Shown here piece by piece: positions 1 through 64,000 of a stretch of 64,000 nt of DNA. The DNA lies in NCBI GenBank assembly GCA_041640655.1, contig JBEPZV010000003.1:64001-128000 (forward strand), read 5' to 3'. The stretch comes from a bacterium (GTDB lineage: Bacteria > Acidobacteriota > Blastocatellia > HR10). The notes under the pieces are model-generated. The model was given only the letters and a program-made list of their open reading frames with translations, made no database searches and was not told the origin of the DNA. A program made the translations under genes and the position numbers. Numbering within the stretch: position 1 is the first letter of the stretch; each line of letters begins with the position of its first letter.

Positions 1-98
1 CGCCGTTAGAGAATCTGCTGCTCCCAGATGGGGGGTCAACTCCATCATCATCCCATACGCTCAGGAGCGGCGCCTGATCATTCTTCGCCAGTCCAGAG

Positions 99-114
99 GG
101 TTCCACGTGGAACA
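99..114. promoter_or_regulatory. parS centromere-like site
   Basis: GGTTCCACGTGGAACA; the 14-bp core GTTCCACGTGGAAC is a perfect palindrome matching the TGTTNCACGTGNAACA parS consensus; lies 70 bp upstream of parA. Confidence 0.85.
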
Positions 115-183
115 CTCCGCTTTGGAAAATTGATCTTTTCAATCCCTCCATTTTGTGCTATCTTGACGGCGACGCGCGAGGCC

Positions 184-969
184 ATGAGTCGCACAATCGC
201 CATTGCCAATCAGAAGGGAGGCGTGGGGAAGACCACTACAGCCGTCAATCTCTCAGCCGCGCTCGCCGCACTCGAGCGCCGCGTGCTGCTCGTGGATTTT
301 GATCCTCAAGCCAACGCCACTTCCGGACTCGGGATTCGACGCGGCGCCGTTCGGAAATCCGTCTACCATGCCCTTATCTTCGGCGAGCCGATCGGAAATC
401 TGATCCTGCCGACGGAGCTCCCGACGCTCTGGCTCGTCCCATCGGAGCGGAACCTCACCGGAGCCGAAGTCGAATTGGTGGATATTGAGCGGCGCGAGTA
501 CCGCCTCCGCGAAGCTCTGGATCCCATCCGCCAAGACTTCGACTTCATCTTCATCGACTGTCCCCCATCGCTCGGACTTCTCACGCTCAATGCCTTGACG
601 GCCGCTGACTCCGTCCTTGTGCCTATCCAGTGCGAATATTACGCCTTGGAAGGTGTCTCCGAACTCTGGGATACACTCGTCCGAATTCGACGACAGTTCA
701 ACCCCCGGCTTCAGATCGAAGGCTTCCTCCTCACCATGCACGACGAACGCACCAATCTCTCGCACCAGGTCATGGCCGATTTGCGCGATTTCCTGGGTTC
801 ACAGGTCTTCCAAACGGTCATCCCGCGAAACGTGCGCTTGGCCGAAGCTCCAAGTCATGGGAAGCCTATTATCCTCTATGATGATCGCTCTCGCGGAGCC
901 GAGAGCTACCGAAATCTCGCCCTGGAGGTCCTCAATCATGACGCGAAAGGCCCTCGGCAGAGGACTTGA
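184..969 (+). CDS. parA: Chromosome partitioning ATPase ParA/Soj
   Basis: MSRTIAIANQKGGVGKTTT deviant Walker A, DxDPQANAT, IDCPPSLG, IPRNVRLAEAPSHG; start placed at ATG 184. Confidence 0.97.
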   Translation: MSRTIAIANQKGGVGKTTTAVNLSAALAALERRVLLVDFDPQANATSGLGIRRGAVRKSVYHALIFGEPIGNLILPTELPTLWLVPSERNLTGAEVELVDIERREYRLREALDPIRQDFDFIFIDCPPSLGLLTLNALTAADSVLVPIQCEYYALEGVSELWDTLVRIRRQFNPRLQIEGFLLTMHDERTNLSHQVMADLRDFLGSQVFQTVIPRNVRLAEAPSHGKPIILYDDRSRGAESYRNLALEVLNHDAKGPRQRT

Positions 970-1798
970 AGCTCTTCTTGGAGAAGCCCAAGCCCTCGCA
1001 GAACAGGTCGTCGAGCTGGATATTGATCTCATTGATCCAAGTCCCTATCAACCTCGCACTCGATATGACGAACAGCGGCTGCGCGAGCTGGCTGATTCGA
1101 TCCGCACTCATGGCTTGGTACAACCGATCATCGTGCGTCGCCGTGGCCTTCGCTATGAGATCATCGCCGGGGAACGCCGATGGCGAGCGGCTCAACTGGC
1201 TGGAGCGCTGAAGATCCCGGCCGTCATCCGCGATGTCCCTGATGAACAGGTACTGGAACTCTCGCTCATTGAGAACATCCAGCGCGAAGACCTCAATCCC
1301 ATCGAGGAAGCCCAAGCCTATCAGCGGCTCATCGAACGGTTGGGACTGACCCAGGAGGAGGTCGCCCGCCGCGTCGGCCGCGATCGAACTTCGATCGCCA
1401 ATTCCCTGAGGCTCCTTCGTCTCCCTTACGAAGTCCAGACGCTCATCGAGGAAGGGAAGCTCTCCTTCGGACATGCGAAGGCCCTGCTGAGCTTGAGCTC
1501 GGCCGATGCTCAGAAACAACTGGCCCAGGAGGTCGTCACTCGAGGGCTCTCTGTTCGCGAGACTGAAGCTGCAGTGCGAAAGTGGAACGCCGAAGCTTCT
1601 CCTCAAGTCCGAAGAGGATCGGTACCGACAGACCCTCATCTTCGCGCAGCCGCCGAGCGGCTCGGCCGATACTTGGGAACAAAGGTGCGCATCCTCCACA
1701 GCGCTTCCGGTGGAAAGATCGAGATCGAATATTACTCGATGACCGATCTGGACCGCATCTATAACCTTATCCTGGGGAAAGGAGATGCCACGCCATGA
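938..1798 (+). CDS. parB: Chromosome partitioning protein ParB/Spo0J
   Basis: ALGRGL N-terminal peptide, YQPR, IAGERRWRAA Arg patch, ENIQREDLNPIEEA, HTH; overlaps the parA end. Confidence 0.97.
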   Translation: MTRKALGRGLEALLGEAQALAEQVVELDIDLIDPSPYQPRTRYDEQRLRELADSIRTHGLVQPIIVRRRGLRYEIIAGERRWRAAQLAGALKIPAVIRDVPDEQVLELSLIENIQREDLNPIEEAQAYQRLIERLGLTQEEVARRVGRDRTSIANSLRLLRLPYEVQTLIEEGKLSFGHAKALLSLSSADAQKQLAQEVVTRGLSVRETEAAVRKWNAEASPQVRRGSVPTDPHLRAAAERLGRYLGTKVRILHSASGGKIEIEYYSMTDLDRIYNLILGKGDATP

Positions 1799-2193
1799 GA
1801 CTTCGAAAAGATTCCCCTACAGAAGTCCGCGGATTCCTCGATGATGGGACGGAGATCATCGGAGACCTCAAGTTCTCAGACGTCCTTCACCTTCATGGAC
1901 ACATCAAAGGGAGGGTGATCTCCGAAGGAGAGCTCGTCGTCGGAGAAAAGGGGATCATCGAAGGGGACGTCGAGGTGGGCATTTTGACCCTTGGAGGAAC
2001 GCTCATCGGAAATATCATCGCGAAGAAAAAGGTGCACTTTCTGAATACGGCTCGCATCCGGGGGGATGTCGCAACGCCCATCCTTCGCGTAGATGAAGGA
2101 GCCATGTGGGAAGGAAGCATCACGACCACGCTCCAAGAGAAATCGCCAGAACATTTCGTTCATGCCGCCGGAGAAGTCGAAGCCACTCACTGA
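1795..2193 (+). CDS. Bactofilin (polymer-forming cytoskeletal protein, CcmA family)
   Basis: Beta-helix pattern (IIGDLKFSDVLHLHGHIKGRV, VVGEKGIIEGDV, ARIRGDV, VDEGAMWEGSI); ATGA overlap with the parB stop. Confidence 0.9.
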   Translation: MRLRKDSPTEVRGFLDDGTEIIGDLKFSDVLHLHGHIKGRVISEGELVVGEKGIIEGDVEVGILTLGGTLIGNIIAKKKVHFLNTARIRGDVATPILRVDEGAMWEGSITTTLQEKSPEHFVHAAGEVEATH

Positions 2194-2245
2194 GGGCTTG
2201 ACGCCTTGGGGTCTCAACCCTCACAATCGCTAAGGAGCATGGACT

Positions 2246-2440
2246 ATGGAAGAGCGACAAGATTTGAACGAGACAACGCACGCTCAGGAGCAAGAGGAAG
2301 AAATCACTTATCACGCCGTCGAGAAAGACGGCGAAATCGCCGCCATCTGGGTCATGAAAGGGAGAAAGCATCTGCGCACGATTGACCCACGAAGCGAAGA
2401 AGGACGTCGAATCCTTCAAGCTTATCGGCCGAGCCCATAG
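2246..2440 (+). CDS. Small hypothetical protein (64 aa)
   Basis: ORF preceded by AAGGAG; plausible composition; no recognised family. Confidence 0.55.
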   Translation: MEERQDLNETTHAQEQEEEITYHAVEKDGEIAAIWVMKGRKHLRTIDPRSEEGRRILQAYRPSP

Positions 2441-2537
2441 TATTCCGCATCTCGCCGTGACCGTGGCGCATGCTCCTTCACTGAAGAGCTTGCGCTTGTG
2501 ACCTTCCCCGTATAGCCGAAAAAATTTTCGAATGAGC

Positions 2538-2683
2538 TGTGGATTTTTCTTGCCAAACGGGCGATTTTGTGCTAATCTTTGGCCGGTTTTCAACAGGATA
2601 AGTTATTGAAAATAAAGGCACTTATATGTCTAAAGCCGTTTTTGAGGTCGAGATTTTTGTGGTTGTGGAAATCTTGTGGAAAA
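2538..2683 (+). promoter_or_regulatory. dnaA promoter region with upstream DnaA-box cluster
   Basis: TTGCCA(2550)-N17-TAATCT(2573) with TG extension; DnaA-box-like TGTGGATTT (2538), TTTTCAACA (2587), TGTGGAAAT (2664), TGTGGAAAA (2675); AT-rich. Confidence 0.7.
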
Positions 2684-2792
2684 CTTCGATTACTTACGCC
2701 GATGCAATAAGGTCGGGGCGATTCGCCAGACCCTGGGATTTCCATCTTGCGGAGCAAAGCTGGAGCAGAGATCTCGATAAGGAGTGGGGCGT

Positions 2793-4181
2793 ATGTCACA
2801 TCAAATCTGGGACGCGCTGCTTTCAGCCATAGAGAAGCGGGTCAATCATCACAGCTTCACTACCTGGTTCCTGCCCTTGATCTTCCGGGAGGCGAGGAAC
2901 AACACGATCACCGTCGAAGCTCCTAATGAGATGTTCCGTGATTGGATCACAGAGAACTACACGGATGTGATCGAGGAGGCGCTCGCGGAGCTTCAGCTGA
3001 CAAGCCATACGATCAGGTTCATTGTCAAAGGAGAAGAAGAGCCCTCGGAAGGTACGCCTAAGAGCGAGCCGTCTGAGAATCACGCGAAGCTCTCGCTCTT
3101 TGAGGAGGAAGAAGAGCTGATCATTCCTCCGGCGATGCGATTCGTGGATCTGGAGCCCGTTGAGCTTCCCTTAAATCCGAGATATACCTTCGACACGTTC
3201 GTCGTCGGTTCCTCCAATCAATTCGCGCATGCCGCCGCCTTGGCCGTAGCCGAATCTCCGTCAAAGGCTTATAATCCCTTGTACATTTATGGTGGCGTGG
3301 GACTGGGCAAAACGCATCTCATGCACGCCATTGGCCATGCGATCCGGGCGAAGAACAAACATCTCCGCCTCACCTATGTCTCCTCGGAGCGTTTCATGAA
3401 CGAGCTGATCAATGCCATTCGCTACGATAAGACCCTCGCCTTTCGCGAGAAGTACCGAAATATAGATGTCCTCCTCATTGATGACATTCAGTTCCTCGCC
3501 GGGAAGGAGCGCACGCAGGAGGAATTCTTCCACACGTTCAATGCGCTCTACGATGCCCAGAAGCAGATCGTCATCACGAGCGATTGTCCCCCGCGTGAAA
3601 TCCCCACGTTGGAAGAACGACTCCACTCTCGATTCGAGTGGGGATTGATCGCCGACATTCAGCCCCCCGATTTGGAGACGAAGGTGGCCATTCTCAAACG
3701 AAAGGCCGAACAGGAGAAGATCAGTCTCCCGGATAACGTGGCGCTCTTCATCGCCAGCAAAATCAAATCGAATATTCGCGAGCTGGAAGGCGCTTTGATC
3801 CGCTTGATCGCTTATTCCTCACTGACAGGGCGTCCCATCAGCCTCTCGCTGGCTCAGGAGGCGCTTCGTGGACTCATTGATGAGGAGGAAGAGAAAGCGA
3901 TCACAATCGAGCTGATCCAAAAGACGGTGGCCGATTATTTCGGCCTGCGCGTCTCCGACCTGAAATCGCGGAACAATTCCCGCTCCGTGGCTGAGCCCAG
4001 GCAGATCGCCATGTACCTGTGCAAGCGCCTGACGAAAGCAAGCCTGCCGGAGATCGGTCGAGAATTCGGAGGGAAGCATCATACGACCGTGCTGCATAGC
4101 ATCAATAAGATCAGCGAGCTGTACGAGCAGCGAGAAGATTTCCACAGGATTATCAACAGCCTAATTGATAGACTCAGCTAG
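2793..4181 (+). CDS. dnaA: Chromosomal replication initiator DnaA
   Basis: [78 protein letters not shown]. Confidence 0.99.
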
Positions 4182-4429
4182 ACTTAGTATGGTTTTCCAC
4201 AGACCCCACCTGTGGATGGCTTGTGGAAAAATGTGGAAAGTCTCCAGAAGGCGATTTCTTCCACAGGCTTTCACAGATCTTCCACAGGATTTTCCACAAG
4301 CCGCGATTAGCGTAAGATATTTTGAATCAAGTACTTATCGAAAATCATCCACATTTCCACAGGCCCTACTACGACTACTGGCTTTTATCTATAGCTTTTT
4401 AAAAACTCTAGGGAATAGGGAGAAGTCCT
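4138..4429. other. Replication origin oriC (dnaA-dnaN intergenic region)
   Basis: At least 10 DnaA-box-like 9-mers (e.g. TTATCAACA 4150, TTTTCCACA 4193 and 4290, TGTGGAAAA 4222, TCATCCACA 4345, ATTTCCACA 4353), then GGCCC, trio-like TACTACGACTACT and an AT-rich tract. Confidence 0.92.
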
Positions 4430-5536
4430 ATGCGTGCGACCATAGAGAAGCAGCAGCTTCACCGTGAGCTTCAGTTGGTTCAGACGGTTGTCGAACGTCG
4501 GGCGGTGATTCCGGCGCTCACCACCGTTCGGATGGAGGTCACCGATCACAGGGTCATCTTCACGGGGACGGATTTGGATACGAGCTTGCGGGTGTGGTGT
4601 GAGGCGCGGGAGACCGAGCCTGGGGTGGTGTGTCTTCCGGCTCGGAAGCTTGGCGAGATTGTTCGTCTCTTGCCGGATGAGCCTGTGGTGCTCGAAGGTG
4701 ATGAGGCGCGGGTGGTGGTGCGGTGTGGGCGGGCGCGGTTTCGACTGGCCGCTCATCCGGTGGAGAATTTCCCCGAAGTGCCGACGTTTCCGGACCGTGA
4801 AGCGGGGTCGTGGGGGGCGGAGGCTCTCGGTCGGGCGATCGAGCGTGTGATCTTCGCCACATCGCTTGAGGAGTCCCGGTATACCCTCTCGGGCGTTCAG
4901 ATGGAGTGGTGGGATGGGGGATTTCGGCTTGTGGCGACCGATGGTCATCGGTTGGCGCTTGTGGACGGTTCACCTCAGGCCGTGCCGGAGGAGAGAAGTG
5001 CCTGTTTGATTCATCGCAAGACGATGCAGGAGCTTCTTCGGCTCATTGAGCATGCCGAGGGTGACGCAGAGGTTCACTTTGCTCAGGATGCCCATCACGT
5101 GTATTTTCGGGTTGGTGGGCGGGAGTTGATCTCGCGGCTGCTCACGGGTCAATTTCCGAACTATGAGCTGGTGATTCCGAGGGAGCACGTGATGCGCGCG
5201 TGTGTGGATGCGGCTCTCTTTCGGGATGCGTGTCGCCGCGTCATGACCTTGGCGGATGAGCGGAGCCGTGGGGTCACGCTGAGTTTTTCCGGGGGTGGGC
5301 TCACGCTCACGGCTCGGACGGCGCAAGGGGAAGAGGAGGCGGTTGAGGAGATGCCCAGCGAGACCGATGGGGAGCCGCTTGTCGTCGCGTTCAATGGGGA
5401 GTATCTGTTAGATTTCTTCGATGTCGTGCGCGAGGGCATGGTGGAGGTGGGATTGAAGGATGCGCAGAGTCCGGCCCTTTGGCGACCGGTGGGGGAGTCG
5501 TATGTCTATGTCGTGATGCCGATGCGGCTCATGTGA
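4430..5536 (+). CDS. dnaN: DNA polymerase III beta sliding clamp
   Basis: GTDLD, VATDGHRLA, GQFPNYELVIP, AFNGEYLLD, terminal YVVMPMRL; follows dnaA. Confidence 0.97.
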   Translation: MRATIEKQQLHRELQLVQTVVERRAVIPALTTVRMEVTDHRVIFTGTDLDTSLRVWCEARETEPGVVCLPARKLGEIVRLLPDEPVVLEGDEARVVVRCGRARFRLAAHPVENFPEVPTFPDREAGSWGAEALGRAIERVIFATSLEESRYTLSGVQMEWWDGGFRLVATDGHRLALVDGSPQAVPEERSACLIHRKTMQELLRLIEHAEGDAEVHFAQDAHHVYFRVGGRELISRLLTGQFPNYELVIPREHVMRACVDAALFRDACRRVMTLADERSRGVTLSFSGGGLTLTARTAQGEEEAVEEMPSETDGEPLVVAFNGEYLLDFFDVVREGMVEVGLKDAQSPALWRPVGESYVYVVMPMRLM

Positions 5537-5650
5537 ATGCGCCGCTCGGGCACGGATGTGAGGTCTGGGCGCACGTGGCGGGGGGCTTTTTGAAGATCCC
5601 TGGCACGAGTGTGATACAATTGCTGAGCGCGACTTCTGGGGGCGAGGAGG

Positions 5651-6442
5651 ATGGAAATGGCGGAGACGGTGATCCAGGTGGACAATTTGACGAAGCGGTA
5701 TGACGGGGTCTTGGCGGTTGATCGGATCTCGTTCACCATCGCTCAGGGAGAGATCGTCGGGTATCTCGGCCCGAATGGAGCGGGGAAGAGCACGACGGTG
5801 AAGATGCTCACAGGAGTGCTGCGTCCGACCGAGGGATCTATTCTCATTGATGGCATAGACCTTTTGAAGGCTCCGATCGAGGTGAAACAGCGCATCGGGT
5901 ATGTCCCGGAGACAGGGGGGGTATACGAGAGCCTGACGGCTTATGAATATCTGCAGCTCGTCGGACGCCTCTATCACCTTCCGGAAGAGCTTCTGGAGCA
6001 CCGCATCGAGGAATTTCTGAAGATGTTCGGACTCGATGGGGTCATGCATGAGCGGCTCTCCAGCTACTCAAAGGGGATGAAGCAGAAGGTGCTCATTTCG
6101 GCTGCACTTCTTCATAATCCGAAGGTGCTCTTTCTCGATGAACCGCTCACAGGGCTTGATGCGCACAGTGCTCTGTTATTAAAAGAGCTCATTCGGCGTC
6201 TCGCGGCCGAGGGGAAGACGATCTTCTACTGCTCGCACATCCTGGACGTGGTGGAGCGGACGTGCACGCGGGTGATCATTCTTCACCAGGGGCGGATCGT
6301 CGCCGATGGTTCTGTCGAACAGTTGAAAGAGCTGACGCGTCAGGGGACGCTCGAGGATATCTTCAAGCAGCTGACCTACAGCGCCAATATTGAGGAGCTG
6401 GCGCAGGCTTTCGCCCGAAGCATTGTGGAGATGAGCGCATGA
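5651..6442 (+). CDS. ABC transporter ATP-binding protein (exporter type)
   Basis: GPNGAGKST, YSKGMKQK signature, LFLDEP, H-loop SH. Confidence 0.95.
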   Translation: MEMAETVIQVDNLTKRYDGVLAVDRISFTIAQGEIVGYLGPNGAGKSTTVKMLTGVLRPTEGSILIDGIDLLKAPIEVKQRIGYVPETGGVYESLTAYEYLQLVGRLYHLPEELLEHRIEEFLKMFGLDGVMHERLSSYSKGMKQKVLISAALLHNPKVLFLDEPLTGLDAHSALLLKELIRRLAAEGKTIFYCSHILDVVERTCTRVIILHQGRIVADGSVEQLKELTRQGTLEDIFKQLTYSANIEELAQAFARSIVEMSA

Positions 6443-8115
6443 GCCGTTGGCTTCTGACCCTCGCCGAGCGCGCGGCTCGTCGCATGGGGATTGACCCGCA
6501 TCAGTATTGGCATCTGCTGCGCATCTCGCTCGTTTTGGACTTTCGACGCCAGAGCGCCGTGTCCTCCGGTCAGTCCACGCAATCGGCCTTACTGATGACG
6601 TGTCTCGTCTTTGGGTTCTTCAGCCTCATGCTCGCCCTCTTCACCTTTCGGACGCTGAACACCTTCCTCTACTCGTTCATGTTCCTCGCCTACTCGATGG
6701 TCATGGTCGCCTTCATCGTCCTCTCCGAGTTCGGCGCGACGATCATCAGCCCCGACGACTATGAGATCCTGGGGCATCGTCCGATCGCTTCTCGGACCTA
6801 TTTCGCCGTGAAGTTGAGCAATCTACTCTTCTACGTTCTTGTGATCGGCTCAGCGCTCAACGTCTTTCCGGGACTGCTCGGAGCATTTTCGGAATCCGCT
6901 GATCGTCTGTTCCCGTTCATCTACTTTCCGGTGGCGCTGGTGGCCTGCCTCTTCTCGGCGATGGTGGTCGTGCTCTTGTATGGCGCTCTGCTGCGCGTGG
7001 TCAACTATGAGCGGTTCAAGGACGCCCTCGTTTATATTCAGGTCGTCTTCTCGTTCTTCGCCTTCTTCGGCTACCAGGTGTTATTGCGCGCGATGCCCTA
7101 TTTGGAGCAGGGGCAGCCGAGTGGGGGGCATCGCGTGCTTCTCATCGCTCCACCCGGATGGTTCGCTGGACTGGTGCAGCTCGGGCTCGGGCAGTGGGAG
7201 CGCGATTACGTGCTCTGGGCGGGGTGGGGGGGGCTCATGACGGGGGTGCTGGTCGGCGCAGGGTTGCGCAGTTTCTCTCTGGAGTACTCCTTTCATCTGG
7301 CGCGGTTGCGGACGGCGACGGCCGAGCGGCGGCGCTCGCGCTCTCCCTCTCGCGCGCGGATCGCGCGGGCGCTCGAGCGGGTCTTGGCCAGGAGTTCTGA
7401 AGAGCGCGCTGCTTTTTTCTTCGTCCGGCAGATGTTGCGGAGAAATCGCACGCTGAAGCTGCGCTTGTATCCGGCCCTGGGGTTCCCCATTGCTTTTCTC
7501 GCCCTCGGCATCATGGAGAAGAGCATGGGGGATCCCTTCCTCCCGAGCAAGCGATTTCCCTCGATGGCGCTCTTCATGGTGCTGGTGGGTCCGCTCTTGA
7601 TCTTGAACTTCCAGGCGCTGCTCCCGTACTCGGAAGAGCATGCGGCCGGATGGCTCTTTCGCGTGGCCCCTGTGCGAGACCTCACGCGATTGTTCGCTGG
7701 CGTGAGGAGAGCATTTCTGATCTCCATCCTTCTGCCGCTTTTTCTTCTCATAGGGCTGCTCCTGTCCTGGTTCTGGACGCCGGCCCATGCCTTCTGGCAT
7801 GCGGCCATTGGCCTCATCCTCAGCTATCTCTTCCTCGGCGTTGCGCTCCTGTTCTATCGCGGCGGATTCCCGTTCTCGCAGGAGCCGGCGAAGATGACGC
7901 AGACGCAGCAGATGACGCTGGCCTTCCTCTCCATGCCTCTCTTCGGCGGATTGTTCTTCCTCATGTACGTTCTGTATCGGTATCCGAGATGGCTCGCTTC
8001 GGCGGCGATCGTTTTGCTTCTCCTCGGATGGGGGCTGAATCGCGCCGCCGATCGGAAGGCCGCTCACGCGACGAGGCGACAGCTGAAGGAGACGCTCTTT
8101 ACGGAGATCGAGTGA
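6439..8115 (+). CDS. Putative ABC exporter permease (multi-TM, 558 aa)
   Basis: Roughly a dozen hydrophobic segments; ATGA overlap with the ATPase gene. Confidence 0.8.
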   Translation: MSRWLLTLAERAARRMGIDPHQYWHLLRISLVLDFRRQSAVSSGQSTQSALLMTCLVFGFFSLMLALFTFRTLNTFLYSFMFLAYSMVMVAFIVLSEFGATIISPDDYEILGHRPIASRTYFAVKLSNLLFYVLVIGSALNVFPGLLGAFSESADRLFPFIYFPVALVACLFSAMVVVLLYGALLRVVNYERFKDALVYIQVVFSFFAFFGYQVLLRAMPYLEQGQPSGGHRVLLIAPPGWFAGLVQLGLGQWERDYVLWAGWGGLMTGVLVGAGLRSFSLEYSFHLARLRTATAERRRSRSPSRARIARALERVLARSSEERAAFFFVRQMLRRNRTLKLRLYPALGFPIAFLALGIMEKSMGDPFLPSKRFPSMALFMVLVGPLLILNFQALLPYSEEHAAGWLFRVAPVRDLTRLFAGVRRAFLISILLPLFLLIGLLLSWFWTPAHAFWHAAIGLILSYLFLGVALLFYRGGFPFSQEPAKMTQTQQMTLAFLSMPLFGGLFFLMYVLYRYPRWLASAAIVLLLLGWGLNRAADRKAAHATRRQLKETLFTEIE

Positions 8116-8362
8116 TCGAGTGGTGGGTTGGCCCGGTCGCGCGGAGCATCTTGCGGGGGCTTCTGAAAATACGCTCATTGGGTTTGCGGATGGGCTGATG
8201 CGTTCCCGCTCTGAATCCGAGCTCACGGGAGCGAGGCAGTGAGGGCAAGGCTGTCTGGCGCTTGCTTTTCGCGGCCGGGAAAACATACAATCCTCAAGCT
8301 TGAAGTGACGCAACGCGCGCGGAAGACCCAGCGTGCGATCTTCGAGATCGAGGAGGTGAGCC

Positions 8363-10843
8363 ATGATGCTGAACAACCGAAGCACGCGTCTCTGGGGTCG
8401 AGCCCTCTCTTTGATGGTGTCGCTCTCGGTGCTTTTGACCCTTTGGCTCATTGGAGTGGCGCGCGGGCAGACGCAAGAGACATACAAGAAGCCTCCCCGG
8501 GAGATTCTGGAAGTGCTTCATGCGCCGATCACGCCGCAAGTCTCCGTCAGTCCGACGCGCGATTTCCTAATGTTGATTGAAGGCGTGCGGTACCCACCGA
8601 TTGCCGAGCTGGCGCAGCCGATGTTGCGTCTGGCCGGTCTTCGGATCAATCCGAAGACGAATGGGCCGCATCGTGATCCGTACATCGTCTCGCTGGTGCT
8701 CGTGCGAATCGCCGATGGAGCGGAGACCAAAGTCGTGCTTCCGGAAGGGGCGCGTCCGGGCATCCCGCGTTGGAGTCCTGATGGACGACACTTCGCATTC
8801 TTGAATACGCTGGAGAACGGAATCGAATTGTGGGTGGGGGAGACGGCGACGGGGCGGATTCGTCGTCTCGTGGAGGCGAAGATCAATGCGGCGTATGGCG
8901 AACCGTTCCAGTGGATGCCGGATGCGCGCACGGTACTTGTTCAGCTCATCCCGGAGGGACGCGGACGGCCTCCGGAGCCTCCGACGGTTCCCGTCGGACC
9001 CACGGTCCAGGAGGGATCGGGTCGTCCCACGCCCGTTCGCACGTATCAGGACCTGCTGCGCACGCCGCATGATGAGGCGCTCTTCGAGTACTACGCTCGG
9101 GCGCAGCTCGCTCTTGTGGACATCGCCGATGGCCGCCTGACGCGCATTGGGTCGTCGGACATCTTCCAGACGGTTGAACCCTCTCCGGACGGCCGATATC
9201 TGCTGGTCGCCCGCGTGCATCGGCCATATTCCTACTTGGTGCCGCACACGGCTTTCCCGAAGGAGGTCGAAGTTTGGGATCGCTCTGGGCGCTTGGTCTA
9301 TAAGCTGGCGAGCTTGCCTTTGCAGGAGCATGTTCCGATCGAGGGGGTGCCCACTGGTCCTCGCGAATATGCCTGGCGGCCGACCGAACCGGCGACGCTC
9401 GTATGGGTCGAAGCTCTGGATGAGGGTGATCCGCGCAAGCGCGTCCCCTATCGCGATCGCCTGATGATGCTCAAGGCGCCGTTCACGGATGCGCCGATCG
9501 AGGTGTTGAAGCTCGAGCATCGGTTCGCGGGCCTTCAGTGGGGAGAGCGCGGAGGATGGGCCTTCGTGCGCGATTACGATCGCAATCGGCGGTGGCGGCG
9601 CACGTTCTTGATCTATCCCGATGATCGGACCATCGCGCCGCGTCTGGTCTGGAGTCTCAACGTGCAAGATCGCTACAACGATCCGGGCACACCCGTCCTG
9701 CGCCTCCTGCCCAATGGACAGCGCGTGATTCAGCAGCACGGGGAGTGGATCTTCCTCATCGGGGCTGGCGCTTCGCCTGAAGGGGAGCGCCCCTTTCTGG
9801 ATCGCTTCAACGTGAGGACGTTGACGAGCGAGCGTCTCTTCCGGTGCGATGAGCGAAGCTATGAGACCATCATCGCGCTGCTTCGAGATGACGGCACGGA
9901 GGTGCTCACCCGTCGAGAGACGCCCACGGATCCTCCGAACTACTATGTCCGCACGCTGAGCGGGGGACAGGCGACGGCGCCACGCGCCCTCACGCGGTTC
10001 TCCGATCCCACGCCGCAACTGCGGAAGATCAGGAGGCAACTGGTCACCTATCAACGTGAGGATGGCGTGCAGCTCTCGTTCACCCTCTATCTGCCACCCG
10101 ATTACAAGGAGGGAACGCGCTTGCCGACAGTCGTGTGGGCGTATCCGATCGAGTTCACCGATCCGAGTGTCGCCAGCCAAGTCGCCGGTTCTCCCCACCG
10201 GTTCCTGACGATTCAAGGGCCTTCGCATCTCTTCTTCGTCCTGGCCGGATATGCCGTCCTGGACAATGTCGCCATGCCGGTGGTCGGTGATCCGGAGACG
10301 GTGAATAACACCTTCCTGGAGCAGATCGTCATGAACGCGCGCGCAGCCATTCGCAAAGCTGTGGAGATGGGCGTGACCGATCCTGATCGCGTGGGCGTCG
10401 CCGGCCATAGCTACGGCGCGTTCATGACGGCGAATCTTCTGGCGCATTCGGACCTCTTCCGCGCGGGCATCGCGCGCAGCGGGGCCTACAATCGCACGTT
10501 GACCCCATTCGGCTTCCAAAACGAGCGGCGCACACTGTGGGAAGCGCCCGATCTGTACATCACGGTCTCGCCGCTCATGGCCGCGCACAAGATCAATGAG
10601 CCGCTCCTGCTCATTCACGGCGAGGCGGACAATAATCCGGGGACGTTCCCGATCCAATCCGAGCGGATGTACCACGCCGTTCGAGGCAATGGCGGGACGG
10701 TTCGCCTGGTCATGCTCCCGCATGAGTCGCACGGCTACGTCGCGCGCGAGTCGGTCGAGCACACGCTCTACGAGATGCTCGCGTGGTTCGATAAGTATGT
10801 CAAAAACGCGCCCCCGAGGGAGCGCGTGGAGACCGGTCGGTGA
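8363..10843 (+). CDS. Secreted S9 family (prolyl oligopeptidase-like) peptidase
   Basis: Signal peptide, propeller region (WSPDG), GHSYG nucleophile motif, LLIHGEADNN, HESHGY. Confidence 0.93.
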   Translation: MMLNNRSTRLWGRALSLMVSLSVLLTLWLIGVARGQTQETYKKPPREILEVLHAPITPQVSVSPTRDFLMLIEGVRYPPIAELAQPMLRLAGLRINPKTNGPHRDPYIVSLVLVRIADGAETKVVLPEGARPGIPRWSPDGRHFAFLNTLENGIELWVGETATGRIRRLVEAKINAAYGEPFQWMPDARTVLVQLIPEGRGRPPEPPTVPVGPTVQEGSGRPTPVRTYQDLLRTPHDEALFEYYARAQLALVDIADGRLTRIGSSDIFQTVEPSPDGRYLLVARVHRPYSYLVPHTAFPKEVEVWDRSGRLVYKLASLPLQEHVPIEGVPTGPREYAWRPTEPATLVWVEALDEGDPRKRVPYRDRLMMLKAPFTDAPIEVLKLEHRFAGLQWGERGGWAFVRDYDRNRRWRRTFLIYPDDRTIAPRLVWSLNVQDRYNDPGTPVLRLLPNGQRVIQQHGEWIFLIGAGASPEGERPFLDRFNVRTLTSERLFRCDERSYETIIALLRDDGTEVLTRRETPTDPPNYYVRTLSGGQATAPRALTRFSDPTPQLRKIRRQLVTYQREDGVQLSFTLYLPPDYKEGTRLPTVVWAYPIEFTDPSVASQVAGSPHRFLTIQGPSHLFFVLAGYAVLDNVAMPVVGDPETVNNTFLEQIVMNARAAIRKAVEMGVTDPDRVGVAGHSYGAFMTANLLAHSDLFRAGIARSGAYNRTLTPFGFQNERRTLWEAPDLYITVSPLMAAHKINEPLLLIHGEADNNPGTFPIQSERMYHAVRGNGGTVRLVMLPHESHGYVARESVEHTLYEMLAWFDKYVKNAPPRERVETGR

Positions 10844-10870
10844 GCGCGCGCGGGCGCCGGGCCGTTTGTT

Positions 10871-11746
10871 TCACCCCCCTTCGGATCGGACGTCGGCCAG
10901 AAGGGGGCTGAGGCTCGCCTGCCGGTATTCGCGTGGCGTCAATCCGGTCCAGGCCTTGAAGGCCTTGGCGAAGTGGCTCTGACTCGCATAACCGACGCGT
11001 CGGCTGATCTCCAACATCGAGAGATCGGTCGTCACCAGCAAGCGCGCGGCCTGTTCCAGCCGCACGCTCGCTAAATAGGCGTGCGGGGTCATCCCGATCA
11101 GCCGCTTGAACAACCGCGCGAAGTGGAAGGCGCTCAAGAAAGCGGCGCGCGCCATGTCCGTGAGGCGCAGGTCTTCGTCGAAATGGGCGTGAATGAATTC
11201 GATCGCCCGGCGCAGCCGGCGGTCCACGAATCCGAAGCGCGAGAATTCCAGGTCGAGATTGCGCCGGACCAGGAGATGGTGGCGGAACAGGTGCACGAGG
11301 ATGTGCTCCACAAGCGCATCGAGGATCACTTCGTGTCCGATCCTTGGGTGGCGCAGCTCGTCTCGGGCGGAGGCGCAAAGGGCGACCAGATGTGGATCGG
11401 CGACCACGCGTTCGCGGAAGACGAACTCCTGACCGATGCGCGTCAGCCGAAGCCGCGTGGCCATATCGGCGACGAGCCCTGGATGCACGCGCAGCACGAC
11501 CATCTCCACCGGTCCACGCCGTGAGCGGAGAGTATGGCGCACGAGGGGGTCAAGTAGCGCCGTCATCCCCGGCGACACCTCGGCGATCTCGCCGGAGACG
11601 GAGAGGCGCGCGCTCCCCTGGAGCAAGCACCGGACGACGTGGCTCGTGGACGCAGCCGCGGCGATGGCGAGCGCATCGCGCTTGATATAGTGCAGCTCAT
11701 ACCGAGGCGTCGCGCGGACGCGCACGTCTTCGGAATCTCGACTCAT
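10871..11746 (-). CDS. AraC family transcriptional regulator
   Basis: C-terminal LSAFHFARLFK, RLEQAARLL, VGYASQSHFAKAFK, G.TP.EYR; start ATG 11746 after GGAGG. Confidence 0.92.
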   Translation of the reverse strand: MSRDSEDVRVRATPRYELHYIKRDALAIAAAASTSHVVRCLLQGSARLSVSGEIAEVSPGMTALLDPLVRHTLRSRRGPVEMVVLRVHPGLVADMATRLRLTRIGQEFVFRERVVADPHLVALCASARDELRHPRIGHEVILDALVEHILVHLFRHHLLVRRNLDLEFSRFGFVDRRLRRAIEFIHAHFDEDLRLTDMARAAFLSAFHFARLFKRLIGMTPHAYLASVRLEQAARLLVTTDLSMLEISRRVGYASQSHFAKAFKAWTGLTPREYRQASLSPLLADVRSEGG

Positions 11747-11790
11747 GTCGGCCTCCGACGAGCGTTCGCCGGGTGGCAGAATGATGGACG

Positions 11791-12180
11791 TCACGGCGCG
11801 TCGCTTGTGCGAATTCGATCGGCCGCGATCGCGCGCAAAAGCTCCGTGAGCTGCGTGACGAAGACCGAGCGCGGCAAGACGAGGTCGCATCCGACCTGCT
11901 GGGCCTGAGCTCGCACGTCTTCCCGCACATGGGAGAAGTAGCCGATCGTCCGAATCCCGCGCAGCGCCGCATCGGCCTTCAGAGCGGCGATCGCGCGCAG
12001 CGGCTCCTGGCGCTCCTGTCCGAGATCGAAGATGATCGCCACAGGCGGCTGCTGGCGGGCGTGTTGGAGGAGGTCCTCCACTGTCGTCACGCGCCGACAG
12101 GTGAGCCCCACCGCTTCGGCCGCCGCCCGAATACGAGCGAGGAACGCGAGATCGGTGAGCAGAAGGAGCACATCAGCCAT
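11791..12180 (-). CDS. Single-domain response-regulator receiver-like protein
   Basis: CheY-like pattern (LLLLTD, PVAIIFDL, TIGYFSH, AQQVGCDLVLPR); the conserved Lys-Pro is not canonical. Confidence 0.7.
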   Translation of the reverse strand: MADVLLLLTDLAFLARIRAAAEAVGLTCRRVTTVEDLLQHARQQPPVAIIFDLGQERQEPLRAIAALKADAALRGIRTIGYFSHVREDVRAQAQQVGCDLVLPRSVFVTQLTELLRAIAADRIRTSDAP

Positions 12181-12195
12181 AGCTCGGCCTCCTCA

Positions 12196-13032
12196 TCACC
12201 GCGCAGATCCCCTCCTCCGCGCGCGCGTCGCGTGAAGCCGCGCGACCTCCGAGAGCGTGCGCACGCCGCGCTCTTCAAGGTGATCGAGCAGACGGAGGAA
12301 GACCTGAGCCGTCGCCCACGCGTCCGCGCGCGCGCGATGCCATCGTTCCATCTCCACGCCCAAGTATCGGGCGACCGTCGGGAGCCGATGGTTCGGCAAC
12401 TCGGGGAACAGCCGACGGCTCACGGCGAGGGTGCAGAGGTGGGGATTGCCCAATCGCCGCGCGAACGCGCGCTGGAATTCGGCATTGAGGAAGGCGAGAT
12501 CAAACCGCACGTTGTGCGCGACGAGCACGCGCGGCCCAAGCACTACCGCCACCTCCTCGGCGATCTCCTCAAAACGCGGGGCGCGCGCCACCATCCCATC
12601 GGTGATCCCAGTGAGGCGAACGATGCCCGGGGGGAGCGCGCGCTCCGGATTCACGAGCGTCGTGAACTCCTCCACGATGCGCATGCGCCCATCGGAGCGC
12701 GCCAGGCGAACGGCCGCCACTTCGATCACGCGATCCGCGGACGGGCGCATCCCCGTCGTCTCGACATCCACGATCACGTACTCGTTCTCTTCAAGCGGTC
12801 GAAGCGCGCGTTCATCCGGCCGCAGTTCCACCACATCATCGTCTCGAAGGATCAGGTGCGGGTCATGGGGAAAGAGGCGATAGAACAATTCGCGCAGGAC
12901 GGCCACCGGTACCTGCCGAAAGCCGAAGACTTCGCGTCCGAGCGTCGCGAGTGAGACCGCGCGACCATGCGCTTCCAGAAGAGCGACGATTCGATGGCGA
13001 ATCGCCACATCATTCAACCACTGGGCTGCCAT
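12196..13032 (-). CDS. DEDDh 3'-5' exonuclease (DNA pol III epsilon-like) with N-terminal extension
   Basis: VDVETTG, VAHNVRFD, HRARADA motifs. Confidence 0.9.
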   Translation of the reverse strand: MAAQWLNDVAIRHRIVALLEAHGRAVSLATLGREVFGFRQVPVAVLRELFYRLFPHDPHLILRDDDVVELRPDERALRPLEENEYVIVDVETTGMRPSADRVIEVAAVRLARSDGRMRIVEEFTTLVNPERALPPGIVRLTGITDGMVARAPRFEEIAEEVAVVLGPRVLVAHNVRFDLAFLNAEFQRAFARRLGNPHLCTLAVSRRLFPELPNHRLPTVARYLGVEMERWHRARADAWATAQVFLRLLDHLEERGVRTLSEVARLHATRARRRGSAR

Positions 13033-13166
13033 AGCGAGGGTGAGTGTAGCACATCAGCGCGCGACTCGGCAGCCCCGATGAGCGAAGGGAGCGGCTTGAG
13101 CCGGTGATCTCCGCGATGCTATGCTTAAGCGCACGTGAACACCACATGTTGAGAGAGAGGGGGACG

Positions 13167-14093
13167 ATGAGGGCGCTCGTGGAGGCGACAGCAGCTGCGC
13201 TCGTCTGGCTCGTTCTCATTCCGCCGGCTTCGGCTCAACAGTGGGAGCTTCGGCGATTGGGCTTCACGCAGAACTTCAACGCCATCCACTTCCCGACGAA
13301 AGAGCATGGTTGGATCGTCGGCGATGGCGGCTTGATCCTGCACACTCCGGATCGCGGGGTGAGCTGGCAGGTCCAGACCTCCAGCGTGCGCACGAACCTG
13401 AACGACGTCTTCTTCATCAATCGGCGACGCGGGTGGATCGTCGGCGATGGCGGCGTGATCCTCATGACGACCGATGGAGGCCAGCGATGGGCCTCCGTGG
13501 CGAGCGTCGTCGAGGAGGACCTCTACAGCGTCTGGTTTCACAACGAAAAGCGCGGATGGATCGTGGGGGCTGATGGGGTCATCCTCTTCACCGATGACGG
13601 CGGGCGCAGTTGGGTGCGTCAGATCAGCGGGACGGACGAATACCTCTACCATCTGCACTTCAAGACGGAGAATCTCGGGTGGATCGTCGGCTCCCGCGGG
13701 ACGATCCTCCACACGGAGAACGGCGGGCGGAATTGGACGAAGCAATCCAGCGGGACGCAGAACGATCTCTTCCGCGTCTACTTTCGCGATAAGAAGCGGG
13801 GATGGATCACGGGCTCGCGGGGATTGATCCTGCACACCACCGATGGGGGGAAGACGTGGGTGCCTCTGCCGAGCGGCGTCGAGCAGATCCTGCTGGGCGT
13901 GACCTTCCGGAAGAAGGAGGGGTGGATCGTCGGGTGGGAGGGAACGATTCTGCATTCTCCCGATGAGGGGAGGACGTGGCGGCGGGTGCCCGCGCCGACG
14001 CGGGAGCGCATCTATGCCATCGTCATACGCGACGATCGGGAGGGGTTCGCCATCGGCCGGAATGGACTGATGCTCGTGTATCGTCGCCCCTGA
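13167..14093 (+). CDS. Secreted YCF48-like/BNR-repeat beta-propeller protein
   Basis: Signal peptide plus about 7 repeats of GWIVG..G.IL.T.DGG..W. Confidence 0.88.
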   Translation: MRALVEATAAALVWLVLIPPASAQQWELRRLGFTQNFNAIHFPTKEHGWIVGDGGLILHTPDRGVSWQVQTSSVRTNLNDVFFINRRRGWIVGDGGVILMTTDGGQRWASVASVVEEDLYSVWFHNEKRGWIVGADGVILFTDDGGRSWVRQISGTDEYLYHLHFKTENLGWIVGSRGTILHTENGGRNWTKQSSGTQNDLFRVYFRDKKRGWITGSRGLILHTTDGGKTWVPLPSGVEQILLGVTFRKKEGWIVGWEGTILHSPDEGRTWRRVPAPTRERIYAIVIRDDREGFAIGRNGLMLVYRRP

Positions 14094-14096
14094 GGA

Positions 14097-14609
14097 TCAG
14101 ATGTCCAGGTACACCTCGCCCATCCACAGCCCGTCTCTCCTCTCGACCTTCAGCTGATGCAGCGTCGCCGCCTTGACGTAAATCCGTCCCTCGTGCCGCG
14201 AGGGATCGAACGGTTCTCCCGTGAGACGAATGCGCGCGCGCTCAGGCGAGAGCTCGAGGATGGTGACATCACCGAACGCGAGCTTCTCGGCGTCGAAGAG
14301 GTAGAGGACCTCATTGAAGAGGTCCACGAGCAGATACTCGTACCCTTCCGCGTGAACTTCGACTTCGCGCGCAAGGCGCGGCGCGATCGTCGCGGGATCG
14401 TACATCAGGTGAAAGAGCGCGCGCACCGCATGCTCGAACATCTCCTCCGGGGTTCGACCCCAGGCGCGCACCCCGATGTCGGCCGTATGGTCGAGGATCT
14501 CAAATCCGGCAGTCACTTGGGGCCTCTCCGTTCGCCGTTCATCCCGGTGATCTCTCGTGCGAGCCGCGTGGCGGGAGGCATCGGGGATGGGATGGGTCAC
14601 CCCGCTCAT
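14097..14609 (-). CDS. Archease
   Basis: FEILDHTADIGV, VKAATLH and terminal LDI are archease signatures; ATG overlaps the nrnA stop. Confidence 0.92.
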   Translation of the reverse strand: MSGVTHPIPDASRHAARTRDHRDERRTERPQVTAGFEILDHTADIGVRAWGRTPEEMFEHAVRALFHLMYDPATIAPRLAREVEVHAEGYEYLLVDLFNEVLYLFDAEKLAFGDVTILELSPERARIRLTGEPFDPSRHEGRIYVKAATLHQLKVERRDGLWMGEVYLDI

Positions 14610-15565
14610 ACGGAGACGATCGAGAGCGCTTCTTGCAGCTTGCGAATGACGCGTCGTTCGACTTCCGGCAACGGCCCTTCGATCGCGCAACCGGAGGCGT
14701 TCCGGTGCCCACCGCCGCCGAATGCGCTCGCGATCTTCGAGACATTGATCGCGCCCTTCGAGCGCAGGGAGGTTCGGTAAATACCCGGCGCGATCTCTTT
14801 GAAGAAGGCGACGACCTCGACCCCTTCGATCGAGAGCGGATAGTTCACAATGCCCTCGCTGTCCTCCTCGCTGGCGCCCGCTTGCCGAAGCATCTCCTGC
14901 GTCATCACCATCCAGGCGATCCGCCCGCTCTCGTCGCAGCGGAGCGTAGAGAGCACGAGCCCGGTGAGCTTCACCTTGCTGAAGGGGTGGTTGTAGAAGA
15001 GCGCGCGGGCGATCTCCGCCGGATTCGCCCCATGAGCGACCAGCTCCCGCGCGATCTTGAACGTGCGCTCGGTCGTGTTGGAGAACTGGAACGATCCCGT
15101 ATCGGCCAGGATGGCCGCGTAGACGCAGGAGGCGATCGCTGGCGTCACGCGCACGCCGAGCGCCTTGCACAAATTGTAGATCATCTCCCCGACGGCCGAC
15201 GCCGTCGAATCAATCCAGTTGATATGCCCGAACAGCTCCGTCGTCGCATGATGATCAATGTTCACGAGGAATTGCTTCTCCAGATCGAGCAACCCAGGCC
15301 GATCAATGTCGCTGCATTCGATGACGAAGACGGCATCGTAGAGTCGGTCCAGCCGCGTGATCTGCCGGATGCGCTCCGCTCCCGGCAGCTCTCGATAGGC
15401 GCGCGGGATCGGATCGCGCAGGCCGACGGTGACCTCCTTGCCCAGGCTCTCCAGAATGTGCATCAGGGCGAGCGAGGACCCCAGCCCATCCCCGTCCGGC
15501 CGCGCGTGTGAGGTGATGGCGAAACAGTGCCGCGATTCGATCAACTCCACGACCTGGCTGAGCAT
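14606..15565 (-). CDS. nrnA: DHH/DHHA1 phosphoesterase (bifunctional oligoribonuclease/PAP phosphatase)
   Basis: HARPDGDGLGS, NIDHH, DTGSF, SLRS, FGGGGHRNASG. Confidence 0.93.
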   Translation of the reverse strand: MLSQVVELIESRHCFAITSHARPDGDGLGSSLALMHILESLGKEVTVGLRDPIPRAYRELPGAERIRQITRLDRLYDAVFVIECSDIDRPGLLDLEKQFLVNIDHHATTELFGHINWIDSTASAVGEMIYNLCKALGVRVTPAIASCVYAAILADTGSFQFSNTTERTFKIARELVAHGANPAEIARALFYNHPFSKVKLTGLVLSTLRCDESGRIAWMVMTQEMLRQAGASEEDSEGIVNYPLSIEGVEVVAFFKEIAPGIYRTSLRSKGAINVSKIASAFGGGGHRNASGCAIEGPLPEVERRVIRKLQEALSIVSV

Positions 15566-15581
15566 ACAAGCGAAACATGCA

Positions 15582-15609
15582 ATTATATCGGCCTCCGCCC
15601 GCCCGTCAA
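15582..15609 (-). promoter_or_regulatory. Sigma70-type promoter of nrnA-archease
   Basis: Minus strand TTGACG-N16-TATAAT; the -10 ends 16 nt upstream of the nrnA ATG. Confidence 0.75.
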
Positions 15610-15865
15610 GCGCCCATCCTGGTTCACCCGAGCGCGGGGGCGTGAGCACGTGAGACCGGGCCTTCGGTTCGCCGCGTGGAAGTGAAGGCTTGTCGTCTTA
15701 GCGAGTGGGCGATGTCGCAGACCTTCTCCGGCCCACGTGGCCGGACGAGCGCTCCGTGAGAGGGGGCGCGCCGAAGTCTGCTGCGGTGGGCGATGGGGGA
15801 TTGTTCGCTCGCCCTAGTTGGGATATACTCCTGTCCGGCATCGACGTTGTCCGGGAGGTCTGGCG

Positions 15866-17527
15866 ATGAGACGATGGATCGGTGTACCCCTTGGCGTGTG
15901 GCTCATCGGCGGGGGGCTTGTCTTCGGCCTCCCGCAGGTGACTTCCGAACAGCCGCGAGGGCGCATCTCCGGGCGCGTCCTCTCGACCGAAGGCAAGCCG
16001 CTCCCGCGCACCATCGTGATTGCGCAAAAATGGGGAGGGGGTGCTGCATCTCTGGCGAAGACGGATCGAAGCGGGCGATACGCGATGGAGGTGGAGCCGG
16101 GGACGTATCTCATTCGAGCGGAGAAGAGGGGCTATGTGACTTCGGTGTACAACGTGGAGGGGCTCTCGCACGAACCGACGCCGGTGACGGTCGAAGCGGG
16201 GAAGAGCGTGGTGATAGACTTTCGGCTGCCGCGCGGCGGCGTCATCACCGGGCGCATTCTGGATGAAGACGGGGAGCCGCTGGTCGGCGCGCAGGTCCGG
16301 GTGGAGCGGAAATCTGAGGACTCGCGCAGCGCCGGGGCGTGGGGCGGTTCCTTTGAGGTGGCGACGACGGACGATCGCGGCATCTACCGCATTTACGGGT
16401 TGGCCTCGGGTCGCTATTACGTGAGCGCGCGAGTGTTCGAGACGCAGGTCGTTCGAGTCGCGTCTGGAGTCCCTTCCTTCATGTCTCAGGAGGGGGCGGT
16501 GACGTACTATCCGGGGGTCTCTTCCCGTCAGCAAGCCGTTGAGGTCGAAGTCGTCGAGGGGGCCGAGGTGACGGGAATAGACTTCAAGATCGCGCCTGAG
16601 AAGGAACGCGTGCTCATCTTCGGCGTCGTGCGAAAGCGGGAGACCGGAGAGCCCATACCTGGGGCCTTCGTCGTCGCGTATTCTGGCACGAGGCCGGCCA
16701 TTGATGCCCGAGCGACGACGGACGAACAGGGGCGGTATGAGCTGAAAGGGCTCGATCCCGGGACCTATCGGGTTCAGATCGCGCTGGGCATGCTTCTGGA
16801 AGAGTACGCGCAACCCATGCCTCAAGAGGTGACCGTCGAGAGCGAACCGGTCGAGGTGAATTTCGAACTGGAGCGAGCGGCGGAGATACAGGGACGCCTC
16901 CTCACCGAGGATGGGCGCGTGCCGGAGAACGTCACCCGTCTCATGCCGATGGTGCGGGCGAAGGGAGCGGAGCGGGTGGGGGGCGTGGCGATCATGCCTC
17001 GCGTGGATGCGCAAGGGAATTTCACGCTCAAGCGCGTGCCGAGCGGCACGTTCCTGCTCGACGTCGCGCTCTCGGATTCGCCCTACTTCGTGCGCGCCAT
17101 TCTTCATGAGGATCGGGATGTCACGCATGAGGGGATCGTCGTCCATCCCGGTGAGCGCGTGACCGACGTGACGATCATCCTCTCAGACGCGGGAGCGATC
17201 CTGCGAGGACGGGTCCTCGCGAGCGAAGGAGACGCTCCGTTGCCGAATGCGGTGGTTCAGGTGATCCCCGTGGACTTCGCCCGGCGCTTCGCCGAGAAGC
17301 GGACGTTGGACGCGCGTTCGATCGTCTCGGATCAGCAGGGAAGGTATGAGCTCAAGGGGATTCCGCCGGGGAAATATTACCTGCTCGTCATGGCGCGGCG
17401 TCCGACGTTCTCTCGGCCGGAAGAGTTCCTTGAATTCCTCACGGCGCGCGCGGCGCAGCTTCCCGTCCTCGACCTTCGGCCGCGAGAGACCCGACAGCTC
17501 GATGTGCGTCCGACCGTGAAGGAGTGA
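15866..17527 (+). CDS. Secreted protein with repeated carboxypeptidase-regulatory-like (Cna-B/transthyretin-like) domains
   Basis: Signal peptide; repeated G.I.GRV...G.P, TD..G.Y...GL.PG.Y units. Confidence 0.85.
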   Translation: MRRWIGVPLGVWLIGGGLVFGLPQVTSEQPRGRISGRVLSTEGKPLPRTIVIAQKWGGGAASLAKTDRSGRYAMEVEPGTYLIRAEKRGYVTSVYNVEGLSHEPTPVTVEAGKSVVIDFRLPRGGVITGRILDEDGEPLVGAQVRVERKSEDSRSAGAWGGSFEVATTDDRGIYRIYGLASGRYYVSARVFETQVVRVASGVPSFMSQEGAVTYYPGVSSRQQAVEVEVVEGAEVTGIDFKIAPEKERVLIFGVVRKRETGEPIPGAFVVAYSGTRPAIDARATTDEQGRYELKGLDPGTYRVQIALGMLLEEYAQPMPQEVTVESEPVEVNFELERAAEIQGRLLTEDGRVPENVTRLMPMVRAKGAERVGGVAIMPRVDAQGNFTLKRVPSGTFLLDVALSDSPYFVRAILHEDRDVTHEGIVVHPGERVTDVTIILSDAGAILRGRVLASEGDAPLPNAVVQVIPVDFARRFAEKRTLDARSIVSDQQGRYELKGIPPGKYYLLVMARRPTFSRPEEFLEFLTARAAQLPVLDLRPRETRQLDVRPTVKE

Positions 17528-17533
17528 GCGATC

Positions 17534-17563
17534 GAGGGCGCCTCTCGCGCGAGAGGCGCCCTC
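17534..17563. terminator. Perfect 30-bp palindrome between convergent genes (putative bidirectional terminator)
   Basis: GAGGGCGCCTCTCGC|GCGAGAGGCGCCCTC between stops at 17527 (+) and 17575 (-); no U-tract. Confidence 0.6.
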
Positions 17564-17574
17564 ATCGGTTCGCG

Positions 17575-20500
17575 TCAGGAGCGCGGACGCTCAATGGGAC
17601 GGCCCACGAGCACCGTGGGCGCATGGAAGCGCTGAAGGGTCTCGTTCAATTTCGGCACGTCCTCGCTCAGGAGCCGATTCACCCGCTCGATCTTCTCGGC
17701 GAACTCCTGGCGCAGCTCGCCGAGGTATTCCATTTGCGCCGGCGTGGGCGCGGCGCTCGGGCCATCTATGGCGAAGAAGAGGCCGTTCAGTCGTTCCACC
17801 AATCGAGGCCCGGTCATATACGTCGGCACGTTCTGCGGACGCGCCAGCTCGTTCTGCAGCGTCTCCACCTGCTTCAGGTGTTCCGAGAGCGCTCGACTCA
17901 GTTCGGCGGGGACTTCCGCCAGGCGATCGCGAACCGTGCGCTCGATCTGCTGCAGTTGCTCACGAAGGCTATCGAGCGCGCGCAAGGCGTCGTTGGTCGC
18001 CGAGATCAGATCGCGCAGCTCGAGCCCGACCTCACGCTGCGCGCGCAGATCGGCGTCGGGGACAGAGATCGTCGGGTCCAGGCGCACCTCGACGGGTTTC
18101 TCCAGCGTCTTCTCCCCCACGATCAAGCGCACGCGGTAGGTCCCGGGCAGCACCTGCGGCCCGCGCGGCCCTCCCACGAATTCCACCTCCTCGGGGCTTG
18201 GAGGCCGGCGCACCTTCGGTCCCTCGTAGCGCAAATCCCACGCCGTGCGATTCAGCCCCTTCTCTTTCGGAATCTGCGTCAGCTCGCGGATCACTTTCCC
18301 CGCGCCGTCGAGAATCTGGATCTTCACCGTCGTCTTCTCGTCGGGCTTCTCGCGCAGATAGTACGTGATGAGTGCCCCGTACGGGGGATTCGGCCCGGTG
18401 AAGACCTTGTTCCCGATGCCGTAGCGCGTGAATCGCGTGGCGAAGCGCAGGGCCGGCCGGATATCGAACAGGTGCACGTCGCTCCTCAGGATCTCAGGGC
18501 TCATCTGTTGGATCGGCGTCGCGTCGTCGAAGATCCAGATGCTCCGTCCGTGCGTGCCCAGGATGAGGTCGTTCTCCCGCGGATGGATGAGGATGTCGTG
18601 CACGGCGACCGTGGGCAGGTTCTTCAGCCGAAGGGGGATCCAATTCGTCCCGCCCGTGTAGGAGACGTAGAGCCCGAGCTCCGTCCCGGCATAGAGCAGA
18701 TTGGGGTTCTTCGGGTCCTCGCGCACCACCCAGACGTAAGCGCCCTCCGGGAGATTCCCGCTGATATTCGTCCATGTGCGCCCGCCGTCGGCCGTCTTGA
18801 AGATGTAGGGGCGGAAGTCATCGAGCATGTGGCGATCGAAGGCGACGTACGCGACATCGGGGCTTGTGCGCGAGGGCTCCACGTGCGAGACCGGGGAGAA
18901 CGGGGGCAACCCGGGGACGTTCTTGATGACGTTGGTCCAGGTCTTCCCGCCGTCGCGCGTGACCTGGAGATTGCCATCATCGGTCCCGGCCCAGATCACG
19001 CCCGCGCGGACCGGAGATTCGGCCAGGCTGATGATCGTGCAGTGGTATTCGGCCGTCGTGTTCTCGGTCCAGACCGGGCCGCCCGCGTCTTTCTGCTTCT
19101 CCGGATCGTTCGTCGTCAGGTCGGGACTGATGACCTGCCACGTCTTGCCGAAATCGGTGGATCGGAAGACGACGTTCCCGCCGTAGTAGACCGTGTTCTT
19201 GTCGTGCGGCGAGAGCACGATGGGAGCGTTCCAATTGAAGCGATATTTCAACTCGCCCACGGGACCCCCGTCGTTGCGGCGCGCTTGCGGGCTGACGTTC
19301 TGCTGCTCCCGCGTGCGCAGGTCGGTGCGGAAGAGATTCCCCCCCTGCGACTCGGAGAGGTAGAGATTCGGGTCCTCGGGATGGGTGACCACGTGGAAGC
19401 CGTCGCCGAAGCTCACCATGATCCAATCGTCGTTCAAGATGCCCGCCGGTTCGCGCGTGCGGCTGGGACCGGTCCACGTCCCGTTGTCCTGCAGCCCGCC
19501 ACTCACCCAGTAGAAGGGCAGGCGATTGTCGGCGTGGATCTGATAGAACTGCCCGAGCGGAATGTTGTTGACGTATTCCCATGTCTCTCCGCGATCGTAG
19601 GAGACGGCGACCCCTCCGTCATTCCCCTGCCACAGGCGATACGGGTTCGTGGGATCAATCCAGAGCGTGTGGTAATCGCTGTGCGTGCGCGCGGAGATGC
19701 GACGGAACGTTCGTCCTCCGTCAATCGAGACGAAGAGATTGGACGCGATCGCGTAGACGCGATTCTCATCCCACGGGTCCACGCGCAGGTCGGCGTAGTA
19801 GAATCCGCGCGAGACGATGCGCACCTCGCGTGAGACTTCGCGGAAGGTCTCGCCGCGATCGTCGGAGCGGAAGAGCGTGCCCTCCTTGGATTCCGCGATG
19901 ACGTACACGACCTGCGGATTGCTCGGCGCGACCTTCACCCCGATGCGACCGAGCAGCTTCGGCAATCCGCGCTCGAGCTTCTTCCACGTCCGCCCGCCGT
20001 CCACGGATTTGAAGACGCCGCCCTTCTCGCTCCCGCTGCGATGCGTCCAGGGTTTGCGCTCAAAATACCACATCGCGGCGTAGAGGATGTTCGGATTGCT
20101 CGGGTCCATGTCCATATCGGAGACGCCGTGCTGCGCGTCAATATAGAGCACCTTCTGCCACGTGCGCCCACCATCGGTCGTCATGAAGACGCCCCGCTCC
20201 TCGTTGGGACCGAACGCATGACCGACGGCGCCCACATAGACGATGTCCGGATTGTGCGGGTGAATCAGGATCCGCGAGATGTGCCGCGTGTCTCGGAGGC
20301 CGAGATGTTGCCACGTCTTCCCTCCATCGGTGGATTTGTACACGCCGTCGCCGAAGGAGACGCTGTTGCGCGTGTTCGATTCGCCCGTCCCCACCCAGAT
20401 GACGTCGGGATTCTTCGGATCAATGGCGATGTCGCCGATGGAGATCGTGTTTTGCCGATCGAAGATCGGCGTCCACGTGATCCCGCCGTTGGTCGTCTTC

Positions 20501-20805
20501 CACAGCCCGCCGGAGGCGGTCGCCACGTAGACGATGTTGGGATTGCCGGGGACGCCTTCGATGTCGGTCGTGCGCCCACCCATGATGGCCGGCCCGATGT
20601 TCCGCCATTCCAAGTTCTCGAAGAGCGAAGGATCAATCTGCGGGCGCGCTTGGTCCGACGCCGGGCGCGATTGCCCAGGAGGCTCTCCAAGAGCGCGCGA
20701 GACGAATGAGAGGCTCAGGCCCATGATGAGAAGAGACACGGTGCAGCGTGGGAACCATCGCGATACCCATATGGGGCGCGAGCCCCGAAGACGGCCCTCT
20801 CGCAT
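17575..20805 (-). CDS. Secreted VPS10/sortilin-like BNR-repeat protein (putative glycosyl hydrolase)
   Basis: WRNIGP..MGGR start, many S.DGG.TW Asp-box repeats, C-terminal Ig-like and coiled region. Confidence 0.88.
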   Translation of the reverse strand: MREGRLRGSRPIWVSRWFPRCTVSLLIMGLSLSFVSRALGEPPGQSRPASDQARPQIDPSLFENLEWRNIGPAIMGGRTTDIEGVPGNPNIVYVATASGGLWKTTNGGITWTPIFDRQNTISIGDIAIDPKNPDVIWVGTGESNTRNSVSFGDGVYKSTDGGKTWQHLGLRDTRHISRILIHPHNPDIVYVGAVGHAFGPNEERGVFMTTDGGRTWQKVLYIDAQHGVSDMDMDPSNPNILYAAMWYFERKPWTHRSGSEKGGVFKSVDGGRTWKKLERGLPKLLGRIGVKVAPSNPQVVYVIAESKEGTLFRSDDRGETFREVSREVRIVSRGFYYADLRVDPWDENRVYAIASNLFVSIDGGRTFRRISARTHSDYHTLWIDPTNPYRLWQGNDGGVAVSYDRGETWEYVNNIPLGQFYQIHADNRLPFYWVSGGLQDNGTWTGPSRTREPAGILNDDWIMVSFGDGFHVVTHPEDPNLYLSESQGGNLFRTDLRTREQQNVSPQARRNDGGPVGELKYRFNWNAPIVLSPHDKNTVYYGGNVVFRSTDFGKTWQVISPDLTTNDPEKQKDAGGPVWTENTTAEYHCTIISLAESPVRAGVIWAGTDDGNLQVTRDGGKTWTNVIKNVPGLPPFSPVSHVEPSRTSPDVAYVAFDRHMLDDFRPYIFKTADGGRTWTNISGNLPEGAYVWVVREDPKNPNLLYAGTELGLYVSYTGGTNWIPLRLKNLPTVAVHDILIHPRENDLILGTHGRSIWIFDDATPIQQMSPEILRSDVHLFDIRPALRFATRFTRYGIGNKVFTGPNPPYGALITYYLREKPDEKTTVKIQILDGAGKVIRELTQIPKEKGLNRTAWDLRYEGPKVRRPPSPEEVEFVGGPRGPQVLPGTYRVRLIVGEKTLEKPVEVRLDPTISVPDADLRAQREVGLELRDLISATNDALRALDSLREQLQQIERTVRDRLAEVPAELSRALSEHLKQVETLQNELARPQNVPTYMTGPRLVERLNGLFFAIDGPSAAPTPAQMEYLGELRQEFAEKIERVNRLLSEDVPKLNETLQRFHAPTVLVGRPIERPRS

Positions 20806-20851
20806 ACTCTCTTCCTCCTCTTCGAAATGTTCGATCCCCGAGCCGGGGCCA

Positions 20852-20881
20852 ATTCTATGAGGCGCGCTTCGCTGTGGTCAA
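20852..20881 (-). promoter_or_regulatory. Putative sigma70 promoter of the VPS10-like gene
   Basis: Minus strand TTGACC-N18-TAGAAT upstream of a GAGGAGG RBS. Confidence 0.5.
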
Positions 20882-21132
20882 GTACAGGTGACGGTGAACC
20901 CATGGATGCGTATCGCATGGAGCGATCAGGAGCGAGCTCCGTCGGCGTGGATCCCTTCGCCCGCGCGAGCTGGCCAGTGAATCCCTTTGAGATCACCCTT
21001 GCCACAGAGAACCTGCCCAGCAGGCGCCCGAATATAGCTCGGGGCGAGTGCGGCGAGCCCTGGAACACGAAGGGGGGCGGCCCATCGCATGGGCACACGC
21101 GGCGAATAGCTTCGACCGCGCGCTCACTTCCC

Positions 21133-22779
21133 TCATCCGGGGAGGGGGGTGGGCCTGAAGATGCGGAAGGTCCGGGTGAGTTCCTCGCGATAGGCGGTGA
21201 TCTCTTCCTGCACGCGCGATTCCTCCCAGCCGAGATGGGCTCCCATCAGGCGCGCGGCGGCCGGAGCGCAGCTCAGGCCCAGGCAGCGACTCCAACCGAT
21301 GGCCGTGCGCCGCAGGAAGATGTCGGCCAGGCGCGCGGCATGCTCGCGTTCGAGCGCGTAGAGGATCTGAGCGCGAATGTCGGGATGGTGCGGGCAGAGG
21401 CGTTCGCCGAGGGTGCGGTCCGATTCCACGAGGGCGAGGACTTCCGCACTCAGGCTCCCGTACACCTCCATGAGCTGCGCGGCCGAATCCGCCGCAACGC
21501 CGAGGTCTCGCGCCGCTCTCAGGATCTCGGAGGGGGCGAAGGTTGCCCCTCCGGGCAAAGGCTCCAGACGCTCGCTCGCGACGCGCGCGCGTTCGCTCTC
21601 CGGGAGCCGGAGCTTTCGGCAGGCGAGCGTCACGACCTCTTCGGCGAGATGCCGATAGGGGGTGATCTTCCCTCCGATGATGGAGAGGAACCCGGCGATC
21701 CCATCCTCGCGCTCGTGATCGCGAATGATGTGGCGGCGCGTGATCGCGCCTTCGGGCACGCCCGGTCGGTATGGAAGTGGGCGCACGCCGGAATAGGCGT
21801 ACTGCACGTCTTCGCGTCGAAGGCGCGGGCCGAGCAGCCGGCGCGCTTCGTTCAAGAGATACGCGATCTCCTCATCGTCAGCGCGCACGTCGTTGGCATC
21901 GCCCTCATATCGGATGTCCGTTGTGCCGATGAGCACGCTGTCTCTCCAGGGCACGATGAAGAAGGGCCGTCCATCGGCGCGCGCGGCTGCATAGAGGGCG
22001 TGGCGCAAGGCCCACGTGTTGGGGAGGACGAGGTGGCTGCCTTTGGTCCCGCCGATGAACCGGGGCATCGGGCGCGGAAGCCGTCGGCACACGGCATCCA
22101 CCCACGGGCCGGCGGCATTGATCACCAAGCGCGCGCGGACCCGGACCTCTGCGCCGCTCATTCGATCTCGCACCCACGCGCCGCGCACAGCCCCATCTTC
22201 GACGAGCAGCTCGGTGACCTCGGCATAGTTGAACACGTCGGCGCCCTGCTCTTCGGCTGCGCGAACGTTCTCGATGACGAGGCGCTCGGGATACATCACT
22301 TGCGCATCGAAATAGAGAAAAGCGGCGCGCACATCATCGAGCACCAGCGCCGGTTCCCGCGCGCGCACATCGGCGAGCGAGAGTCGGTGATGCGCGGGCA
22401 GACTCTTGCCGAGCGCGAGCAGATCGTACAGCGTCAATCCGAGCCGAACGCTGAGCGGCCGATAGGGGCCGCCGCGGTGAATGAGGATGAGGAAGGGAAG
22501 GGGACGGACCAGGTGAGGGGCCAGACGCAGCAGCGCCTCGCGTTCGCGCAACGATTCGAAGACCAGGCCGAATTCCCCATGCTCCAGATACCGCAAGCCT
22601 CCGTGAATGAGCTTGGTCGAACGGCTCGTCGTCCCGCTGCCGAAATCGTGGCGTTCGAGGAGCAGCGTCGCCAACCCGCGTCGCGCCGCTTCGTGCGCGA
22701 TGCCCGCTCCGTTGATCCCCCCGCCGATGATGAGGAGATCGTAGGTTCGCTCGCTCACCCGGCGCAGGCGATGGATCAT
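21133..22779 (-). CDS. glpD: FAD-dependent glycerol-3-phosphate dehydrogenase
   Basis: DLLIIGGGINGAG, SGTTSRSTKLIHGGLRYLE, INAAGPW, KGSHL, IGTTD, GGKIT; start at MIHRL. Confidence 0.95.
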   Translation of the reverse strand: MIHRLRRVSERTYDLLIIGGGINGAGIAHEAARRGLATLLLERHDFGSGTTSRSTKLIHGGLRYLEHGEFGLVFESLREREALLRLAPHLVRPLPFLILIHRGGPYRPLSVRLGLTLYDLLALGKSLPAHHRLSLADVRAREPALVLDDVRAAFLYFDAQVMYPERLVIENVRAAEEQGADVFNYAEVTELLVEDGAVRGAWVRDRMSGAEVRVRARLVINAAGPWVDAVCRRLPRPMPRFIGGTKGSHLVLPNTWALRHALYAAARADGRPFFIVPWRDSVLIGTTDIRYEGDANDVRADDEEIAYLLNEARRLLGPRLRREDVQYAYSGVRPLPYRPGVPEGAITRRHIIRDHEREDGIAGFLSIIGGKITPYRHLAEEVVTLACRKLRLPESERARVASERLEPLPGGATFAPSEILRAARDLGVAADSAAQLMEVYGSLSAEVLALVESDRTLGERLCPHHPDIRAQILYALEREHAARLADIFLRRTAIGWSRCLGLSCAPAAARLMGAHLGWEESRVQEEITAYREELTRTFRIFRPTPLPG

Positions 22780-22813
22780 TTCCGCCGAGCCTCCCCCATG
22801 GGGACTTGCGTCT

Positions 22814-24313
22814 TCACCTCCCTTCGCGTTCCGCCCAGGCGCGGGCGCGCTCAACAGCGCGCTTCCATCCGCGATAGAGCGCTTCGCGTTCGTCCGCCGG
22901 CATCTGCGGCAGGAAGCGGCGTTCCATCTGCCAGTGGCGCGCGATCTCCTCCGTGTTCCTCCAGATCCCGACGGCCAGTCCGGCCAGGTAGGCGGCTCCG
23001 AGAGCCGTCGTCTCCGTGATCGCCGGTCGAACCACGGGCCGGCCAAGGAGATCGGCCTGGATCTGCAGCAAGAGATCATTGCGCGCTGCGCCCCCATCGG
23101 CCCGTAACTCCTGCAGCGCGATTGCTGAACTCTCTTCCATCGCCTCAATGACATCGCGAACCTGGAAGGCGATGGCTTCAAGGGTCGCGCGCGCCAGATG
23201 CGCGCGATGTGTGCTTCGCGTGATGCCGAGGATCGCTCCTCGCGCGTACATGTCCCAGTAAGGGGCTCCCAAGCCCACGAAGGCCGGAACGATGTAGACC
23301 CCTTCGCTCGACGGCACGGTGCGGGCCAGCTCTTCCACTTCATCCGTCGAGCGGATGATCCCCAGTCCATCGCGCAGCCACTGCACGGCGGCTCCGGCGA
23401 TGAAGATGCTCCCTTCGAGGGCATATCGCATGCCCTCGCGCAATCCGACGGCGATGGTCGTCAGAATGCCGTGGCGCGCGGGCACGGGGGTCGAACCCGT
23501 CTGCAAGAGCACGAAGCACCCCGTTCCATAGGTGGCCTTCGCCATGCCGGGATGAAAACACGCTTGGCCGAAGAGCGCCGCCTGTTGGTCGCCGGCGTTC
23601 CCGGCGATCGGAATCGGTGCGCCGAAGATCGCGCGCTCGGTCTCTCCATAGACCTCGCTCGAGGCGCGCACCTCCGGCAGCAACTCGCGCGGGATGTCGA
23701 GCCGCTGCCGGATCTCTTCATCCCAAGCGCACGCGTGGATGTTATAGAGCATCGTGCGCGAAGCATTCGAGGGATCGGTCACATGCACGCGACCGCCGGT
23801 GAGCTTCCAGATCAACCACGTGTCCACTGTCCCGAAGCATAACTGGCCGCGCCGCGCCCGCTCGCGCGCTCCGGGGACGTGGTCCAGGAGCCATCGGATC
23901 TTCGTCCCGGAGAAATAGGCATCGAGCACCAGGCCCGTGCGCTCCAGGATCACGCGATCGAATCCCTCTCGGCGCAAGTCCTCGCAGAGTGGGGCCGTGC
24001 GCCGACATTGCCAGACGATGGCGTTGTGAATGGGCCGACCCGTCGTTCGCTCCCAGAGGATCGTCGTCTCGCGCTGATTCGTGATCCCGATGGCCGCGAC
24101 TTCCGACGGCGCGATCCTCGCGATGCGGAGCGCCTCCCGAGCGGCCTCCCGCTGCGAATCCCAAATCTCCTCGGGATCATGTTCGACCCATCCGGGGCGC
24201 GGATAGATTTGGTGGAACTCGCGTTGGGCGAAACCGCGAATCCCTCCCTCGATGTCGAAGAGAAGAGCGCGCGAACTCGACGTCCCTTGATCCAGAGCCA
24301 GGATGTAGCTCAC
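22814..24313 (-). CDS. glpK: Glycerol kinase
   Basis: [57 protein letters not shown]. Confidence 0.98.
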
Positions 24314-24335
24314 GACCGTCCCTCCCCTCGGTCTT

Positions 24336-25736
24336 TCACCGACCGGATGAATCCGAATCCGACCCTCCCAGATGGCGACGAATCACTTCGGCTAAGGTCA
24401 TGACGACCTCGCGCACGAGATGTTCGCTCTCGGCTTCGGCCATCACGCGCGCGACCGGCTCCGTCCCCGAATATCGGACGAGCACGCGCCCGCGTTCGCC
24501 CAGCCGCGCTCGCGCTTCCGCTACAGCGTGGGGGAATCCGGGAATCGTCTCCAGCGGCGGCTTCTCTCGAACGCGCACGTTGACGATGCACTGCGGGTAG
24601 CGCGTGAACCCGTGGCGCAACTCGGCGAGGTCGCGCCCGGTCTCCCGCATGACGTTCAGGACGATGAGCGCCGTGAGCAGACCGTCACCTGTCGAGCTGA
24701 TCTCCGGCAGGATGAGGTGTCCCGACGGTTCTCCGCCCAGCGAGGCTCCTCGTTCCCGCAATTGCTCCAGCACATACCGATCCCCCACTTTCGTCCGCAC
24801 AAGCGCGATCCCTCGCCGCGCGAGCGCTTGCTCCAGACCGAAGTTCGTCATCTCCGTTCCGACGACCACATCCCCCCGCAATCGTCCGCGCTCTTGAAGA
24901 TACGTGGCGAGGATGTAGAGCAGGTCATCGCCGTCGAGGATCTCCCCCGCTCGATTCACGAAGATGACGCGGTCCGCGTCCCCATCCACAGCCAGCCCCA
25001 CATCGCATCCGCGCTCCCGGACGATGCGACGCACCGTCTCGGGATGGAGCGATCCGCACTCATGGTTGATATTGCGCCCGTCAGGAGCGACGCCCACGGC
25101 TTCGACCTGCGCGCCCAGCTCTTCCAGAAGTCGAGGGCCGAGCCGATAGGCCGCTCCATGCGCGCCGTCAAAGCCCACGCGCCATCCCGCGAGCGGTCGT
25201 CTCTCCGAAGTCCCCATCGCGCGCTCGCGCAAGAAGTGGAGATATTCGGTGGCGAAGCGCTCGGTCTCCGGCGACAGTAGCTCCTCTGGGGCCACCGGCA
25301 CTTCCCGACATCGCGCTTCGACATCCGGATCGGGCGCGAGCGCCGCGATCTCGCGCTCGATGGCCGCCTCCTGCTCGTCGTCGAGTTTCATCCCGCGGGC
25401 GGAGAAGATCTTGATCCCATTGTCGGGATACGGGTTGTGCGAAGCGGAGATGACGACCCCGGCATCCAGCTCCGCATGAGCGCGCACGAGATAGGCGATG
25501 CCGGGCGTCGTGAAGATCCCGGCGCTCACCACATCGCCTCCGGCTGCGCGCACGCCGGCAACGAGCAGGCGTCCGATCCAGGGGCCGGACTCCCGCGTAT
25601 CGCGCCCAAGGAGTACCCGCAGCGGCCGGCCCAGTACACGCACAAGGGCCATCCCGCAGGCGAAGATCGTCCGCTCGTCCAGGGGATACTCGCCCGCGAT
25701 CCCCCGAATCCCATCCGTTCCGAAGAGTCGAGCCAT
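24336..25736 (-). CDS. glmM: Phosphoglucosamine mutase
   Basis: [36 protein letters not shown]; lies after cdaA-cdaR. Confidence 0.95.
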
Positions 25737-25772
25737 CGTTCCTCCTCTCGCGCGATCTCGATGACGGCCTCG

Positions 25773-26765
25773 CTATCTCCATCGAACCCTCACGCGCTCG
25801 GGCTCGCACCGCACGACGCTCGCGCGCGAGCCGGCGGGGAGGCGCACCAGCGGAACGACTTCCTGTTCCCCATCGCGCGCGGCGAGCGCCTGCAGCGCCT
25901 CTTCCGGGAGCGTCGCGATGATCTCCTGCTCCTCAAGCGCTTGTACCGTGGAACGCGGCCCTCGCACAAGGACATCCACAACCTGGGGAGTGATCACTAT
26001 CCGTCGCCGCACCGCTTGGGCGATGAGGATCGGACGTTGGGGGAAGCGTCGCTCCATCACCTCCTCGACCAGCACCGTGACCGTGGCTTCTCGCGGAACG
26101 ATGCGGATGGCTTCGGAGCCCGCGGGTTCAAGGGGCACAGTGACCGTGAGCGAGGAGTTCACTCCCCCGAGCGCGATCGCGCGCGTCGGGATCTCCTCCA
26201 ATTGGTTCACCCATGCCTCTGGGCCCGTGACTTGCGCGCGCTCCGGCTTCACCGCGTATCCCGTCACCGTGTAATTCGGCGGGAGCGATCGCTCATCCAG
26301 ACGGGGACGGATGGGCACCTCGCGCGTGATCTCTCGCTGCACCTCGATGGGGAGGGTCGGGGGATCAATGCGCAGGACTTCGATCCCGGCAGGTCGTCGG
26401 ACGAGGCGCTCATCGAGCGTGAGGACATGCCGCCCCGGCGTCAGGTGGCTCACGTCCACCAAGATCGAGAGATCCTCCGGTTTGAGTTGAGCGATCTGAC
26501 TGGCCGGTCCGCGCACGCGCACATCCACGACACGATAGGCCAGCCCCGTCACCAGAAGGTCCGATGGCTCGCGCCGCACGCGCACGGGGACATTGTAGAG
26601 CACCACGTCGCGCCGCGCATGTTCGGAGGAGACGGCGAACCACAGCAGCAGCGCCCCGACGATGGAGATGAGCTTCAGCCAGAAATTGACCACGATCGCC
26701 CGTCGGAGCGCGTCCTTCAGGAGCATGCCCGCTGGCCGTCCTTGTCTCGATGTCTCCCCTATCAT
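25773..26765 (-). CDS. cdaR: CdaR/YbbR family diadenylate cyclase regulator
   Basis: N-terminal TM (NFWLKLISIVGALLLWF), YbbR repeats (V.VRGP, V.V.GP); position between cdaA and glmM. Confidence 0.88.
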   Translation of the reverse strand: MIGETSRQGRPAGMLLKDALRRAIVVNFWLKLISIVGALLLWFAVSSEHARRDVVLYNVPVRVRREPSDLLVTGLAYRVVDVRVRGPASQIAQLKPEDLSILVDVSHLTPGRHVLTLDERLVRRPAGIEVLRIDPPTLPIEVQREITREVPIRPRLDERSLPPNYTVTGYAVKPERAQVTGPEAWVNQLEEIPTRAIALGGVNSSLTVTVPLEPAGSEAIRIVPREATVTVLVEEVMERRFPQRPILIAQAVRRRIVITPQVVDVLVRGPRSTVQALEEQEIIATLPEEALQALAARDGEQEVVPLVRLPAGSRASVVRCEPERVRVRWR

Positions 26766-26784
26766 GCCCGATCGGTGCGCGCGC

Positions 26785-27600
26785 TCACGCCGTCAGCTCG
26801 CGCAAGCCCCGACGTGGCTCCACGAGCGACGTGCGAAGGAAATGGCGCAGCCGCGTCGCATCCAGGTGCCGATAGATGTGTCCTTCCGCCACGAACGAGA
26901 TGATCCCCGTCTCCTCGGAGACGACAATGGCGACGGCATCCGTATCCTCGGTGATGCCGATGGCCGCGCGATGGCGCGTGCCCAACTCCTTGGAGAGTTG
27001 CGGATTCAGCGTGAGGGGCAGGAAACAACTGGCCGCCACCAGGCGATCCCCGCGAATGATGACGGCGCCATCATGGAGCGGGGCGCGCGGATTAAAGATG
27101 GAGACCAGAAGGTCGTAGGAGACCCGCGCATCCAGCCGCACGCCCGTCTCGATGAAGTTGTGCAAGCCGATGGTGCGCTCGAAGACGATCAGCGCGCCGA
27201 TGCGCTCGGCCGCGAGCGTCGTGACGGCCAGGATCACCTCTTCGAACAACTGCTCGTACTCCACGCGCCGGAGTCCGCGCCCGCCGAAGGGGCGGGGCCA
27301 GTACCGCCCGAACTGGATGAGCGCCGTGCGAATTTCGTTCTGGAAGATGACGATGACCGCAATCCCGACGTAGAGCATCGCGTTCCGCAGCACGAATTCG
27401 AGCGTGTAGAGCTGCGCCCATGTCGCCAGCAGGTAGAGCAGCCCCAGCGCCACGAGCCCATAGACCATCTGGACGGCGCGCGTGTCCTTGATCAGCTTCA
27501 GGATGCCGTAGATGAGCAGAGCCACGAGCGCGATGTCGGCGACTTCGCGCCCGCTCAGATGTGCGGCGGCATCCCAGAAGGCCTTCAGCTCTGCGCCCAT
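26785..27600 (-). CDS. cdaA: Membrane diadenylate cyclase CdaA/DacA
   Basis: Three TM segments, IFQNEIR, PLHDGAVII (DGA) and LGTRHRAAIG (RHR) catalytic motifs. Confidence 0.96.
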   Translation of the reverse strand: MGAELKAFWDAAAHLSGREVADIALVALLIYGILKLIKDTRAVQMVYGLVALGLLYLLATWAQLYTLEFVLRNAMLYVGIAVIVIFQNEIRTALIQFGRYWPRPFGGRGLRRVEYEQLFEEVILAVTTLAAERIGALIVFERTIGLHNFIETGVRLDARVSYDLLVSIFNPRAPLHDGAVIIRGDRLVAASCFLPLTLNPQLSKELGTRHRAAIGITEDTDAVAIVVSEETGIISFVAEGHIYRHLDATRLRHFLRTSLVEPRRGLRELTA

Positions 27601-27711
27601 ATGCGTCGCCTCTTCGCTCGAGAGGTTCCCACTGAGGGAGCACCTCGATGGAGAAGGGAGGAGAACGATCCTCATGGGCTCTCGCGATCTCCCCCACCGC
27701 GCGAGAGCCGG

Positions 27712-28143
27712 TCACGCGCCTTCGACGATCTCCACGGCCACCGCTTCGACCTTCCCGGAGATGATCCGGTAAGCGCGAAGGTCCAGCGCGGGCTGGAGCG
27801 AAATTATAAAATAGACGGCCTCCGGATAGTAAGCCCGCTCGATGTCCGTCGCCGAGGGAGAGGCTGCCGAGGTCGGATGCGAGTGATAGATGCCGAGCAG
27901 TTCCTCCCCGCGCGTTCGCATCGTGCGAAACGCCGCGAGCACCTCGCGCACGTCGGCGAAGTATTCGACCAGGGGGCGTTCGGCCACGTTGCGCAGGGGA
28001 TAGAGGGCGTGGATGAGGTCCCCGCGTCCGGCCAGGAATCCGCAGCACTCATAGGGGGCGGCCGCGCGCGCCTCCCGTTCGAGTCGTTCCACGATGGTTC
28101 GCGTGACGCGGATGCGATGCTGCGCGCTCGTTGCGGTCGTCAC
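27712..28143 (-). CDS. JAB/Mov34 (M67) metallopeptidase
   Basis: PYECCGFL plus IYHSHP....PSATD JAMM motif; GTG start after GGAGG. Confidence 0.92.
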   Translation of the reverse strand: MTTATSAQHRIRVTRTIVERLEREARAAAPYECCGFLAGRGDLIHALYPLRNVAERPLVEYFADVREVLAAFRTMRTRGEELLGIYHSHPTSAASPSATDIERAYYPEAVYFIISLQPALDLRAYRIISGKVEAVAVEIVEGA

Positions 28144-28266
28144 TTCTGCCTCCCGCCGTCTTCGATGGCCGAATGGAACGGGAGATCCATTCGGGAGGAG
28201 CGGCCACAGGCGTCGCGCGTCCGATCTCCTTCGCCGCCGCATCCCGCCAACCCGCGCATGTTCTCC

Positions 28267-29967
28267 TCACAGAAAGAGCACGTGATGCGCGCGGTTCCCC
28301 AGCGCGATGGCCTCGCGGATCACGCGAGCGACGTGATCGCCATATCGCGCCAGGAAGTAGAAGACCGTCATCGCGCGCTCTTGCAGCATCCCGTGAGGCG
28401 CGAGCGCGAGCACCAGGCGTCGCGCATGGCGGGCGAGAGTCTCGTCGCGTCGGGCGCGCGCGCGGAGATAGTGCTGACGCAGGATCTCGATCTGACGATG
28501 CATCGCTTCCTCGGCGCGATCGAGCGGTCGGTCGAGCGTCGGGTCCGCTTCTCGCAAGAGCGGACGCAGCTTCCGCACCGCTTCGGTCACGGCCGCGCGC
28601 GCCTCGTCAAAGAGCGAGGCGTGATTCGCCTCAAGCGTGCGCTCGATCAGACGCTGATGAACGGCGGTAACGCCGGCGAAGAGATCCGTCAGCGCGAGGC
28701 CGTATCTCGCCAAGAGCTCGGCCGCGCGGGGCTCGACGAGCGTCAGCGACGCGCGCGGGCAGAGCACCGGCTCCGGCACCTCGCAGGCCTCGTACACCGG
28801 CCCCAGTTGCGCGAAATAGGCGATCTCGCTCGGCCCCCCCACGTAGGCGAGCGTGGGCAAGAGCGCATCTTGTACGACGGGGCGAAGCGCCACGTTCGGA
28901 CTGAAGCGCGCGGGATGTTCGGTGAGCTCCCGCAGCAGTTCCTCTCCGGTGAACGCTTTCCCACCGTCGCGAAGCGTGAAACGCTCTCCCTCCCCAATGA
29001 GCGGGCGACGCCGTCCGTCTTCCAAGAAGAAGAGGAAGGCGCCAGCGCGCTCCGGATGAAGTTGGAGGCGATACCCGCGCGCCTTCACCCGTTCACTGTG
29101 GGCGCCGAACGCGGCGATCACGCGCGGCCACTCGCGCACGATACGCTCCAGCACGCGCACCGTCAGACGCTTGAGCCGCTCATCGGCCGGATCCAGAAGG
29201 ACGAGTCCTTCCTCGGCCATAAGGCGCGCCATCGCGCGGGCGAACGCATCGGTCAGTGAGAGTCCCTTCGCATAGGCCGCTCGAAGGAGCACCTCGATCT
29301 CCGGGAGGAACTCCGAATCCGGCAGGGCGCCAAGCAGCGTCGCGAGGGCAGCGTCCGCGCGCTCATCGAGGAGAATCGCGCCGGCCGGCTTCCCCTCTTC
29401 CTCCGGCGCGATGGGGTACGGCACCTTCACCCACTCCCCATCGCGTCCGAGAAGACCGCAATCGGTGACCTCCTTCAGGTCGTGATCCTCGCTGTGGATC
29501 CAGAAGATCGGGACGGCCCGTATCCCCCACGCGCGCAAGAGTCGGGCGGCGCCAATGGCCGTCCACGCCTTATAGAGCGTCAGGAGAGGCCCCGTGAACA
29601 GCCCCGCTTGCTGACCGGTGACGATAGCGACCGTTTCCGGTTCGGCCAATTCGCCAATGGCCTTCAGCGTGGCTTCGCTCGCTCCCCATCGCGCGTTCTG
29701 CTCGCGCAGGACCCGACAGAGCTCTTCTCGATCAGGAAGGCGCGCTGCGACTTGACGCGCGCGCTCGCGCAGCGCCGCCGCGTCCTCCCTCGTGGGGGGG
29801 AGGAGCACTCGTCCCCCCCGGTAGAAATCGGCGACCTTCTCGAAGTCGGAGAGGAAATCGAGAAAGAGTGTGGGAAGATCCGGGATCCGCGCAAACGCCA
29901 GCGACTCAGAGCGGAAGCTCGCCCCCACCACCTCCGCGCGCCTCCGTTCGCATGTCACATCGCCCAT
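28267..29967 (-). CDS. bshC: Bacillithiol biosynthesis protein BshC
   Basis: VTGQQAGLFTGPL, VPIFW..SEDHD..E, RFSPNVALRP..QD.LLP, YVGGPSEIAYFAQL, QER. Confidence 0.93.
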   Translation of the reverse strand: MGDVTCERRRAEVVGASFRSESLAFARIPDLPTLFLDFLSDFEKVADFYRGGRVLLPPTREDAAALRERARQVAARLPDREELCRVLREQNARWGASEATLKAIGELAEPETVAIVTGQQAGLFTGPLLTLYKAWTAIGAARLLRAWGIRAVPIFWIHSEDHDLKEVTDCGLLGRDGEWVKVPYPIAPEEEGKPAGAILLDERADAALATLLGALPDSEFLPEIEVLLRAAYAKGLSLTDAFARAMARLMAEEGLVLLDPADERLKRLTVRVLERIVREWPRVIAAFGAHSERVKARGYRLQLHPERAGAFLFFLEDGRRRPLIGEGERFTLRDGGKAFTGEELLRELTEHPARFSPNVALRPVVQDALLPTLAYVGGPSEIAYFAQLGPVYEACEVPEPVLCPRASLTLVEPRAAELLARYGLALTDLFAGVTAVHQRLIERTLEANHASLFDEARAAVTEAVRKLRPLLREADPTLDRPLDRAEEAMHRQIEILRQHYLRARARRDETLARHARRLVLALAPHGMLQERAMTVFYFLARYGDHVARVIREAIALGNRAHHVLFL

Positions 29968-30038
29968 GTTCGGGGATTATATCGGCGATCGGCGGCGCCG
30001 AGCAAACAGCGGCCTCCTGCTCATCGGCCCTCGATCGC

Positions 30039-30827
30039 TCACAGCCGATACCACGCCGGACGACGATCGGCGAAGAGATCGTTGAGCGCCGTGACGCGCT
30101 TATCGCACGCCTGCTGTGGATCAATCTCGACGATACCGACTTCCTCCGCTTCGGGCGAAGCTTCACGGAGGATGGTCCCATCGGGAGCGACGATCTGGCT
30201 GCGCCCGGTGAAGGTCAGGCGCGTCGCTCCGCGCGTCTCTGCGCCGACGCGATTGGCCAGGACCCAGAAGACGCGATTCTCCAGCGCGCGCACGCGCGTG
30301 GTGAGCTGTCCCAGGCCCGGCAAGACCAGATTCGAGGGATGGGCGATCACCTGCGCGCCCTGCAGGGCCACGGTCCGCGCGGCTTCGGGGAAGAAGTGAT
30401 CGAAGCAGATGAGGATGCCGATCTTCACTCCGGCGATCTCGAAGACCGGGAAGCCGAGATCGCCCGGATGAAAGAGCTGCTTCTCCTCGTGAAACAGATG
30501 CATCTTGCGGTAGGTGCCGATCACGCCCCCCGGACCGATGAGCACGGCGCTGTTGTAACACCGATCGTCGGCGCGCTCCGCGAGTCCGAGCACGAGGTGG
30601 GAGCCGCGTCGCGCCGCCCACGTCTGCAGCGCGTCCACGGTCGGGCCGGGAATGGATTCGGCCAGATGACGCACGTCGTCGTGGCTCGCGAAGAGGTAGC
30701 CGGTCGTCGCCAGCTCCGGCAGGACCACGAGATCGGCCTCCACACGGTCCAACGTCGCCATCAGGCGGGCGCGATTCTCCTCCACGGCTCCGAATTTCGG
30801 TGCGAACTGATAGAAGGCGACGCGCAT
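30039..30827 (-). CDS. Nitrilase/carbon-nitrogen hydrolase family protein
   Basis: E-K-C triad: LVVLPEL, YRKMHLF, ICFDHFFPE; RALEN. Confidence 0.93.
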   Translation of the reverse strand: MRVAFYQFAPKFGAVEENRARLMATLDRVEADLVVLPELATTGYLFASHDDVRHLAESIPGPTVDALQTWAARRGSHLVLGLAERADDRCYNSAVLIGPGGVIGTYRKMHLFHEEKQLFHPGDLGFPVFEIAGVKIGILICFDHFFPEAARTVALQGAQVIAHPSNLVLPGLGQLTTRVRALENRVFWVLANRVGAETRGATRLTFTGRSQIVAPDGTILREASPEAEEVGIVEIDPQQACDKRVTALNDLFADRRPAWYRL

Positions 30828-30850
30828 ATGTCCTCCTTTATCGCGGTGCG

Positions 30851-31969
30851 CTATTGCAGAGCGAGGTCGGCGATGCGCCGCGCCAGTTCGATGAGGCGCG
30901 CGCCTTCGAGATTCGACAGCAGCACGACGGCCAGTCGCTCGTCCGGCCGCATGTAGAGCAACGTGCTCACCCGCGGTTGTCCGCCCGTGTGGAAGACCTC
31001 GCGCTGGCCGCGATATTCGGCCAGGCTCCAGCCCAAGCCGTAGGACGTCTCCTGTCCATCGCGCGTCTTCTGGCGCGTCCACATCTGCGCGAGCGTCTCC
31101 CGGCGAAGGAGCATCCCACGCTGCAGCGCGATGGCGAAGCGCGCCAGATCGAGCACCGTCGCGCAGAGGCCGCCGCCGGGGATCTTGTTGCTCGTGTCCG
31201 CCAGTGGGGAGTTCTGCAGCGCTCCGTTCGGCGTCCGCCGATACCCCTGCGCTCGATGAGGGATGATGGCGAAGACGTCATCGTCGCGCGCGCTCTCCAT
31301 TCCGGCCGGCGTGAAGATGTTCTCCCGCACGTACTCCAGGTAGCTCACCCCCGCGGCGCCCTCGATCACGCAGCCGAGCACATTGTAGCCGTAGGTCGTG
31401 TAGGTGAAGCGCGCTCCCGGTTCGTGCTCCAGCGGATCGTCTTTGAAGATCTCCAGCGTGTCCACGATGCGCGTGTAGTGGCGCGTGCTCGTGATCTCCT
31501 CAGGCCGCTTGTAGTGGCGAATCCCGCTCGTGTGCGCCAGCAGATGGCGCGCGGTGATCGGCCAGGGCTTTTCGGGGAAGGCCGGACAGTAGCGCTGGAT
31601 GGGCGCATCCAGATCGAGCTTCCCGCGCTCGACCAATTGCATCGCCGCGACGGCTGTGATCGTCTTCGAGATGGAGGCCAGGCGATATACGGTTCGCTCC
31701 GTCGCCGGCACCGAATTCTCCAGGTCGGCATAGCCGAATCCCTTCGCCCATTGCAGCCGATGTTCGGTCACGAGCGCGACCGAGAGGCCCGGGATCTTCT
31801 GCCGCTCCATCTCCGCGCGAATCGCCCGCTCGATCTCAGCCAGGCGCGCCGATGAGCGTTGCTCCCCGTCCGAGGCCCGCCCCTTTGGAGAGATCGGCGG
31901 TCGCTGCCCCACAAGCAGCGCTCCGGCGAGAAGCGCCAGAAGCCACTTCCTGGAAAGGACGTGTTTCAT
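30851..31969 (-). CDS. Secreted serine hydrolase (beta-lactamase class C/AmpC-like fold)
   Basis: LASISK (SxxK), LLAHTSG, YTTYGY, HTGG; signal peptide. Confidence 0.9.
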   Translation of the reverse strand: MKHVLSRKWLLALLAGALLVGQRPPISPKGRASDGEQRSSARLAEIERAIRAEMERQKIPGLSVALVTEHRLQWAKGFGYADLENSVPATERTVYRLASISKTITAVAAMQLVERGKLDLDAPIQRYCPAFPEKPWPITARHLLAHTSGIRHYKRPEEITSTRHYTRIVDTLEIFKDDPLEHEPGARFTYTTYGYNVLGCVIEGAAGVSYLEYVRENIFTPAGMESARDDDVFAIIPHRAQGYRRTPNGALQNSPLADTSNKIPGGGLCATVLDLARFAIALQRGMLLRRETLAQMWTRQKTRDGQETSYGLGWSLAEYRGQREVFHTGGQPRVSTLLYMRPDERLAVVLLSNLEGARLIELARRIADLALQ

Positions 31970-32026
31970 GTCATCACCTCCGGCGGATGGGTCTCCGAGG
32001 CCTCGCCTGCGCGCAGAACGCCCCGC

Positions 32027-32716
32027 TCACACGAGGAACGGGATGAAGCGCTTCGTGCGCCGCGCGTATTCGAGATACGCATCGCCGAATTCCGCCACCG
32101 CTTCGCGCTCTTCCTGTCGCGCGAGCCACACATAGGCTGCAGCGAGAAATGGCCAGAGCACCAGCGTCACCAGTGAGGGCCAGTGCACGAGCCATCCGAG
32201 CGTGAAGAGCAGAATGCCCGTGTACTGCGGATGCCGCATGTAGCGATAGAGACCCGTCGTCACCAATCCGCGCGCGCCGTGAATCTGCCGCCAACCCAGA
32301 GCGATGAGCAGAAGCCCGAGCAGGCTGAGCGCCGTCCCCACGGCCTCGGGATGCCACGCATCGAACATTCGCCGATATTCGCGCGCCAGCACGGGGATCT
32401 CCACAAGCGGCGACAGGAGGAAGATCACCAGCGGCCAGCCGAACATCTCCGTCATGAGCGCGATGGCGAAGGCGATGAACGCCCCTCGCGATTTCCAGAT
32501 GTGCTTGGTCGGACGCCGGTACGGCAGAAGCGCGAGGAAGGCGAGCACGATCGCGATGTTGAGCAGAATGAGGCCCGGGGTCCCCACCCTCTGTCGGACC
32601 CAGCGCACGGTGACCGGCGGCCCGTGATGGACGATCTCAATCCCATAAAGGGCGACGAAGAGCCCAATCGCCACCCACCCCAAGATGGTTCTCGCGGAAA
32701 GAATGCGTGAGGACAT
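32027..32716 (-). CDS. Isoprenylcysteine carboxyl methyltransferase/PEMT family membrane protein
   Basis: LVTTGLYRYMRHPQYTG, EE....FG..Y..Y....RFIP. Confidence 0.85.
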   Translation of the reverse strand: MSSRILSARTILGWVAIGLFVALYGIEIVHHGPPVTVRWVRQRVGTPGLILLNIAIVLAFLALLPYRRPTKHIWKSRGAFIAFAIALMTEMFGWPLVIFLLSPLVEIPVLAREYRRMFDAWHPEAVGTALSLLGLLLIALGWRQIHGARGLVTTGLYRYMRHPQYTGILLFTLGWLVHWPSLVTLVLWPFLAAAYVWLARQEEREAVAEFGDAYLEYARRTKRFIPFLV

Positions 32717-32719
32717 CGT

Positions 32720-33133
32720 TCATCTCCATCGGAACCGCAGGCGCGCATCCAGCGCCCATCGGCCTGGGTCTCCCAGAAGGAACAGCAGGGCGATCACCAG
32801 ATACAGCGCGGCCAGCTCGAACCGCCAGTCCGTCGTGAGATGTCGGTAAACGGCCACCAGCATGGTGATCGCGATCGCGCTTGCCGCCAGGCGAGTGAGA
32901 AATCCCACGGCCAGGAAAAGGCCGCCGAAGAATTCCGCAATAGCCGCCGCGATGGCGAAGACGGTCGGGAGAGGAAACCCCAAGCTCGCGACCGTGTGCA
33001 CGAACCGCCATTCCTGGTCATGGACGAGCAGGGCATAAGCCGACTTCACCTTCCCCCATCCGTGAAAGGCGGCGAGCATACCGCCGGCCAGGACGCGAAC
33101 AAGGAGAAGTCCCAGATCACTTCGATAGGCCAT
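32720..33133 (-). CDS. DoxX family membrane protein
   Basis: LLLVRV...M..HGWGK, AEFFGG...GFLTRLAA, G.GRWALD. Confidence 0.9.
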   Translation of the reverse strand: MAYRSDLGLLLVRVLAGGMLAAFHGWGKVKSAYALLVHDQEWRFVHTVASLGFPLPTVFAIAAAIAEFFGGLFLAVGFLTRLAASAIAITMLVAVYRHLTTDWRFELAALYLVIALLFLLGDPGRWALDARLRFRWR

Positions 33134-33246
33134 CGTTCGCCCTCCGAGAGAGCGCTCCCCCCGCCTGGGGCTCACGATGCTTCACGCCTGCTCTCTCCAC
33201 GCGCTCCTCCAGGCGAAAGGACTGCCCTTCTGGAGCGCTTCGCGCG

Positions 33247-33855
33247 TCATCCCTCCCCGGGCTCCAGCTCCAACTCCAAGCCTCGGCCCGTCCGCTCCGA
33301 ATGCTGCCGATGTCGGCGCACGCGCTCAAGCGGAATGCTGACCAGTTCGGTCGCGCCCTCCTGCCGATCCGGGAAGAGATGAATCGTCACCACGCTCTCG
33401 CCATGTTTCATCCGCTCGGCGTCTTCGGGCGAGACATATCCGATGAGCACCGGAGAGCCATCGCGCAGCTTGTGCATCTCGTAGCTCAGGAAGATCTTCC
33501 TCCGGAAGAGCGGCGCGTCCCACTGCCCGACGGCACAGGTGAACCCGTATACGCCCTCGGGCAATTGGTCAATCCCCGTTCCCTCTTCTTCTTCCGTCAG
33601 CGGTCGGACACCATGCTCCTCCCGCAGCGCCAGGCGTTCCGGTTCCTCGATCACGACGCCTCCATCGAAAGACCGATTCACGCTGACCGAGGTCTCTTCC
33701 CTTCGCCGACGAAACCAGGAGAGCACACCGGCGATCGCCAGAACCCCCACCTGCGCGGCGAAAGTCATCGGGAGACCCTCTCCGGTCAGGCGGTTGAAGT
33801 CGGTGTCGAAGCTCCATACGCTCATGGGGACGAGAGTCGAAAACGGGATCAACAT
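33247..33855 (-). CDS. Hypothetical protein with one predicted TM segment
   Basis: 202-aa ORF with RBS (AGGAGAAG), co-oriented with neighbours; no recognised family. Confidence 0.65.
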   Translation of the reverse strand: MLIPFSTLVPMSVWSFDTDFNRLTGEGLPMTFAAQVGVLAIAGVLSWFRRRREETSVSVNRSFDGGVVIEEPERLALREEHGVRPLTEEEEGTGIDQLPEGVYGFTCAVGQWDAPLFRRKIFLSYEMHKLRDGSPVLIGYVSPEDAERMKHGESVVTIHLFPDRQEGATELVSIPLERVRRHRQHSERTGRGLELELEPGEG

Positions 33856-33992
33856 GGCTGCTTCCTCCTACGCGGAGATCCTCCGGTACTCGGATCGCGC
33901 GCTCTCTGTGATTCCGCTTCGCTCTCATCGGCGAACAGACGACTTGGCCTACACAGTGTAGCGAGGCGCCGCCGGGAGGACAAGCGCGATCC

Positions 33993-34865
33993 TCATCTCC
34001 TCGACGCGGCGGCGTCACGAGTCGTGTCGGGCACTCCCGACATGTCTTCGCGAAGGCCGAGGGCGCGTTCGACCGGTTCGGCGACGATCCGATGCACGCG
34101 CTCTCGCAGCCGATCAATGTCCTCCTTCCGCATCCCCTTGGTCTCGATCGTCTCGTGGATATAGACGGTGATCGTCGAGGGGTAGAGCATCCAGCTTCCC
34201 GTTCGATGGAACTCGAACGAGCCGACGATGCTCATGGGGACGATGGGATAGCCCGTGTATTGAGCCAGGACGAAGGCTCCGCGTTGAAAGGGGCCGACGC
34301 GACCGGTGCGCGTGCGCGTGCCCTCGGCGAAGATGATGAGGCTGATGCCGTCATCCAGCGCTTGCTTGGCGCGCTTCAGGAGGCGGCGGAAGGCCGCCGG
34401 ATTGTTCGTGTCCTTCGGCACGGGGATGTTCCCGAAGCGCTTCATCATCCATCCGTAGGCCGGGATCTTGAAATGCGTCTCCAGCTCCAGCCCCCGCACG
34501 AACTGCGGGATGGCTGAGTAGATCACGAACGCGTCGAAGATATTCACATGATTGCAGACGAAGATGCTCGTGCGCGTGGGATCGAAGCCCGGCGCATAGC
34601 GCACCTGGAAGCGAACGCCCGCCAGTCGCAGGACGTTGCGGAAGAACCATCGCTGCGGCCGATCGTTCTTCCGCGGATCAATGAACATCCCCAGGATCAC
34701 CAGGAACGTGCACACGGGGAAGAAGTGCAGAATGCTCACGATCCACAGGACGGCGCTGCGGATCACGAGATAGACCTGTCGGAGGAGACGCGCCCAGCTC
34801 GTGCGCCGTTTCGCGCCCACGTTGGGGAGCACTCGTCCATACACTCTCAGACGTTCGATCCTCAC
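33993..34865 (-). CDS. Lysophospholipid/1-acyl-glycerol-3-phosphate acyltransferase (PlsC-like)
   Basis: NHVNIFD (HX4D), FAEGTRT, PFQRGAF. Confidence 0.92.
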
Positions 34866-34878
34866 CTCCGCCCCTCCC

Positions 34879-35847
34879 TCAGACCATCACCTCGACGGCG
34901 GCGGGCAATACATCCAAGCGTTCGCAGTGCACGCGCAGGACCTCGCCGTCCACCATCACCGGGACCGGCCCTTCCAGGGAGAATTCGATCTGTCGAACGG
35001 CACGGCGCTCGCAGAGCGGGTGCCTGATGTGCGACCCATCAAAGAGGCCGGGCAGATTGCGGAGCAGGCCCATTCGCCCGATCGGTCCCCAGCGCACATA
35101 CTCGATCAAACCATCGCAGGGATCCGCGTGCGGCGCGATCAACATTCGTCCGCCCGTGTACTTGCTGTTCGAGAAGGTGAGAAAGAGGCAGCGGCGCACG
35201 TCGGCTTCAGGCGCGCCCTCCACGCGCACGGGGAACGCGCGCCGTTTCAGGCGGAGCACGCAGGCGAACACGCCCAGGAGATACCCCATTTCGCCCAGGG
35301 GTTTGAACCATCGGTTCGTCACCGTGGCCACGTCGGCGGGGAATCCCAGGCTGAGGAGGTTGAGGAAGTACAGGACACCGTCGCGATGCACGAGTCGCAA
35401 TACGTCGCACGCGCGGGCGCGTCCCGATCGCACGGCGTTCAAAACGTGTGGCAGGGGATCGTCGGCCTCCCTCGAGCGCGCCCGCACCGCTGAAGGGGAG
35501 GTCCCCATCACGAGGAAGTCGCGCAGGAAGGAGTTGCCGGTCCCCAACGGCAGAAGCGCCAGGCGCGGGCGTCCCCCCTCGCGTTCGGCTTCCGGGAACA
35601 CGCCGTTGAGCACCTCGAAGGTCGTCCCATCGCCGCCGACGACGAGGAATGAGCGATACCCTTCGCGATACGCGGCGCGCGCGCGCGCGGTCGCCTCGCC
35701 GGGGCAGCGCGTCCAGAAGACGTCCATCGGTAGGCCGCTCGCGCGCAGCTCGGCCAGGATGCGTTCGGCGCGCTTGCCGCAGCGTCCACCACCTGCGGCC
35801 GGGTTCACGACGGCCAGAAAATTGTCCCGAGGTCGCGTTCCGGTCAT
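34879..35847 (-). CDS. Diacylglycerol/sphingosine kinase family lipid kinase
   Basis: [30 protein letters not shown]. Confidence 0.92.
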
Positions 35848-37553
35848 AACCAGTGCACGTCGGCGCGACTTCGGCGCGCGCGAATCTCCTCGGCCAGCAT
35901 CGTTCGTTTGATCTTCAGCGAGGCTGTTCGCGGGAAGTCTCGATCCCAGACCAAGTACCCATGCACGCGCTTATAGTCCGGCAACCGCCGATTGCGCGCG
36001 AGCACGTCGCGGCGCACGGCCTCGGTGATCTCCTCCCCCGGAAACGGATGGAGGACCAGAACGAGCTGCTCATCCCCCAGGCGGCGCTCCGGCCAGATAT
36101 AGTTCGCGGCGAAGATGCAGAACTCCTTCACTGCCAAGCCCTCGAAGAACGTCTCCACGTCTTCGGGGTAGATGTTCTTCCCCCCCTCGGTCACGATCAT
36201 GTTCTTCTTCCGCCCGACCAGATGCAGGTGGCCCGTCTCGTCTATCCATCCGAGATCGCCCGTGAGCAGCCATCCGTCCACGATCGTCTCGGCCGTCAGC
36301 TCAGGATCGTCCAGATAGCCCGCCATCACATTCTTGCCGCGAACGGCGACTTCGCCGATCCCATCGGCATCGGGGTTGAGGATCTTCACCTCCACGCCCG
36401 GCAGCGGTTTGCCCACCGTATCGGCGCGGAATGGCCGCAGATCGTTCACCGTGACGGCCGTGCACGCTTCCGTGAGCCCATAGCCATTGGCGACGGGAAT
36501 GCCCAGATCGTAGAAGAATTGGAGCGTGGCGGGCTCGCTGAAGGCCCCGCCGACGATGAGCATCTCCAGATGCCCCCCGAAGGCGCGGTGGACGTCGGGG
36601 AAGAGCCGACGACTGAGCCGCACGTTCGGTCGCCGGCGCGTGAGCCACCGATTGAGCCGCATCAGGGCGCGAAGCGCCACGCGTTTGTGCGCGGGCAGGG
36701 CGGCGAAGCGCTCGCGCAAGCCTCGTTCGAGGTTCTTGAGGATCAGGGGGACGAGGCTCATGTGCGTGATCTTGTAGCGCACGAAGGCCTCGCGAATATA
36801 TTCGGGCCGGAGCGTGCGCAGGTGCACGACCGTCGCCCCGCAGACGAAGGGACCGATGAAGCCGACCATGAAGTCAATGGCGTGATTCGTCGGCAGGATG
36901 CTCAGATACCGGACCTCGGGGGAGAAGGGGTAAATCGCGGTGAGCGAGCGGCACTGCTCCAGGTAATTCTCATGCGTGAGCAGGCATCCTTTCGGGCGCC
37001 CGCCCGTGCCCGAGGAATAGACGATGCAGGCGACGTCTTCTCGCCGACGCGGGACGAAGGTCGGCTCGCCCTCACCACGAAACTCCTCCCACCGCAGGGC
37101 TTCGCCCACGTCGGCCTCCGGCGGCGCTTCGGTCACCAGCACCAGGCGCAGCGGCAGTTCGTCGAGGCGCCCCTCCTGCCGAAGCGCGCGCCAGAAGGGG
37201 AACTCCGTGATGAGCACCGAGGCGCGCGCATGGCGGAGCAATGCCCAGTGCTCTCGAGCGCTCAGCTTGTAATCGAGGGGGACGAGCACCCCCCCGGCGT
37301 AAAAAATCGCATAGGCCGAGATCAGCCACTTCGATTGATTGGTCATGATGATGGCCGCGCGCTCATCGGGCGCGAACCCGTGCTCCTGGAGCGCGCGCGC
37401 CAGCGGCAGCGCCCGCTCCTGGAATTGCCGATAGGTCAGTCGGCAATTCTCCCGATCGCGGTCGGCCTCGATCAGGCAGACGTGATCGGCCCACCGCTGG
37501 AGCGCCTCGCGGAGCGCTTCGCCGAGCGATGCATAGTGCGACAGATCCAGCAT
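35844..37553 (-). CDS. AMP-dependent acyl-CoA/acyl-ACP synthetase
   Basis: [39 protein letters not shown]; overlaps both neighbouring genes. Confidence 0.93.
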
Positions 37554-37798
37554 CACAACCTCGCGTGAATGCGCTCGGCCAGAGCCCGAAAGCTCGTCAC
37601 TCCTTGCAACTCGTAATCCGGCAGCTCGATGCCGAAGTGATGCTCCAAACGCGTGAGCAGCTCCAGAGCCTGCAGGCTGTCAATCCGCAGCTTCTCGAAG
37701 AAGTCGTCATCGGGAGCGAGCTGCTCCCGCGGGACGCGAAAATGGCTCGCGGCCAGTTGGAGCAGCTCTTCGATGGTTTGTTCCACCGTTCGCCTCAT
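37553..37798 (-). CDS. Acyl carrier protein
   Basis: IDSLQALEL phosphopantetheine motif, 81 aa; AAGGAGG RBS. Confidence 0.9.
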
Positions 37799-37829
37799 CC
37801 GAATTCCTCCTTCTCGCCGGGCGCGCCCC

Positions 37830-38828
37830 TCATCGCGCCGCATGCTTGCTCATCTCCCGCACATATCGCGCGATCTCCTCGTGCGTGGCGAACCACACGC
37901 CCGGCCGCTGCCGCATGTGTCGGATCAGCCGTTCGAGCATGACGATGCGCGAGCGGTGCCCGATGATGTGCGGATGCAGGGTGAGGATGAACAGCGTCCC
38001 TTCCGCGTACGCCTGATCGAACTCCGCGCGCCAGATCGAGAAGACCTCCTCCGGCGTCGTGTGCGGTCGAATGGCCGATTGCCGATCCATGCCGAAGTAG
38101 GGGTAATCGTCCAGGATCCACTCGACCGGCAGCTCGACAACCCCCGTCGGCGCGCCCTCCAGCACGATCTCGTACGGACGATCGTCGGCCATGAGGCTGC
38201 TATCGTACAGCAAGCCGAACTCGCGGATGAGCTTCATCGTCGCCGGGCTGAGATCCCACGAGGGGGTGCGGATGCCCACCGGCCGACGTCCGGTGATCTG
38301 CTCCAGCGCTTCCAGGCTGCGACGCATCAGCTCCCGCTCCTCTTCCTCCGAGAGCAGGGAGTTTCGCTCGTGAATCCATCCGTGAAGGCCAATCTCATGG
38401 CGGCCGCGCGCGAGGATCTCTCGGACCGATTGGGGATGGAGCTTCGCGCTCATGGCCGGGATGAAGAACGTCGCCGGAACCTGATACTCGTCCAGAAGGC
38501 GCAGAATGCGCGGCAGGCCCGCGCGCGCACCGTATTCGCCTTGAGCCATCAGGGCCGGGGAGGTCTGCCCGTCCCGCAGCGCGGGCGTCTCGTTGTCGAA
38601 GTCAAAGGAGAGGCCGACGGCGACGCGCGCGCCTGCGGGCCACTGCCGAGGTGTCAGATCACGTCCCGCGCGCACCCGTCGCGCGATCTCGAGGACTCGG
38701 CTCTCGGGCCATCTCCACGGAGGCTCCTGACGCGGAGATTCGGTCACGCGCCCTTCGCTCCACGGCCCGGCGAGCGCGAGTCCGGCCACAAGTCCCAGAA
38801 GCCGTGAGTGCCTCTTTCGAATCCTCAT
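37830..38828 (-). CDS. Polysaccharide deacetylase (NodB/PuuE-like), secreted
   Basis: SFDFD, HEIGLHGWIHE, G.RTPSW, YDSSLM, LHPHIIG; signal peptide. Confidence 0.9.
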   Translation of the reverse strand: MRIRKRHSRLLGLVAGLALAGPWSEGRVTESPRQEPPWRWPESRVLEIARRVRAGRDLTPRQWPAGARVAVGLSFDFDNETPALRDGQTSPALMAQGEYGARAGLPRILRLLDEYQVPATFFIPAMSAKLHPQSVREILARGRHEIGLHGWIHERNSLLSEEEERELMRRSLEALEQITGRRPVGIRTPSWDLSPATMKLIREFGLLYDSSLMADDRPYEIVLEGAPTGVVELPVEWILDDYPYFGMDRQSAIRPHTTPEEVFSIWRAEFDQAYAEGTLFILTLHPHIIGHRSRIVMLERLIRHMRQRPGVWFATHEEIARYVREMSKHAAR

Positions 38829-38912
38829 CCTCACTCCTCCTCGAGCGCTCCTCGCCGACAGAGAGGAGGCGCTCCGGGTGGTCTGCAGTCGGCCAAGGGA
38901 CATGGTGCGGCT

Positions 38913-39938
38913 TCATGGGGTTCCCATCAGCTCCATCGGCCGCTGCTGCTGCCTCCACTTTCGCAGGAAGCGCCCGAAGACGCCGTTCCACGGCGGGATC
39001 ACGATCGAGACCGCGCCGAACGCCCGCGCCTGGCAGGCCAGGCGGATGATGGGCTTCGGCTCCTCCGTCTCGATGTATCCGAATTCGCGCAGACGCCGCC
39101 GCTCATATTCCTCCATCTCGGAGAGCTTCTCCGCACCGCCCAATATCCCCACCCAGCACGACCCGCAAGAGCCGGACCGGCATTGCACGGGGATCGGCCC
39201 CTCATGGGGCACGCATCGCGGATCGCGCAGATGATGCGGGCGCTTATCCTGAGCCGCCGCCGTCGTCAGATGCTGGCGGTTGATCAGGCGGAATGTCGCC
39301 TCAGGGTCGTTCTCGTCGAAGGTGATCGTCCACACTTTGTCCGGATACTTCCACCAGTAGAAGAGGCTCTGGCGATCATCGCGCGCGCGACGGGCGAGCA
39401 CCTCGTCCGGCGTTCGCACAAGCGTCCGCGGATCGAGCGCGATTGTCCCGGGAGTGGCCCGAAAGGCCTCCAGACCGACTTGCTCCACCGTCATGAAGGC
39501 CACGGCCGTGATCCCCAGAGTGAGCGAGGGCTCCAGGCGTCGCTCCTCGGCCACCACGGCGGCGACCTCGCGAATGTGAGCCGCCAGATCCATACGCTCC
39601 GGCGCACGCGTCCGATGAGCGTAGGCGATGAGCGCGCGCTTCACCTCGGGCCAGTATCGGTGGCCATAGAGGAACCGATGCGAAGAATCAATCTGATCGG
39701 CCAGCCGATATTTCCCCTCGAGGAAGAGTTGCTGGGCCAGAGCTGCTGGGTCCTCCGCTTCTTGGAGCGCCCGCGCGAGCGCCAGCGGGAAGAAATGAAA
39801 CCAAATGCGCGTGGCCGTGCGATCCACTTCGTGAATGTGTGGCTCAAGCTGCGCCAGAGCACGCTGCCACGCCTCCTCATCCTGCTGATTCAAGAACGCT
39901 TCGAAGAGTCGGCCACCATCAGCTCCCATACGCCCCAT
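38913..39938 (-). CDS. Protein with C-terminal 2Fe-2S ferredoxin domain and unknown N-terminal domain
   Basis: CRSGSCGSC and RLACQA plant-type 2Fe-2S motif; about 200 aa N-terminal helical region unrecognised. Confidence 0.82.
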   Translation of the reverse strand: MGRMGADGGRLFEAFLNQQDEEAWQRALAQLEPHIHEVDRTATRIWFHFFPLALARALQEAEDPAALAQQLFLEGKYRLADQIDSSHRFLYGHRYWPEVKRALIAYAHRTRAPERMDLAAHIREVAAVVAEERRLEPSLTLGITAVAFMTVEQVGLEAFRATPGTIALDPRTLVRTPDEVLARRARDDRQSLFYWWKYPDKVWTITFDENDPEATFRLINRQHLTTAAAQDKRPHHLRDPRCVPHEGPIPVQCRSGSCGSCWVGILGGAEKLSEMEEYERRRLREFGYIETEEPKPIIRLACQARAFGAVSIVIPPWNGVFGRFLRKWRQQQRPMELMGTP

Positions 39939-40066
39939 CCTTTCAGAAGCACAATCTCCTGGGGGCTCCGCCGAGCCCCAGCCCCTCAGCCGACGCGAGC
40001 TATTTTAGCAAGAGGCCACCGTTGACTCAAAATTCTCCTTCCGCACCGTCTTCCCCAGGACGCGAC

Positions 40067-40291
40067 TCACCGCATGCCGAGCAAGTCTCGGGCATCGTAG
40101 TCGCAGATGAGCCCGTCCGGGTCCTGATGCTCATACGCTTCGCGGTCCACCCAGACTTGAATCCGCCCATTCTCGGCGACGCACACGATTCGATCCCGGT
40201 GCACATATCGGCCGGTGAGCTGCCCGTACTCGTTGAAGATCCACCCCGGAATCAAGTGTTGGACCGCGCGAAAATCAATGATCATCGCCAT
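40067..40291 (-). CDS. Small hypothetical protein (74 aa)
   Basis: ORF with AGGGGG RBS before ATG 40291; plausible composition. Confidence 0.55.
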   Translation of the reverse strand: MAMIIDFRAVQHLIPGWIFNEYGQLTGRYVHRDRIVCVAENGRIQVWVDREAYEHQDPDGLICDYDARDLLGMR

Positions 40292-40425
40292 GCCCCCTAC
40301 TGAATGATCGCCAAGTCCGATGGCGGAGAGGATACCCTCTGCGGCGCACATCGGCCAATTGTAGGCGAAGCGGCCGCTTCTGGCCAGAGGGGAGGCCGGG
40401 CCGAGGCAGCTCCCTTACCCCGGCT

Positions 40426-40453
40426 TTGATTCTCTGTCAAACTTTGCTATACT
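40426..40453 (+). promoter_or_regulatory. Sigma70-type promoter of the FAR operon
   Basis: TTGATT-N16-TATACT with TG extension (TGCTATACT). Confidence 0.65.
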
Positions 40454-40523
40454 GTGGGCCGATCTCAGGGGCATGGTCGGGGGAGTTGAGAGCGGGACAG
40501 GTGTAGCGTCGCTGGACTGGCGT

Positions 40524-42863
40524 ATGGCAGAGGAGCACACGGCGCACAAGGCGGCCATCCCGAGGGATGGGATCTTCTGGCGCGTGGAGGGGAGTCTGCT
40601 GAATCTGAGCGCCGTGCGGCCGATCGCCTTCTTCACGTGGAACGCGCAAAGCTTTTCCGAGCGGTGGATGCGGCGCTTGGGCTTGGCCCTCTCAGCCCTG
40701 ATTCGTCCGGTTCTCTATGCGACCGATCGCGTCCTGGCCACGCGCCTCTTGCATGCCCTGTTGCGGGGCATCAGCCGAGATCGCCTCGACTTGCTCGGGG
40801 AGGAGTACTTCCACTATACGCTCAAGCCGCGACTGAATCCGGCGGCTGTCGCTCGTCTGCGGGAGGTCGCGGCTGGCGGCGAGCCGATTGTCTTGGTGAG
40901 CCAGGCTCTGGATCATGTGCTGCGCCCTCTGGCGCGGCATCTCGGCGTCGAATACATCCTCGCCAATCGGTTGGAATTTCGAGACGGGTTGGCGACCGGG
41001 CGATTGCTCGAGCCGGTGATTCGTCCGCGCGGGGGATTGGCACGGCTGCGACCCCTGAGGGCCGACCAGCGCCTCACATTGGAGGAGCTGTGCCGTGATC
41101 TCGTGCTCTCGCCTGAGACGATTCGGCACGCCATCGTCCCAGCGCGTCGAGAGGGGGACACGCCGCCTGCGCCCGCGCGCGTCGTCTTCTTCCGAACTCC
41201 GAGGCCTGTGGGGCGCCTCTCGGTTCGCGAGACGCTCGCGGGCCGTCATATTTTGCTCATCGGGGGGACGGGGTTTATCGGGAAGGTGTGGCTGGCCAAG
41301 GTCTTGAAGGACCTGCCCGAGATCGGGCGGATTTATCTGCTCATCCGTCCTCATCGTTCGACTTCGGCGCAGCAGCGCTTCGAGGCATTGCTGGAAGATT
41401 CCCCGGTCTTCGAGCCGCTCTCTCAGCGTTATGGGAGCGACGTCCGACGGTACGTGAGCGAGCGGGTCGAGGTCATCGCTGGGGACATCACCCAGCCCGG
41501 TTTGGGGATGGATCTCGAGACGCGCGCGCGCTTGCAGCGCACGCTCGATCTGGTGATCAACTGCTCAGGATTGACCGATTTCAATCCCGATCTCCGCGAT
41601 GCGCTGGCGATCAATGTGGAAGGGACGCTGCATGTGCTCGAGTTCATGCGCGGATGCGATCGCGCGGCGCTCTTGCATCTCTCGACCTGTTACGTCGTCG
41701 GGTATCGGGATGGATGTATTCCGGAAGTCCCCGTGCCGAATTATACCCCCCGCGGGGCGGCCGACTTCGATGCCGAGCGAGAGCGTCAGGCGCTCCATGC
41801 GCTCGTGCGTGAGATCGAGGCGCTCGCTGAGAGCCCGGAAGTCACCGAGCAACTGCGGCGGCAAGCATTGGAGAGAGCCCGTGAGGCTCAGGATGCCAGC
41901 GTGTCCGGACTGGAGACGCGCCTGCGCCGCTATCGGCTGCGCTGGATTCGCAATCAGCTCGTGGAGGCCGGCATGCGCCGAGCGCAGCAGTGGGGATGGC
42001 CCAATACCTACACGTTCACCAAGAGCCTGGGCGAGTCGCTACTGTTCACGCTCGGCGCGGATCTGCCTATCGCCGTCGTGCGCCCCTCGATCGTTGAGAG
42101 CTCGCTCGCGGAGCCATTCCGAGGCTGGAACGAAGGCGTGAACACCTCGGCGCCGATCTCCTATCTGTTGGGGACGTACTTCCGGCAGCTCCCATCCAAT
42201 CAATGGAAGCGCTTGGACATCATCCCCGTGGATCTGGTCGTGCGCGGGATGATCCTGATCGCCGCTGCCCTCTGTCGGCGATGTCACGAGCGCGTCTATC
42301 ATCTGGCGACCTCCATGCGCAATCCCTGCAATATGCGGCGCTCGATCGAGCTGACGGGCTTGGCCCATCGCAAGTTCTATCGCGCCCAGCGGGAGCTGGA
42401 ATATCGGCTGCGCGCGCTCTTCGATCCCATCCCGGTCTCCAAGGAACGATACGAGCGGCTCTCGGTCCCCAGCCAGAAGGCCCTCATTCAAACGCTGCAA
42501 CGGCTCAGTGCGCCGCTGCCCTTCGTGCAGCCACCGCTTCTGCGCAAGGAGCGCGATCTGGATCGGGTGGAGAAGCTGATCGAGCTGTATGAGCCGTTCA
42601 TCCTTCACAACGAGCACGTCTTCGAGGCCACTCACATCGAGTGGCTTCAGGCCGCGCTCCCGCCAGAGGAGCGCGAGGCGTTCGGATACGACGTCACGGG
42701 GATTGACTGGTGGGAATATTGGATCAACGTCCACATTCCGGCCCTTCGCCGGTGGTCGTATCCCTTGATCGAGGGGCGTCCTCTTGAGGAGTCCTCGCGG
42801 CGCGCCTCTCGCTCCTGGACCCGTTCGAGCATGGGGGCGGCCGCCGGATCTTCAGGCGACTGA
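40524..42863 (+). CDS. HAD-IB-like domain fused to fatty acyl-CoA/ACP reductase (male-sterility/FAR family)
   Basis: N-terminal HAD-like region ([20 protein letters not shown]); FAR motifs [25 protein letters not shown] (YxxxK), VRPSIV, DIIPVD, IDW..Y...HIP. Confidence 0.9.
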
Positions 42864-42877
42864 ACCCGCAAACCGCG

Positions 42878-44056
42878 ATGGCCATCACGATCACGGGAGC
42901 GACGGGATATATCGGCGCTCATGTCACGGCGCTGTTGCTGGAGCGCTCGGCGGAGCCGCTGGCGCTGCTGGTGCGCGCGAAGGGGCCGGAGGACGCCGCC
43001 CGGCGCCTCTGGCAAGCGCTTCAGCTTCATCTGGAATTCCCCGCCTTCTACGAGTATCTCCACACCCGCGTGACGCTCTATGTGGGCGATCTTACGGAAC
43101 CCCGATTGGGGCTCCCGGAGGCGGAGTACCGGCGGCTGGTGCGCGCGACGGATTCGATCATCCATTGCGCGGCCTCCCTCAATCGGCGATCCGAACGCAG
43201 CTGCTTGAACGTCAATCTCCGAGGCACGCTCGAGGTCATCAAGCTCGCCCGGGCGGCCCACGAGGATCATGGAGTGCGCCGCTTCAGCCACGTGAGCACC
43301 GTCGCCGTCGCCGGCCATCGCCGGAACGAGATCGTGCGCGAGGATGAGGCCATTGATTGGAACCGCCCGGATTACGATCCCTACGCGCGGACGAAGAAGT
43401 TCTGCGAGCACATGATCCGGGAGCTGCTGCCTGATGTCCCGCGCACGATCTTTCGGCCGAGCATCGTGCTCGGGGATAGCCGCTATGGGGCCACCACGCA
43501 ATTCGATATGGTGCGCGCCTTCGTCTTCCTGGCCAGCCTCCCCGTCTTGCCCTTCCGTCCGGACGATCGCGTGGATATCGTGCCGGTGGACTTCGTCGCC
43601 GACGCCATCGTCGCGCTCCATCAGAAGGAGCGGCCGAGATACGAGACGTATCATCTCTCGGCCGGCGTGGGCTCGCAGACCTTCCGCCAACTGACCGACG
43701 CGCTGGCCCGCGCGCGGGGGCGTCCGCGGCCGATCTATCTCCCCGCATTGGAGCGTCCGTTCACGGCCCTGGTGAATTGGCTCGCCGAGCGCCGCGGGAC
43801 GACGATCGGGTATGTGGCGTCGCTGCTCAAGGTCTTCATGCCCTATTTGGTCTGGAATACCGTCTTCGACAACACGCGCGTGGTGGAGGAGCTGGGGCGC
43901 ACGCCGCCGCCTTTCTCCGAGTATTGCTATCCGCTCTACGTCTTCAGCACGACGCATCGCTTCAGCTATCCGTACACGGCGTGGCCGGAGGACGTCACAG
44001 CGCGCGCGACGAGCATCTCGGCGCCGCCACTTCGCCGATCGGAGGGCGGGATATGA
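42878..44056 (+). CDS. Extended SDR/thioester-reductase-like oxidoreductase
   Basis: [11 protein letters not shown]....LGL, HCAA, HVST, YARTK (YxxxK), [16 protein letters not shown]. Confidence 0.9.
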
Positions 44057-45510
44057 TGGACCTGATCCTCGAACTCTGGGTGGGCGCGACGATCGAATGG
44101 AACAAGCTGCAGTGGATCCTCGGGTTCGGCGACCGATGGCGACCCGGACGGAAGCTGCGACTCCTGTTCGCCGGATATAACGGCGCGCGGAACACCGGCG
44201 CTGACGTGCGCGTCCAGGAGATGGTGCGGCAGATTCGACATATCCTCGGGGAGGAGAACGTCCACCTGAGCGTCATGACGCAGAATTTCGAGCTGACACG
44301 CGGGTACTTTCCCGGCGCGCAGCAGATCAAGCTCCCCGACGTCTTCCCCCCCATGCTCGCGCGCGAGGTTCCCAAGTACGACGGCGTCATCGCCTGCGAG
44401 GGCTCGATGTTCAAGAGCAAATTCGCCAACGCCCTCACGACGATGATGGTGGGCGCGCTCGGCATCGCCTCGGCGCGCAATCGTCTCTCGATCGGCTACG
44501 GAGCCGAAGCCGGTGATATGGATCCGTTTTTGGCGCGCCTGGTTCGCCGCTACTGTCGGCACTCGCTCGTCATCACGCGGAACGAAGAATCGCGCGCGAT
44601 CCTGAACCGGCTGGGCATCCCAACAGAGCTCGGCACAGATACCGCCTGGACCTTCGAGCCCCTCGGCCCGGAATACGGACGCGCCGTCCTGCGCGAAGCC
44701 GGATGGGATGAGCGGCGTCCGGTGCTCATCGTCTGTCCGATCAATCCCTACTGGTGGCCCGTGAAACCCTCGCTGTGGAAATATGCGGTCCATGCCCTCA
44801 CGGGCGCCTATCGGGAGAGCCATTATCGCACGATCTACTTCCATCGCTGGGGGCCGGACGTGGTCGCGCGCTATGAGCGGTATCTTGCGGCCCTGGCGGA
44901 GGCCATTCGAGCTTTCCGAGAGCGCAGCGGCGTCTTCCCCGTTCTGGTCGCGATGGAGATGCTCGATCGCGATGCCTGCCATCGCCTCTCCACGCGCTTG
45001 GGCGGCGTCCCCGTCTTCACGTCCGAGCACTACGACATGTACCAGCTGGTGAGCATCCTCCGGTGCGGTCATTTCATGGTCTCGTCCCGATATCACGGGA
45101 TCGTGTGCAGCATGCCGGCCGGCGTCGTCTCCGCTGGCGTCACCATGGACGAGCGCATCCGGAACCTCATGCACGAACGCGGCCATGCTCATCTGTTCCT
45201 GGAAGTGGACGATCCGGAGCTGGCGGAGAAGCTGCTCGCCGTCCTCACGACGCTTCAGAGCGAGCAAGAGGCCATTCGAGAAGACATCTGGCGGACGGTC
45301 GTTCGGAATCTCAAGCTCATGGCCCGCATGGGCGTCCACTTCGAGGAGTACCTCCATCGGTGCTATCCGGAGTTCCCTGTGCGTCGAGGATTCCTCTCCT
45401 GGGAGGACTACCTGCCGCCGCTCGGCCAGACCTTGCGCCGATTGCTTGAGGAGTACGATGTGGAGGAGCCCACAGGCGCTCGCGAGACTTCTCGAGAGAT
45501 GTCTTCCTAA
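44053..45510 (+). CDS. Polysaccharide pyruvyl transferase family (CsaB/WcaK-like) protein
   Basis: [11 protein letters not shown] (compare GYYG..N.GD), ITRNEES, DTAW, SSRYHG (compare .RLH); ATGA overlap with the SDR gene. Confidence 0.75.
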
Positions 45511-45612
45511 GGCCTGGCGGGTGCGAAGGCCAAGAGCGAACAGCTCGGGTCAACACGGAGAGCACCCGCGCGTCCGAAGGCTTCGAATCTTCGCCGGGGA
45601 GGGCGAGCCGGG

Positions 45613-47256
45613 ATGAATTTCCTTGACGCCATCTTCCACCACCTGAGGGAAGCTGCGGAGCGTCCGGTGCTCCAAGAAGTGCACCCGGAGGGCGTCCGCT
45701 CGGTGACCGGCGCGGAACTCCTGGCTCTGGTTCGCACGGCCCGCGCCTACGTGCGTCGTCAGGGCGTGCGGCCGGGCGATCGGTGCGCGCTGCTGGCGCC
45801 CAATAGCATTCGCTGGGTCGCACTCGATCTCGCCCTCATGGCCGAGGGGATCATCGTCGTTCCGCTCTACGTGCGCCAGACACCGGCGGAGCTGGTCCAC
45901 ATCATGAAGGATTGTTCGCCTGTACTCCTCTGCTGCGAGGGCGACGAGCTTCGCGATCGCTTGCGCGCTCTGTGGCCGGAAGCCCCGCCCATGCCCTCCT
46001 GGGAGGAGATCTTCGCGCCATACCCCTCGAGCGACTCGATCCCCGATGCGCCCATCCCGCGCGCCGATTCGGACCCGGTGACGATCATCTATACATCGGG
46101 CACATCGGGCGATCCCAAGGGCGTCGTCCTCACCGTGGGGAATGTCACCTTCATGCTACCGCACACGCACGAGCGGCTCGATCGGCTCATGGGGCGCCGA
46201 CGCGAGCCCGAGCGCGTCTTCCACTACTTGCCCTTCTGCTTCGCCGGTTCGTGGATTCTCCTGCTGACCTGCCTCTCGCGATCGAGCGTGCTCGCGCTCT
46301 CGACGGATCTCGCTCGACTTCGTGAGGAGATGACGCAGGTTCGCCCCCATTATTTCTTGAACGTCCCCGTGTTGCTTGAGCGCATGCGCGCCGGGATCGA
46401 AGAGCGCATGCGACACGCGAACCGTCTCGTGCGCGCGCTCTTTGAGCGAGGGAAGACGGCCTGGCAACACCACTTCGAGGGACGCGCCGATTTTCGAGAT
46501 CGCCTCTGGTTGACTCTGGCGCGCCCGCTCTTCCGCGGGATTCGCCAGCAGCTCGGTCCGCGACTTGTGGCCCTCATCTGCGGTTCGGCGCCGCTTCGCC
46601 TGGAGACCCAGCTCTTCTTCATGATGCTCGACATCCCCGTCCTGCAAGTCTACGGCCTCACCGAGACGACGGCCATCTGCACGATGGATGATCCGCACGA
46701 CTTCACGCCCGGTCGGGTCGGCCGCGCGATCCCCGGCGTCCAGATGAGGCTCGCCCCGAACGGCGAGATCCTCGTGCGCGGCCCGAACGTCTTCCCCGGA
46801 TACTGGAATCGTCCCGAGGCGACCGCGCAGGCGTTTCGCGACGGTTGGTTCTGCACGGGAGACCATGGTGAGGTGGATGAGACGGGAAAGTGGAGCATCC
46901 TCGGACGCGTCAAGCATCTGATCGTCCTCAGCTCCGGTCACAACGTCCCTCCCGAGCCGCTGGAGGACATGGTGCTTCGCGCCCTTCCCGGTGCCCAACA
47001 CGTCGTCCTCGTCGGACACGGACGCCCGCATCTGGCCGCTCTGATCACCGGAGCGGTCACGGGCGAGCAAGTCGAAGCCGCCCTGGAATCGCTCAATGCC
47101 CAGCTCCCACACTACAAGCGCATTCGCGCGTATACGATCCTCCCTGAACCCCTCACCGTCGAGAACGGGTTGCTGACGGCCAATGGCAAGCTGCGCCGAG
47201 AGGCGATCCTCGCGCGCTTTCACGCGGAGATCGAGCGCCTGTATGCGAAGGCCTGA
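45613..47256 (+). CDS. Long-chain fatty acid-CoA ligase (AMP-binding)
   Basis: IIYTSGTSGDPKG, YGLTET, TGDHG, LLTANGKLRR. Confidence 0.93.
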   Translation: MNFLDAIFHHLREAAERPVLQEVHPEGVRSVTGAELLALVRTARAYVRRQGVRPGDRCALLAPNSIRWVALDLALMAEGIIVVPLYVRQTPAELVHIMKDCSPVLLCCEGDELRDRLRALWPEAPPMPSWEEIFAPYPSSDSIPDAPIPRADSDPVTIIYTSGTSGDPKGVVLTVGNVTFMLPHTHERLDRLMGRRREPERVFHYLPFCFAGSWILLLTCLSRSSVLALSTDLARLREEMTQVRPHYFLNVPVLLERMRAGIEERMRHANRLVRALFERGKTAWQHHFEGRADFRDRLWLTLARPLFRGIRQQLGPRLVALICGSAPLRLETQLFFMMLDIPVLQVYGLTETTAICTMDDPHDFTPGRVGRAIPGVQMRLAPNGEILVRGPNVFPGYWNRPEATAQAFRDGWFCTGDHGEVDETGKWSILGRVKHLIVLSSGHNVPPEPLEDMVLRALPGAQHVVLVGHGRPHLAALITGAVTGEQVEAALESLNAQLPHYKRIRAYTILPEPLTVENGLLTANGKLRREAILARFHAEIERLYAKA

Positions 47257-47328
47257 TGGGGGCTATGGAACAAAGTCACCGTGAGCGCGCGGCAGCAAAT
47301 GCCTTCCTCAGAGCGCGCGCGCCAAGAC

Positions 47329-47538
47329 TCAGGACGGCGGTGCCCCCTCATGGGGACTGCTCGGCTTGTCCTCCAGCTTCTTCGCCTCGGCCGTGCCCTC
47401 CTTGAAGGCGCGAATGCTTTGCCCAAGACTGCGGGCCAATTCGGGCAACCGCTTCGCCCCGAAGAGCAGGACGAGGATGAAGAGGATGATGAGCAACTCC
47501 GGCAGCCCCAGATTTCCGAAGACGAAAGCTGGCTTCAT
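47329..47538 (-). CDS. tatA: Twin-arginine translocase TatA/TatE
   Basis: GLPELLIILFILVLLFGAKRLPELARSLGQSIRAFK. Confidence 0.93.
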   Translation of the reverse strand: MKPAFVFGNLGLPELLIILFILVLLFGAKRLPELARSLGQSIRAFKEGTAEAKKLEDKPSSPHEGAPPS

Positions 47539-47643
47539 GCTCGCTCTCCCTTCGCACTCTGCGCCTTTATCTTACCCACTCCGAGCGCGCGCCGTCAATT
47601 GCCGGGAATTGTCGCGGGCGCGGTCTCCGATGGCCTCGCCCTC

Positions 47644-47680
47644 TTGACAACGGAAAATGATTCTTATTTAATAATCGTCT
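47644..47680 (+). promoter_or_regulatory. Sigma70 promoter with overlapping Fur/PerR-family box
   Basis: TTGACA(47644)-N17-TTTAAT(47667); GAAAATGATTCTTATTTAA (47653-47671) matches 12/19 of the E. coli Fur consensus; AT-rich island in GC-rich DNA. Confidence 0.75.
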
Positions 47681-47721
47681 TGAATTCGCACGCCGACACT
47701 TGCTGAAAGGAGGAGGGAACT

Positions 47722-48171
47722 ATGGCGAAGTCGTTGCAAGGAACCAAGAGCTTGGAGAACCTCAAGCATGCGTTCGCCGGCGAGTCGCAAGCGAACCGCC
47801 GGTATCTCTATTTCGCCCGCATCGCGGATATCGAGGGGTATCCGGAGATCGGCGGGCTCTTCCGGGATACGGCCGAGGCCGAGACCGGTCATGCCTTCGG
47901 GCATCTCGACTTCCTGAAGGAGGTCGGGGACCCGGTGACGGGTGTGCCCTTTGGCAAGACCGAGCAGAATTTGAAGTCGGCCATCGAGGGTGAGACCTAC
48001 GAATACACGGAGATGTATCCCGGGTTCGCGCGCACGGCGCGCGAGGAGGGATTTGAGGAACTGGCCGAGTGGTTCGAGACGCTCGCGCGCGCGGAGAAGT
48101 CCCACGCGGCGCGCTTCACCAAGGGCCTGCAGCAGATCGCGGGTAAGGAGCCGGCGGAGTCGCTGGCGTGA
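47722..48171 (+). CDS. Rubrerythrin (short type, lacking the rubredoxin domain)
   Basis: AFAGESQANRRY, ETGHA, GETYEYTEMY, AEKSHA diiron motifs; no C-terminal CxxC. Confidence 0.94.
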   Translation: MAKSLQGTKSLENLKHAFAGESQANRRYLYFARIADIEGYPEIGGLFRDTAEAETGHAFGHLDFLKEVGDPVTGVPFGKTEQNLKSAIEGETYEYTEMYPGFARTAREEGFEELAEWFETLARAEKSHAARFTKGLQQIAGKEPAESLA

Positions 48172-48317
48172 GCGTCCGGGAAGCTCTCGATCGGTCGCGA
48201 GCCGATCGAGGGCTTCTGGTCGGCCCCGCCTTCTGTCGCAGGAGTGATCTCCCGGACGATGGTTTCGGGAGGAGAGAAGACGGCATCCCGAGGTGGATGC
48301 GTCCATGAGGAGAGAAC

Positions 48318-49604
48318 ATGGGTTTTGATCTGGCATCGCCGGACTTCTGGAATCGGGAGGCGCTGGAGGCCGAGTTGCGCCGCGTCTTCGATATCTGCCA
48401 CGGCTGTCGGCGCTGCTTCAACCTCTGTCCCTCGTTCAATGTCCTCTTCGAGCTGATTGACGCCAAAGGCGAAGAGGTCGCCAACCTCACCCGCGCGGAT
48501 TTCACGCGGATCGTGGATCTCTGCTATCAGTGCAAGCTCTGCTTCAATCACTGTCCGTACACCCCGCCGCACCGCTGGGATATTGATTTCCCTCGGCTCA
48601 TGCTGCGAGCCAAGGCCGTGGAGGCGCGCGAGCGGGGGATCACGCGGCAGGATCGGTGGCTGGGGCGCACCGACGCGCTGGGACGTTTGGGGAGCCGATG
48701 GGCGCCCCTGGTGAATCTGGCCAATCGCTGGCGACCCGTCCGCGTGCTCCTGGAGAAGGTGATCGGCATTCATCGAGATCGGAATCTGCCCGAGTATCAT
48801 CGCGAGACGTTTCTCCGGTGGTTCCGCGCGTATGAACGGCGGCGAGTTGGCGCGCGCTCGGGAAATGGGAAGGTGGCGCTCTTCTACACGTGCTATGTCA
48901 ACTATCACGATCCGGCCGTCGGGCGGGCCACCGTGCGGGTCCTCGAACGCAATGGGCTGGAGGTCGCCGTCCCGGCGCAGCGGTGTTGTGGCATGCCCTT
49001 CTTGGACGGAGGCGACATCGAGTCGGCGCTCGCCAATGCGCGGGAGAACGTGCGGACGCTCATCGAATTCGTCCGAAATGGATACGATGTGGTGATCCCC
49101 GGACCGACCTGCAGTTACATGTTGAAGCACGAGTATCCCGTCCTCCTCAAAGGTGAGGACGTTCGTCGCGTCGCCGAACGCAGCTTCGACCTCGGCGAGT
49201 ATCTCATGAAGCTTCACAGCGAAGGGCGGCTCGATACTCGTTTCGACCGGGCGGCTCCGCAGCGGATCGCCTATCATCTCCCCTGTCACCTGCGCGCTCA
49301 GAACATCGGCTACAAGTCGCGGGACCTCATGCACCTGATCCCCGGAACGCGCGTTCAGGTGATCGAGCGATGCGCGGGGATTGATGGAACGTGGGGGCTC
49401 AAACGGGAATATTATCCCCTCTCGCTCAAAGTCGCCGACAAGCTCTTCCGTGAGATCGAAGGCGAACCGTTCGATCTGGTCGTCTCCGACTGTCCGCTGG
49501 CGGGATTGCAGATCGCGCAGGGAACCCGGAGGCGTCCCCTCCACCCCATTCAGGTCCTGGCGCGCGCCTATGGTTTAGAAGATGAGGGAGGAGAGCGACC
49601 ATGA
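48318..49604 (+). CDS. Rubrerythrin-associated Fe-S oxidoreductase (4Fe-4S plus CCG domains, GlpC/HdrD-like)
   Basis: CHGCRRCFNLC, CYQCKLCFNHCP, CCGMP, HLPCH, CAGIDG, SDCP. Confidence 0.9.
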   Translation: MGFDLASPDFWNREALEAELRRVFDICHGCRRCFNLCPSFNVLFELIDAKGEEVANLTRADFTRIVDLCYQCKLCFNHCPYTPPHRWDIDFPRLMLRAKAVEARERGITRQDRWLGRTDALGRLGSRWAPLVNLANRWRPVRVLLEKVIGIHRDRNLPEYHRETFLRWFRAYERRRVGARSGNGKVALFYTCYVNYHDPAVGRATVRVLERNGLEVAVPAQRCCGMPFLDGGDIESALANARENVRTLIEFVRNGYDVVIPGPTCSYMLKHEYPVLLKGEDVRRVAERSFDLGEYLMKLHSEGRLDTRFDRAAPQRIAYHLPCHLRAQNIGYKSRDLMHLIPGTRVQVIERCAGIDGTWGLKREYYPLSLKVADKLFREIEGEPFDLVVSDCPLAGLQIAQGTRRRPLHPIQVLARAYGLEDEGGERP

Positions 49605-50185
49605 GGAAGATCACACGGGATGATGTGCGCGACATCGCCGAATACGAGAAGATCCGCCATCAATTTCGGCGCGCGATCATCGAATTGAAGAAGAAGCGGC
49701 GCGTTCAGGTGGGGGATATCGTGACCCTCGTCTTCGAGAATCGCGAGACCGTCCTCTTCCAAATTCAAGAGATGATGCGCGCCGAGCGCATCGTCCACGA
49801 GGACAAGATCCAGCAGGAGATTGACATCTACAACGAGCTGATCCCCGAGGACAACGAGCTGAGCGCGACCATGCTCATCGAAATTGATGATCTCCAGGTG
49901 CTGCGCCAGTGGTTGCCGAAACTCGTCGGCATCGAGGAGCAGGTCTGGTTGCGCATCGGGGATCGGCATGTGATCCGAGCGCTGTACGAACCGGGCCGCA
50001 GTCGGGAGGATAAGACGAGCACGGTGCATTACGTGCGGTTTCGGCTGAGCCCTGAGGAGATTCGCGCCTTCAAGGATGAGGCGCAGCCGGTCGTGCTCGC
50101 CATCACGCACGAGAATTATCACGCGGAAGCGGCGATCCCCGTGGAGGTCCGGCGGGCCTTGGCCGAGGATCTGGTGCTCGAGTGA
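49601..50185 (+). CDS. DUF3501 family protein
   Basis: KKKRRVQVG...FEN.ETV.FQIQEM.RAE, YNELIP, STVHYVRF; typical third gene of the rubrerythrin cluster. Confidence 0.88.
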   Translation: MRKITRDDVRDIAEYEKIRHQFRRAIIELKKKRRVQVGDIVTLVFENRETVLFQIQEMMRAERIVHEDKIQQEIDIYNELIPEDNELSATMLIEIDDLQVLRQWLPKLVGIEEQVWLRIGDRHVIRALYEPGRSREDKTSTVHYVRFRLSPEEIRAFKDEAQPVVLAITHENYHAEAAIPVEVRRALAEDLVLE

Positions 50186-50216
50186 GCGCTCGGAGATTGC
50201 GGCAGGAGGTGTGCCG

Positions 50217-50696
50217 ATGAAACCGAACATTGGTCTCTCGGAGAAGCAACGCGCGGGGGTCGTGGAGATCCTCAATACGCTCCTGGCCGATGAGTATGTC
50301 CTCTACACGAAGACGCGGAACTATCACTGGAACGTCGTCGGGCCGCGCTTCAACGAGCTGCATCGGTTCTTCCAAGAGCAATACGAGGCGCTCGACGAGG
50401 TGGTGGATGAGGTGGCCGAGCGCGTGCGCGCGCTCGGTGGTGAAGCCCTGGGGACGTTGACGGAGTTCCTCAAGCGGACGCGGCTCAAGGAGCATCCGGG
50501 GAAGTACCCTGAAGCGCGCGCCATGCTCGCTAATCTCCTCGAGGATCACGAGGCGATCATTCGCCATCTGCGGGCGGACCTGGAGACGTGCGCCGAGAAG
50601 TATCGCGACATGGGGACGAACGATTTCCTGACCGAACTGATGCAGCGGCATGAGAAGATGGCCTGGATGCTTCGCGCGTTCCTCGAAGAGGAGTAA
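50217..50696 (+). CDS. dps: Dps family DNA-protecting ferritin-like protein
   Basis: KTRNYHWNVVG, LH.FF..QY, DEVAER, HEKMAWML; AGGAGG RBS. Confidence 0.96.
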   Translation: MKPNIGLSEKQRAGVVEILNTLLADEYVLYTKTRNYHWNVVGPRFNELHRFFQEQYEALDEVVDEVAERVRALGGEALGTLTEFLKRTRLKEHPGKYPEARAMLANLLEDHEAIIRHLRADLETCAEKYRDMGTNDFLTELMQRHEKMAWMLRAFLEEE

Positions 50697-50734
50697 GCGA
50701 GCCCCTGGAGGCCTTCTTCTCCCTGAGGCGTTTT

Positions 50735-51457
50735 GTGCGCGAGCCGTCCATCCGGCGGATCCGGTGCTGGAGCGTGGGGATCGGCGTCCTGCTGGTGGCG
50801 GGTCTCATTCGGACCCACGCCGCATGGGGACAGCGGACGCCGACATTCCGGGCGCTCTCCGGCTACGTCGTGGACGAGCAGTTCTCGGCCTTGCGGCGCG
50901 AGCCCGCGCTGAAGGGGCGCATCATCCAGCGGCTGCGCCTCGGACGATGGGTCGCCGTCTTGAACGAGCGGCGTCAGGTTGACGGTGTGACGTTCTATCG
51001 CGTGGCGACGACACGGCGCACGCGCGGCTGGCTCCATGAGTGGGCGATCGTTATGCCGGCGCGTCGCGGTGACGATCGCCGCCTGCTCGAATTGATCGAG
51101 CAGGCGGAAGGGTTCCGTCGGTTGCAGCTCGCCCGCATTCTGATCGCGCATTTCGAGCGCTCGCCGCTTCGTCCGCGAGCGCTCGTGATCTTCGCCGAAG
51201 AGGCGGAGCGCGCGGCTCAGGAGCTGACGGCTCATCTCAAACGACGATTTCGCGATCTCGATGCGGAGGTGGCCCTTCGACGTCAACTCTATCTCAACGA
51301 TGTGAGCCTCGATCGGTATAACCGCTTGGGGATCACCTTCGATTACGATGAGCGCGAGGATCGGCTCCGCTATGACGGCTGGGCCTATCGCGAGCTTCTC
51401 GCCCGGTATCCGCGAAGCGCGGAGGCGGCCCTGGTGCGTGAACGCCTGAGGCCATAG
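50735..51457 (+). CDS. Hypothetical exported protein (SH3-like N-terminal part, helical C-terminal part)
   Basis: Signal-like N-terminus; SALRREP...IIQRL, FYRV...RGW resembles bacterial SH3. Confidence 0.65.
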   Translation: MREPSIRRIRCWSVGIGVLLVAGLIRTHAAWGQRTPTFRALSGYVVDEQFSALRREPALKGRIIQRLRLGRWVAVLNERRQVDGVTFYRVATTRRTRGWLHEWAIVMPARRGDDRRLLELIEQAEGFRRLQLARILIAHFERSPLRPRALVIFAEEAERAAQELTAHLKRRFRDLDAEVALRRQLYLNDVSLDRYNRLGITFDYDEREDRLRYDGWAYRELLARYPRSAEAALVRERLRP

Positions 51458-51535
51458 CCTCGGTTGCCCCATATCGGGATTTCCTGCTATCTTTCGCCGA
51501 GCGCGAAGCATCATGACAAAGGAGGGATGCGTGCT

Positions 51536-51724
51536 ATGCCATCGGGAATTTGCCCGGAATGCGATGGTGAGGTGCATGTCTCATCGGACGTCGAGATTGG
51601 GGATTTCGTGACGTGTCCGGAGTGCGAGGCCGAGTTGGAGGTGATCGAGGTGGATCCGTTGGAATTCGAAGTGGCCTCGGAGCCGGAGGAGGATTTCCTG
51701 GAGGAGGAGGACGAGGAGTGGTGA
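51536..51724 (+). CDS. LysW-like zinc-ribbon protein with non-canonical C-terminus
   Basis: CPEC, GDFVTCPECEAELEV...DP, acidic tail ending EEW rather than EDWGE; AAGGAGG RBS. Confidence 0.8.
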   Translation: MPSGICPECDGEVHVSSDVEIGDFVTCPECEAELEVIEVDPLEFEVASEPEEDFLEEEDEEW

Positions 51725-51728
51725 CCGA

Positions 51729-52682
51729 TCACCCTTGAGGGGCGAGATAGCCCCGCCGACTCTGCCGCACGATGAGGCCCGGACGACGGACCGTCACCGT
51801 GATCTGGTGGAATCGTCCATCCTGTCGGTGCTCCAAGGGGGGATAGTACGCGAGGGTGTAACTGGCGCGGATCTCCTCGGCGATGGCTCGAAAGATGGGG
51901 GTGAAGTCGCGCTCCTCGGCCGAGAAATCACGCCCACCCGTTTGCCGCACAATTCCTGAGGCATCGAGCAAAGTGGGGACGCGCCTCCGCCCGGTGACCG
52001 AGAGGACATAGGAGGGCAACGTGATCGAGTAGATCGTCACGTCAGCGGCATTCGCCCGGTGGATCACCTCGGTGTGAGGGATCGTGCTCGTGTAATCGAA
52101 TCCATCGGTGATGACGATGATGACGCGGCGGACTGTCCGCCCATCGCGCCGTCGCGGGGCGTCGCGGCTCAACAGGGTGATGGCTCGATCCAGCGCATCA
52201 TAGAGGCGTGTTCGTCCGCCGACCTCGCGGGCCCTCTCGAACGCGCGCTCGATGCGGGTGGGATCACTCGTGAACTTCTGAAAGATGCGGATGCGATCGT
52301 TGAAGCCGATGACGGCGAAGACGGACCCCGGATGGATCAGGCTGATGAACTGGCGCGCCGCGTGCTGCTGCTCGGCGATTTGCGGGCCGACGCTGCCCGA
52401 GGTATCCAGAGCGAAGACGACGGCCAGGGGGCGAGAGAGTTCGGGTCGAATCTGCGCCTCGAAGAAGGCGATCGGTTGCGGGATCCCGTCATGCCACAAC
52501 TCGAAGTCCTCTTTCTGAAGATCGGTCACGTAGTTCCCTTCGGCGTCCAGGACAGTGACCTCCACCGTCACGAGATCGCTCCGCAGGGCGATTTGCGCAG
52601 ATGCTCCTCTCGTCCCCAAGGTGAGGAGCACAAGCAGGAGCCCGCTCACCATGCGCCACACTCCGCTCGCCACGCCGAACAT
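51729..52682 (-). CDS. VWA domain protein (acidobacterial type), secreted
   Basis: V.VTVLD..G.YVTDL..EDF, DTSGS MIDAS, T.LYDA, ITDG.D, TGG, Y.LAY.P, R.GY. Confidence 0.9.
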   Translation of the reverse strand: MFGVASGVWRMVSGLLLVLLTLGTRGASAQIALRSDLVTVEVTVLDAEGNYVTDLQKEDFELWHDGIPQPIAFFEAQIRPELSRPLAVVFALDTSGSVGPQIAEQQHAARQFISLIHPGSVFAVIGFNDRIRIFQKFTSDPTRIERAFERAREVGGRTRLYDALDRAITLLSRDAPRRRDGRTVRRVIIVITDGFDYTSTIPHTEVIHRANAADVTIYSITLPSYVLSVTGRRRVPTLLDASGIVRQTGGRDFSAEERDFTPIFRAIAEEIRASYTLAYYPPLEHRQDGRFHQITVTVRRPGLIVRQSRRGYLAPQG

Positions 52683-52804
52683 CTTAGCAAATCTCGCGGG
52701 GATCTGCAGGGCGCAACGCCTCGTTCGAACTCGCCCTCTCGGCCGAGACGCTTTGCGCTCGCGGTGAGCTATGCTATGCTTTTCCCCCGCATGGAGATGG
52801 AGCG

Positions 52805-53449
52805 ATGAGGCGAGCGGCCTGGGGGCTCACTCTTGTTCTCAGTCTCTCGCTCTCTGTGGCAGGAGCGATTCAGGAGATCTCTCGGCGTGGAGGGATCACC
52901 GGGTGGGTGAAGGACGAGCAGGGGCAACCGGTGGCGCGCGCGAAGGCTCGCGCCATTGAACCCAGGACGAATCGAACTGTTGCCGAGGCGATGACCGATG
53001 AGGAGGGGAAGTTCGTCCTCTCGAACCTCACTCCCGGTCGCTATGCGCTTCTGGTCTCATCTCCTGATCATGAGCCGGCTCTCGTTCGATCCGTTGAGGT
53101 CAAGTCCGGGCAGGAGACGGTGCTCAAATCCCCCGTTCGACTCCGGCGGGCCGAAGCCTATGCGGTGATCAGCGGAGCGACGTTTGATCCGAACGGGTTC
53201 CTTCTGCCGGGCGTTCGCGTCGTGCTCGAGCGCCTCCCGCTGGACGCGGAGAAGGTGCCGCCGCTTCGGCTGGAGCAGGTCTCCAACTCCAGCGGGGAAT
53301 TCGCGTTCCGCGTCCCGGGCGAGCGCGGTCGCTATCGTCTCACGGCGACGGCGCGCGGTTATGAGCCGGACGTCCAAATCGTAGAGGTGGGCGGATTAGA
53401 GCGCCGTCGCGTCGCCCTGCGGTTGAAGGCACGCCCTCGCGAGAAGTGA
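52805..53449 (+). CDS. Carboxypeptidase-regulatory-like domain protein, secreted
   Basis: Signal peptide; two G.I.G.V.D..G...TD..G.F...PG.Y domains. Confidence 0.82.
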   Translation: MRRAAWGLTLVLSLSLSVAGAIQEISRRGGITGWVKDEQGQPVARAKARAIEPRTNRTVAEAMTDEEGKFVLSNLTPGRYALLVSSPDHEPALVRSVEVKSGQETVLKSPVRLRRAEAYAVISGATFDPNGFLLPGVRVVLERLPLDAEKVPPLRLEQVSNSSGEFAFRVPGERGRYRLTATARGYEPDVQIVEVGGLERRRVALRLKARPREK

Positions 53450-53453
53450 AGCG

Positions 53454-53705
53454 ATGGAGAAGCGGACGGAATTTCTGACAGCGAAGCAGTTGGCCGAGCT
53501 GCTTCAGGTCAGCGAGGCGACGATTCACCGCTTGCGGCGCCGTGGGCGAATCCCGGCCATCGTGCTCACCAAGCGCCTGATTCGATTCAATCTGCGCGAT
53601 GTCAAGGCGGCTCTCGGCTGCGGGCGCGGCCGCGCGGCGGAGGAGGAGCCGCCCTCGGCCGAGCAGCTCTCGTTCGACGACGTCTTCGCGGGGTTTCGGA
53701 ATTAA
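53454..53705 (+). CDS. Excisionase-like helix-turn-helix DNA-binding protein
   Basis: FLTAKQLAELLQVSEATIHRL...GRIPA, IRF....V. Confidence 0.85.
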   Translation: MEKRTEFLTAKQLAELLQVSEATIHRLRRRGRIPAIVLTKRLIRFNLRDVKAALGCGRGRAAEEEPPSAEQLSFDDVFAGFRN

Positions 53706-53717
53706 GCAACATTTTCG

Positions 53718-53746
53718 TTGACAAACTCTCCGATGGCCTCTATCAT
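53718..53746 (+). promoter_or_regulatory. Near-consensus sigma70 promoter of the PuuD-like/DsrEFH/TusA operon
   Basis: TTGACA(53718)-N17-TATCAT(53741). Confidence 0.8.
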
Positions 53747-53886
53747 CTCTCGGCGTGAGGCCCACCATGTTCGCGAGGCCGGTGAAACGCGGATGGAGTG
53801 GCGTCCGAGCCCTGTGGGGCTGTGCCGGCCGAGGTCGGCCCGAGCCGAGCAGACTCCGAGGCCGATTCGGATAGAAAGGAGGCGAT

Positions 53887-54699
53887 ATGGCGACACTGGG
53901 GCTCGTCGCAGGAGTGGTGCTGCTGATGTGGATTGTCGGGCCGGAGCCCGAAAGCTCTACGTTTCACGCTCCGGATGCCACGGCGACGTTCAAGATCTTC
54001 CTTCGATGGGCGCACTTCGTCGCGGGGATCACCTGGATCGGGCTCCTCTATTTCTTCAACCTGGTGAACGTGCCGTTTCTGCAGCGGCTCGATCCGCAGA
54101 CGCGGGGGAAGGTCGTCCCGATCCTCATGCCGCGAGCCCTGTGGTTCTTCCGCTGGGGCGCGATCGTGACCGTCTTGGTCGGGTTGACCTACTATGCGAT
54201 GTACATCCTCCATACGGAGGCCCAGAATGCGGGGATCGGCACCTGGAGCACGCTCTTCAAATGGCTGGCCATTGTGGTGGTGACGTGGGGGATCATCTAC
54301 GCGCTGCTGCAGCCGGTCTCGGGGGCGCTCAATAAGGGCTGGGTCCTCGCGGTCATCGTCATCGCGCTGATCCTGGTCATGTCGGGGGTGATCATCCGGA
54401 TGCTCAGCGCGCCTGGTCCCACGGGGGAGACGCTCGGCAACAAATCGCTCTCCATTGGTCTGGGCGGCGGGTACGGGATCATCATGCTCTTGAACGTGTG
54501 GGGGGTGATCTGGCGGGCGCAGAAGCGGATCATCGCCTGGACCAAGGAGAGCGCGGAGCAGGGGACGCCCATGCCGCCGGAGTCGGCCAAGCTCGCGCGG
54601 CGAGCCTTCTTGGCGTCGCGCATGAACGCGTGGCTCTCGCTCCCGATGCTCTTCTTCATGGGGACGTCTCACGGCGACTACATCTGGTTCGCGAAGTAA
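53887..54699 (+). CDS. DUF989/urate hydroxylase PuuD N-terminal-like membrane protein (no cytochrome c domain)
   Basis: LRWAHFVAGITWIGLLYFFN, ALWFFRWGA..T, IMLLNVWGVIW..QKRII, SR.N..LS.PMLFFM..SH; no CxxCH. Confidence 0.82.
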   Translation: MATLGLVAGVVLLMWIVGPEPESSTFHAPDATATFKIFLRWAHFVAGITWIGLLYFFNLVNVPFLQRLDPQTRGKVVPILMPRALWFFRWGAIVTVLVGLTYYAMYILHTEAQNAGIGTWSTLFKWLAIVVVTWGIIYALLQPVSGALNKGWVLAVIVIALILVMSGVIIRMLSAPGPTGETLGNKSLSIGLGGGYGIIMLLNVWGVIWRAQKRIIAWTKESAEQGTPMPPESAKLARRAFLASRMNAWLSLPMLFFMGTSHGDYIWFAK

Positions 54700-54807
54700 C
54701 TGTCGGCTGCAGGCGGTGAACGTGCGTGAGGCGCGGGAGCCCGCCTCGCGCGGACAGGGCGGGCTTCAAGAGGGGTGTGTGCGCAATAGGTCAGAGGAGG
54801 GGAGAGG

Positions 54808-55134
54808 ATGAGCCGATATTTGATCGTCACCAGTCGCGACCTTCACGAGTATGCGAGCAGCTCGTACATTCTGGAGCTGGCGGGATCGTTGAAGAATCGC
54901 GGGCACGAGGTCACGCTCTATCTGGTCGAGAACGGCGTCCTCGCTGCTCGAAAGGGGGCGCAGCTGGCCGCGCGGTTGAACGAGCTGAGTCGGGCGGGCG
55001 TGACGGTGCTCGCCGAGGACGTCTCGGCCAAGGCCCGGGGCATCGAGCAGTTGGCCGAGGGCGTGCGCCTCTCGAACATGGATGAGTTGGCGGACCTTGT
55101 CGTGGACGGCTGCGACAAGGTCATCTGGTATTAG
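54808..55134 (+). CDS. DsrE/DsrF/DsrH-family protein (DsrH/TusB-like)
   Basis: VTLYLVENGVLAA, VLAEDVSAKARGI, KVIWY; no Cys at the DsrE catalytic position. Confidence 0.8.
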   Translation: MSRYLIVTSRDLHEYASSSYILELAGSLKNRGHEVTLYLVENGVLAARKGAQLAARLNELSRAGVTVLAEDVSAKARGIEQLAEGVRLSNMDELADLVVDGCDKVIWY

Positions 55135-55216
55135 CGCACCCCGCGAGGGGGCGCGTCTTGATCCGCGCGAGGTGATCCTCGGCGCGGGGATCTCGAGGAG
55201 GGAGGAGGTGAGCGTC

Positions 55217-55642
55217 ATGGCGCAACCCAATGGCGCGAAGACCGTCGCCATCGTCCTGGCGACCGGATCCTACGAGCGCGAGGCTCCGACGACCGTCCTC
55301 CGCTTGGCGGAGAAGTTGCTGCAGCGGGGGGTCAACGTCAACGTGTGGGCATTTGAAGAAGCCGTCACGCTGACCAATAAGGACCAGATTGATCACAGCG
55401 AGCCCGGTGCCCTGCAAGGCATCCTGGGCGAGAAGCACTCGCACGTGAGCAAGTACATTGACATGCTGCTGCGCGCGGGACTGCATGGGGCGAAGCTCGA
55501 CTGGGTCTCGTGTATCCTCTGTGTGCAGGAGCGCGGCGTGGAGAAGCACCAGATGAATGCGGTGACGATCGGAACGCTCGGTGACCTCTGGAAGTTCATC
55601 CGGGCGGCCGATCGCGTCATCACGATTCCCTCGTATCGGTGA
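55217..55642 (+). CDS. DsrE family sulfur-relay protein (DsrE/TusD-like) with CxxC
   Basis: TGSY, VNVWAFEEAV, SCILCVQERGV, GTLGDL...I..ADRVIT. Confidence 0.8.
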   Translation: MAQPNGAKTVAIVLATGSYEREAPTTVLRLAEKLLQRGVNVNVWAFEEAVTLTNKDQIDHSEPGALQGILGEKHSHVSKYIDMLLRAGLHGAKLDWVSCILCVQERGVEKHQMNAVTIGTLGDLWKFIRAADRVITIPSYR

Positions 55643-55661
55643 TCGGGGGTGAGGAGGGGCT

Positions 55662-56051
55662 ATGGCGGATAAGACGCTCGTGATCTTCGAGAAGCCGATC
55701 TACTTGTGCATGGAGCCGGTGGATCCACACCTGTTCGCCACGGCCTTCGGCGTGGTGGAGACGCCGGTCCAGGTGAACGTCCTGCTGCGCGATTCGGCCG
55801 TGACGTATGCCGTCGAGCGCCAGGACCTGAAGGGGGCGAAGATTCTCGGCGTGGATGTGCAGGAGTTCGACACCAACCCGGCTCGCGTCGTGAAGTTCAT
55901 GCTGGAGCACGGGGGACAGGTCTACGTCGTGCGCGAGGATGCCGAAGCGCGGGGGATCGCGCCCACCGATCTCGTCTCGGGCGTTCAACTCGTCTCGCGC
56001 GAGGAGACGGTAGGATTGATCGAGAACCACGATGCCGTGATGGTCTGGTGA
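55662..56051 (+). CDS. DsrE family protein (DsrF/TusC-like)
   Basis: VNVLLRDSAV.YA...Q, VYVVREDAEARGI, HDAVMVW. Confidence 0.78.
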   Translation: MADKTLVIFEKPIYLCMEPVDPHLFATAFGVVETPVQVNVLLRDSAVTYAVERQDLKGAKILGVDVQEFDTNPARVVKFMLEHGGQVYVVREDAEARGIAPTDLVSGVQLVSREETVGLIENHDAVMVW

Positions 56052-56311
56052 TGACTGAGGTGAACTGCGATCAGCTCCGCGCGGAGAAGACGCTCGACGT
56101 CCGAGGGCTCTTCAATCCGATTGATTGTCGGAGCCTCGGCGTCATCAAGCTCGCGCTCCAGGAGATGCGACCGGGGCAGGTCCTGGAAGTCTTGGCCAAC
56201 CGGTTCCAGCAGCGCGAGATTCAGGCGTGGGTGCGGAAGTTCTCCCATCGCCTCCTGCGGGAGGTGGATGAGCAGGGGCTGGTGAGGATCTACATCGAGA
56301 AAGGGCGCTGA
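56051..56311 (+). CDS. TusA/SirA-like sulfur carrier with non-canonical motif
   Basis: TLDVRGLFNPIDC, KLAL.EM.PGQVLEVLA, I.AW, IYIEK; TGATG coupling to the upstream gene. Confidence 0.8.
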   Translation: MTEVNCDQLRAEKTLDVRGLFNPIDCRSLGVIKLALQEMRPGQVLEVLANRFQQREIQAWVRKFSHRLLREVDEQGLVRIYIEKGR

Positions 56312-56409
56312 CGTGGACGACGCCTGTTGTCGGGGTATTGAGGACGCGCGCGGAGATCGAGAGGCTCTCGGTGAGGGAGGGGGCGTCTCCTCCATAAGGG
56401 GGTCGGCGG

Positions 56410-57831
56410 TCAGTCCTCCCAGTGCTCTTCTCCATCGAAATGGAGGACGAGCGGTTCGCCATCCACGACCGTCTCCAAGTGCACGTCGCGTCCCCAGAGC
56501 TTGTAGACGTACTCCAGGGTCTTCTTGGCGTACTCAATGTCGAGTTCGATCCCCTCGTATCGGTGGCGCAGATAGAGCTCTCGGTTCCCGTTGTAATCCC
56601 CATCGAGCACTTCGATGACGGGGAAGCCGAAGTTCGTCATGTCGGCGACCATCTGGTCGCGCACGCGCTCCCAGGTCTTATCGGTGATCACCCATTCCTC
56701 TTCGTCCCGCAGCTCGAAGATGTAGAGATCCAAGTCTTCGACCAGTTGCCGGGTCAGGTAATTCCGGATGAACGAGATGTCGTTCTCCAACTGGCGGACC
56801 TCGAAGATCTTCTCTCGCCCCTTCCCCGGTTCGCGTCCGAATTTCTCGATCTCTTCGGGAGTCGGATGATCCCACCGCCGCTCGATGTCCTCGAAGATCT
56901 TGAACCCGACGTAGTAGGGATTGAGGCTCCCCTTGCGAGGGGAGACGACGGCCGCGTGCAACTGGGCGAATTCGACGAATTCTTCATCGCTGAGGTCCAG
57001 CTCCCGGAGGATGCGCGTGTGCCAGTAGCTGGCCCAGCCCTCGTTCATGATCTTCGTCTGCAGTTGGGGGACGAAATATTCCATCTCCTCGTGAATCATC
57101 GCCATGATGTCGCGCTGCCAGGGTTCCAACACCGGCGAGTGTGTCATGATGAAGCGCACCAGATCCTTCTCCGGTCGGGGGGGGATACGACGCAGCGCGT
57201 CCTCCTCTTCCTCCACCGTGGAGACCTTCTCCTTCTTCAGCTCATCCAGGGCGAAGAGGTCATCGTACTTCCCGGGCTTGGGCGCGGGCGTCTTCGGCTT
57301 CTCCGGAGCCTCGGCGCGTTCCTCCCGGATGAAGAGATCGGGATTGATGTGCTCCTGGATCGAGAGTACGGCATCGAGGAACTCTTCGACCGTCTTCCGC
57401 CCGTACTTGAACTCGTACTCGCGGATCCGCTCGGCGTGCGTCACCGCCTCGTCCACCATCCGACGGTTCGTGCGGGAGAAGTAGATGTTGTTCTTGAAGA
57501 AGTCCACGTGGGCGATCACGTGGGCGATGATCATCTTGTTCTGGATGAGGGAATTCCCTTCCAGGAGGAAGGCGTAGGCCGGATTCGCATTGATCACGAC
57601 CTCGTAGAGCTTGGAGAGGCCCAGATCGTACATGAGCTTCATCTTATGATAGGCCTTGCCGAAACTCCAATGCGAGTAGCGTCCCGGCAGAGCGTAGGAT
57701 CCGATCTCGTAGATCACCGTCGCCGGGACGATCTCGAAGTGGATGGGGAAGGGGTCCAGGCCCAGTTCGCACGCCTTCTCCCAGATCTGCTCGATCGCCT
57801 TCTCCAGGACCTTGATCTCCGCGTCGCTCAT
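56410..57831 (-). CDS. spoVR: SpoVR/YcgB family protein
   Basis: [52 protein letters not shown]. Confidence 0.95.
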
Positions 57832-58988
57832 ACGGTCTCTCCACGCCGACCGAAGAAGGCTTTCAGGGCCGGATAGACATCCTCTTTCCGATCGATCCGA
57901 ACGCCCACGAAGCGATCCTTGTTCTTGAGGCGCTCGTTGAAGATGGAGAGCAGCGCGCCGCCGGAGCGCCGATAGCCAGCGTACTCCTCCTCGCCGATCT
58001 CGCCGTAGCCGAAGAGGTTGCAGGTGGCGATCAGCTCGTCAGCCAGGCGAACCGCCTCGTCATTGTCCGAGTAGTAGTTATCGCCGTCGGAGAAGTGGAA
58101 GGGATAGATGTTCCAGTCCTTGGGGTTGAACCGCTCGCGGATGATCTCCAGCGCGAGGCGATAGGCCGAGCTGACGACCGTGCCGCCCGATTCCCCTTGG
58201 GTGAAGAACTGCTCCTCGGTCACCTCCTTCGCCTCCGTGTGATGCGTGATGAAGACGACCTTCACGTTGTCGTATTTCGTCCGCAGGAAGCGCACCATCC
58301 AGAAGTAGAAGGAACGCGCGATGTACTTCTTGAACTCCCCCATGGAGCCGGAGACGTCCATCATGGCGATGACGACGGCGTTGGTCTCGTAGCGGATCTC
58401 CTCATCCCAACTCTTGAAGCGCAGATCCTCCTTGCGCAGCGGACCGATTCGGGCCGTGCCCGTCTCCTTCGCCATGCGCTTCATGTTCTCCAAGAGCGTC
58501 CGGCGCTTATCGAGGTGGGGGAGGATGCCCGTCTTGCGCACTTCGCCGAAGCGAAGCTGGCGGGAGTGCACGGCCTGCTTGCTCTTCTCCTCCAGGTAGG
58601 GGAGTTCGAGGTCCTCGAAGATGAGCTTGGCGATCTCATCAATCTCGACCTCGGCTTCGTAGTAATCCACGCCCGGCTGATCGCCCGCGCCAGGGCCGCG
58701 TCCGGGGCCCTGCCCCTCTCCCTCGCGCGCGATCACGTCGCCCACGCGGGAGCCGCCCGGGCCTTGCCCGACGTGCTTCTTCTTGCGGTAGTCGTATCGG
58801 AACTTGTACTCCTCCAGCGAGCGGATCGGGATGCGAATGGTCTTCTTCCCATCCGAGAGGATGATGGACTCGTTGGCGACGATGGAGCCGAGATTCCTTC
58901 GAATCGCCTCGCGGACGCGCTCCTTATGGCGCTCCTGATCGAGGTATCCCTTACGTTGCAGCGACCAATCATGCCGATGAACGAGCAT
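57828..58988 (-). CDS. yhbH: YhbH/YeaH (DUF444) VWA-type protein
   Basis: [41 protein letters not shown]. Confidence 0.93.
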
Positions 58989-59032
58989 CGGACATCCTCC
59001 CCACGGGCGCGCGCGAGGGGCCCGACGCGCCC

Positions 59033-60967
59033 TCAGGCTCGCGAGAGCAAGGAGCCGACGTAGTTGAGCAGCTCATTGGCGCACACGGAGCAGTAGCCGT
59101 GTTCCCGAATCAACCGATCAATCACCTCGTTGAGGCGTCGGAGCTGATCCGGATCGGCCGTCTTGCTCGTCGTCGTGATGCGCACGACGTCCTTCAGATC
59201 GGCGAAGATCTTCTTCTCGATGGCCTCGCGCAGCCGCTCGTGCGACCGGTAATCGAAGGTCCGCCCCTTGCGCGCGTAGCTGGAGATGCGGATCAGGATC
59301 TCCTGCCGGAAGGCATTCTTCGCGTTCTCGGAGATGCCGATCTGCTCCTCGATCGAGCGCATCAGTTTCTCATCGGGCTCGACCTCCTCCTCCGTGATCG
59401 GGTCCTTGAGCTTCTCCTTATTGCAATAGGCCTCGACGTTATCCAGATATTTATCGCAGAGGGTGCGGGCCATCTCCTCGAAGGAGTAGACGAAAGCGCG
59501 CTGGACCTCATTCTTGGCGATCTCATCATATTCTTTCCGCACCATAGCGATGAGGTTCAGGTAGCGCTCGCGATCCTCGGCGGAGATGCCCGTATGTTGA
59601 TCGAAGCCGTCGCGGATGGCGCGCAGCGCATCAATGGGGGTCAGGCAGGTGATCCCATCGCGCACGAGGGCGCTGGAGAGCCGATTGATGATGTAGCGGG
59701 GCGAGATCCCCTCCATCCCCTCCCGCTCGGCCTCCTCGCGCAGCTCCTTCACGTCTTTGGCCTTGAAGTCGTCCACGTCCTGACCATCGTAGAGCTTCAT
59801 CTTCTTGATGAGGTCGATGTTCTGGCGCTTGGAGGGTTGCAACCGCGTGAGGACGGCGAACATGGCGGCCACTCGCAGCGTGTAGGGCGCGATGTGCACG
59901 TGCTTGGGTGCTTCGCTCTGATCGAGCAACTTCTTGTAGATCTTCTCCTCGTCGGATATGCGCAGATTATACGGCACGCGGATCACGATGATGCGGTCCT
60001 GCAGAGCCTCGTTCTTCTTGTTCGCCACGAAGGCGTTGTACTCGTTCTCGTTCGTGTGCGAGATGATGACCTCGTCGGCGTAGATCATGGCGAAGCGACC
60101 GGTCTTGATGGACTGCTCCTGCGAGAGCGTGAGCAAGCTGTAGAGGAACTTCTCGTCGCATTTGAGCATCTCGATGAACTCCATGATGCCGCGGTTGGCG
60201 ATGTTCAGCTCCCCATCGAAGCGATAGGCGCGGGGATCGGACTCCACGCCGACTTCGCCGATAACGGCCAGATCCACCGATCCCGTCAGCTCCGTGATGT
60301 CCTGGCTCTTGGGGTCGGACGGGGAGAAGGTCCCAATGCCGATGCGCTCCTTCTCGGAGAAGACGATACGCTCGACCAGGACGTCCTCGTGTCGCCCGTG
60401 GTAGACGTGTTCGAGGTTGTACTGGCAGCGGGGACAGAGATCGCCCTCGATGTAGATCCCGTAGTGGCGCTCGATCTCCGGGCGCAGATCGTGCGGGATC
60501 AGATGCAACGGCTCCTCGTGCATGGGACATCCCTTGATCCCGTAGAGGGCGCCCTCATCGGTGCGCGTGTACTGCTCCAGCCCGCGCTTGAGCAGGGTGA
60601 CGATCGTGGACTTGCCGCCGCCCACCGGCCCCATCAGCAGCAGAATGCGCTTGCGCACCTCCAGGCGTTGCGCGGCCGACTTGAAGTACTCGACGATCTT
60701 CTCGATCGCCTCGTCAATGCCGAACAACTCCTTGGAGAAGAACTTGTACCGCGTGACCTCGTTGGGCTGCCCCTCGTTGATCTTCTCCACGCCGGCGGCC
60801 AGGATCATATCGCAGATGCGCGCGTGCGCCAGGCGGGCGATCTTGGGGTTCTGCGTCACCAGCTCGAAGTACTCGCGGAAGGTGCCCTCCCATCGGAGCT
60901 TCTCCCGCTCCCGGCGGTGTCGTTCCAGAAGCTCGGCGATGTTCAGCTTCTTGTTCTTCTCCTCCAT
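59033..60967 (-). CDS. prkA: PrkA/YeaG AAA+ ATPase (annotated serine protein kinase)
   Basis: LLLMGPVGGGKST, CPMHEEPL, SQDI.EL.GS, G.ESDPRAY.FDGELN.ANRG..EF.EM.K; start at MEEK. Confidence 0.96.
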   Translation of the reverse strand: MEEKNKKLNIAELLERHRREREKLRWEGTFREYFELVTQNPKIARLAHARICDMILAAGVEKINEGQPNEVTRYKFFSKELFGIDEAIEKIVEYFKSAAQRLEVRKRILLLMGPVGGGKSTIVTLLKRGLEQYTRTDEGALYGIKGCPMHEEPLHLIPHDLRPEIERHYGIYIEGDLCPRCQYNLEHVYHGRHEDVLVERIVFSEKERIGIGTFSPSDPKSQDITELTGSVDLAVIGEVGVESDPRAYRFDGELNIANRGIMEFIEMLKCDEKFLYSLLTLSQEQSIKTGRFAMIYADEVIISHTNENEYNAFVANKKNEALQDRIIVIRVPYNLRISDEEKIYKKLLDQSEAPKHVHIAPYTLRVAAMFAVLTRLQPSKRQNIDLIKKMKLYDGQDVDDFKAKDVKELREEAEREGMEGISPRYIINRLSSALVRDGITCLTPIDALRAIRDGFDQHTGISAEDRERYLNLIAMVRKEYDEIAKNEVQRAFVYSFEEMARTLCDKYLDNVEAYCNKEKLKDPITEEEVEPDEKLMRSIEEQIGISENAKNAFRQEILIRISSYARKGRTFDYRSHERLREAIEKKIFADLKDVVRITTTSKTADPDQLRRLNEVIDRLIREHGYCSVCANELLNYVGSLLSRA

Positions 60968-61159
60968 AGCCTGCCCTCCTCGCCCTTCCCCGCTCGGGGA
61001 GAACGGGTGGACGTCTCCTGAAGAAAAAAATTCCGGATGTCCAAAGAGCGATTGGTTTGGTCTCGGTCCCAAAGATCGGCGTGTGTGTCCCGCTGTCCGC
61101 GAATTCGTCAATCAGCGCTTGGCATGCTCAGGCTCGACGCGCGAGCCTGATCGCCGGTT

Positions 61160-61188
61160 AGTATACCTGAAATCCGCTCACGGCTCAA
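61160..61188 (-). promoter_or_regulatory. Putative sigma70 promoter of prkA-yhbH-spoVR
   Basis: Minus strand TTGAGC-N17-TATACT overlapping the truB 3' end. Confidence 0.6.
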
Positions 61189-62101
61189 GAACCACGCAGG
61201 GCTGAATCACCCCGCGTTCGGGCCGACTCTCGCCCACGGCCACCAGGTGCTCGCGGTCATCCAGGAGTCGGATGTAAGTCCGCTGCTGGATCCCTCGTCC
61301 GGGGATCGCTTGTCCGTGGCGCACGCGTTGCAGGTCGGGCTCCGAGAGTCGAAGCGTGGGGAGGTCCGGCAGTGCCTCAGCGAGCGGGATGAGCACTTCG
61401 GCGGCCCGGCCCGCGCGGGCGAGCGCCTCGAAGGCGTCCAGCGGCAGCGCGCGCGCCAGTGTGAACTCTCCGACGGCCGTCCGCACGAGCCCATGCAGGT
61501 ACGCTCCGCATCCCAGGCGCTGTCCGATGTCGTGCGCGAGGGCGCGCACATAGGTCCCCGCCGAACAGCGCACGCGGATGGTGAACTCCGCCGTCCCATC
61601 CGCGAAGCGCCGAAGCATCGCCCCGTCATCCTCCACGAGCTCCAGCGCCTCGATCCGCACGCGGATGGGGGAGCGCTCGACGGACTGACCCCGTCGCGCC
61701 AGTTTGTAGAGGCGGACGCCCTCCTTCTTCTTGGCCGAGTACATCGGGGGGATTTGCTCATATTCTCCCCGAAATTCCGCGAGCACGCGTTCGAGGTCCG
61801 CTTCCGAGATCTGCGAGGTGTCGCACACAGGCGTCGTGGGCTTTCCCGTCGCGTCGTAGGTATCGGTGGCGAAGCCCAGCCGCACGCGCGCGCGATACTC
61901 CTTGTCTCGCGCCATGAGGAAGCGTTGCAGTCGCGTGGCTTTCCCCACGCAGAGCACCAGGACGCCCGTGGCGATCGGGTCCAACGTCCCCGTGTGTCCC
62001 ACGCGCTTCATCCGCAGCGCGCGCCGCACGCGCTGGACGACGTCGTGCGAGGTCAGCCCGACCGGCTTATCAATGACCACGAGGCCGTGCAGCTCCATCA
62101 T
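61178..62101 (-). CDS. truB: tRNA pseudouridine(55) synthase
   Basis: DKP.G.TSHDVV, VGHTGTLDP.ATGVL, Q.PP.YSA.K..G.RLY..AR, CSAGTYVR.LA.D.G. Confidence 0.98.
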   Translation of the reverse strand: MMELHGLVVIDKPVGLTSHDVVQRVRRALRMKRVGHTGTLDPIATGVLVLCVGKATRLQRFLMARDKEYRARVRLGFATDTYDATGKPTTPVCDTSQISEADLERVLAEFRGEYEQIPPMYSAKKKEGVRLYKLARRGQSVERSPIRVRIEALELVEDDGAMLRRFADGTAEFTIRVRCSAGTYVRALAHDIGQRLGCGAYLHGLVRTAVGEFTLARALPLDAFEALARAGRAAEVLIPLAEALPDLPTLRLSEPDLQRVRHGQAIPGRGIQQRTYIRLLDDREHLVAVGESRPERGVIQPCVVLEP

Positions 62102-63609
62102 CCGTTCGCTCGTTCTCGAGAGATCACGCGCACGCCCTTTCGCCAATCCTCCGCAATCCCAATTTTATAGACGGGGACGCGCGGGTCAATCCAGCGCGCC
62201 ACCAGATCGAAGGTGGGGTGAAAGCGCAGCAGCGGCGCGATGATGAAGAGGAGCGCTGGCCGATCGGCGATCTCCAGGCCCGGGAAATAGCCGCGTCGTG
62301 TCAGGTCGCCCCGTCGGCGATACCACTCGATCCGCAGCCAATAGTCAACGGCTTGCATGGGCACTTCCGCATCCTCCTCCACTTTCAGCTCCAGGAGCGC
62401 GAGTTGCCGCTCATCGGTGATTCCGAGCAGATCCACGAGCCCGTAGCCTTCGTCGCCGGAGATCGGGACCTGCGGATAGAGGAAGCGTGGATCGAGCCGC
62501 GCGTCCACGCGGCGCACATCTTCGCGGACCAGCTCCTCCAGCCATCGCTCGGCTTGGAGGCGGTAGAAGGGATGCGCCTTCTCCCCGCTCTCCGGATGGC
62601 GAATGCGCGCCACTTCATGCACGAAGCGCGCGAACGCTTCCCAATCCTCGCGCAGCGCCTGCTTCTTGGCGCCGACGCCGAACTGCAGGCCCGCGCGCGA
62701 GAGGCGCGCGATCTCCAGCCCGCGCAGGCGCAGCGATTCCACGGGGGATCCCGGACGCCGATAGACGCGCAGCAGTCCCGGCGCCAGTCCGAGCGCGCGA
62801 TCCCGCAATGGATGCGGCGGGAGTTCGCCGACGGCGCGGGGGAGTCGCAGCGCGCGCGGATCAAAGAGCATCCCTTGATCGAAGGGCGTCACCGCCGCGA
62901 GCGTGCCGCGTCGCTCGTCCACTTCGTACAGCTCGATGTGCCGATCCGCGCGGCGCAGGACGGTCAGGCGCCGCGCGAGAGTCTCCGTCCTTCCGGCGGG
63001 CGCCAGCAGCAGGAGTCGCCGCGCATCCGCCCCTCGCGGAGACGTCGTCGCACATTCCCACCAGATCACGCCGGCGGTCACCAGACCATCCACGTGCGCC
63101 TGCGGCTCGCCCGAATTCACGGCGACGGCGATCACGCGCTCCCCGCCGCGCGTCAGGATCATTCTCGTGTAGATGCCCGAGAGGTGTCGCGCATCATCGC
63201 GATGAGTCGCCGCGTACTCGATGCGCGCGCCCCACTGCTGCTCGATCATCCGGCAGATCGTGGATTCAAAGGCGCGCCGTCGCTCGCGCGCTGCCTCCTC
63301 CGCCGGGGCCTCCACCGGATGAATCTCCAGCGTGCTCGGATGCTGTCGCGGAGGCCGTGCCAGCCGCAGGATCACGCGGTCCTCTCGGATGGCGTAGGCC
63401 TCGATCCGCCAACATTCGGAGAAATCCTCGCCCCAGAGCGTGAGGATCAACTTCCCGAAGGCCGGCGCGATCACGATCTGCTCCCCGCGCGCCCGCATGA
63501 GCGGCCATCCATCAAGTCGGCAGATCCATTCCGACCGACGCGCGAGGAACGCCGAGAGATCGTACTGAGCGCGGGCGAGATCGGAGATCGTCGTGAGATC
63601 GCACCTCAT
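62098..63609 (-). CDS. Hypothetical protein with C-terminal PD-(D/E)xK nuclease-like domain
   Basis: AERWLE, VDLLG....QLALLELK, QAVDYW resembles the NucS/RecB-type nuclease core. Confidence 0.65.
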   Translation of the reverse strand: MRCDLTTISDLARAQYDLSAFLARRSEWICRLDGWPLMRARGEQIVIAPAFGKLILTLWGEDFSECWRIEAYAIREDRVILRLARPPRQHPSTLEIHPVEAPAEEAARERRRAFESTICRMIEQQWGARIEYAATHRDDARHLSGIYTRMILTRGGERVIAVAVNSGEPQAHVDGLVTAGVIWWECATTSPRGADARRLLLLAPAGRTETLARRLTVLRRADRHIELYEVDERRGTLAAVTPFDQGMLFDPRALRLPRAVGELPPHPLRDRALGLAPGLLRVYRRPGSPVESLRLRGLEIARLSRAGLQFGVGAKKQALREDWEAFARFVHEVARIRHPESGEKAHPFYRLQAERWLEELVREDVRRVDARLDPRFLYPQVPISGDEGYGLVDLLGITDERQLALLELKVEEDAEVPMQAVDYWLRIEWYRRRGDLTRRGYFPGLEIADRPALLFIIAPLLRFHPTFDLVARWIDPRVPVYKIGIAEDWRKGVRVISRERANG

Positions 63610-63648
63610 GGGAGAACAGTAGCGACGCGGCGGCCGGCGTCGCGCGCC

Positions 63649-64000
63649 TCACGGTCGCGCCGCCGTCGAGGAAGAGACCGCCGATTCCGCGATGTCCTCG
63701 TGCGGCACGGCTTCGCGATACGCGCATTCCTGCCGGTGGCAATAGTGAATGCGTCCGCCTCGTCGCGTCATCTTCTCGAGCACGAAGGGGCTCCCGCATT
63801 GCGGACAGGCGCGGTTCACCGGACGATCCCAGACGGTGAAGGTGCAATCGGGATACGCGCTGCATCCGTAGAAGAGGCGGCCGCGACGCGAACGTCGGAC
63901 GACCAACTCACCGCGGCATTCGGGTCTCGGGCAGGGAATCCCGAGGGTCTCCGCTTTGACGTACGAGCAAGCCGGTCGCCGGCTGCAGGCGATGTATTCG
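63649..64000 (-). CDS. topA: DNA topoisomerase I, C-terminal zinc ribbons (partial; runs off the window)
   Basis: YIACSRRPACSY, CPRPEC.G..V.RRSRRGR.FYGCSAYPDC.F..W, CPQCG repeats. Confidence 0.85.
   Translation of the reverse strand, partial: EYIACSRRPACSYVKAETLGIPCPRPECRGELVVRRSRRGRLFYGCSAYPDCTFTVWDRPVNRACPQCGSPFVLEKMTRRGGRIHYCHRQECAYREAVPHEDIAESAVSSSTAARP

Follow-up and report, generated by a model that had tools for sequence, protein, structure and literature searches.

A rare DsrE-family gene cassette with a CPxP-less TusA-like protein in Acidobacteriota, Nitrospirota and Omnitrophota: a candidate persulfide relay

The window analysed here, a 64,000-nucleotide stretch of an acidobacterial genome, carries five co-oriented genes behind a near-consensus promoter, as claimed in a preliminary description of this DNA. 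All five lie on the forward strand. The first, MEM (53887..54699, +), encodes a 270-residue membrane protein matching the DUF989/Urate_ox_N profile (Pfam PF06181, 49.6 bits). It is followed by three small genes, A (54808..55134, +; DsrE/DsrH-fold subunit of 108 aa; Pfam DsrE 47.9 bits, DsrH 37.9), B (55217..55642, +; DsrE-family subunit of 141 aa; Pfam DsrE 35.3 bits) and C (55662..56051, +; DsrH/DsrF-like subunit of 129 aa), the last being recognised through DsrH (30.4 bits) with a DsrE score of 20.5 under the cut-off; the three paralogues initially proposed are present. The fifth gene of the window, hereafter TusA* (56051..56311, +), encodes an 86-residue protein passing the gathering cut-off of the Pfam TusA family (PF01206, 37.7 vs 28.6 bits), and its start overlaps the stop of C as TGATG, the translational coupling noticed at first reading. 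Ribosome sites of the GGAGG type precede MEM, A, B and C. The promoter, of sigma-70 type (TTGACA-17 nt-TATCAT; 53718..53746, +), lies upstream of MEM, matches 11 of 12 consensus positions and is the single such site in the 3.3 kb scanned (53300-56600), where 0.5 would be expected from shuffled sequences; its block is invariant in three relatives (L001-L003), while the 5' UTR behind it diverges. Directly upstream of the promoter, an HTH_17/excisionase-type DNA-binding gene (53454..53705, +; Pfam HTH_17, 45.5 bits) also precedes MEM in L001-L003 and, by tblastn, in 5 of 8 own-lineage metagenome loci; it was not found near MEM in two further relatives (G030 and G005). A Pfam scan of 54 larger ORFs across the whole window detected no DsrC/TusE, MnmA, sulfite reductase, Sox, cysteine desulfurase or purine-catabolism gene, and the absences reported earlier hold within that set. 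An HdrD-like Fe-S/CCG gene, overlooked in the preliminary description, is located 4 kb upstream (48318-49604).

Beyond the window, 62 loci were fetched from two possibly overlapping collections, in Acidobacteriota, Nitrospirota (including Leptospirillum and Manganitrophaceae) and Omnitrophota. Wherever the contig allowed, B was accompanied by A (54/54 loci) and by C (54/54), and TusA* lay beside the cassette in 49 of 52 loci. Outside the window's lineage, a further DsrE-family gene immediately followed TusA* in 30 of 33 loci (Nitrospirota and Omnitrophota), vs 0 of 10 inside it, and A-B-C stood without both TusA* and this additional gene in 3 of 41 outside loci. The conserved unit is A-B-C together with TusA* and a fifth DsrE-family gene, and not the five-gene set of the window. 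Its distribution is rare and patchy: the cassette occurs in 10 of 301 sampled Nitrospirota, a search with B at E<=1e-5 returning nothing in 290 of the 301, and in 1 of 401 sampled Acidobacteriota, which is the window's own genome; within the class it is confined to the window's genus. A metatranscriptome library contains the locus. Genes flanking the cassette are unrelated between loci, and because of this no acceptor can be named from them; the flanking genes scanned included neither a recurrent metal-related gene nor, in any locus, a linked dsr gene. The genome-wide search for tusE/dsrC proposed in the preliminary description (PF04358, with a positive E. coli control) returned none in the window's own genome (89.8% complete) and none in five other carriers, two of which are whole chromosomes, and the companion search for mnmA recovered an MnmA fragment at the end of contig C89. 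YedE was likewise not found by tblastn in the window's genome, nor, with PF04143, in any of the 5 carriers included in a sample of 101 Nitrospirota, 53 of which have it. Literature searches returned no published description of the cassette, in agreement with its initial presentation as a candidate undescribed system.

The identity of B across phyla ranges from 59 to 96%, and an alignment of 14 sequences displays an invariant Cys99-x-x-Cys102-x-Q-E-R-G motif together with invariant His60, His74 and His90. Cys99 aligns with the active-site Cys78 of Allochromatium vinosum DsrE (2hy5_A), as expected of a DsrE/TusD cysteine, and the CxxC aligns with the CKTC of E. coli YchN (1jx7). An AlphaFold2 monomer model of B was poor (mean pLDDT 54). 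Other Blastocatellia possess a second type of protein, 33-37% identical to B, in which Cys99, Cys102, His60, His74 and ERG are kept; in the tree, the cassette proteins form one clade and a long branch separates this second type. A is a paralogue of B, and profile comparison aligns its 'VSC..RG' column with Cys99 of B. In the window this column is Ala74, B alone having a cysteine at the active-site position (CILCVQERG), as first described; in most Nitrospirota homologues, however, A has the cysteine as well, which limits that statement to the window. The loss of this cysteine from A in the window's lineage implies that not all carrier cysteines are needed. C has an invariant EKPI.L..EP.DPH motif and no conserved cysteine. 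All three stay below the NCBIfam equivalog cut-offs (A, TusB/DsrH 39.8 vs 49.2 bits; B, TusD 21.2 vs 89.25; C, TusB 34.8 vs 49.2 and TusC 14.7 vs 94.15).

TusA*, initially presented as a TusA-like carrier, does belong to the TusA family, but lacks the defining CPxP, the N-terminal motif with the active-site cysteine that the accessible text of Tanabe et al. 2024 gives as characteristic of the TusA active site. It is replaced by NP[IV]DC (NPIDC in the window), and all 12 sequences compared have Asn22, Pro23, Asp25 and Cys26; in the HMMER alignment to TM0983, Asn22 sits at the CPxP cysteine, and the invariant cysteine of TusA* comes four residues after the missing one. Such proteins are rare: of 1.84 billion representatives searched, only 20 reach E<=0.001. 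The fifth protein matches Pfam DsrE/DrsE_2 in 9 of 9 sequences tested and has one invariant cysteine (Cys98), a second one being present six residues on in 4 of 9 sequences aligned. In the window's genome its orthologue (42-51% identical) is unlinked to the cassette (contig C96:1958-2377), and this partner had been missed in the preliminary description. Assignment to DsrE2 was rejected on NCBIfam scores of 16.4 and 25.6 bits vs a cut-off of 210, and assignment to DsrE3A on its single invariant cysteine, the DsrE3A motif being Cys-X7-Cys in the accessible text of Liu et al. 2014.

From the gene set, its conservation, the residues retained and the absences observed, we infer, with a confidence that we would put at about even, that A-B-C, TusA* and the fifth protein constitute a separate lineage of heteromeric persulfide relay. 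A, B and C would form a heteromeric carrier of the DsrEFH/TusBCD type, in a lineage apparently distinct from those of the E. coli tRNA relay and canonical DsrEFH and, within the limits of the comparisons made here, from the 'type II' of 2026. It would be served by two dedicated partners, TusA*, in which the reactive cysteine may have moved by one helical turn (NP[IV]DC vs CPxP), and a fourth, single-cysteine DsrE-family protein. Sulfane sulfur would pass as cysteine persulfides between Cys26 of TusA*, Cys99 of B and Cys98 of the fifth protein, the complex, the transfer and its direction all being predictions, and Cys102 of B might resolve or hold the sulfur of Cys99. The final acceptor would be neither DsrC/TusE nor Dsr. 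The earlier proposal that the relay feeds another acceptor is retained in this conditional form, although no acceptor was found. Several observations count against the persulfide-relay reading. TusA* is without the cysteine position that underlies all studied TusA chemistry, A has lost its cysteine in the window's lineage, 3 of 41 loci outside that lineage lack both TusA* and the fifth gene next to A-B-C, and the changing flanks point to no acceptor.

B, too, speaks against it: its conservation is unusually high for a relay protein and it has three invariant histidines, features also compatible with an enzyme or a metal site. The A-B-C heteromer could then be a CxxC/His redox or metal-handling protein with no persulfide relay, for instance one with a thiol-disulfide or metal-chaperone role in bacteria that oxidise metals or are thermophilic, TusA* being non-catalytic or differently reactive. 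We consider this explanation unlikely, albeit worth keeping in view. It would account for the invariance of His60, His74, His90, Cys99, Cys102 and QERG in B, for the retention of His60, His74 and the CxxC in the second type, for the missing canonical cysteine of TusA* and for the dispensability of that of A; the closest solved chain by sequence, YchN, was moreover deposited as a hypothetical protein. Against it, one invariant cysteine at the carrier position or close to it is retained in three of the five proteins, the flanking genes scanned include no recurrent one related to metals, and the characterised DsrE/TusA members in the accessible parts of the literature cited are all sulfur or thiosulfonate carriers.

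MEM raises a different question, as the preliminary description counted a PuuD-like membrane protein among the members of the system. As stated there, it is a DUF989 protein without a cytochrome c domain, according to Pfam. Its profile match is partial (65-239 of 295), AlphaFold2 predicts seven long helices for it (mean pLDDT 78.9), and 18 homologues share invariant His43 and His262 and no conserved cysteine. In the accessible text of Doniselli et al. 2015 (PMC4562309), PuuD is an eight-helix DUF989 protein fused to a CXXCH cytochrome c in a purine-catabolism context, and cytochrome-less DUF989 proteins have a completely different gene context. MEM resembles PuuD in its DUF989/Urate_ox_N match and differs from it in the partial profile, the missing cytochrome c, the helix count and the absence of purine genes from the window's larger ORFs, and the identification as a PuuD urate oxidase was rejected.

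That MEM is nevertheless a working part, through which the carriers would be coupled to redox or transport at the membrane, if only in Acidobacteriota, appears to us distinctly unlikely. In favour of such a role, MEM stands immediately before A in all 11 own-lineage loci, and the one strong conserved promoter lies upstream of it. Metatranscriptome contigs bridge the 108-bp gap between MEM and A, one covering 54633-55081 of the window and another, from a second RNA run, running from the end of MEM into the start of A in a relative, although such contigs cannot prove a single transcript and the RNA library may contain DNA. This spacer holds a G+C-rich stem-loop (54738..54770, +; GAGCCCGCC ... 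GGCGGGCT), named earlier as a possible terminator; it has no T-run, was not called in a terminator scan, folds no better than shuffled sequences (z -0.45) and is crossed by the RNA contig, while its stem, of varying length and with a varying loop, is kept in 4 of 4 relatives, a point against a working role of MEM. MEM and the cassette share a promoter and are probably co-transcribed, at least in part. In another acidobacterial MAG, homologues of MEM (69% identical) and TusA* (70%) share a 23,781-base contig, and their protein accessions, which differ by four, place them four genes from each other, while in G030, whose MEM is 71% identical, the window's other MEM-flanking genes are absent save for a 34%-identical VWA match; a DUF989-family gene also occurs elsewhere in the genome in 4 of 5 Nitrospirota carriers. 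Against a working role, these Nitrospirota genes are short forms (162-168 aa), MEM adjoins the cassette in none of the 32 loci from other lineages, its family counts at least 6941 clusters vs 62 for B, making it at least a hundredfold commoner, G030 and G005 have MEM without the cassette, and the protein has no conserved cysteine. The proposed linkage of DUF989, three DsrE genes and TusA consequently stands in the window's own lineage and fails elsewhere, and with it the place of MEM as a constant member. MEM is a lineage-specific neighbour outside the conserved core, acquired or retained only in acidobacterial carriers, and the cassette elsewhere does not require it.

Of the published systems, the yeeE-tusA-dsrEFH type II (YTD) cluster of 2026 comes nearest, but we give little credence to the cassette being a member of it. 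The general architecture is common to both, with three small DsrE-fold genes and a TusA-family gene adjoining a membrane-protein gene, and the accessible text of Plum-Jensen et al. 2026 places the type II subtype mostly in Nitrospirota. A YTD-like nitrospirotal locus (L077) has the order H-like, E-like, F-like, TusA, YedE, and its E-like protein is matched by hhalign to B with a probability of 70%, CxxC on CxxC, and to A with 88%. Three syntenic DsrE-fold genes (54/54 loci) with an invariant Cys99 in B agree with type II; synteny with a canonical tusA and yeeE/yedE was not observed. The proteins compared with L077 show only 28% identity, the TusA of L077 has CPYP where TusA* does not, and B finds no match in most sampled Nitrospirota in spite of the frequency of YedE there. 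YedE is absent from the window's own genome and DsrC from every carrier tested. We take the named cassette carriers to be iron and manganese oxidisers rather than sulfate reducers or sulfur disproportionators, which also speaks against type II. The supplement text of Plum-Jensen et al. 2026, as accessible and without the list of its 985 genomes, names no Leptospirillum, Manganitrophus or Acidobacteriota. As for the cassette being the organism's TusBCD and TusA for tRNA 2-thiouridine synthesis, the DsrE/DsrH/TusA folds, the MnmA fragment in the own genome and the automatic JGI name of many B homologues ('tRNA 2-thiouridine synthesizing protein D') make it conceivable, but we hold it to be very improbable, the NCBIfam cut-offs for TusB, TusC, TusD and TusA being all widely missed, TusE/DsrC being found in none of 6 carrier genomes, CPxP being absent, and the cassette being rare, with the MnmA family present in 12 of 14 control genomes.

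These missed cut-offs and the missing DsrC/TusE support the earlier view of a distinct DsrEFH/TusBCD-like cassette. Complexes of the DsrEFH type serve as markers for the direction in which sulfur is metabolised, and their second type was recognised only in 2026. A lineage without DsrC, Dsr and YedE would show that the architecture serves more than sulfur oxidation and tRNA thiolation, and would caution against annotating these genes as 'TusBCD' or 'DsrEFH'. By their record titles, the carriers are recognised iron or manganese oxidisers and Acidobacteriota of hot springs. The shift of the TusA* cysteine by four residues represents a natural test of the weight of CPxP geometry in sulfur transfer, and the practical gain is modest until the acceptor is found. 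At its most ambitious, the cassette could be a third, self-contained DsrEFH-type persulfide lineage with a non-Dsr, non-tRNA acceptor, combining a two-cysteine B, a TusA with relocated cysteine and a single-cysteine DsrE in aerobic iron- or manganese-oxidising Nitrospirota and thermophilic Acidobacteriota, and wired in the latter to a cytochrome-less, two-histidine DUF989 membrane protein exchanging electrons with the sulfur bound to the carriers; this extension seems to us quite improbable and, if true, would amount to a new membrane-coupled route for sulfane sulfur handling.

Compared with known systems, B shares with E. coli YchN the pattern C-x-x-C-x-x-x-RG (CKTC vs CILC) over the C-terminal 42 residues, in a weak (E 0.04), partial match. 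Unlike the multi-gene cassette, YchN is a homo-oligomer encoded by a single gene. With the TusA-TusBCD-TusE relay of E. coli, the cassette has in common a DsrE/DsrH-fold trio, a TusA-family protein and Cys99 of B at the TusD/DsrE active-site position; it differs in its rarity, gene order and subunit sizes, and in having no TusE or CPxP. The resemblance to A. vinosum DsrEFH (2hy5/2hyb) with its Rhd-TusA-DsrE2 and DsrC extends to a TusA-type carrier, a heteromeric DsrE-fold complex, an extra single DsrE-type protein and the active cysteine position of B, although the B profile matches 2hy5_A only at E 0.49; DsrEFH type I was rejected as an identity on the absence of DsrC in 6 of 6 carriers and of dsr genes among the flanking genes scanned. 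From YTD, the cassette is set apart by the DUF989 nature of its membrane protein, adjoining in the acidobacterial lineage only, where YTD has YeeE/YedE, by its NP[IV]DC TusA*, its extra fourth DsrE-family gene and the lack of DsrC in carriers tested, as well as by an A+B+C sum of 378 aa vs the heterotrimer mass of 33 kDa reported in the accessible text on YTD. With YTD it nonetheless shares three adjacent, poorly annotated DsrE-fold genes that form an operon with a TusA-family gene next to a membrane-protein gene, one subunit with a conserved active cysteine, and occurrence in Nitrospirota.

We delineated an apparently undescribed DsrEFH-like cassette. It is constantly accompanied by a TusA-family protein of non-canonical type and by a fourth protein of the DsrE family; the membrane protein encoded at its head in the window is not a constant partner. 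As claimed in the preliminary description, a promoter scan and ORF calling recovered one promoter followed by five co-oriented genes, the last coupled by TGATG. No second site like the promoter (TTGACA-17-TATCAT, 53718–53746, 11/12) occurs in 3.3 kb, where 0.5 were expected; the surrounding block is invariant in three close relatives, and the 134-nt leader behind it diverges. Downstream, all on the forward strand, lie the membrane-protein gene MEM (53887–54699), which gave a partial Pfam match to Urate_ox_N/DUF989 and indeed lacks a cytochrome c domain, the three DsrE-fold paralogues A (54808–55134, Pfam DsrE/DsrH), B (55217–55642, DsrE) and C (55662–56051, DsrH), and the TusA-family gene (56051–56311, Pfam TusA), which overlaps the stop of C. 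Rfam, searched over 53400–56500 (E ≤ 10), returned no riboswitch and four chance-level matches. Neither the 5' UTR nor either spacer folded more stably than shuffled sequences, and a terminator scan called no terminator. The GC (62–63%) and GC3 (82–86%) contents of the cassette resemble those of flanking genes, and thus give no sign of recent transfer. Scanning the 54 larger ORFs of the 64 kb also confirmed the absence of DsrC, MnmA, sulfite reductase, Sox, cysteine desulfurase and purine catabolism.

Homologues of B formed 62 clusters among 5.8 billion proteins (59–96% identity), distributed in Acidobacteriota, Nitrospirota (Leptospirillum, Manganitrophaceae, Troglogloeales), Chloroflexota, Omnitrophota and one Bathyarchaeia MAG. 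To judge by the names of these homologues, the cultured Leptospirillum ferriphilum is among the carriers. Loci were fetched from species-representative genomes (21) and from metagenomes (41), two collections that may overlap, and counts were restricted to loci with a contig reaching far enough. In the lineage to which the window belongs, delimited by B identity of 93% or more and comprising 11 loci, A, C and the TusA-like gene were present in 11/11 loci each and MEM was adjacent in 11/11, with the fifth gene adjacent in 0/10. Among the 51 other loci, A and C were found in 43/43 each, the TusA-like gene in 38/41 and the adjacent fifth gene in 30/33; MEM was adjacent in 0/32. These counts define the core as A-B-C, the TusA variant and the fourth DsrE-family protein, and the membrane gene is confined to the acidobacterial version of the cassette. 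The initial interpretation was half right: a DsrEFH-like cassette without a known acceptor stands, and the membrane protein as its constant partner does not. The fifth gene encodes ~136 aa directly 3' of the TusA-like gene and matched Pfam DsrE/DrsE_2 in 9/9 tested cases; its orthologue in the window's own genome (C96:1958-2377, 42–51% identical) is unlinked, on another contig, and adjoins a DAHP-synthase-family gene. Three loci (L120, L135, L136) carry A-B-C without the TusA-like or fifth gene alongside, among uninformative neighbours. When 201 genomes from the class were examined, the cassette was restricted to the window's genus, as the own genome, four other full copies and a contig-end fragment; among 401 sampled Acidobacteriota, the own genome was the sole carrier. 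Split genes, reflecting either frameshift or sequencing error, were observed for A in one Manganitrophus chromosome (L009, 7602–7924) and for B in one MAG (L021, 1873–2279), each across two frames.

In B, Cys99-x-x-Cys102-x-Gln-Glu-Arg-Gly, His60, His74 and His90 are invariant. In weak profile matches, Cys99 falls on the active-site Cys78 of A. vinosum DsrE (E 0.49) and the CxxC on the CKTC of E. coli YchN (E 0.04). A is a paralogue of B, and its 'VSC..RG' column aligns with Cys99; this position is Cys in most Nitrospirota copies and Ala in the window and its relatives, so that the earlier statement that only the middle paralogue has the cysteine is true here but not generally. C strongly conserves EKPI.L..EP.DPH and has no conserved Cys, and the fifth protein has a single invariant Cys within C[TS]SS[ML]. 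Judging only from family resemblance and these conserved cysteines, the mechanism would most likely be a cysteine-persulfide relay. A redox or metal role of B, the subunit holding both CxxC and histidines, is a live rival. Structure prediction weighed in neither direction: the AlphaFold2 model of B alone (mean pLDDT 54) was too poor for a fold search, and the complex prediction of A, B and C with the TusA variant as partner scored 0.00.

The putative carrier of such a persulfide relay is itself atypical. Its motif is NP[IV]DC, in which Asn22, Pro23, Asp25 and Cys26 are shared by all of 12 sequences, and a HMMER alignment to TM0983 places the Asn on the CPxP cysteine, described as characteristic of the TusA active site (Tanabe et al. 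2024). This variant is rare, with 43 clusters recovered by word search and only 20 profile matches (E ≤ 0.001) among 1.84 billion representatives, at least two of them spurious. The latter, P0234 (2391 aa) and P0237 (904 aa), were rejected as cysteine-rich surface repeat proteins after reading the sequences of these two long, multi-stretch matches; they consist of ~35-residue Cys-containing repeats (…FTNASGCDSVVTLHLTV…), of which up to 18 stretches matched the profile. No other TusA-family match exceeded the Pfam cut-off in the own genome.

A functional link between MEM and the cassette may still exist locally, in the acidobacterial version. It is favoured by the single conserved promoter, by a metatranscriptome contig (54633–55081) spanning the 108-bp gap between MEM and A, by a relative's contig from a second run that connects the end of MEM with the beginning of A, and by an acidobacterial MAG in which homologues of MEM (69%) and of the TusA variant (70%) share a contig, with accessions four apart. 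Against it, a G+C-rich stem-loop in the 108-bp spacer is kept in 4/4 relatives, although it has neither a T-run nor unusual stability, and contigs cannot prove a single transcript. Two further metatranscriptome runs, X3 and X4, yielded little or nothing. The ~270-aa DUF989 proteins to which MEM belongs make up a very large family (at least 6941 clusters), common in Acidobacteriota, and relatives sharing family and order have MEM without the cassette, among different neighbours. The DUF989-family genes of Nitrospirota carriers (L052–L057, Manganitrophaceae and Leptospirillum-like) are short forms of 162–168 aa; in Manganitrophaceae two of them stand in tandem, without linkage to the cassette. 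His43 and His262 of MEM are invariant and no Cys is conserved; its AlphaFold2 model (pLDDT 78.9) has seven long helices and retrieved nothing from the PDB with Foldseek at E ≤ 0.001 (best E 0.24). Identity with PuuD was rejected, since in PuuD a cytochrome c is fused to the eight helices and the gene lies among purine genes, whereas MEM is modelled with seven long helices and has no cytochrome c, and none of the ORFs scanned in the window is a purine-catabolism gene; the describers of PuuD noted a different gene context for cytochrome-less DUF989 proteins (PMC4562309).

Flanking genes were rejected as a pointer to the acceptor because they differ between loci, including a sigma-54 activator, FGE-sulfatase-like, CobS, Memo/AMMECR1 with a radical SAM gene, ribonucleotide reductase, aldo-keto reductase, LMF1/DCC1 and a Fur-DUF2292-porin set, among others. 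An HdrD-like/DUF3501/ferritin trio (48318–50696) is found 4 kb upstream, with genes on both strands between it and the cassette. It is made of a HdrD/GlpC-like protein that combines an Fe-S dicluster with two CCG domains (48318–49604, forward), a DUF3501 gene (49601–50185, forward) and then a ferritin-like gene. The trio was dropped as a companion, DUF3501 occurring in 6/10 Nitrospirota carriers against 82/291 non-carriers, a weak and kinship-confounded association. The gene at 51464–51724 (forward) encodes a small zinc-ribbon protein that resembles LysW and has an acidic tail; no lysine or arginine biosynthesis genes adjoin it. Immediately downstream and convergent with the cassette is a PrkA kinase, DUF444 (YeaH-like) and SpoVR-like set (56410–61111, reverse); tblastn with SpoVR and DUF444, PrkA not being a query, located both at the same place in three close relatives (L001–L003). 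The L001 locus is syntenic with the window, with 9/10 compared proteins 84–96% identical and the tenth 68%, so that its bin label, 'uncultured Clostridia bacterium', looks wrong. Grouping of parB, dnaA and dnaN at 617–5536 (forward) indicates that the window probably spans the chromosomal replication origin region.

A second type of A-B-C triplet was detected in 24/201 sampled genomes of the class, one of them unpublished (G198), with B 32–37% identical; its loci in other Blastocatellia genomes are L037–L047. In the eight genomes with context read, gene order was the same and the TusA variant, fifth gene and MEM were not nearby, and the TusA-variant profile had no match in 5/5 second-type genomes. 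His60, His74, CxxC and ERG are retained. No common pattern surrounds these triplets; in L042, an SBP56-like gene (selenium-binding/methanethiol-oxidase family) lies directly downstream. Only the first type occurs in the window's genus, and only the second in the sister genus (G030). A quick LG+G4 tree of concatenated A, B and C was built from the window and 23 loci with the three genes as single hits, omitting L009, L016, L021, all metagenome loci and the second-type L044 (no tblastn hit to C). In it, the window's clade and 14 Nitrospirota rows are sister groups (SH-aLRT 90), the former not arising within the latter; Omnitrophota are basal, and a long branch sets the second type apart. Given this sister position, no donor can be named.

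The curated NCBIfam models of TusA, TusB, TusC and TusD all scored far below cut-offs. In the genome search for tusE, dsrC and mnmA proposed in the preliminary description, no member of the DsrC/TusE family turned up in the own genome (89.8% complete) or in five further carriers, of which two are represented by whole chromosomes. An MnmA fragment is present in the own genome, along with six rhodanese domains. Type II DsrEFH is described as a trio of unannotated DsrE-fold genes that shares an operon with tusA and adjoins yeeE/yedE; it is reported in 985 genomes, mostly with reductive dsrAB, one subtype being mainly from Nitrospirota (Plum-Jensen et al. 2026). None of the carrier taxa is named in the supplement text consulted. 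A Nitrospirota cluster resembling this yeeE-tusA-dsrEFH arrangement (L077) encodes, in order, TusB-like, TusD-like with CVCESC..ARG, TusC-like, canonical CPYP TusA and YedE proteins. Its E-like protein aligned with A (probability 88%) and with B (probability 70%, identity 28%, CxxC on CxxC), making the relationship real but remote, and the CPYP TusA of L077 contrasts with the NP[IV]DC variant. YedE was absent from the own genome by tblastn and present in 53/101 sampled Nitrospirota, the five carriers in that sample being without it; a search with B (E ≤ 1e-5) found nothing in 290/301 sampled Nitrospirota. Judged by identity to L077 and by the occurrence of B and YedE, the cassette appears remote from DsrEFH type II, the nearest published system in architecture.
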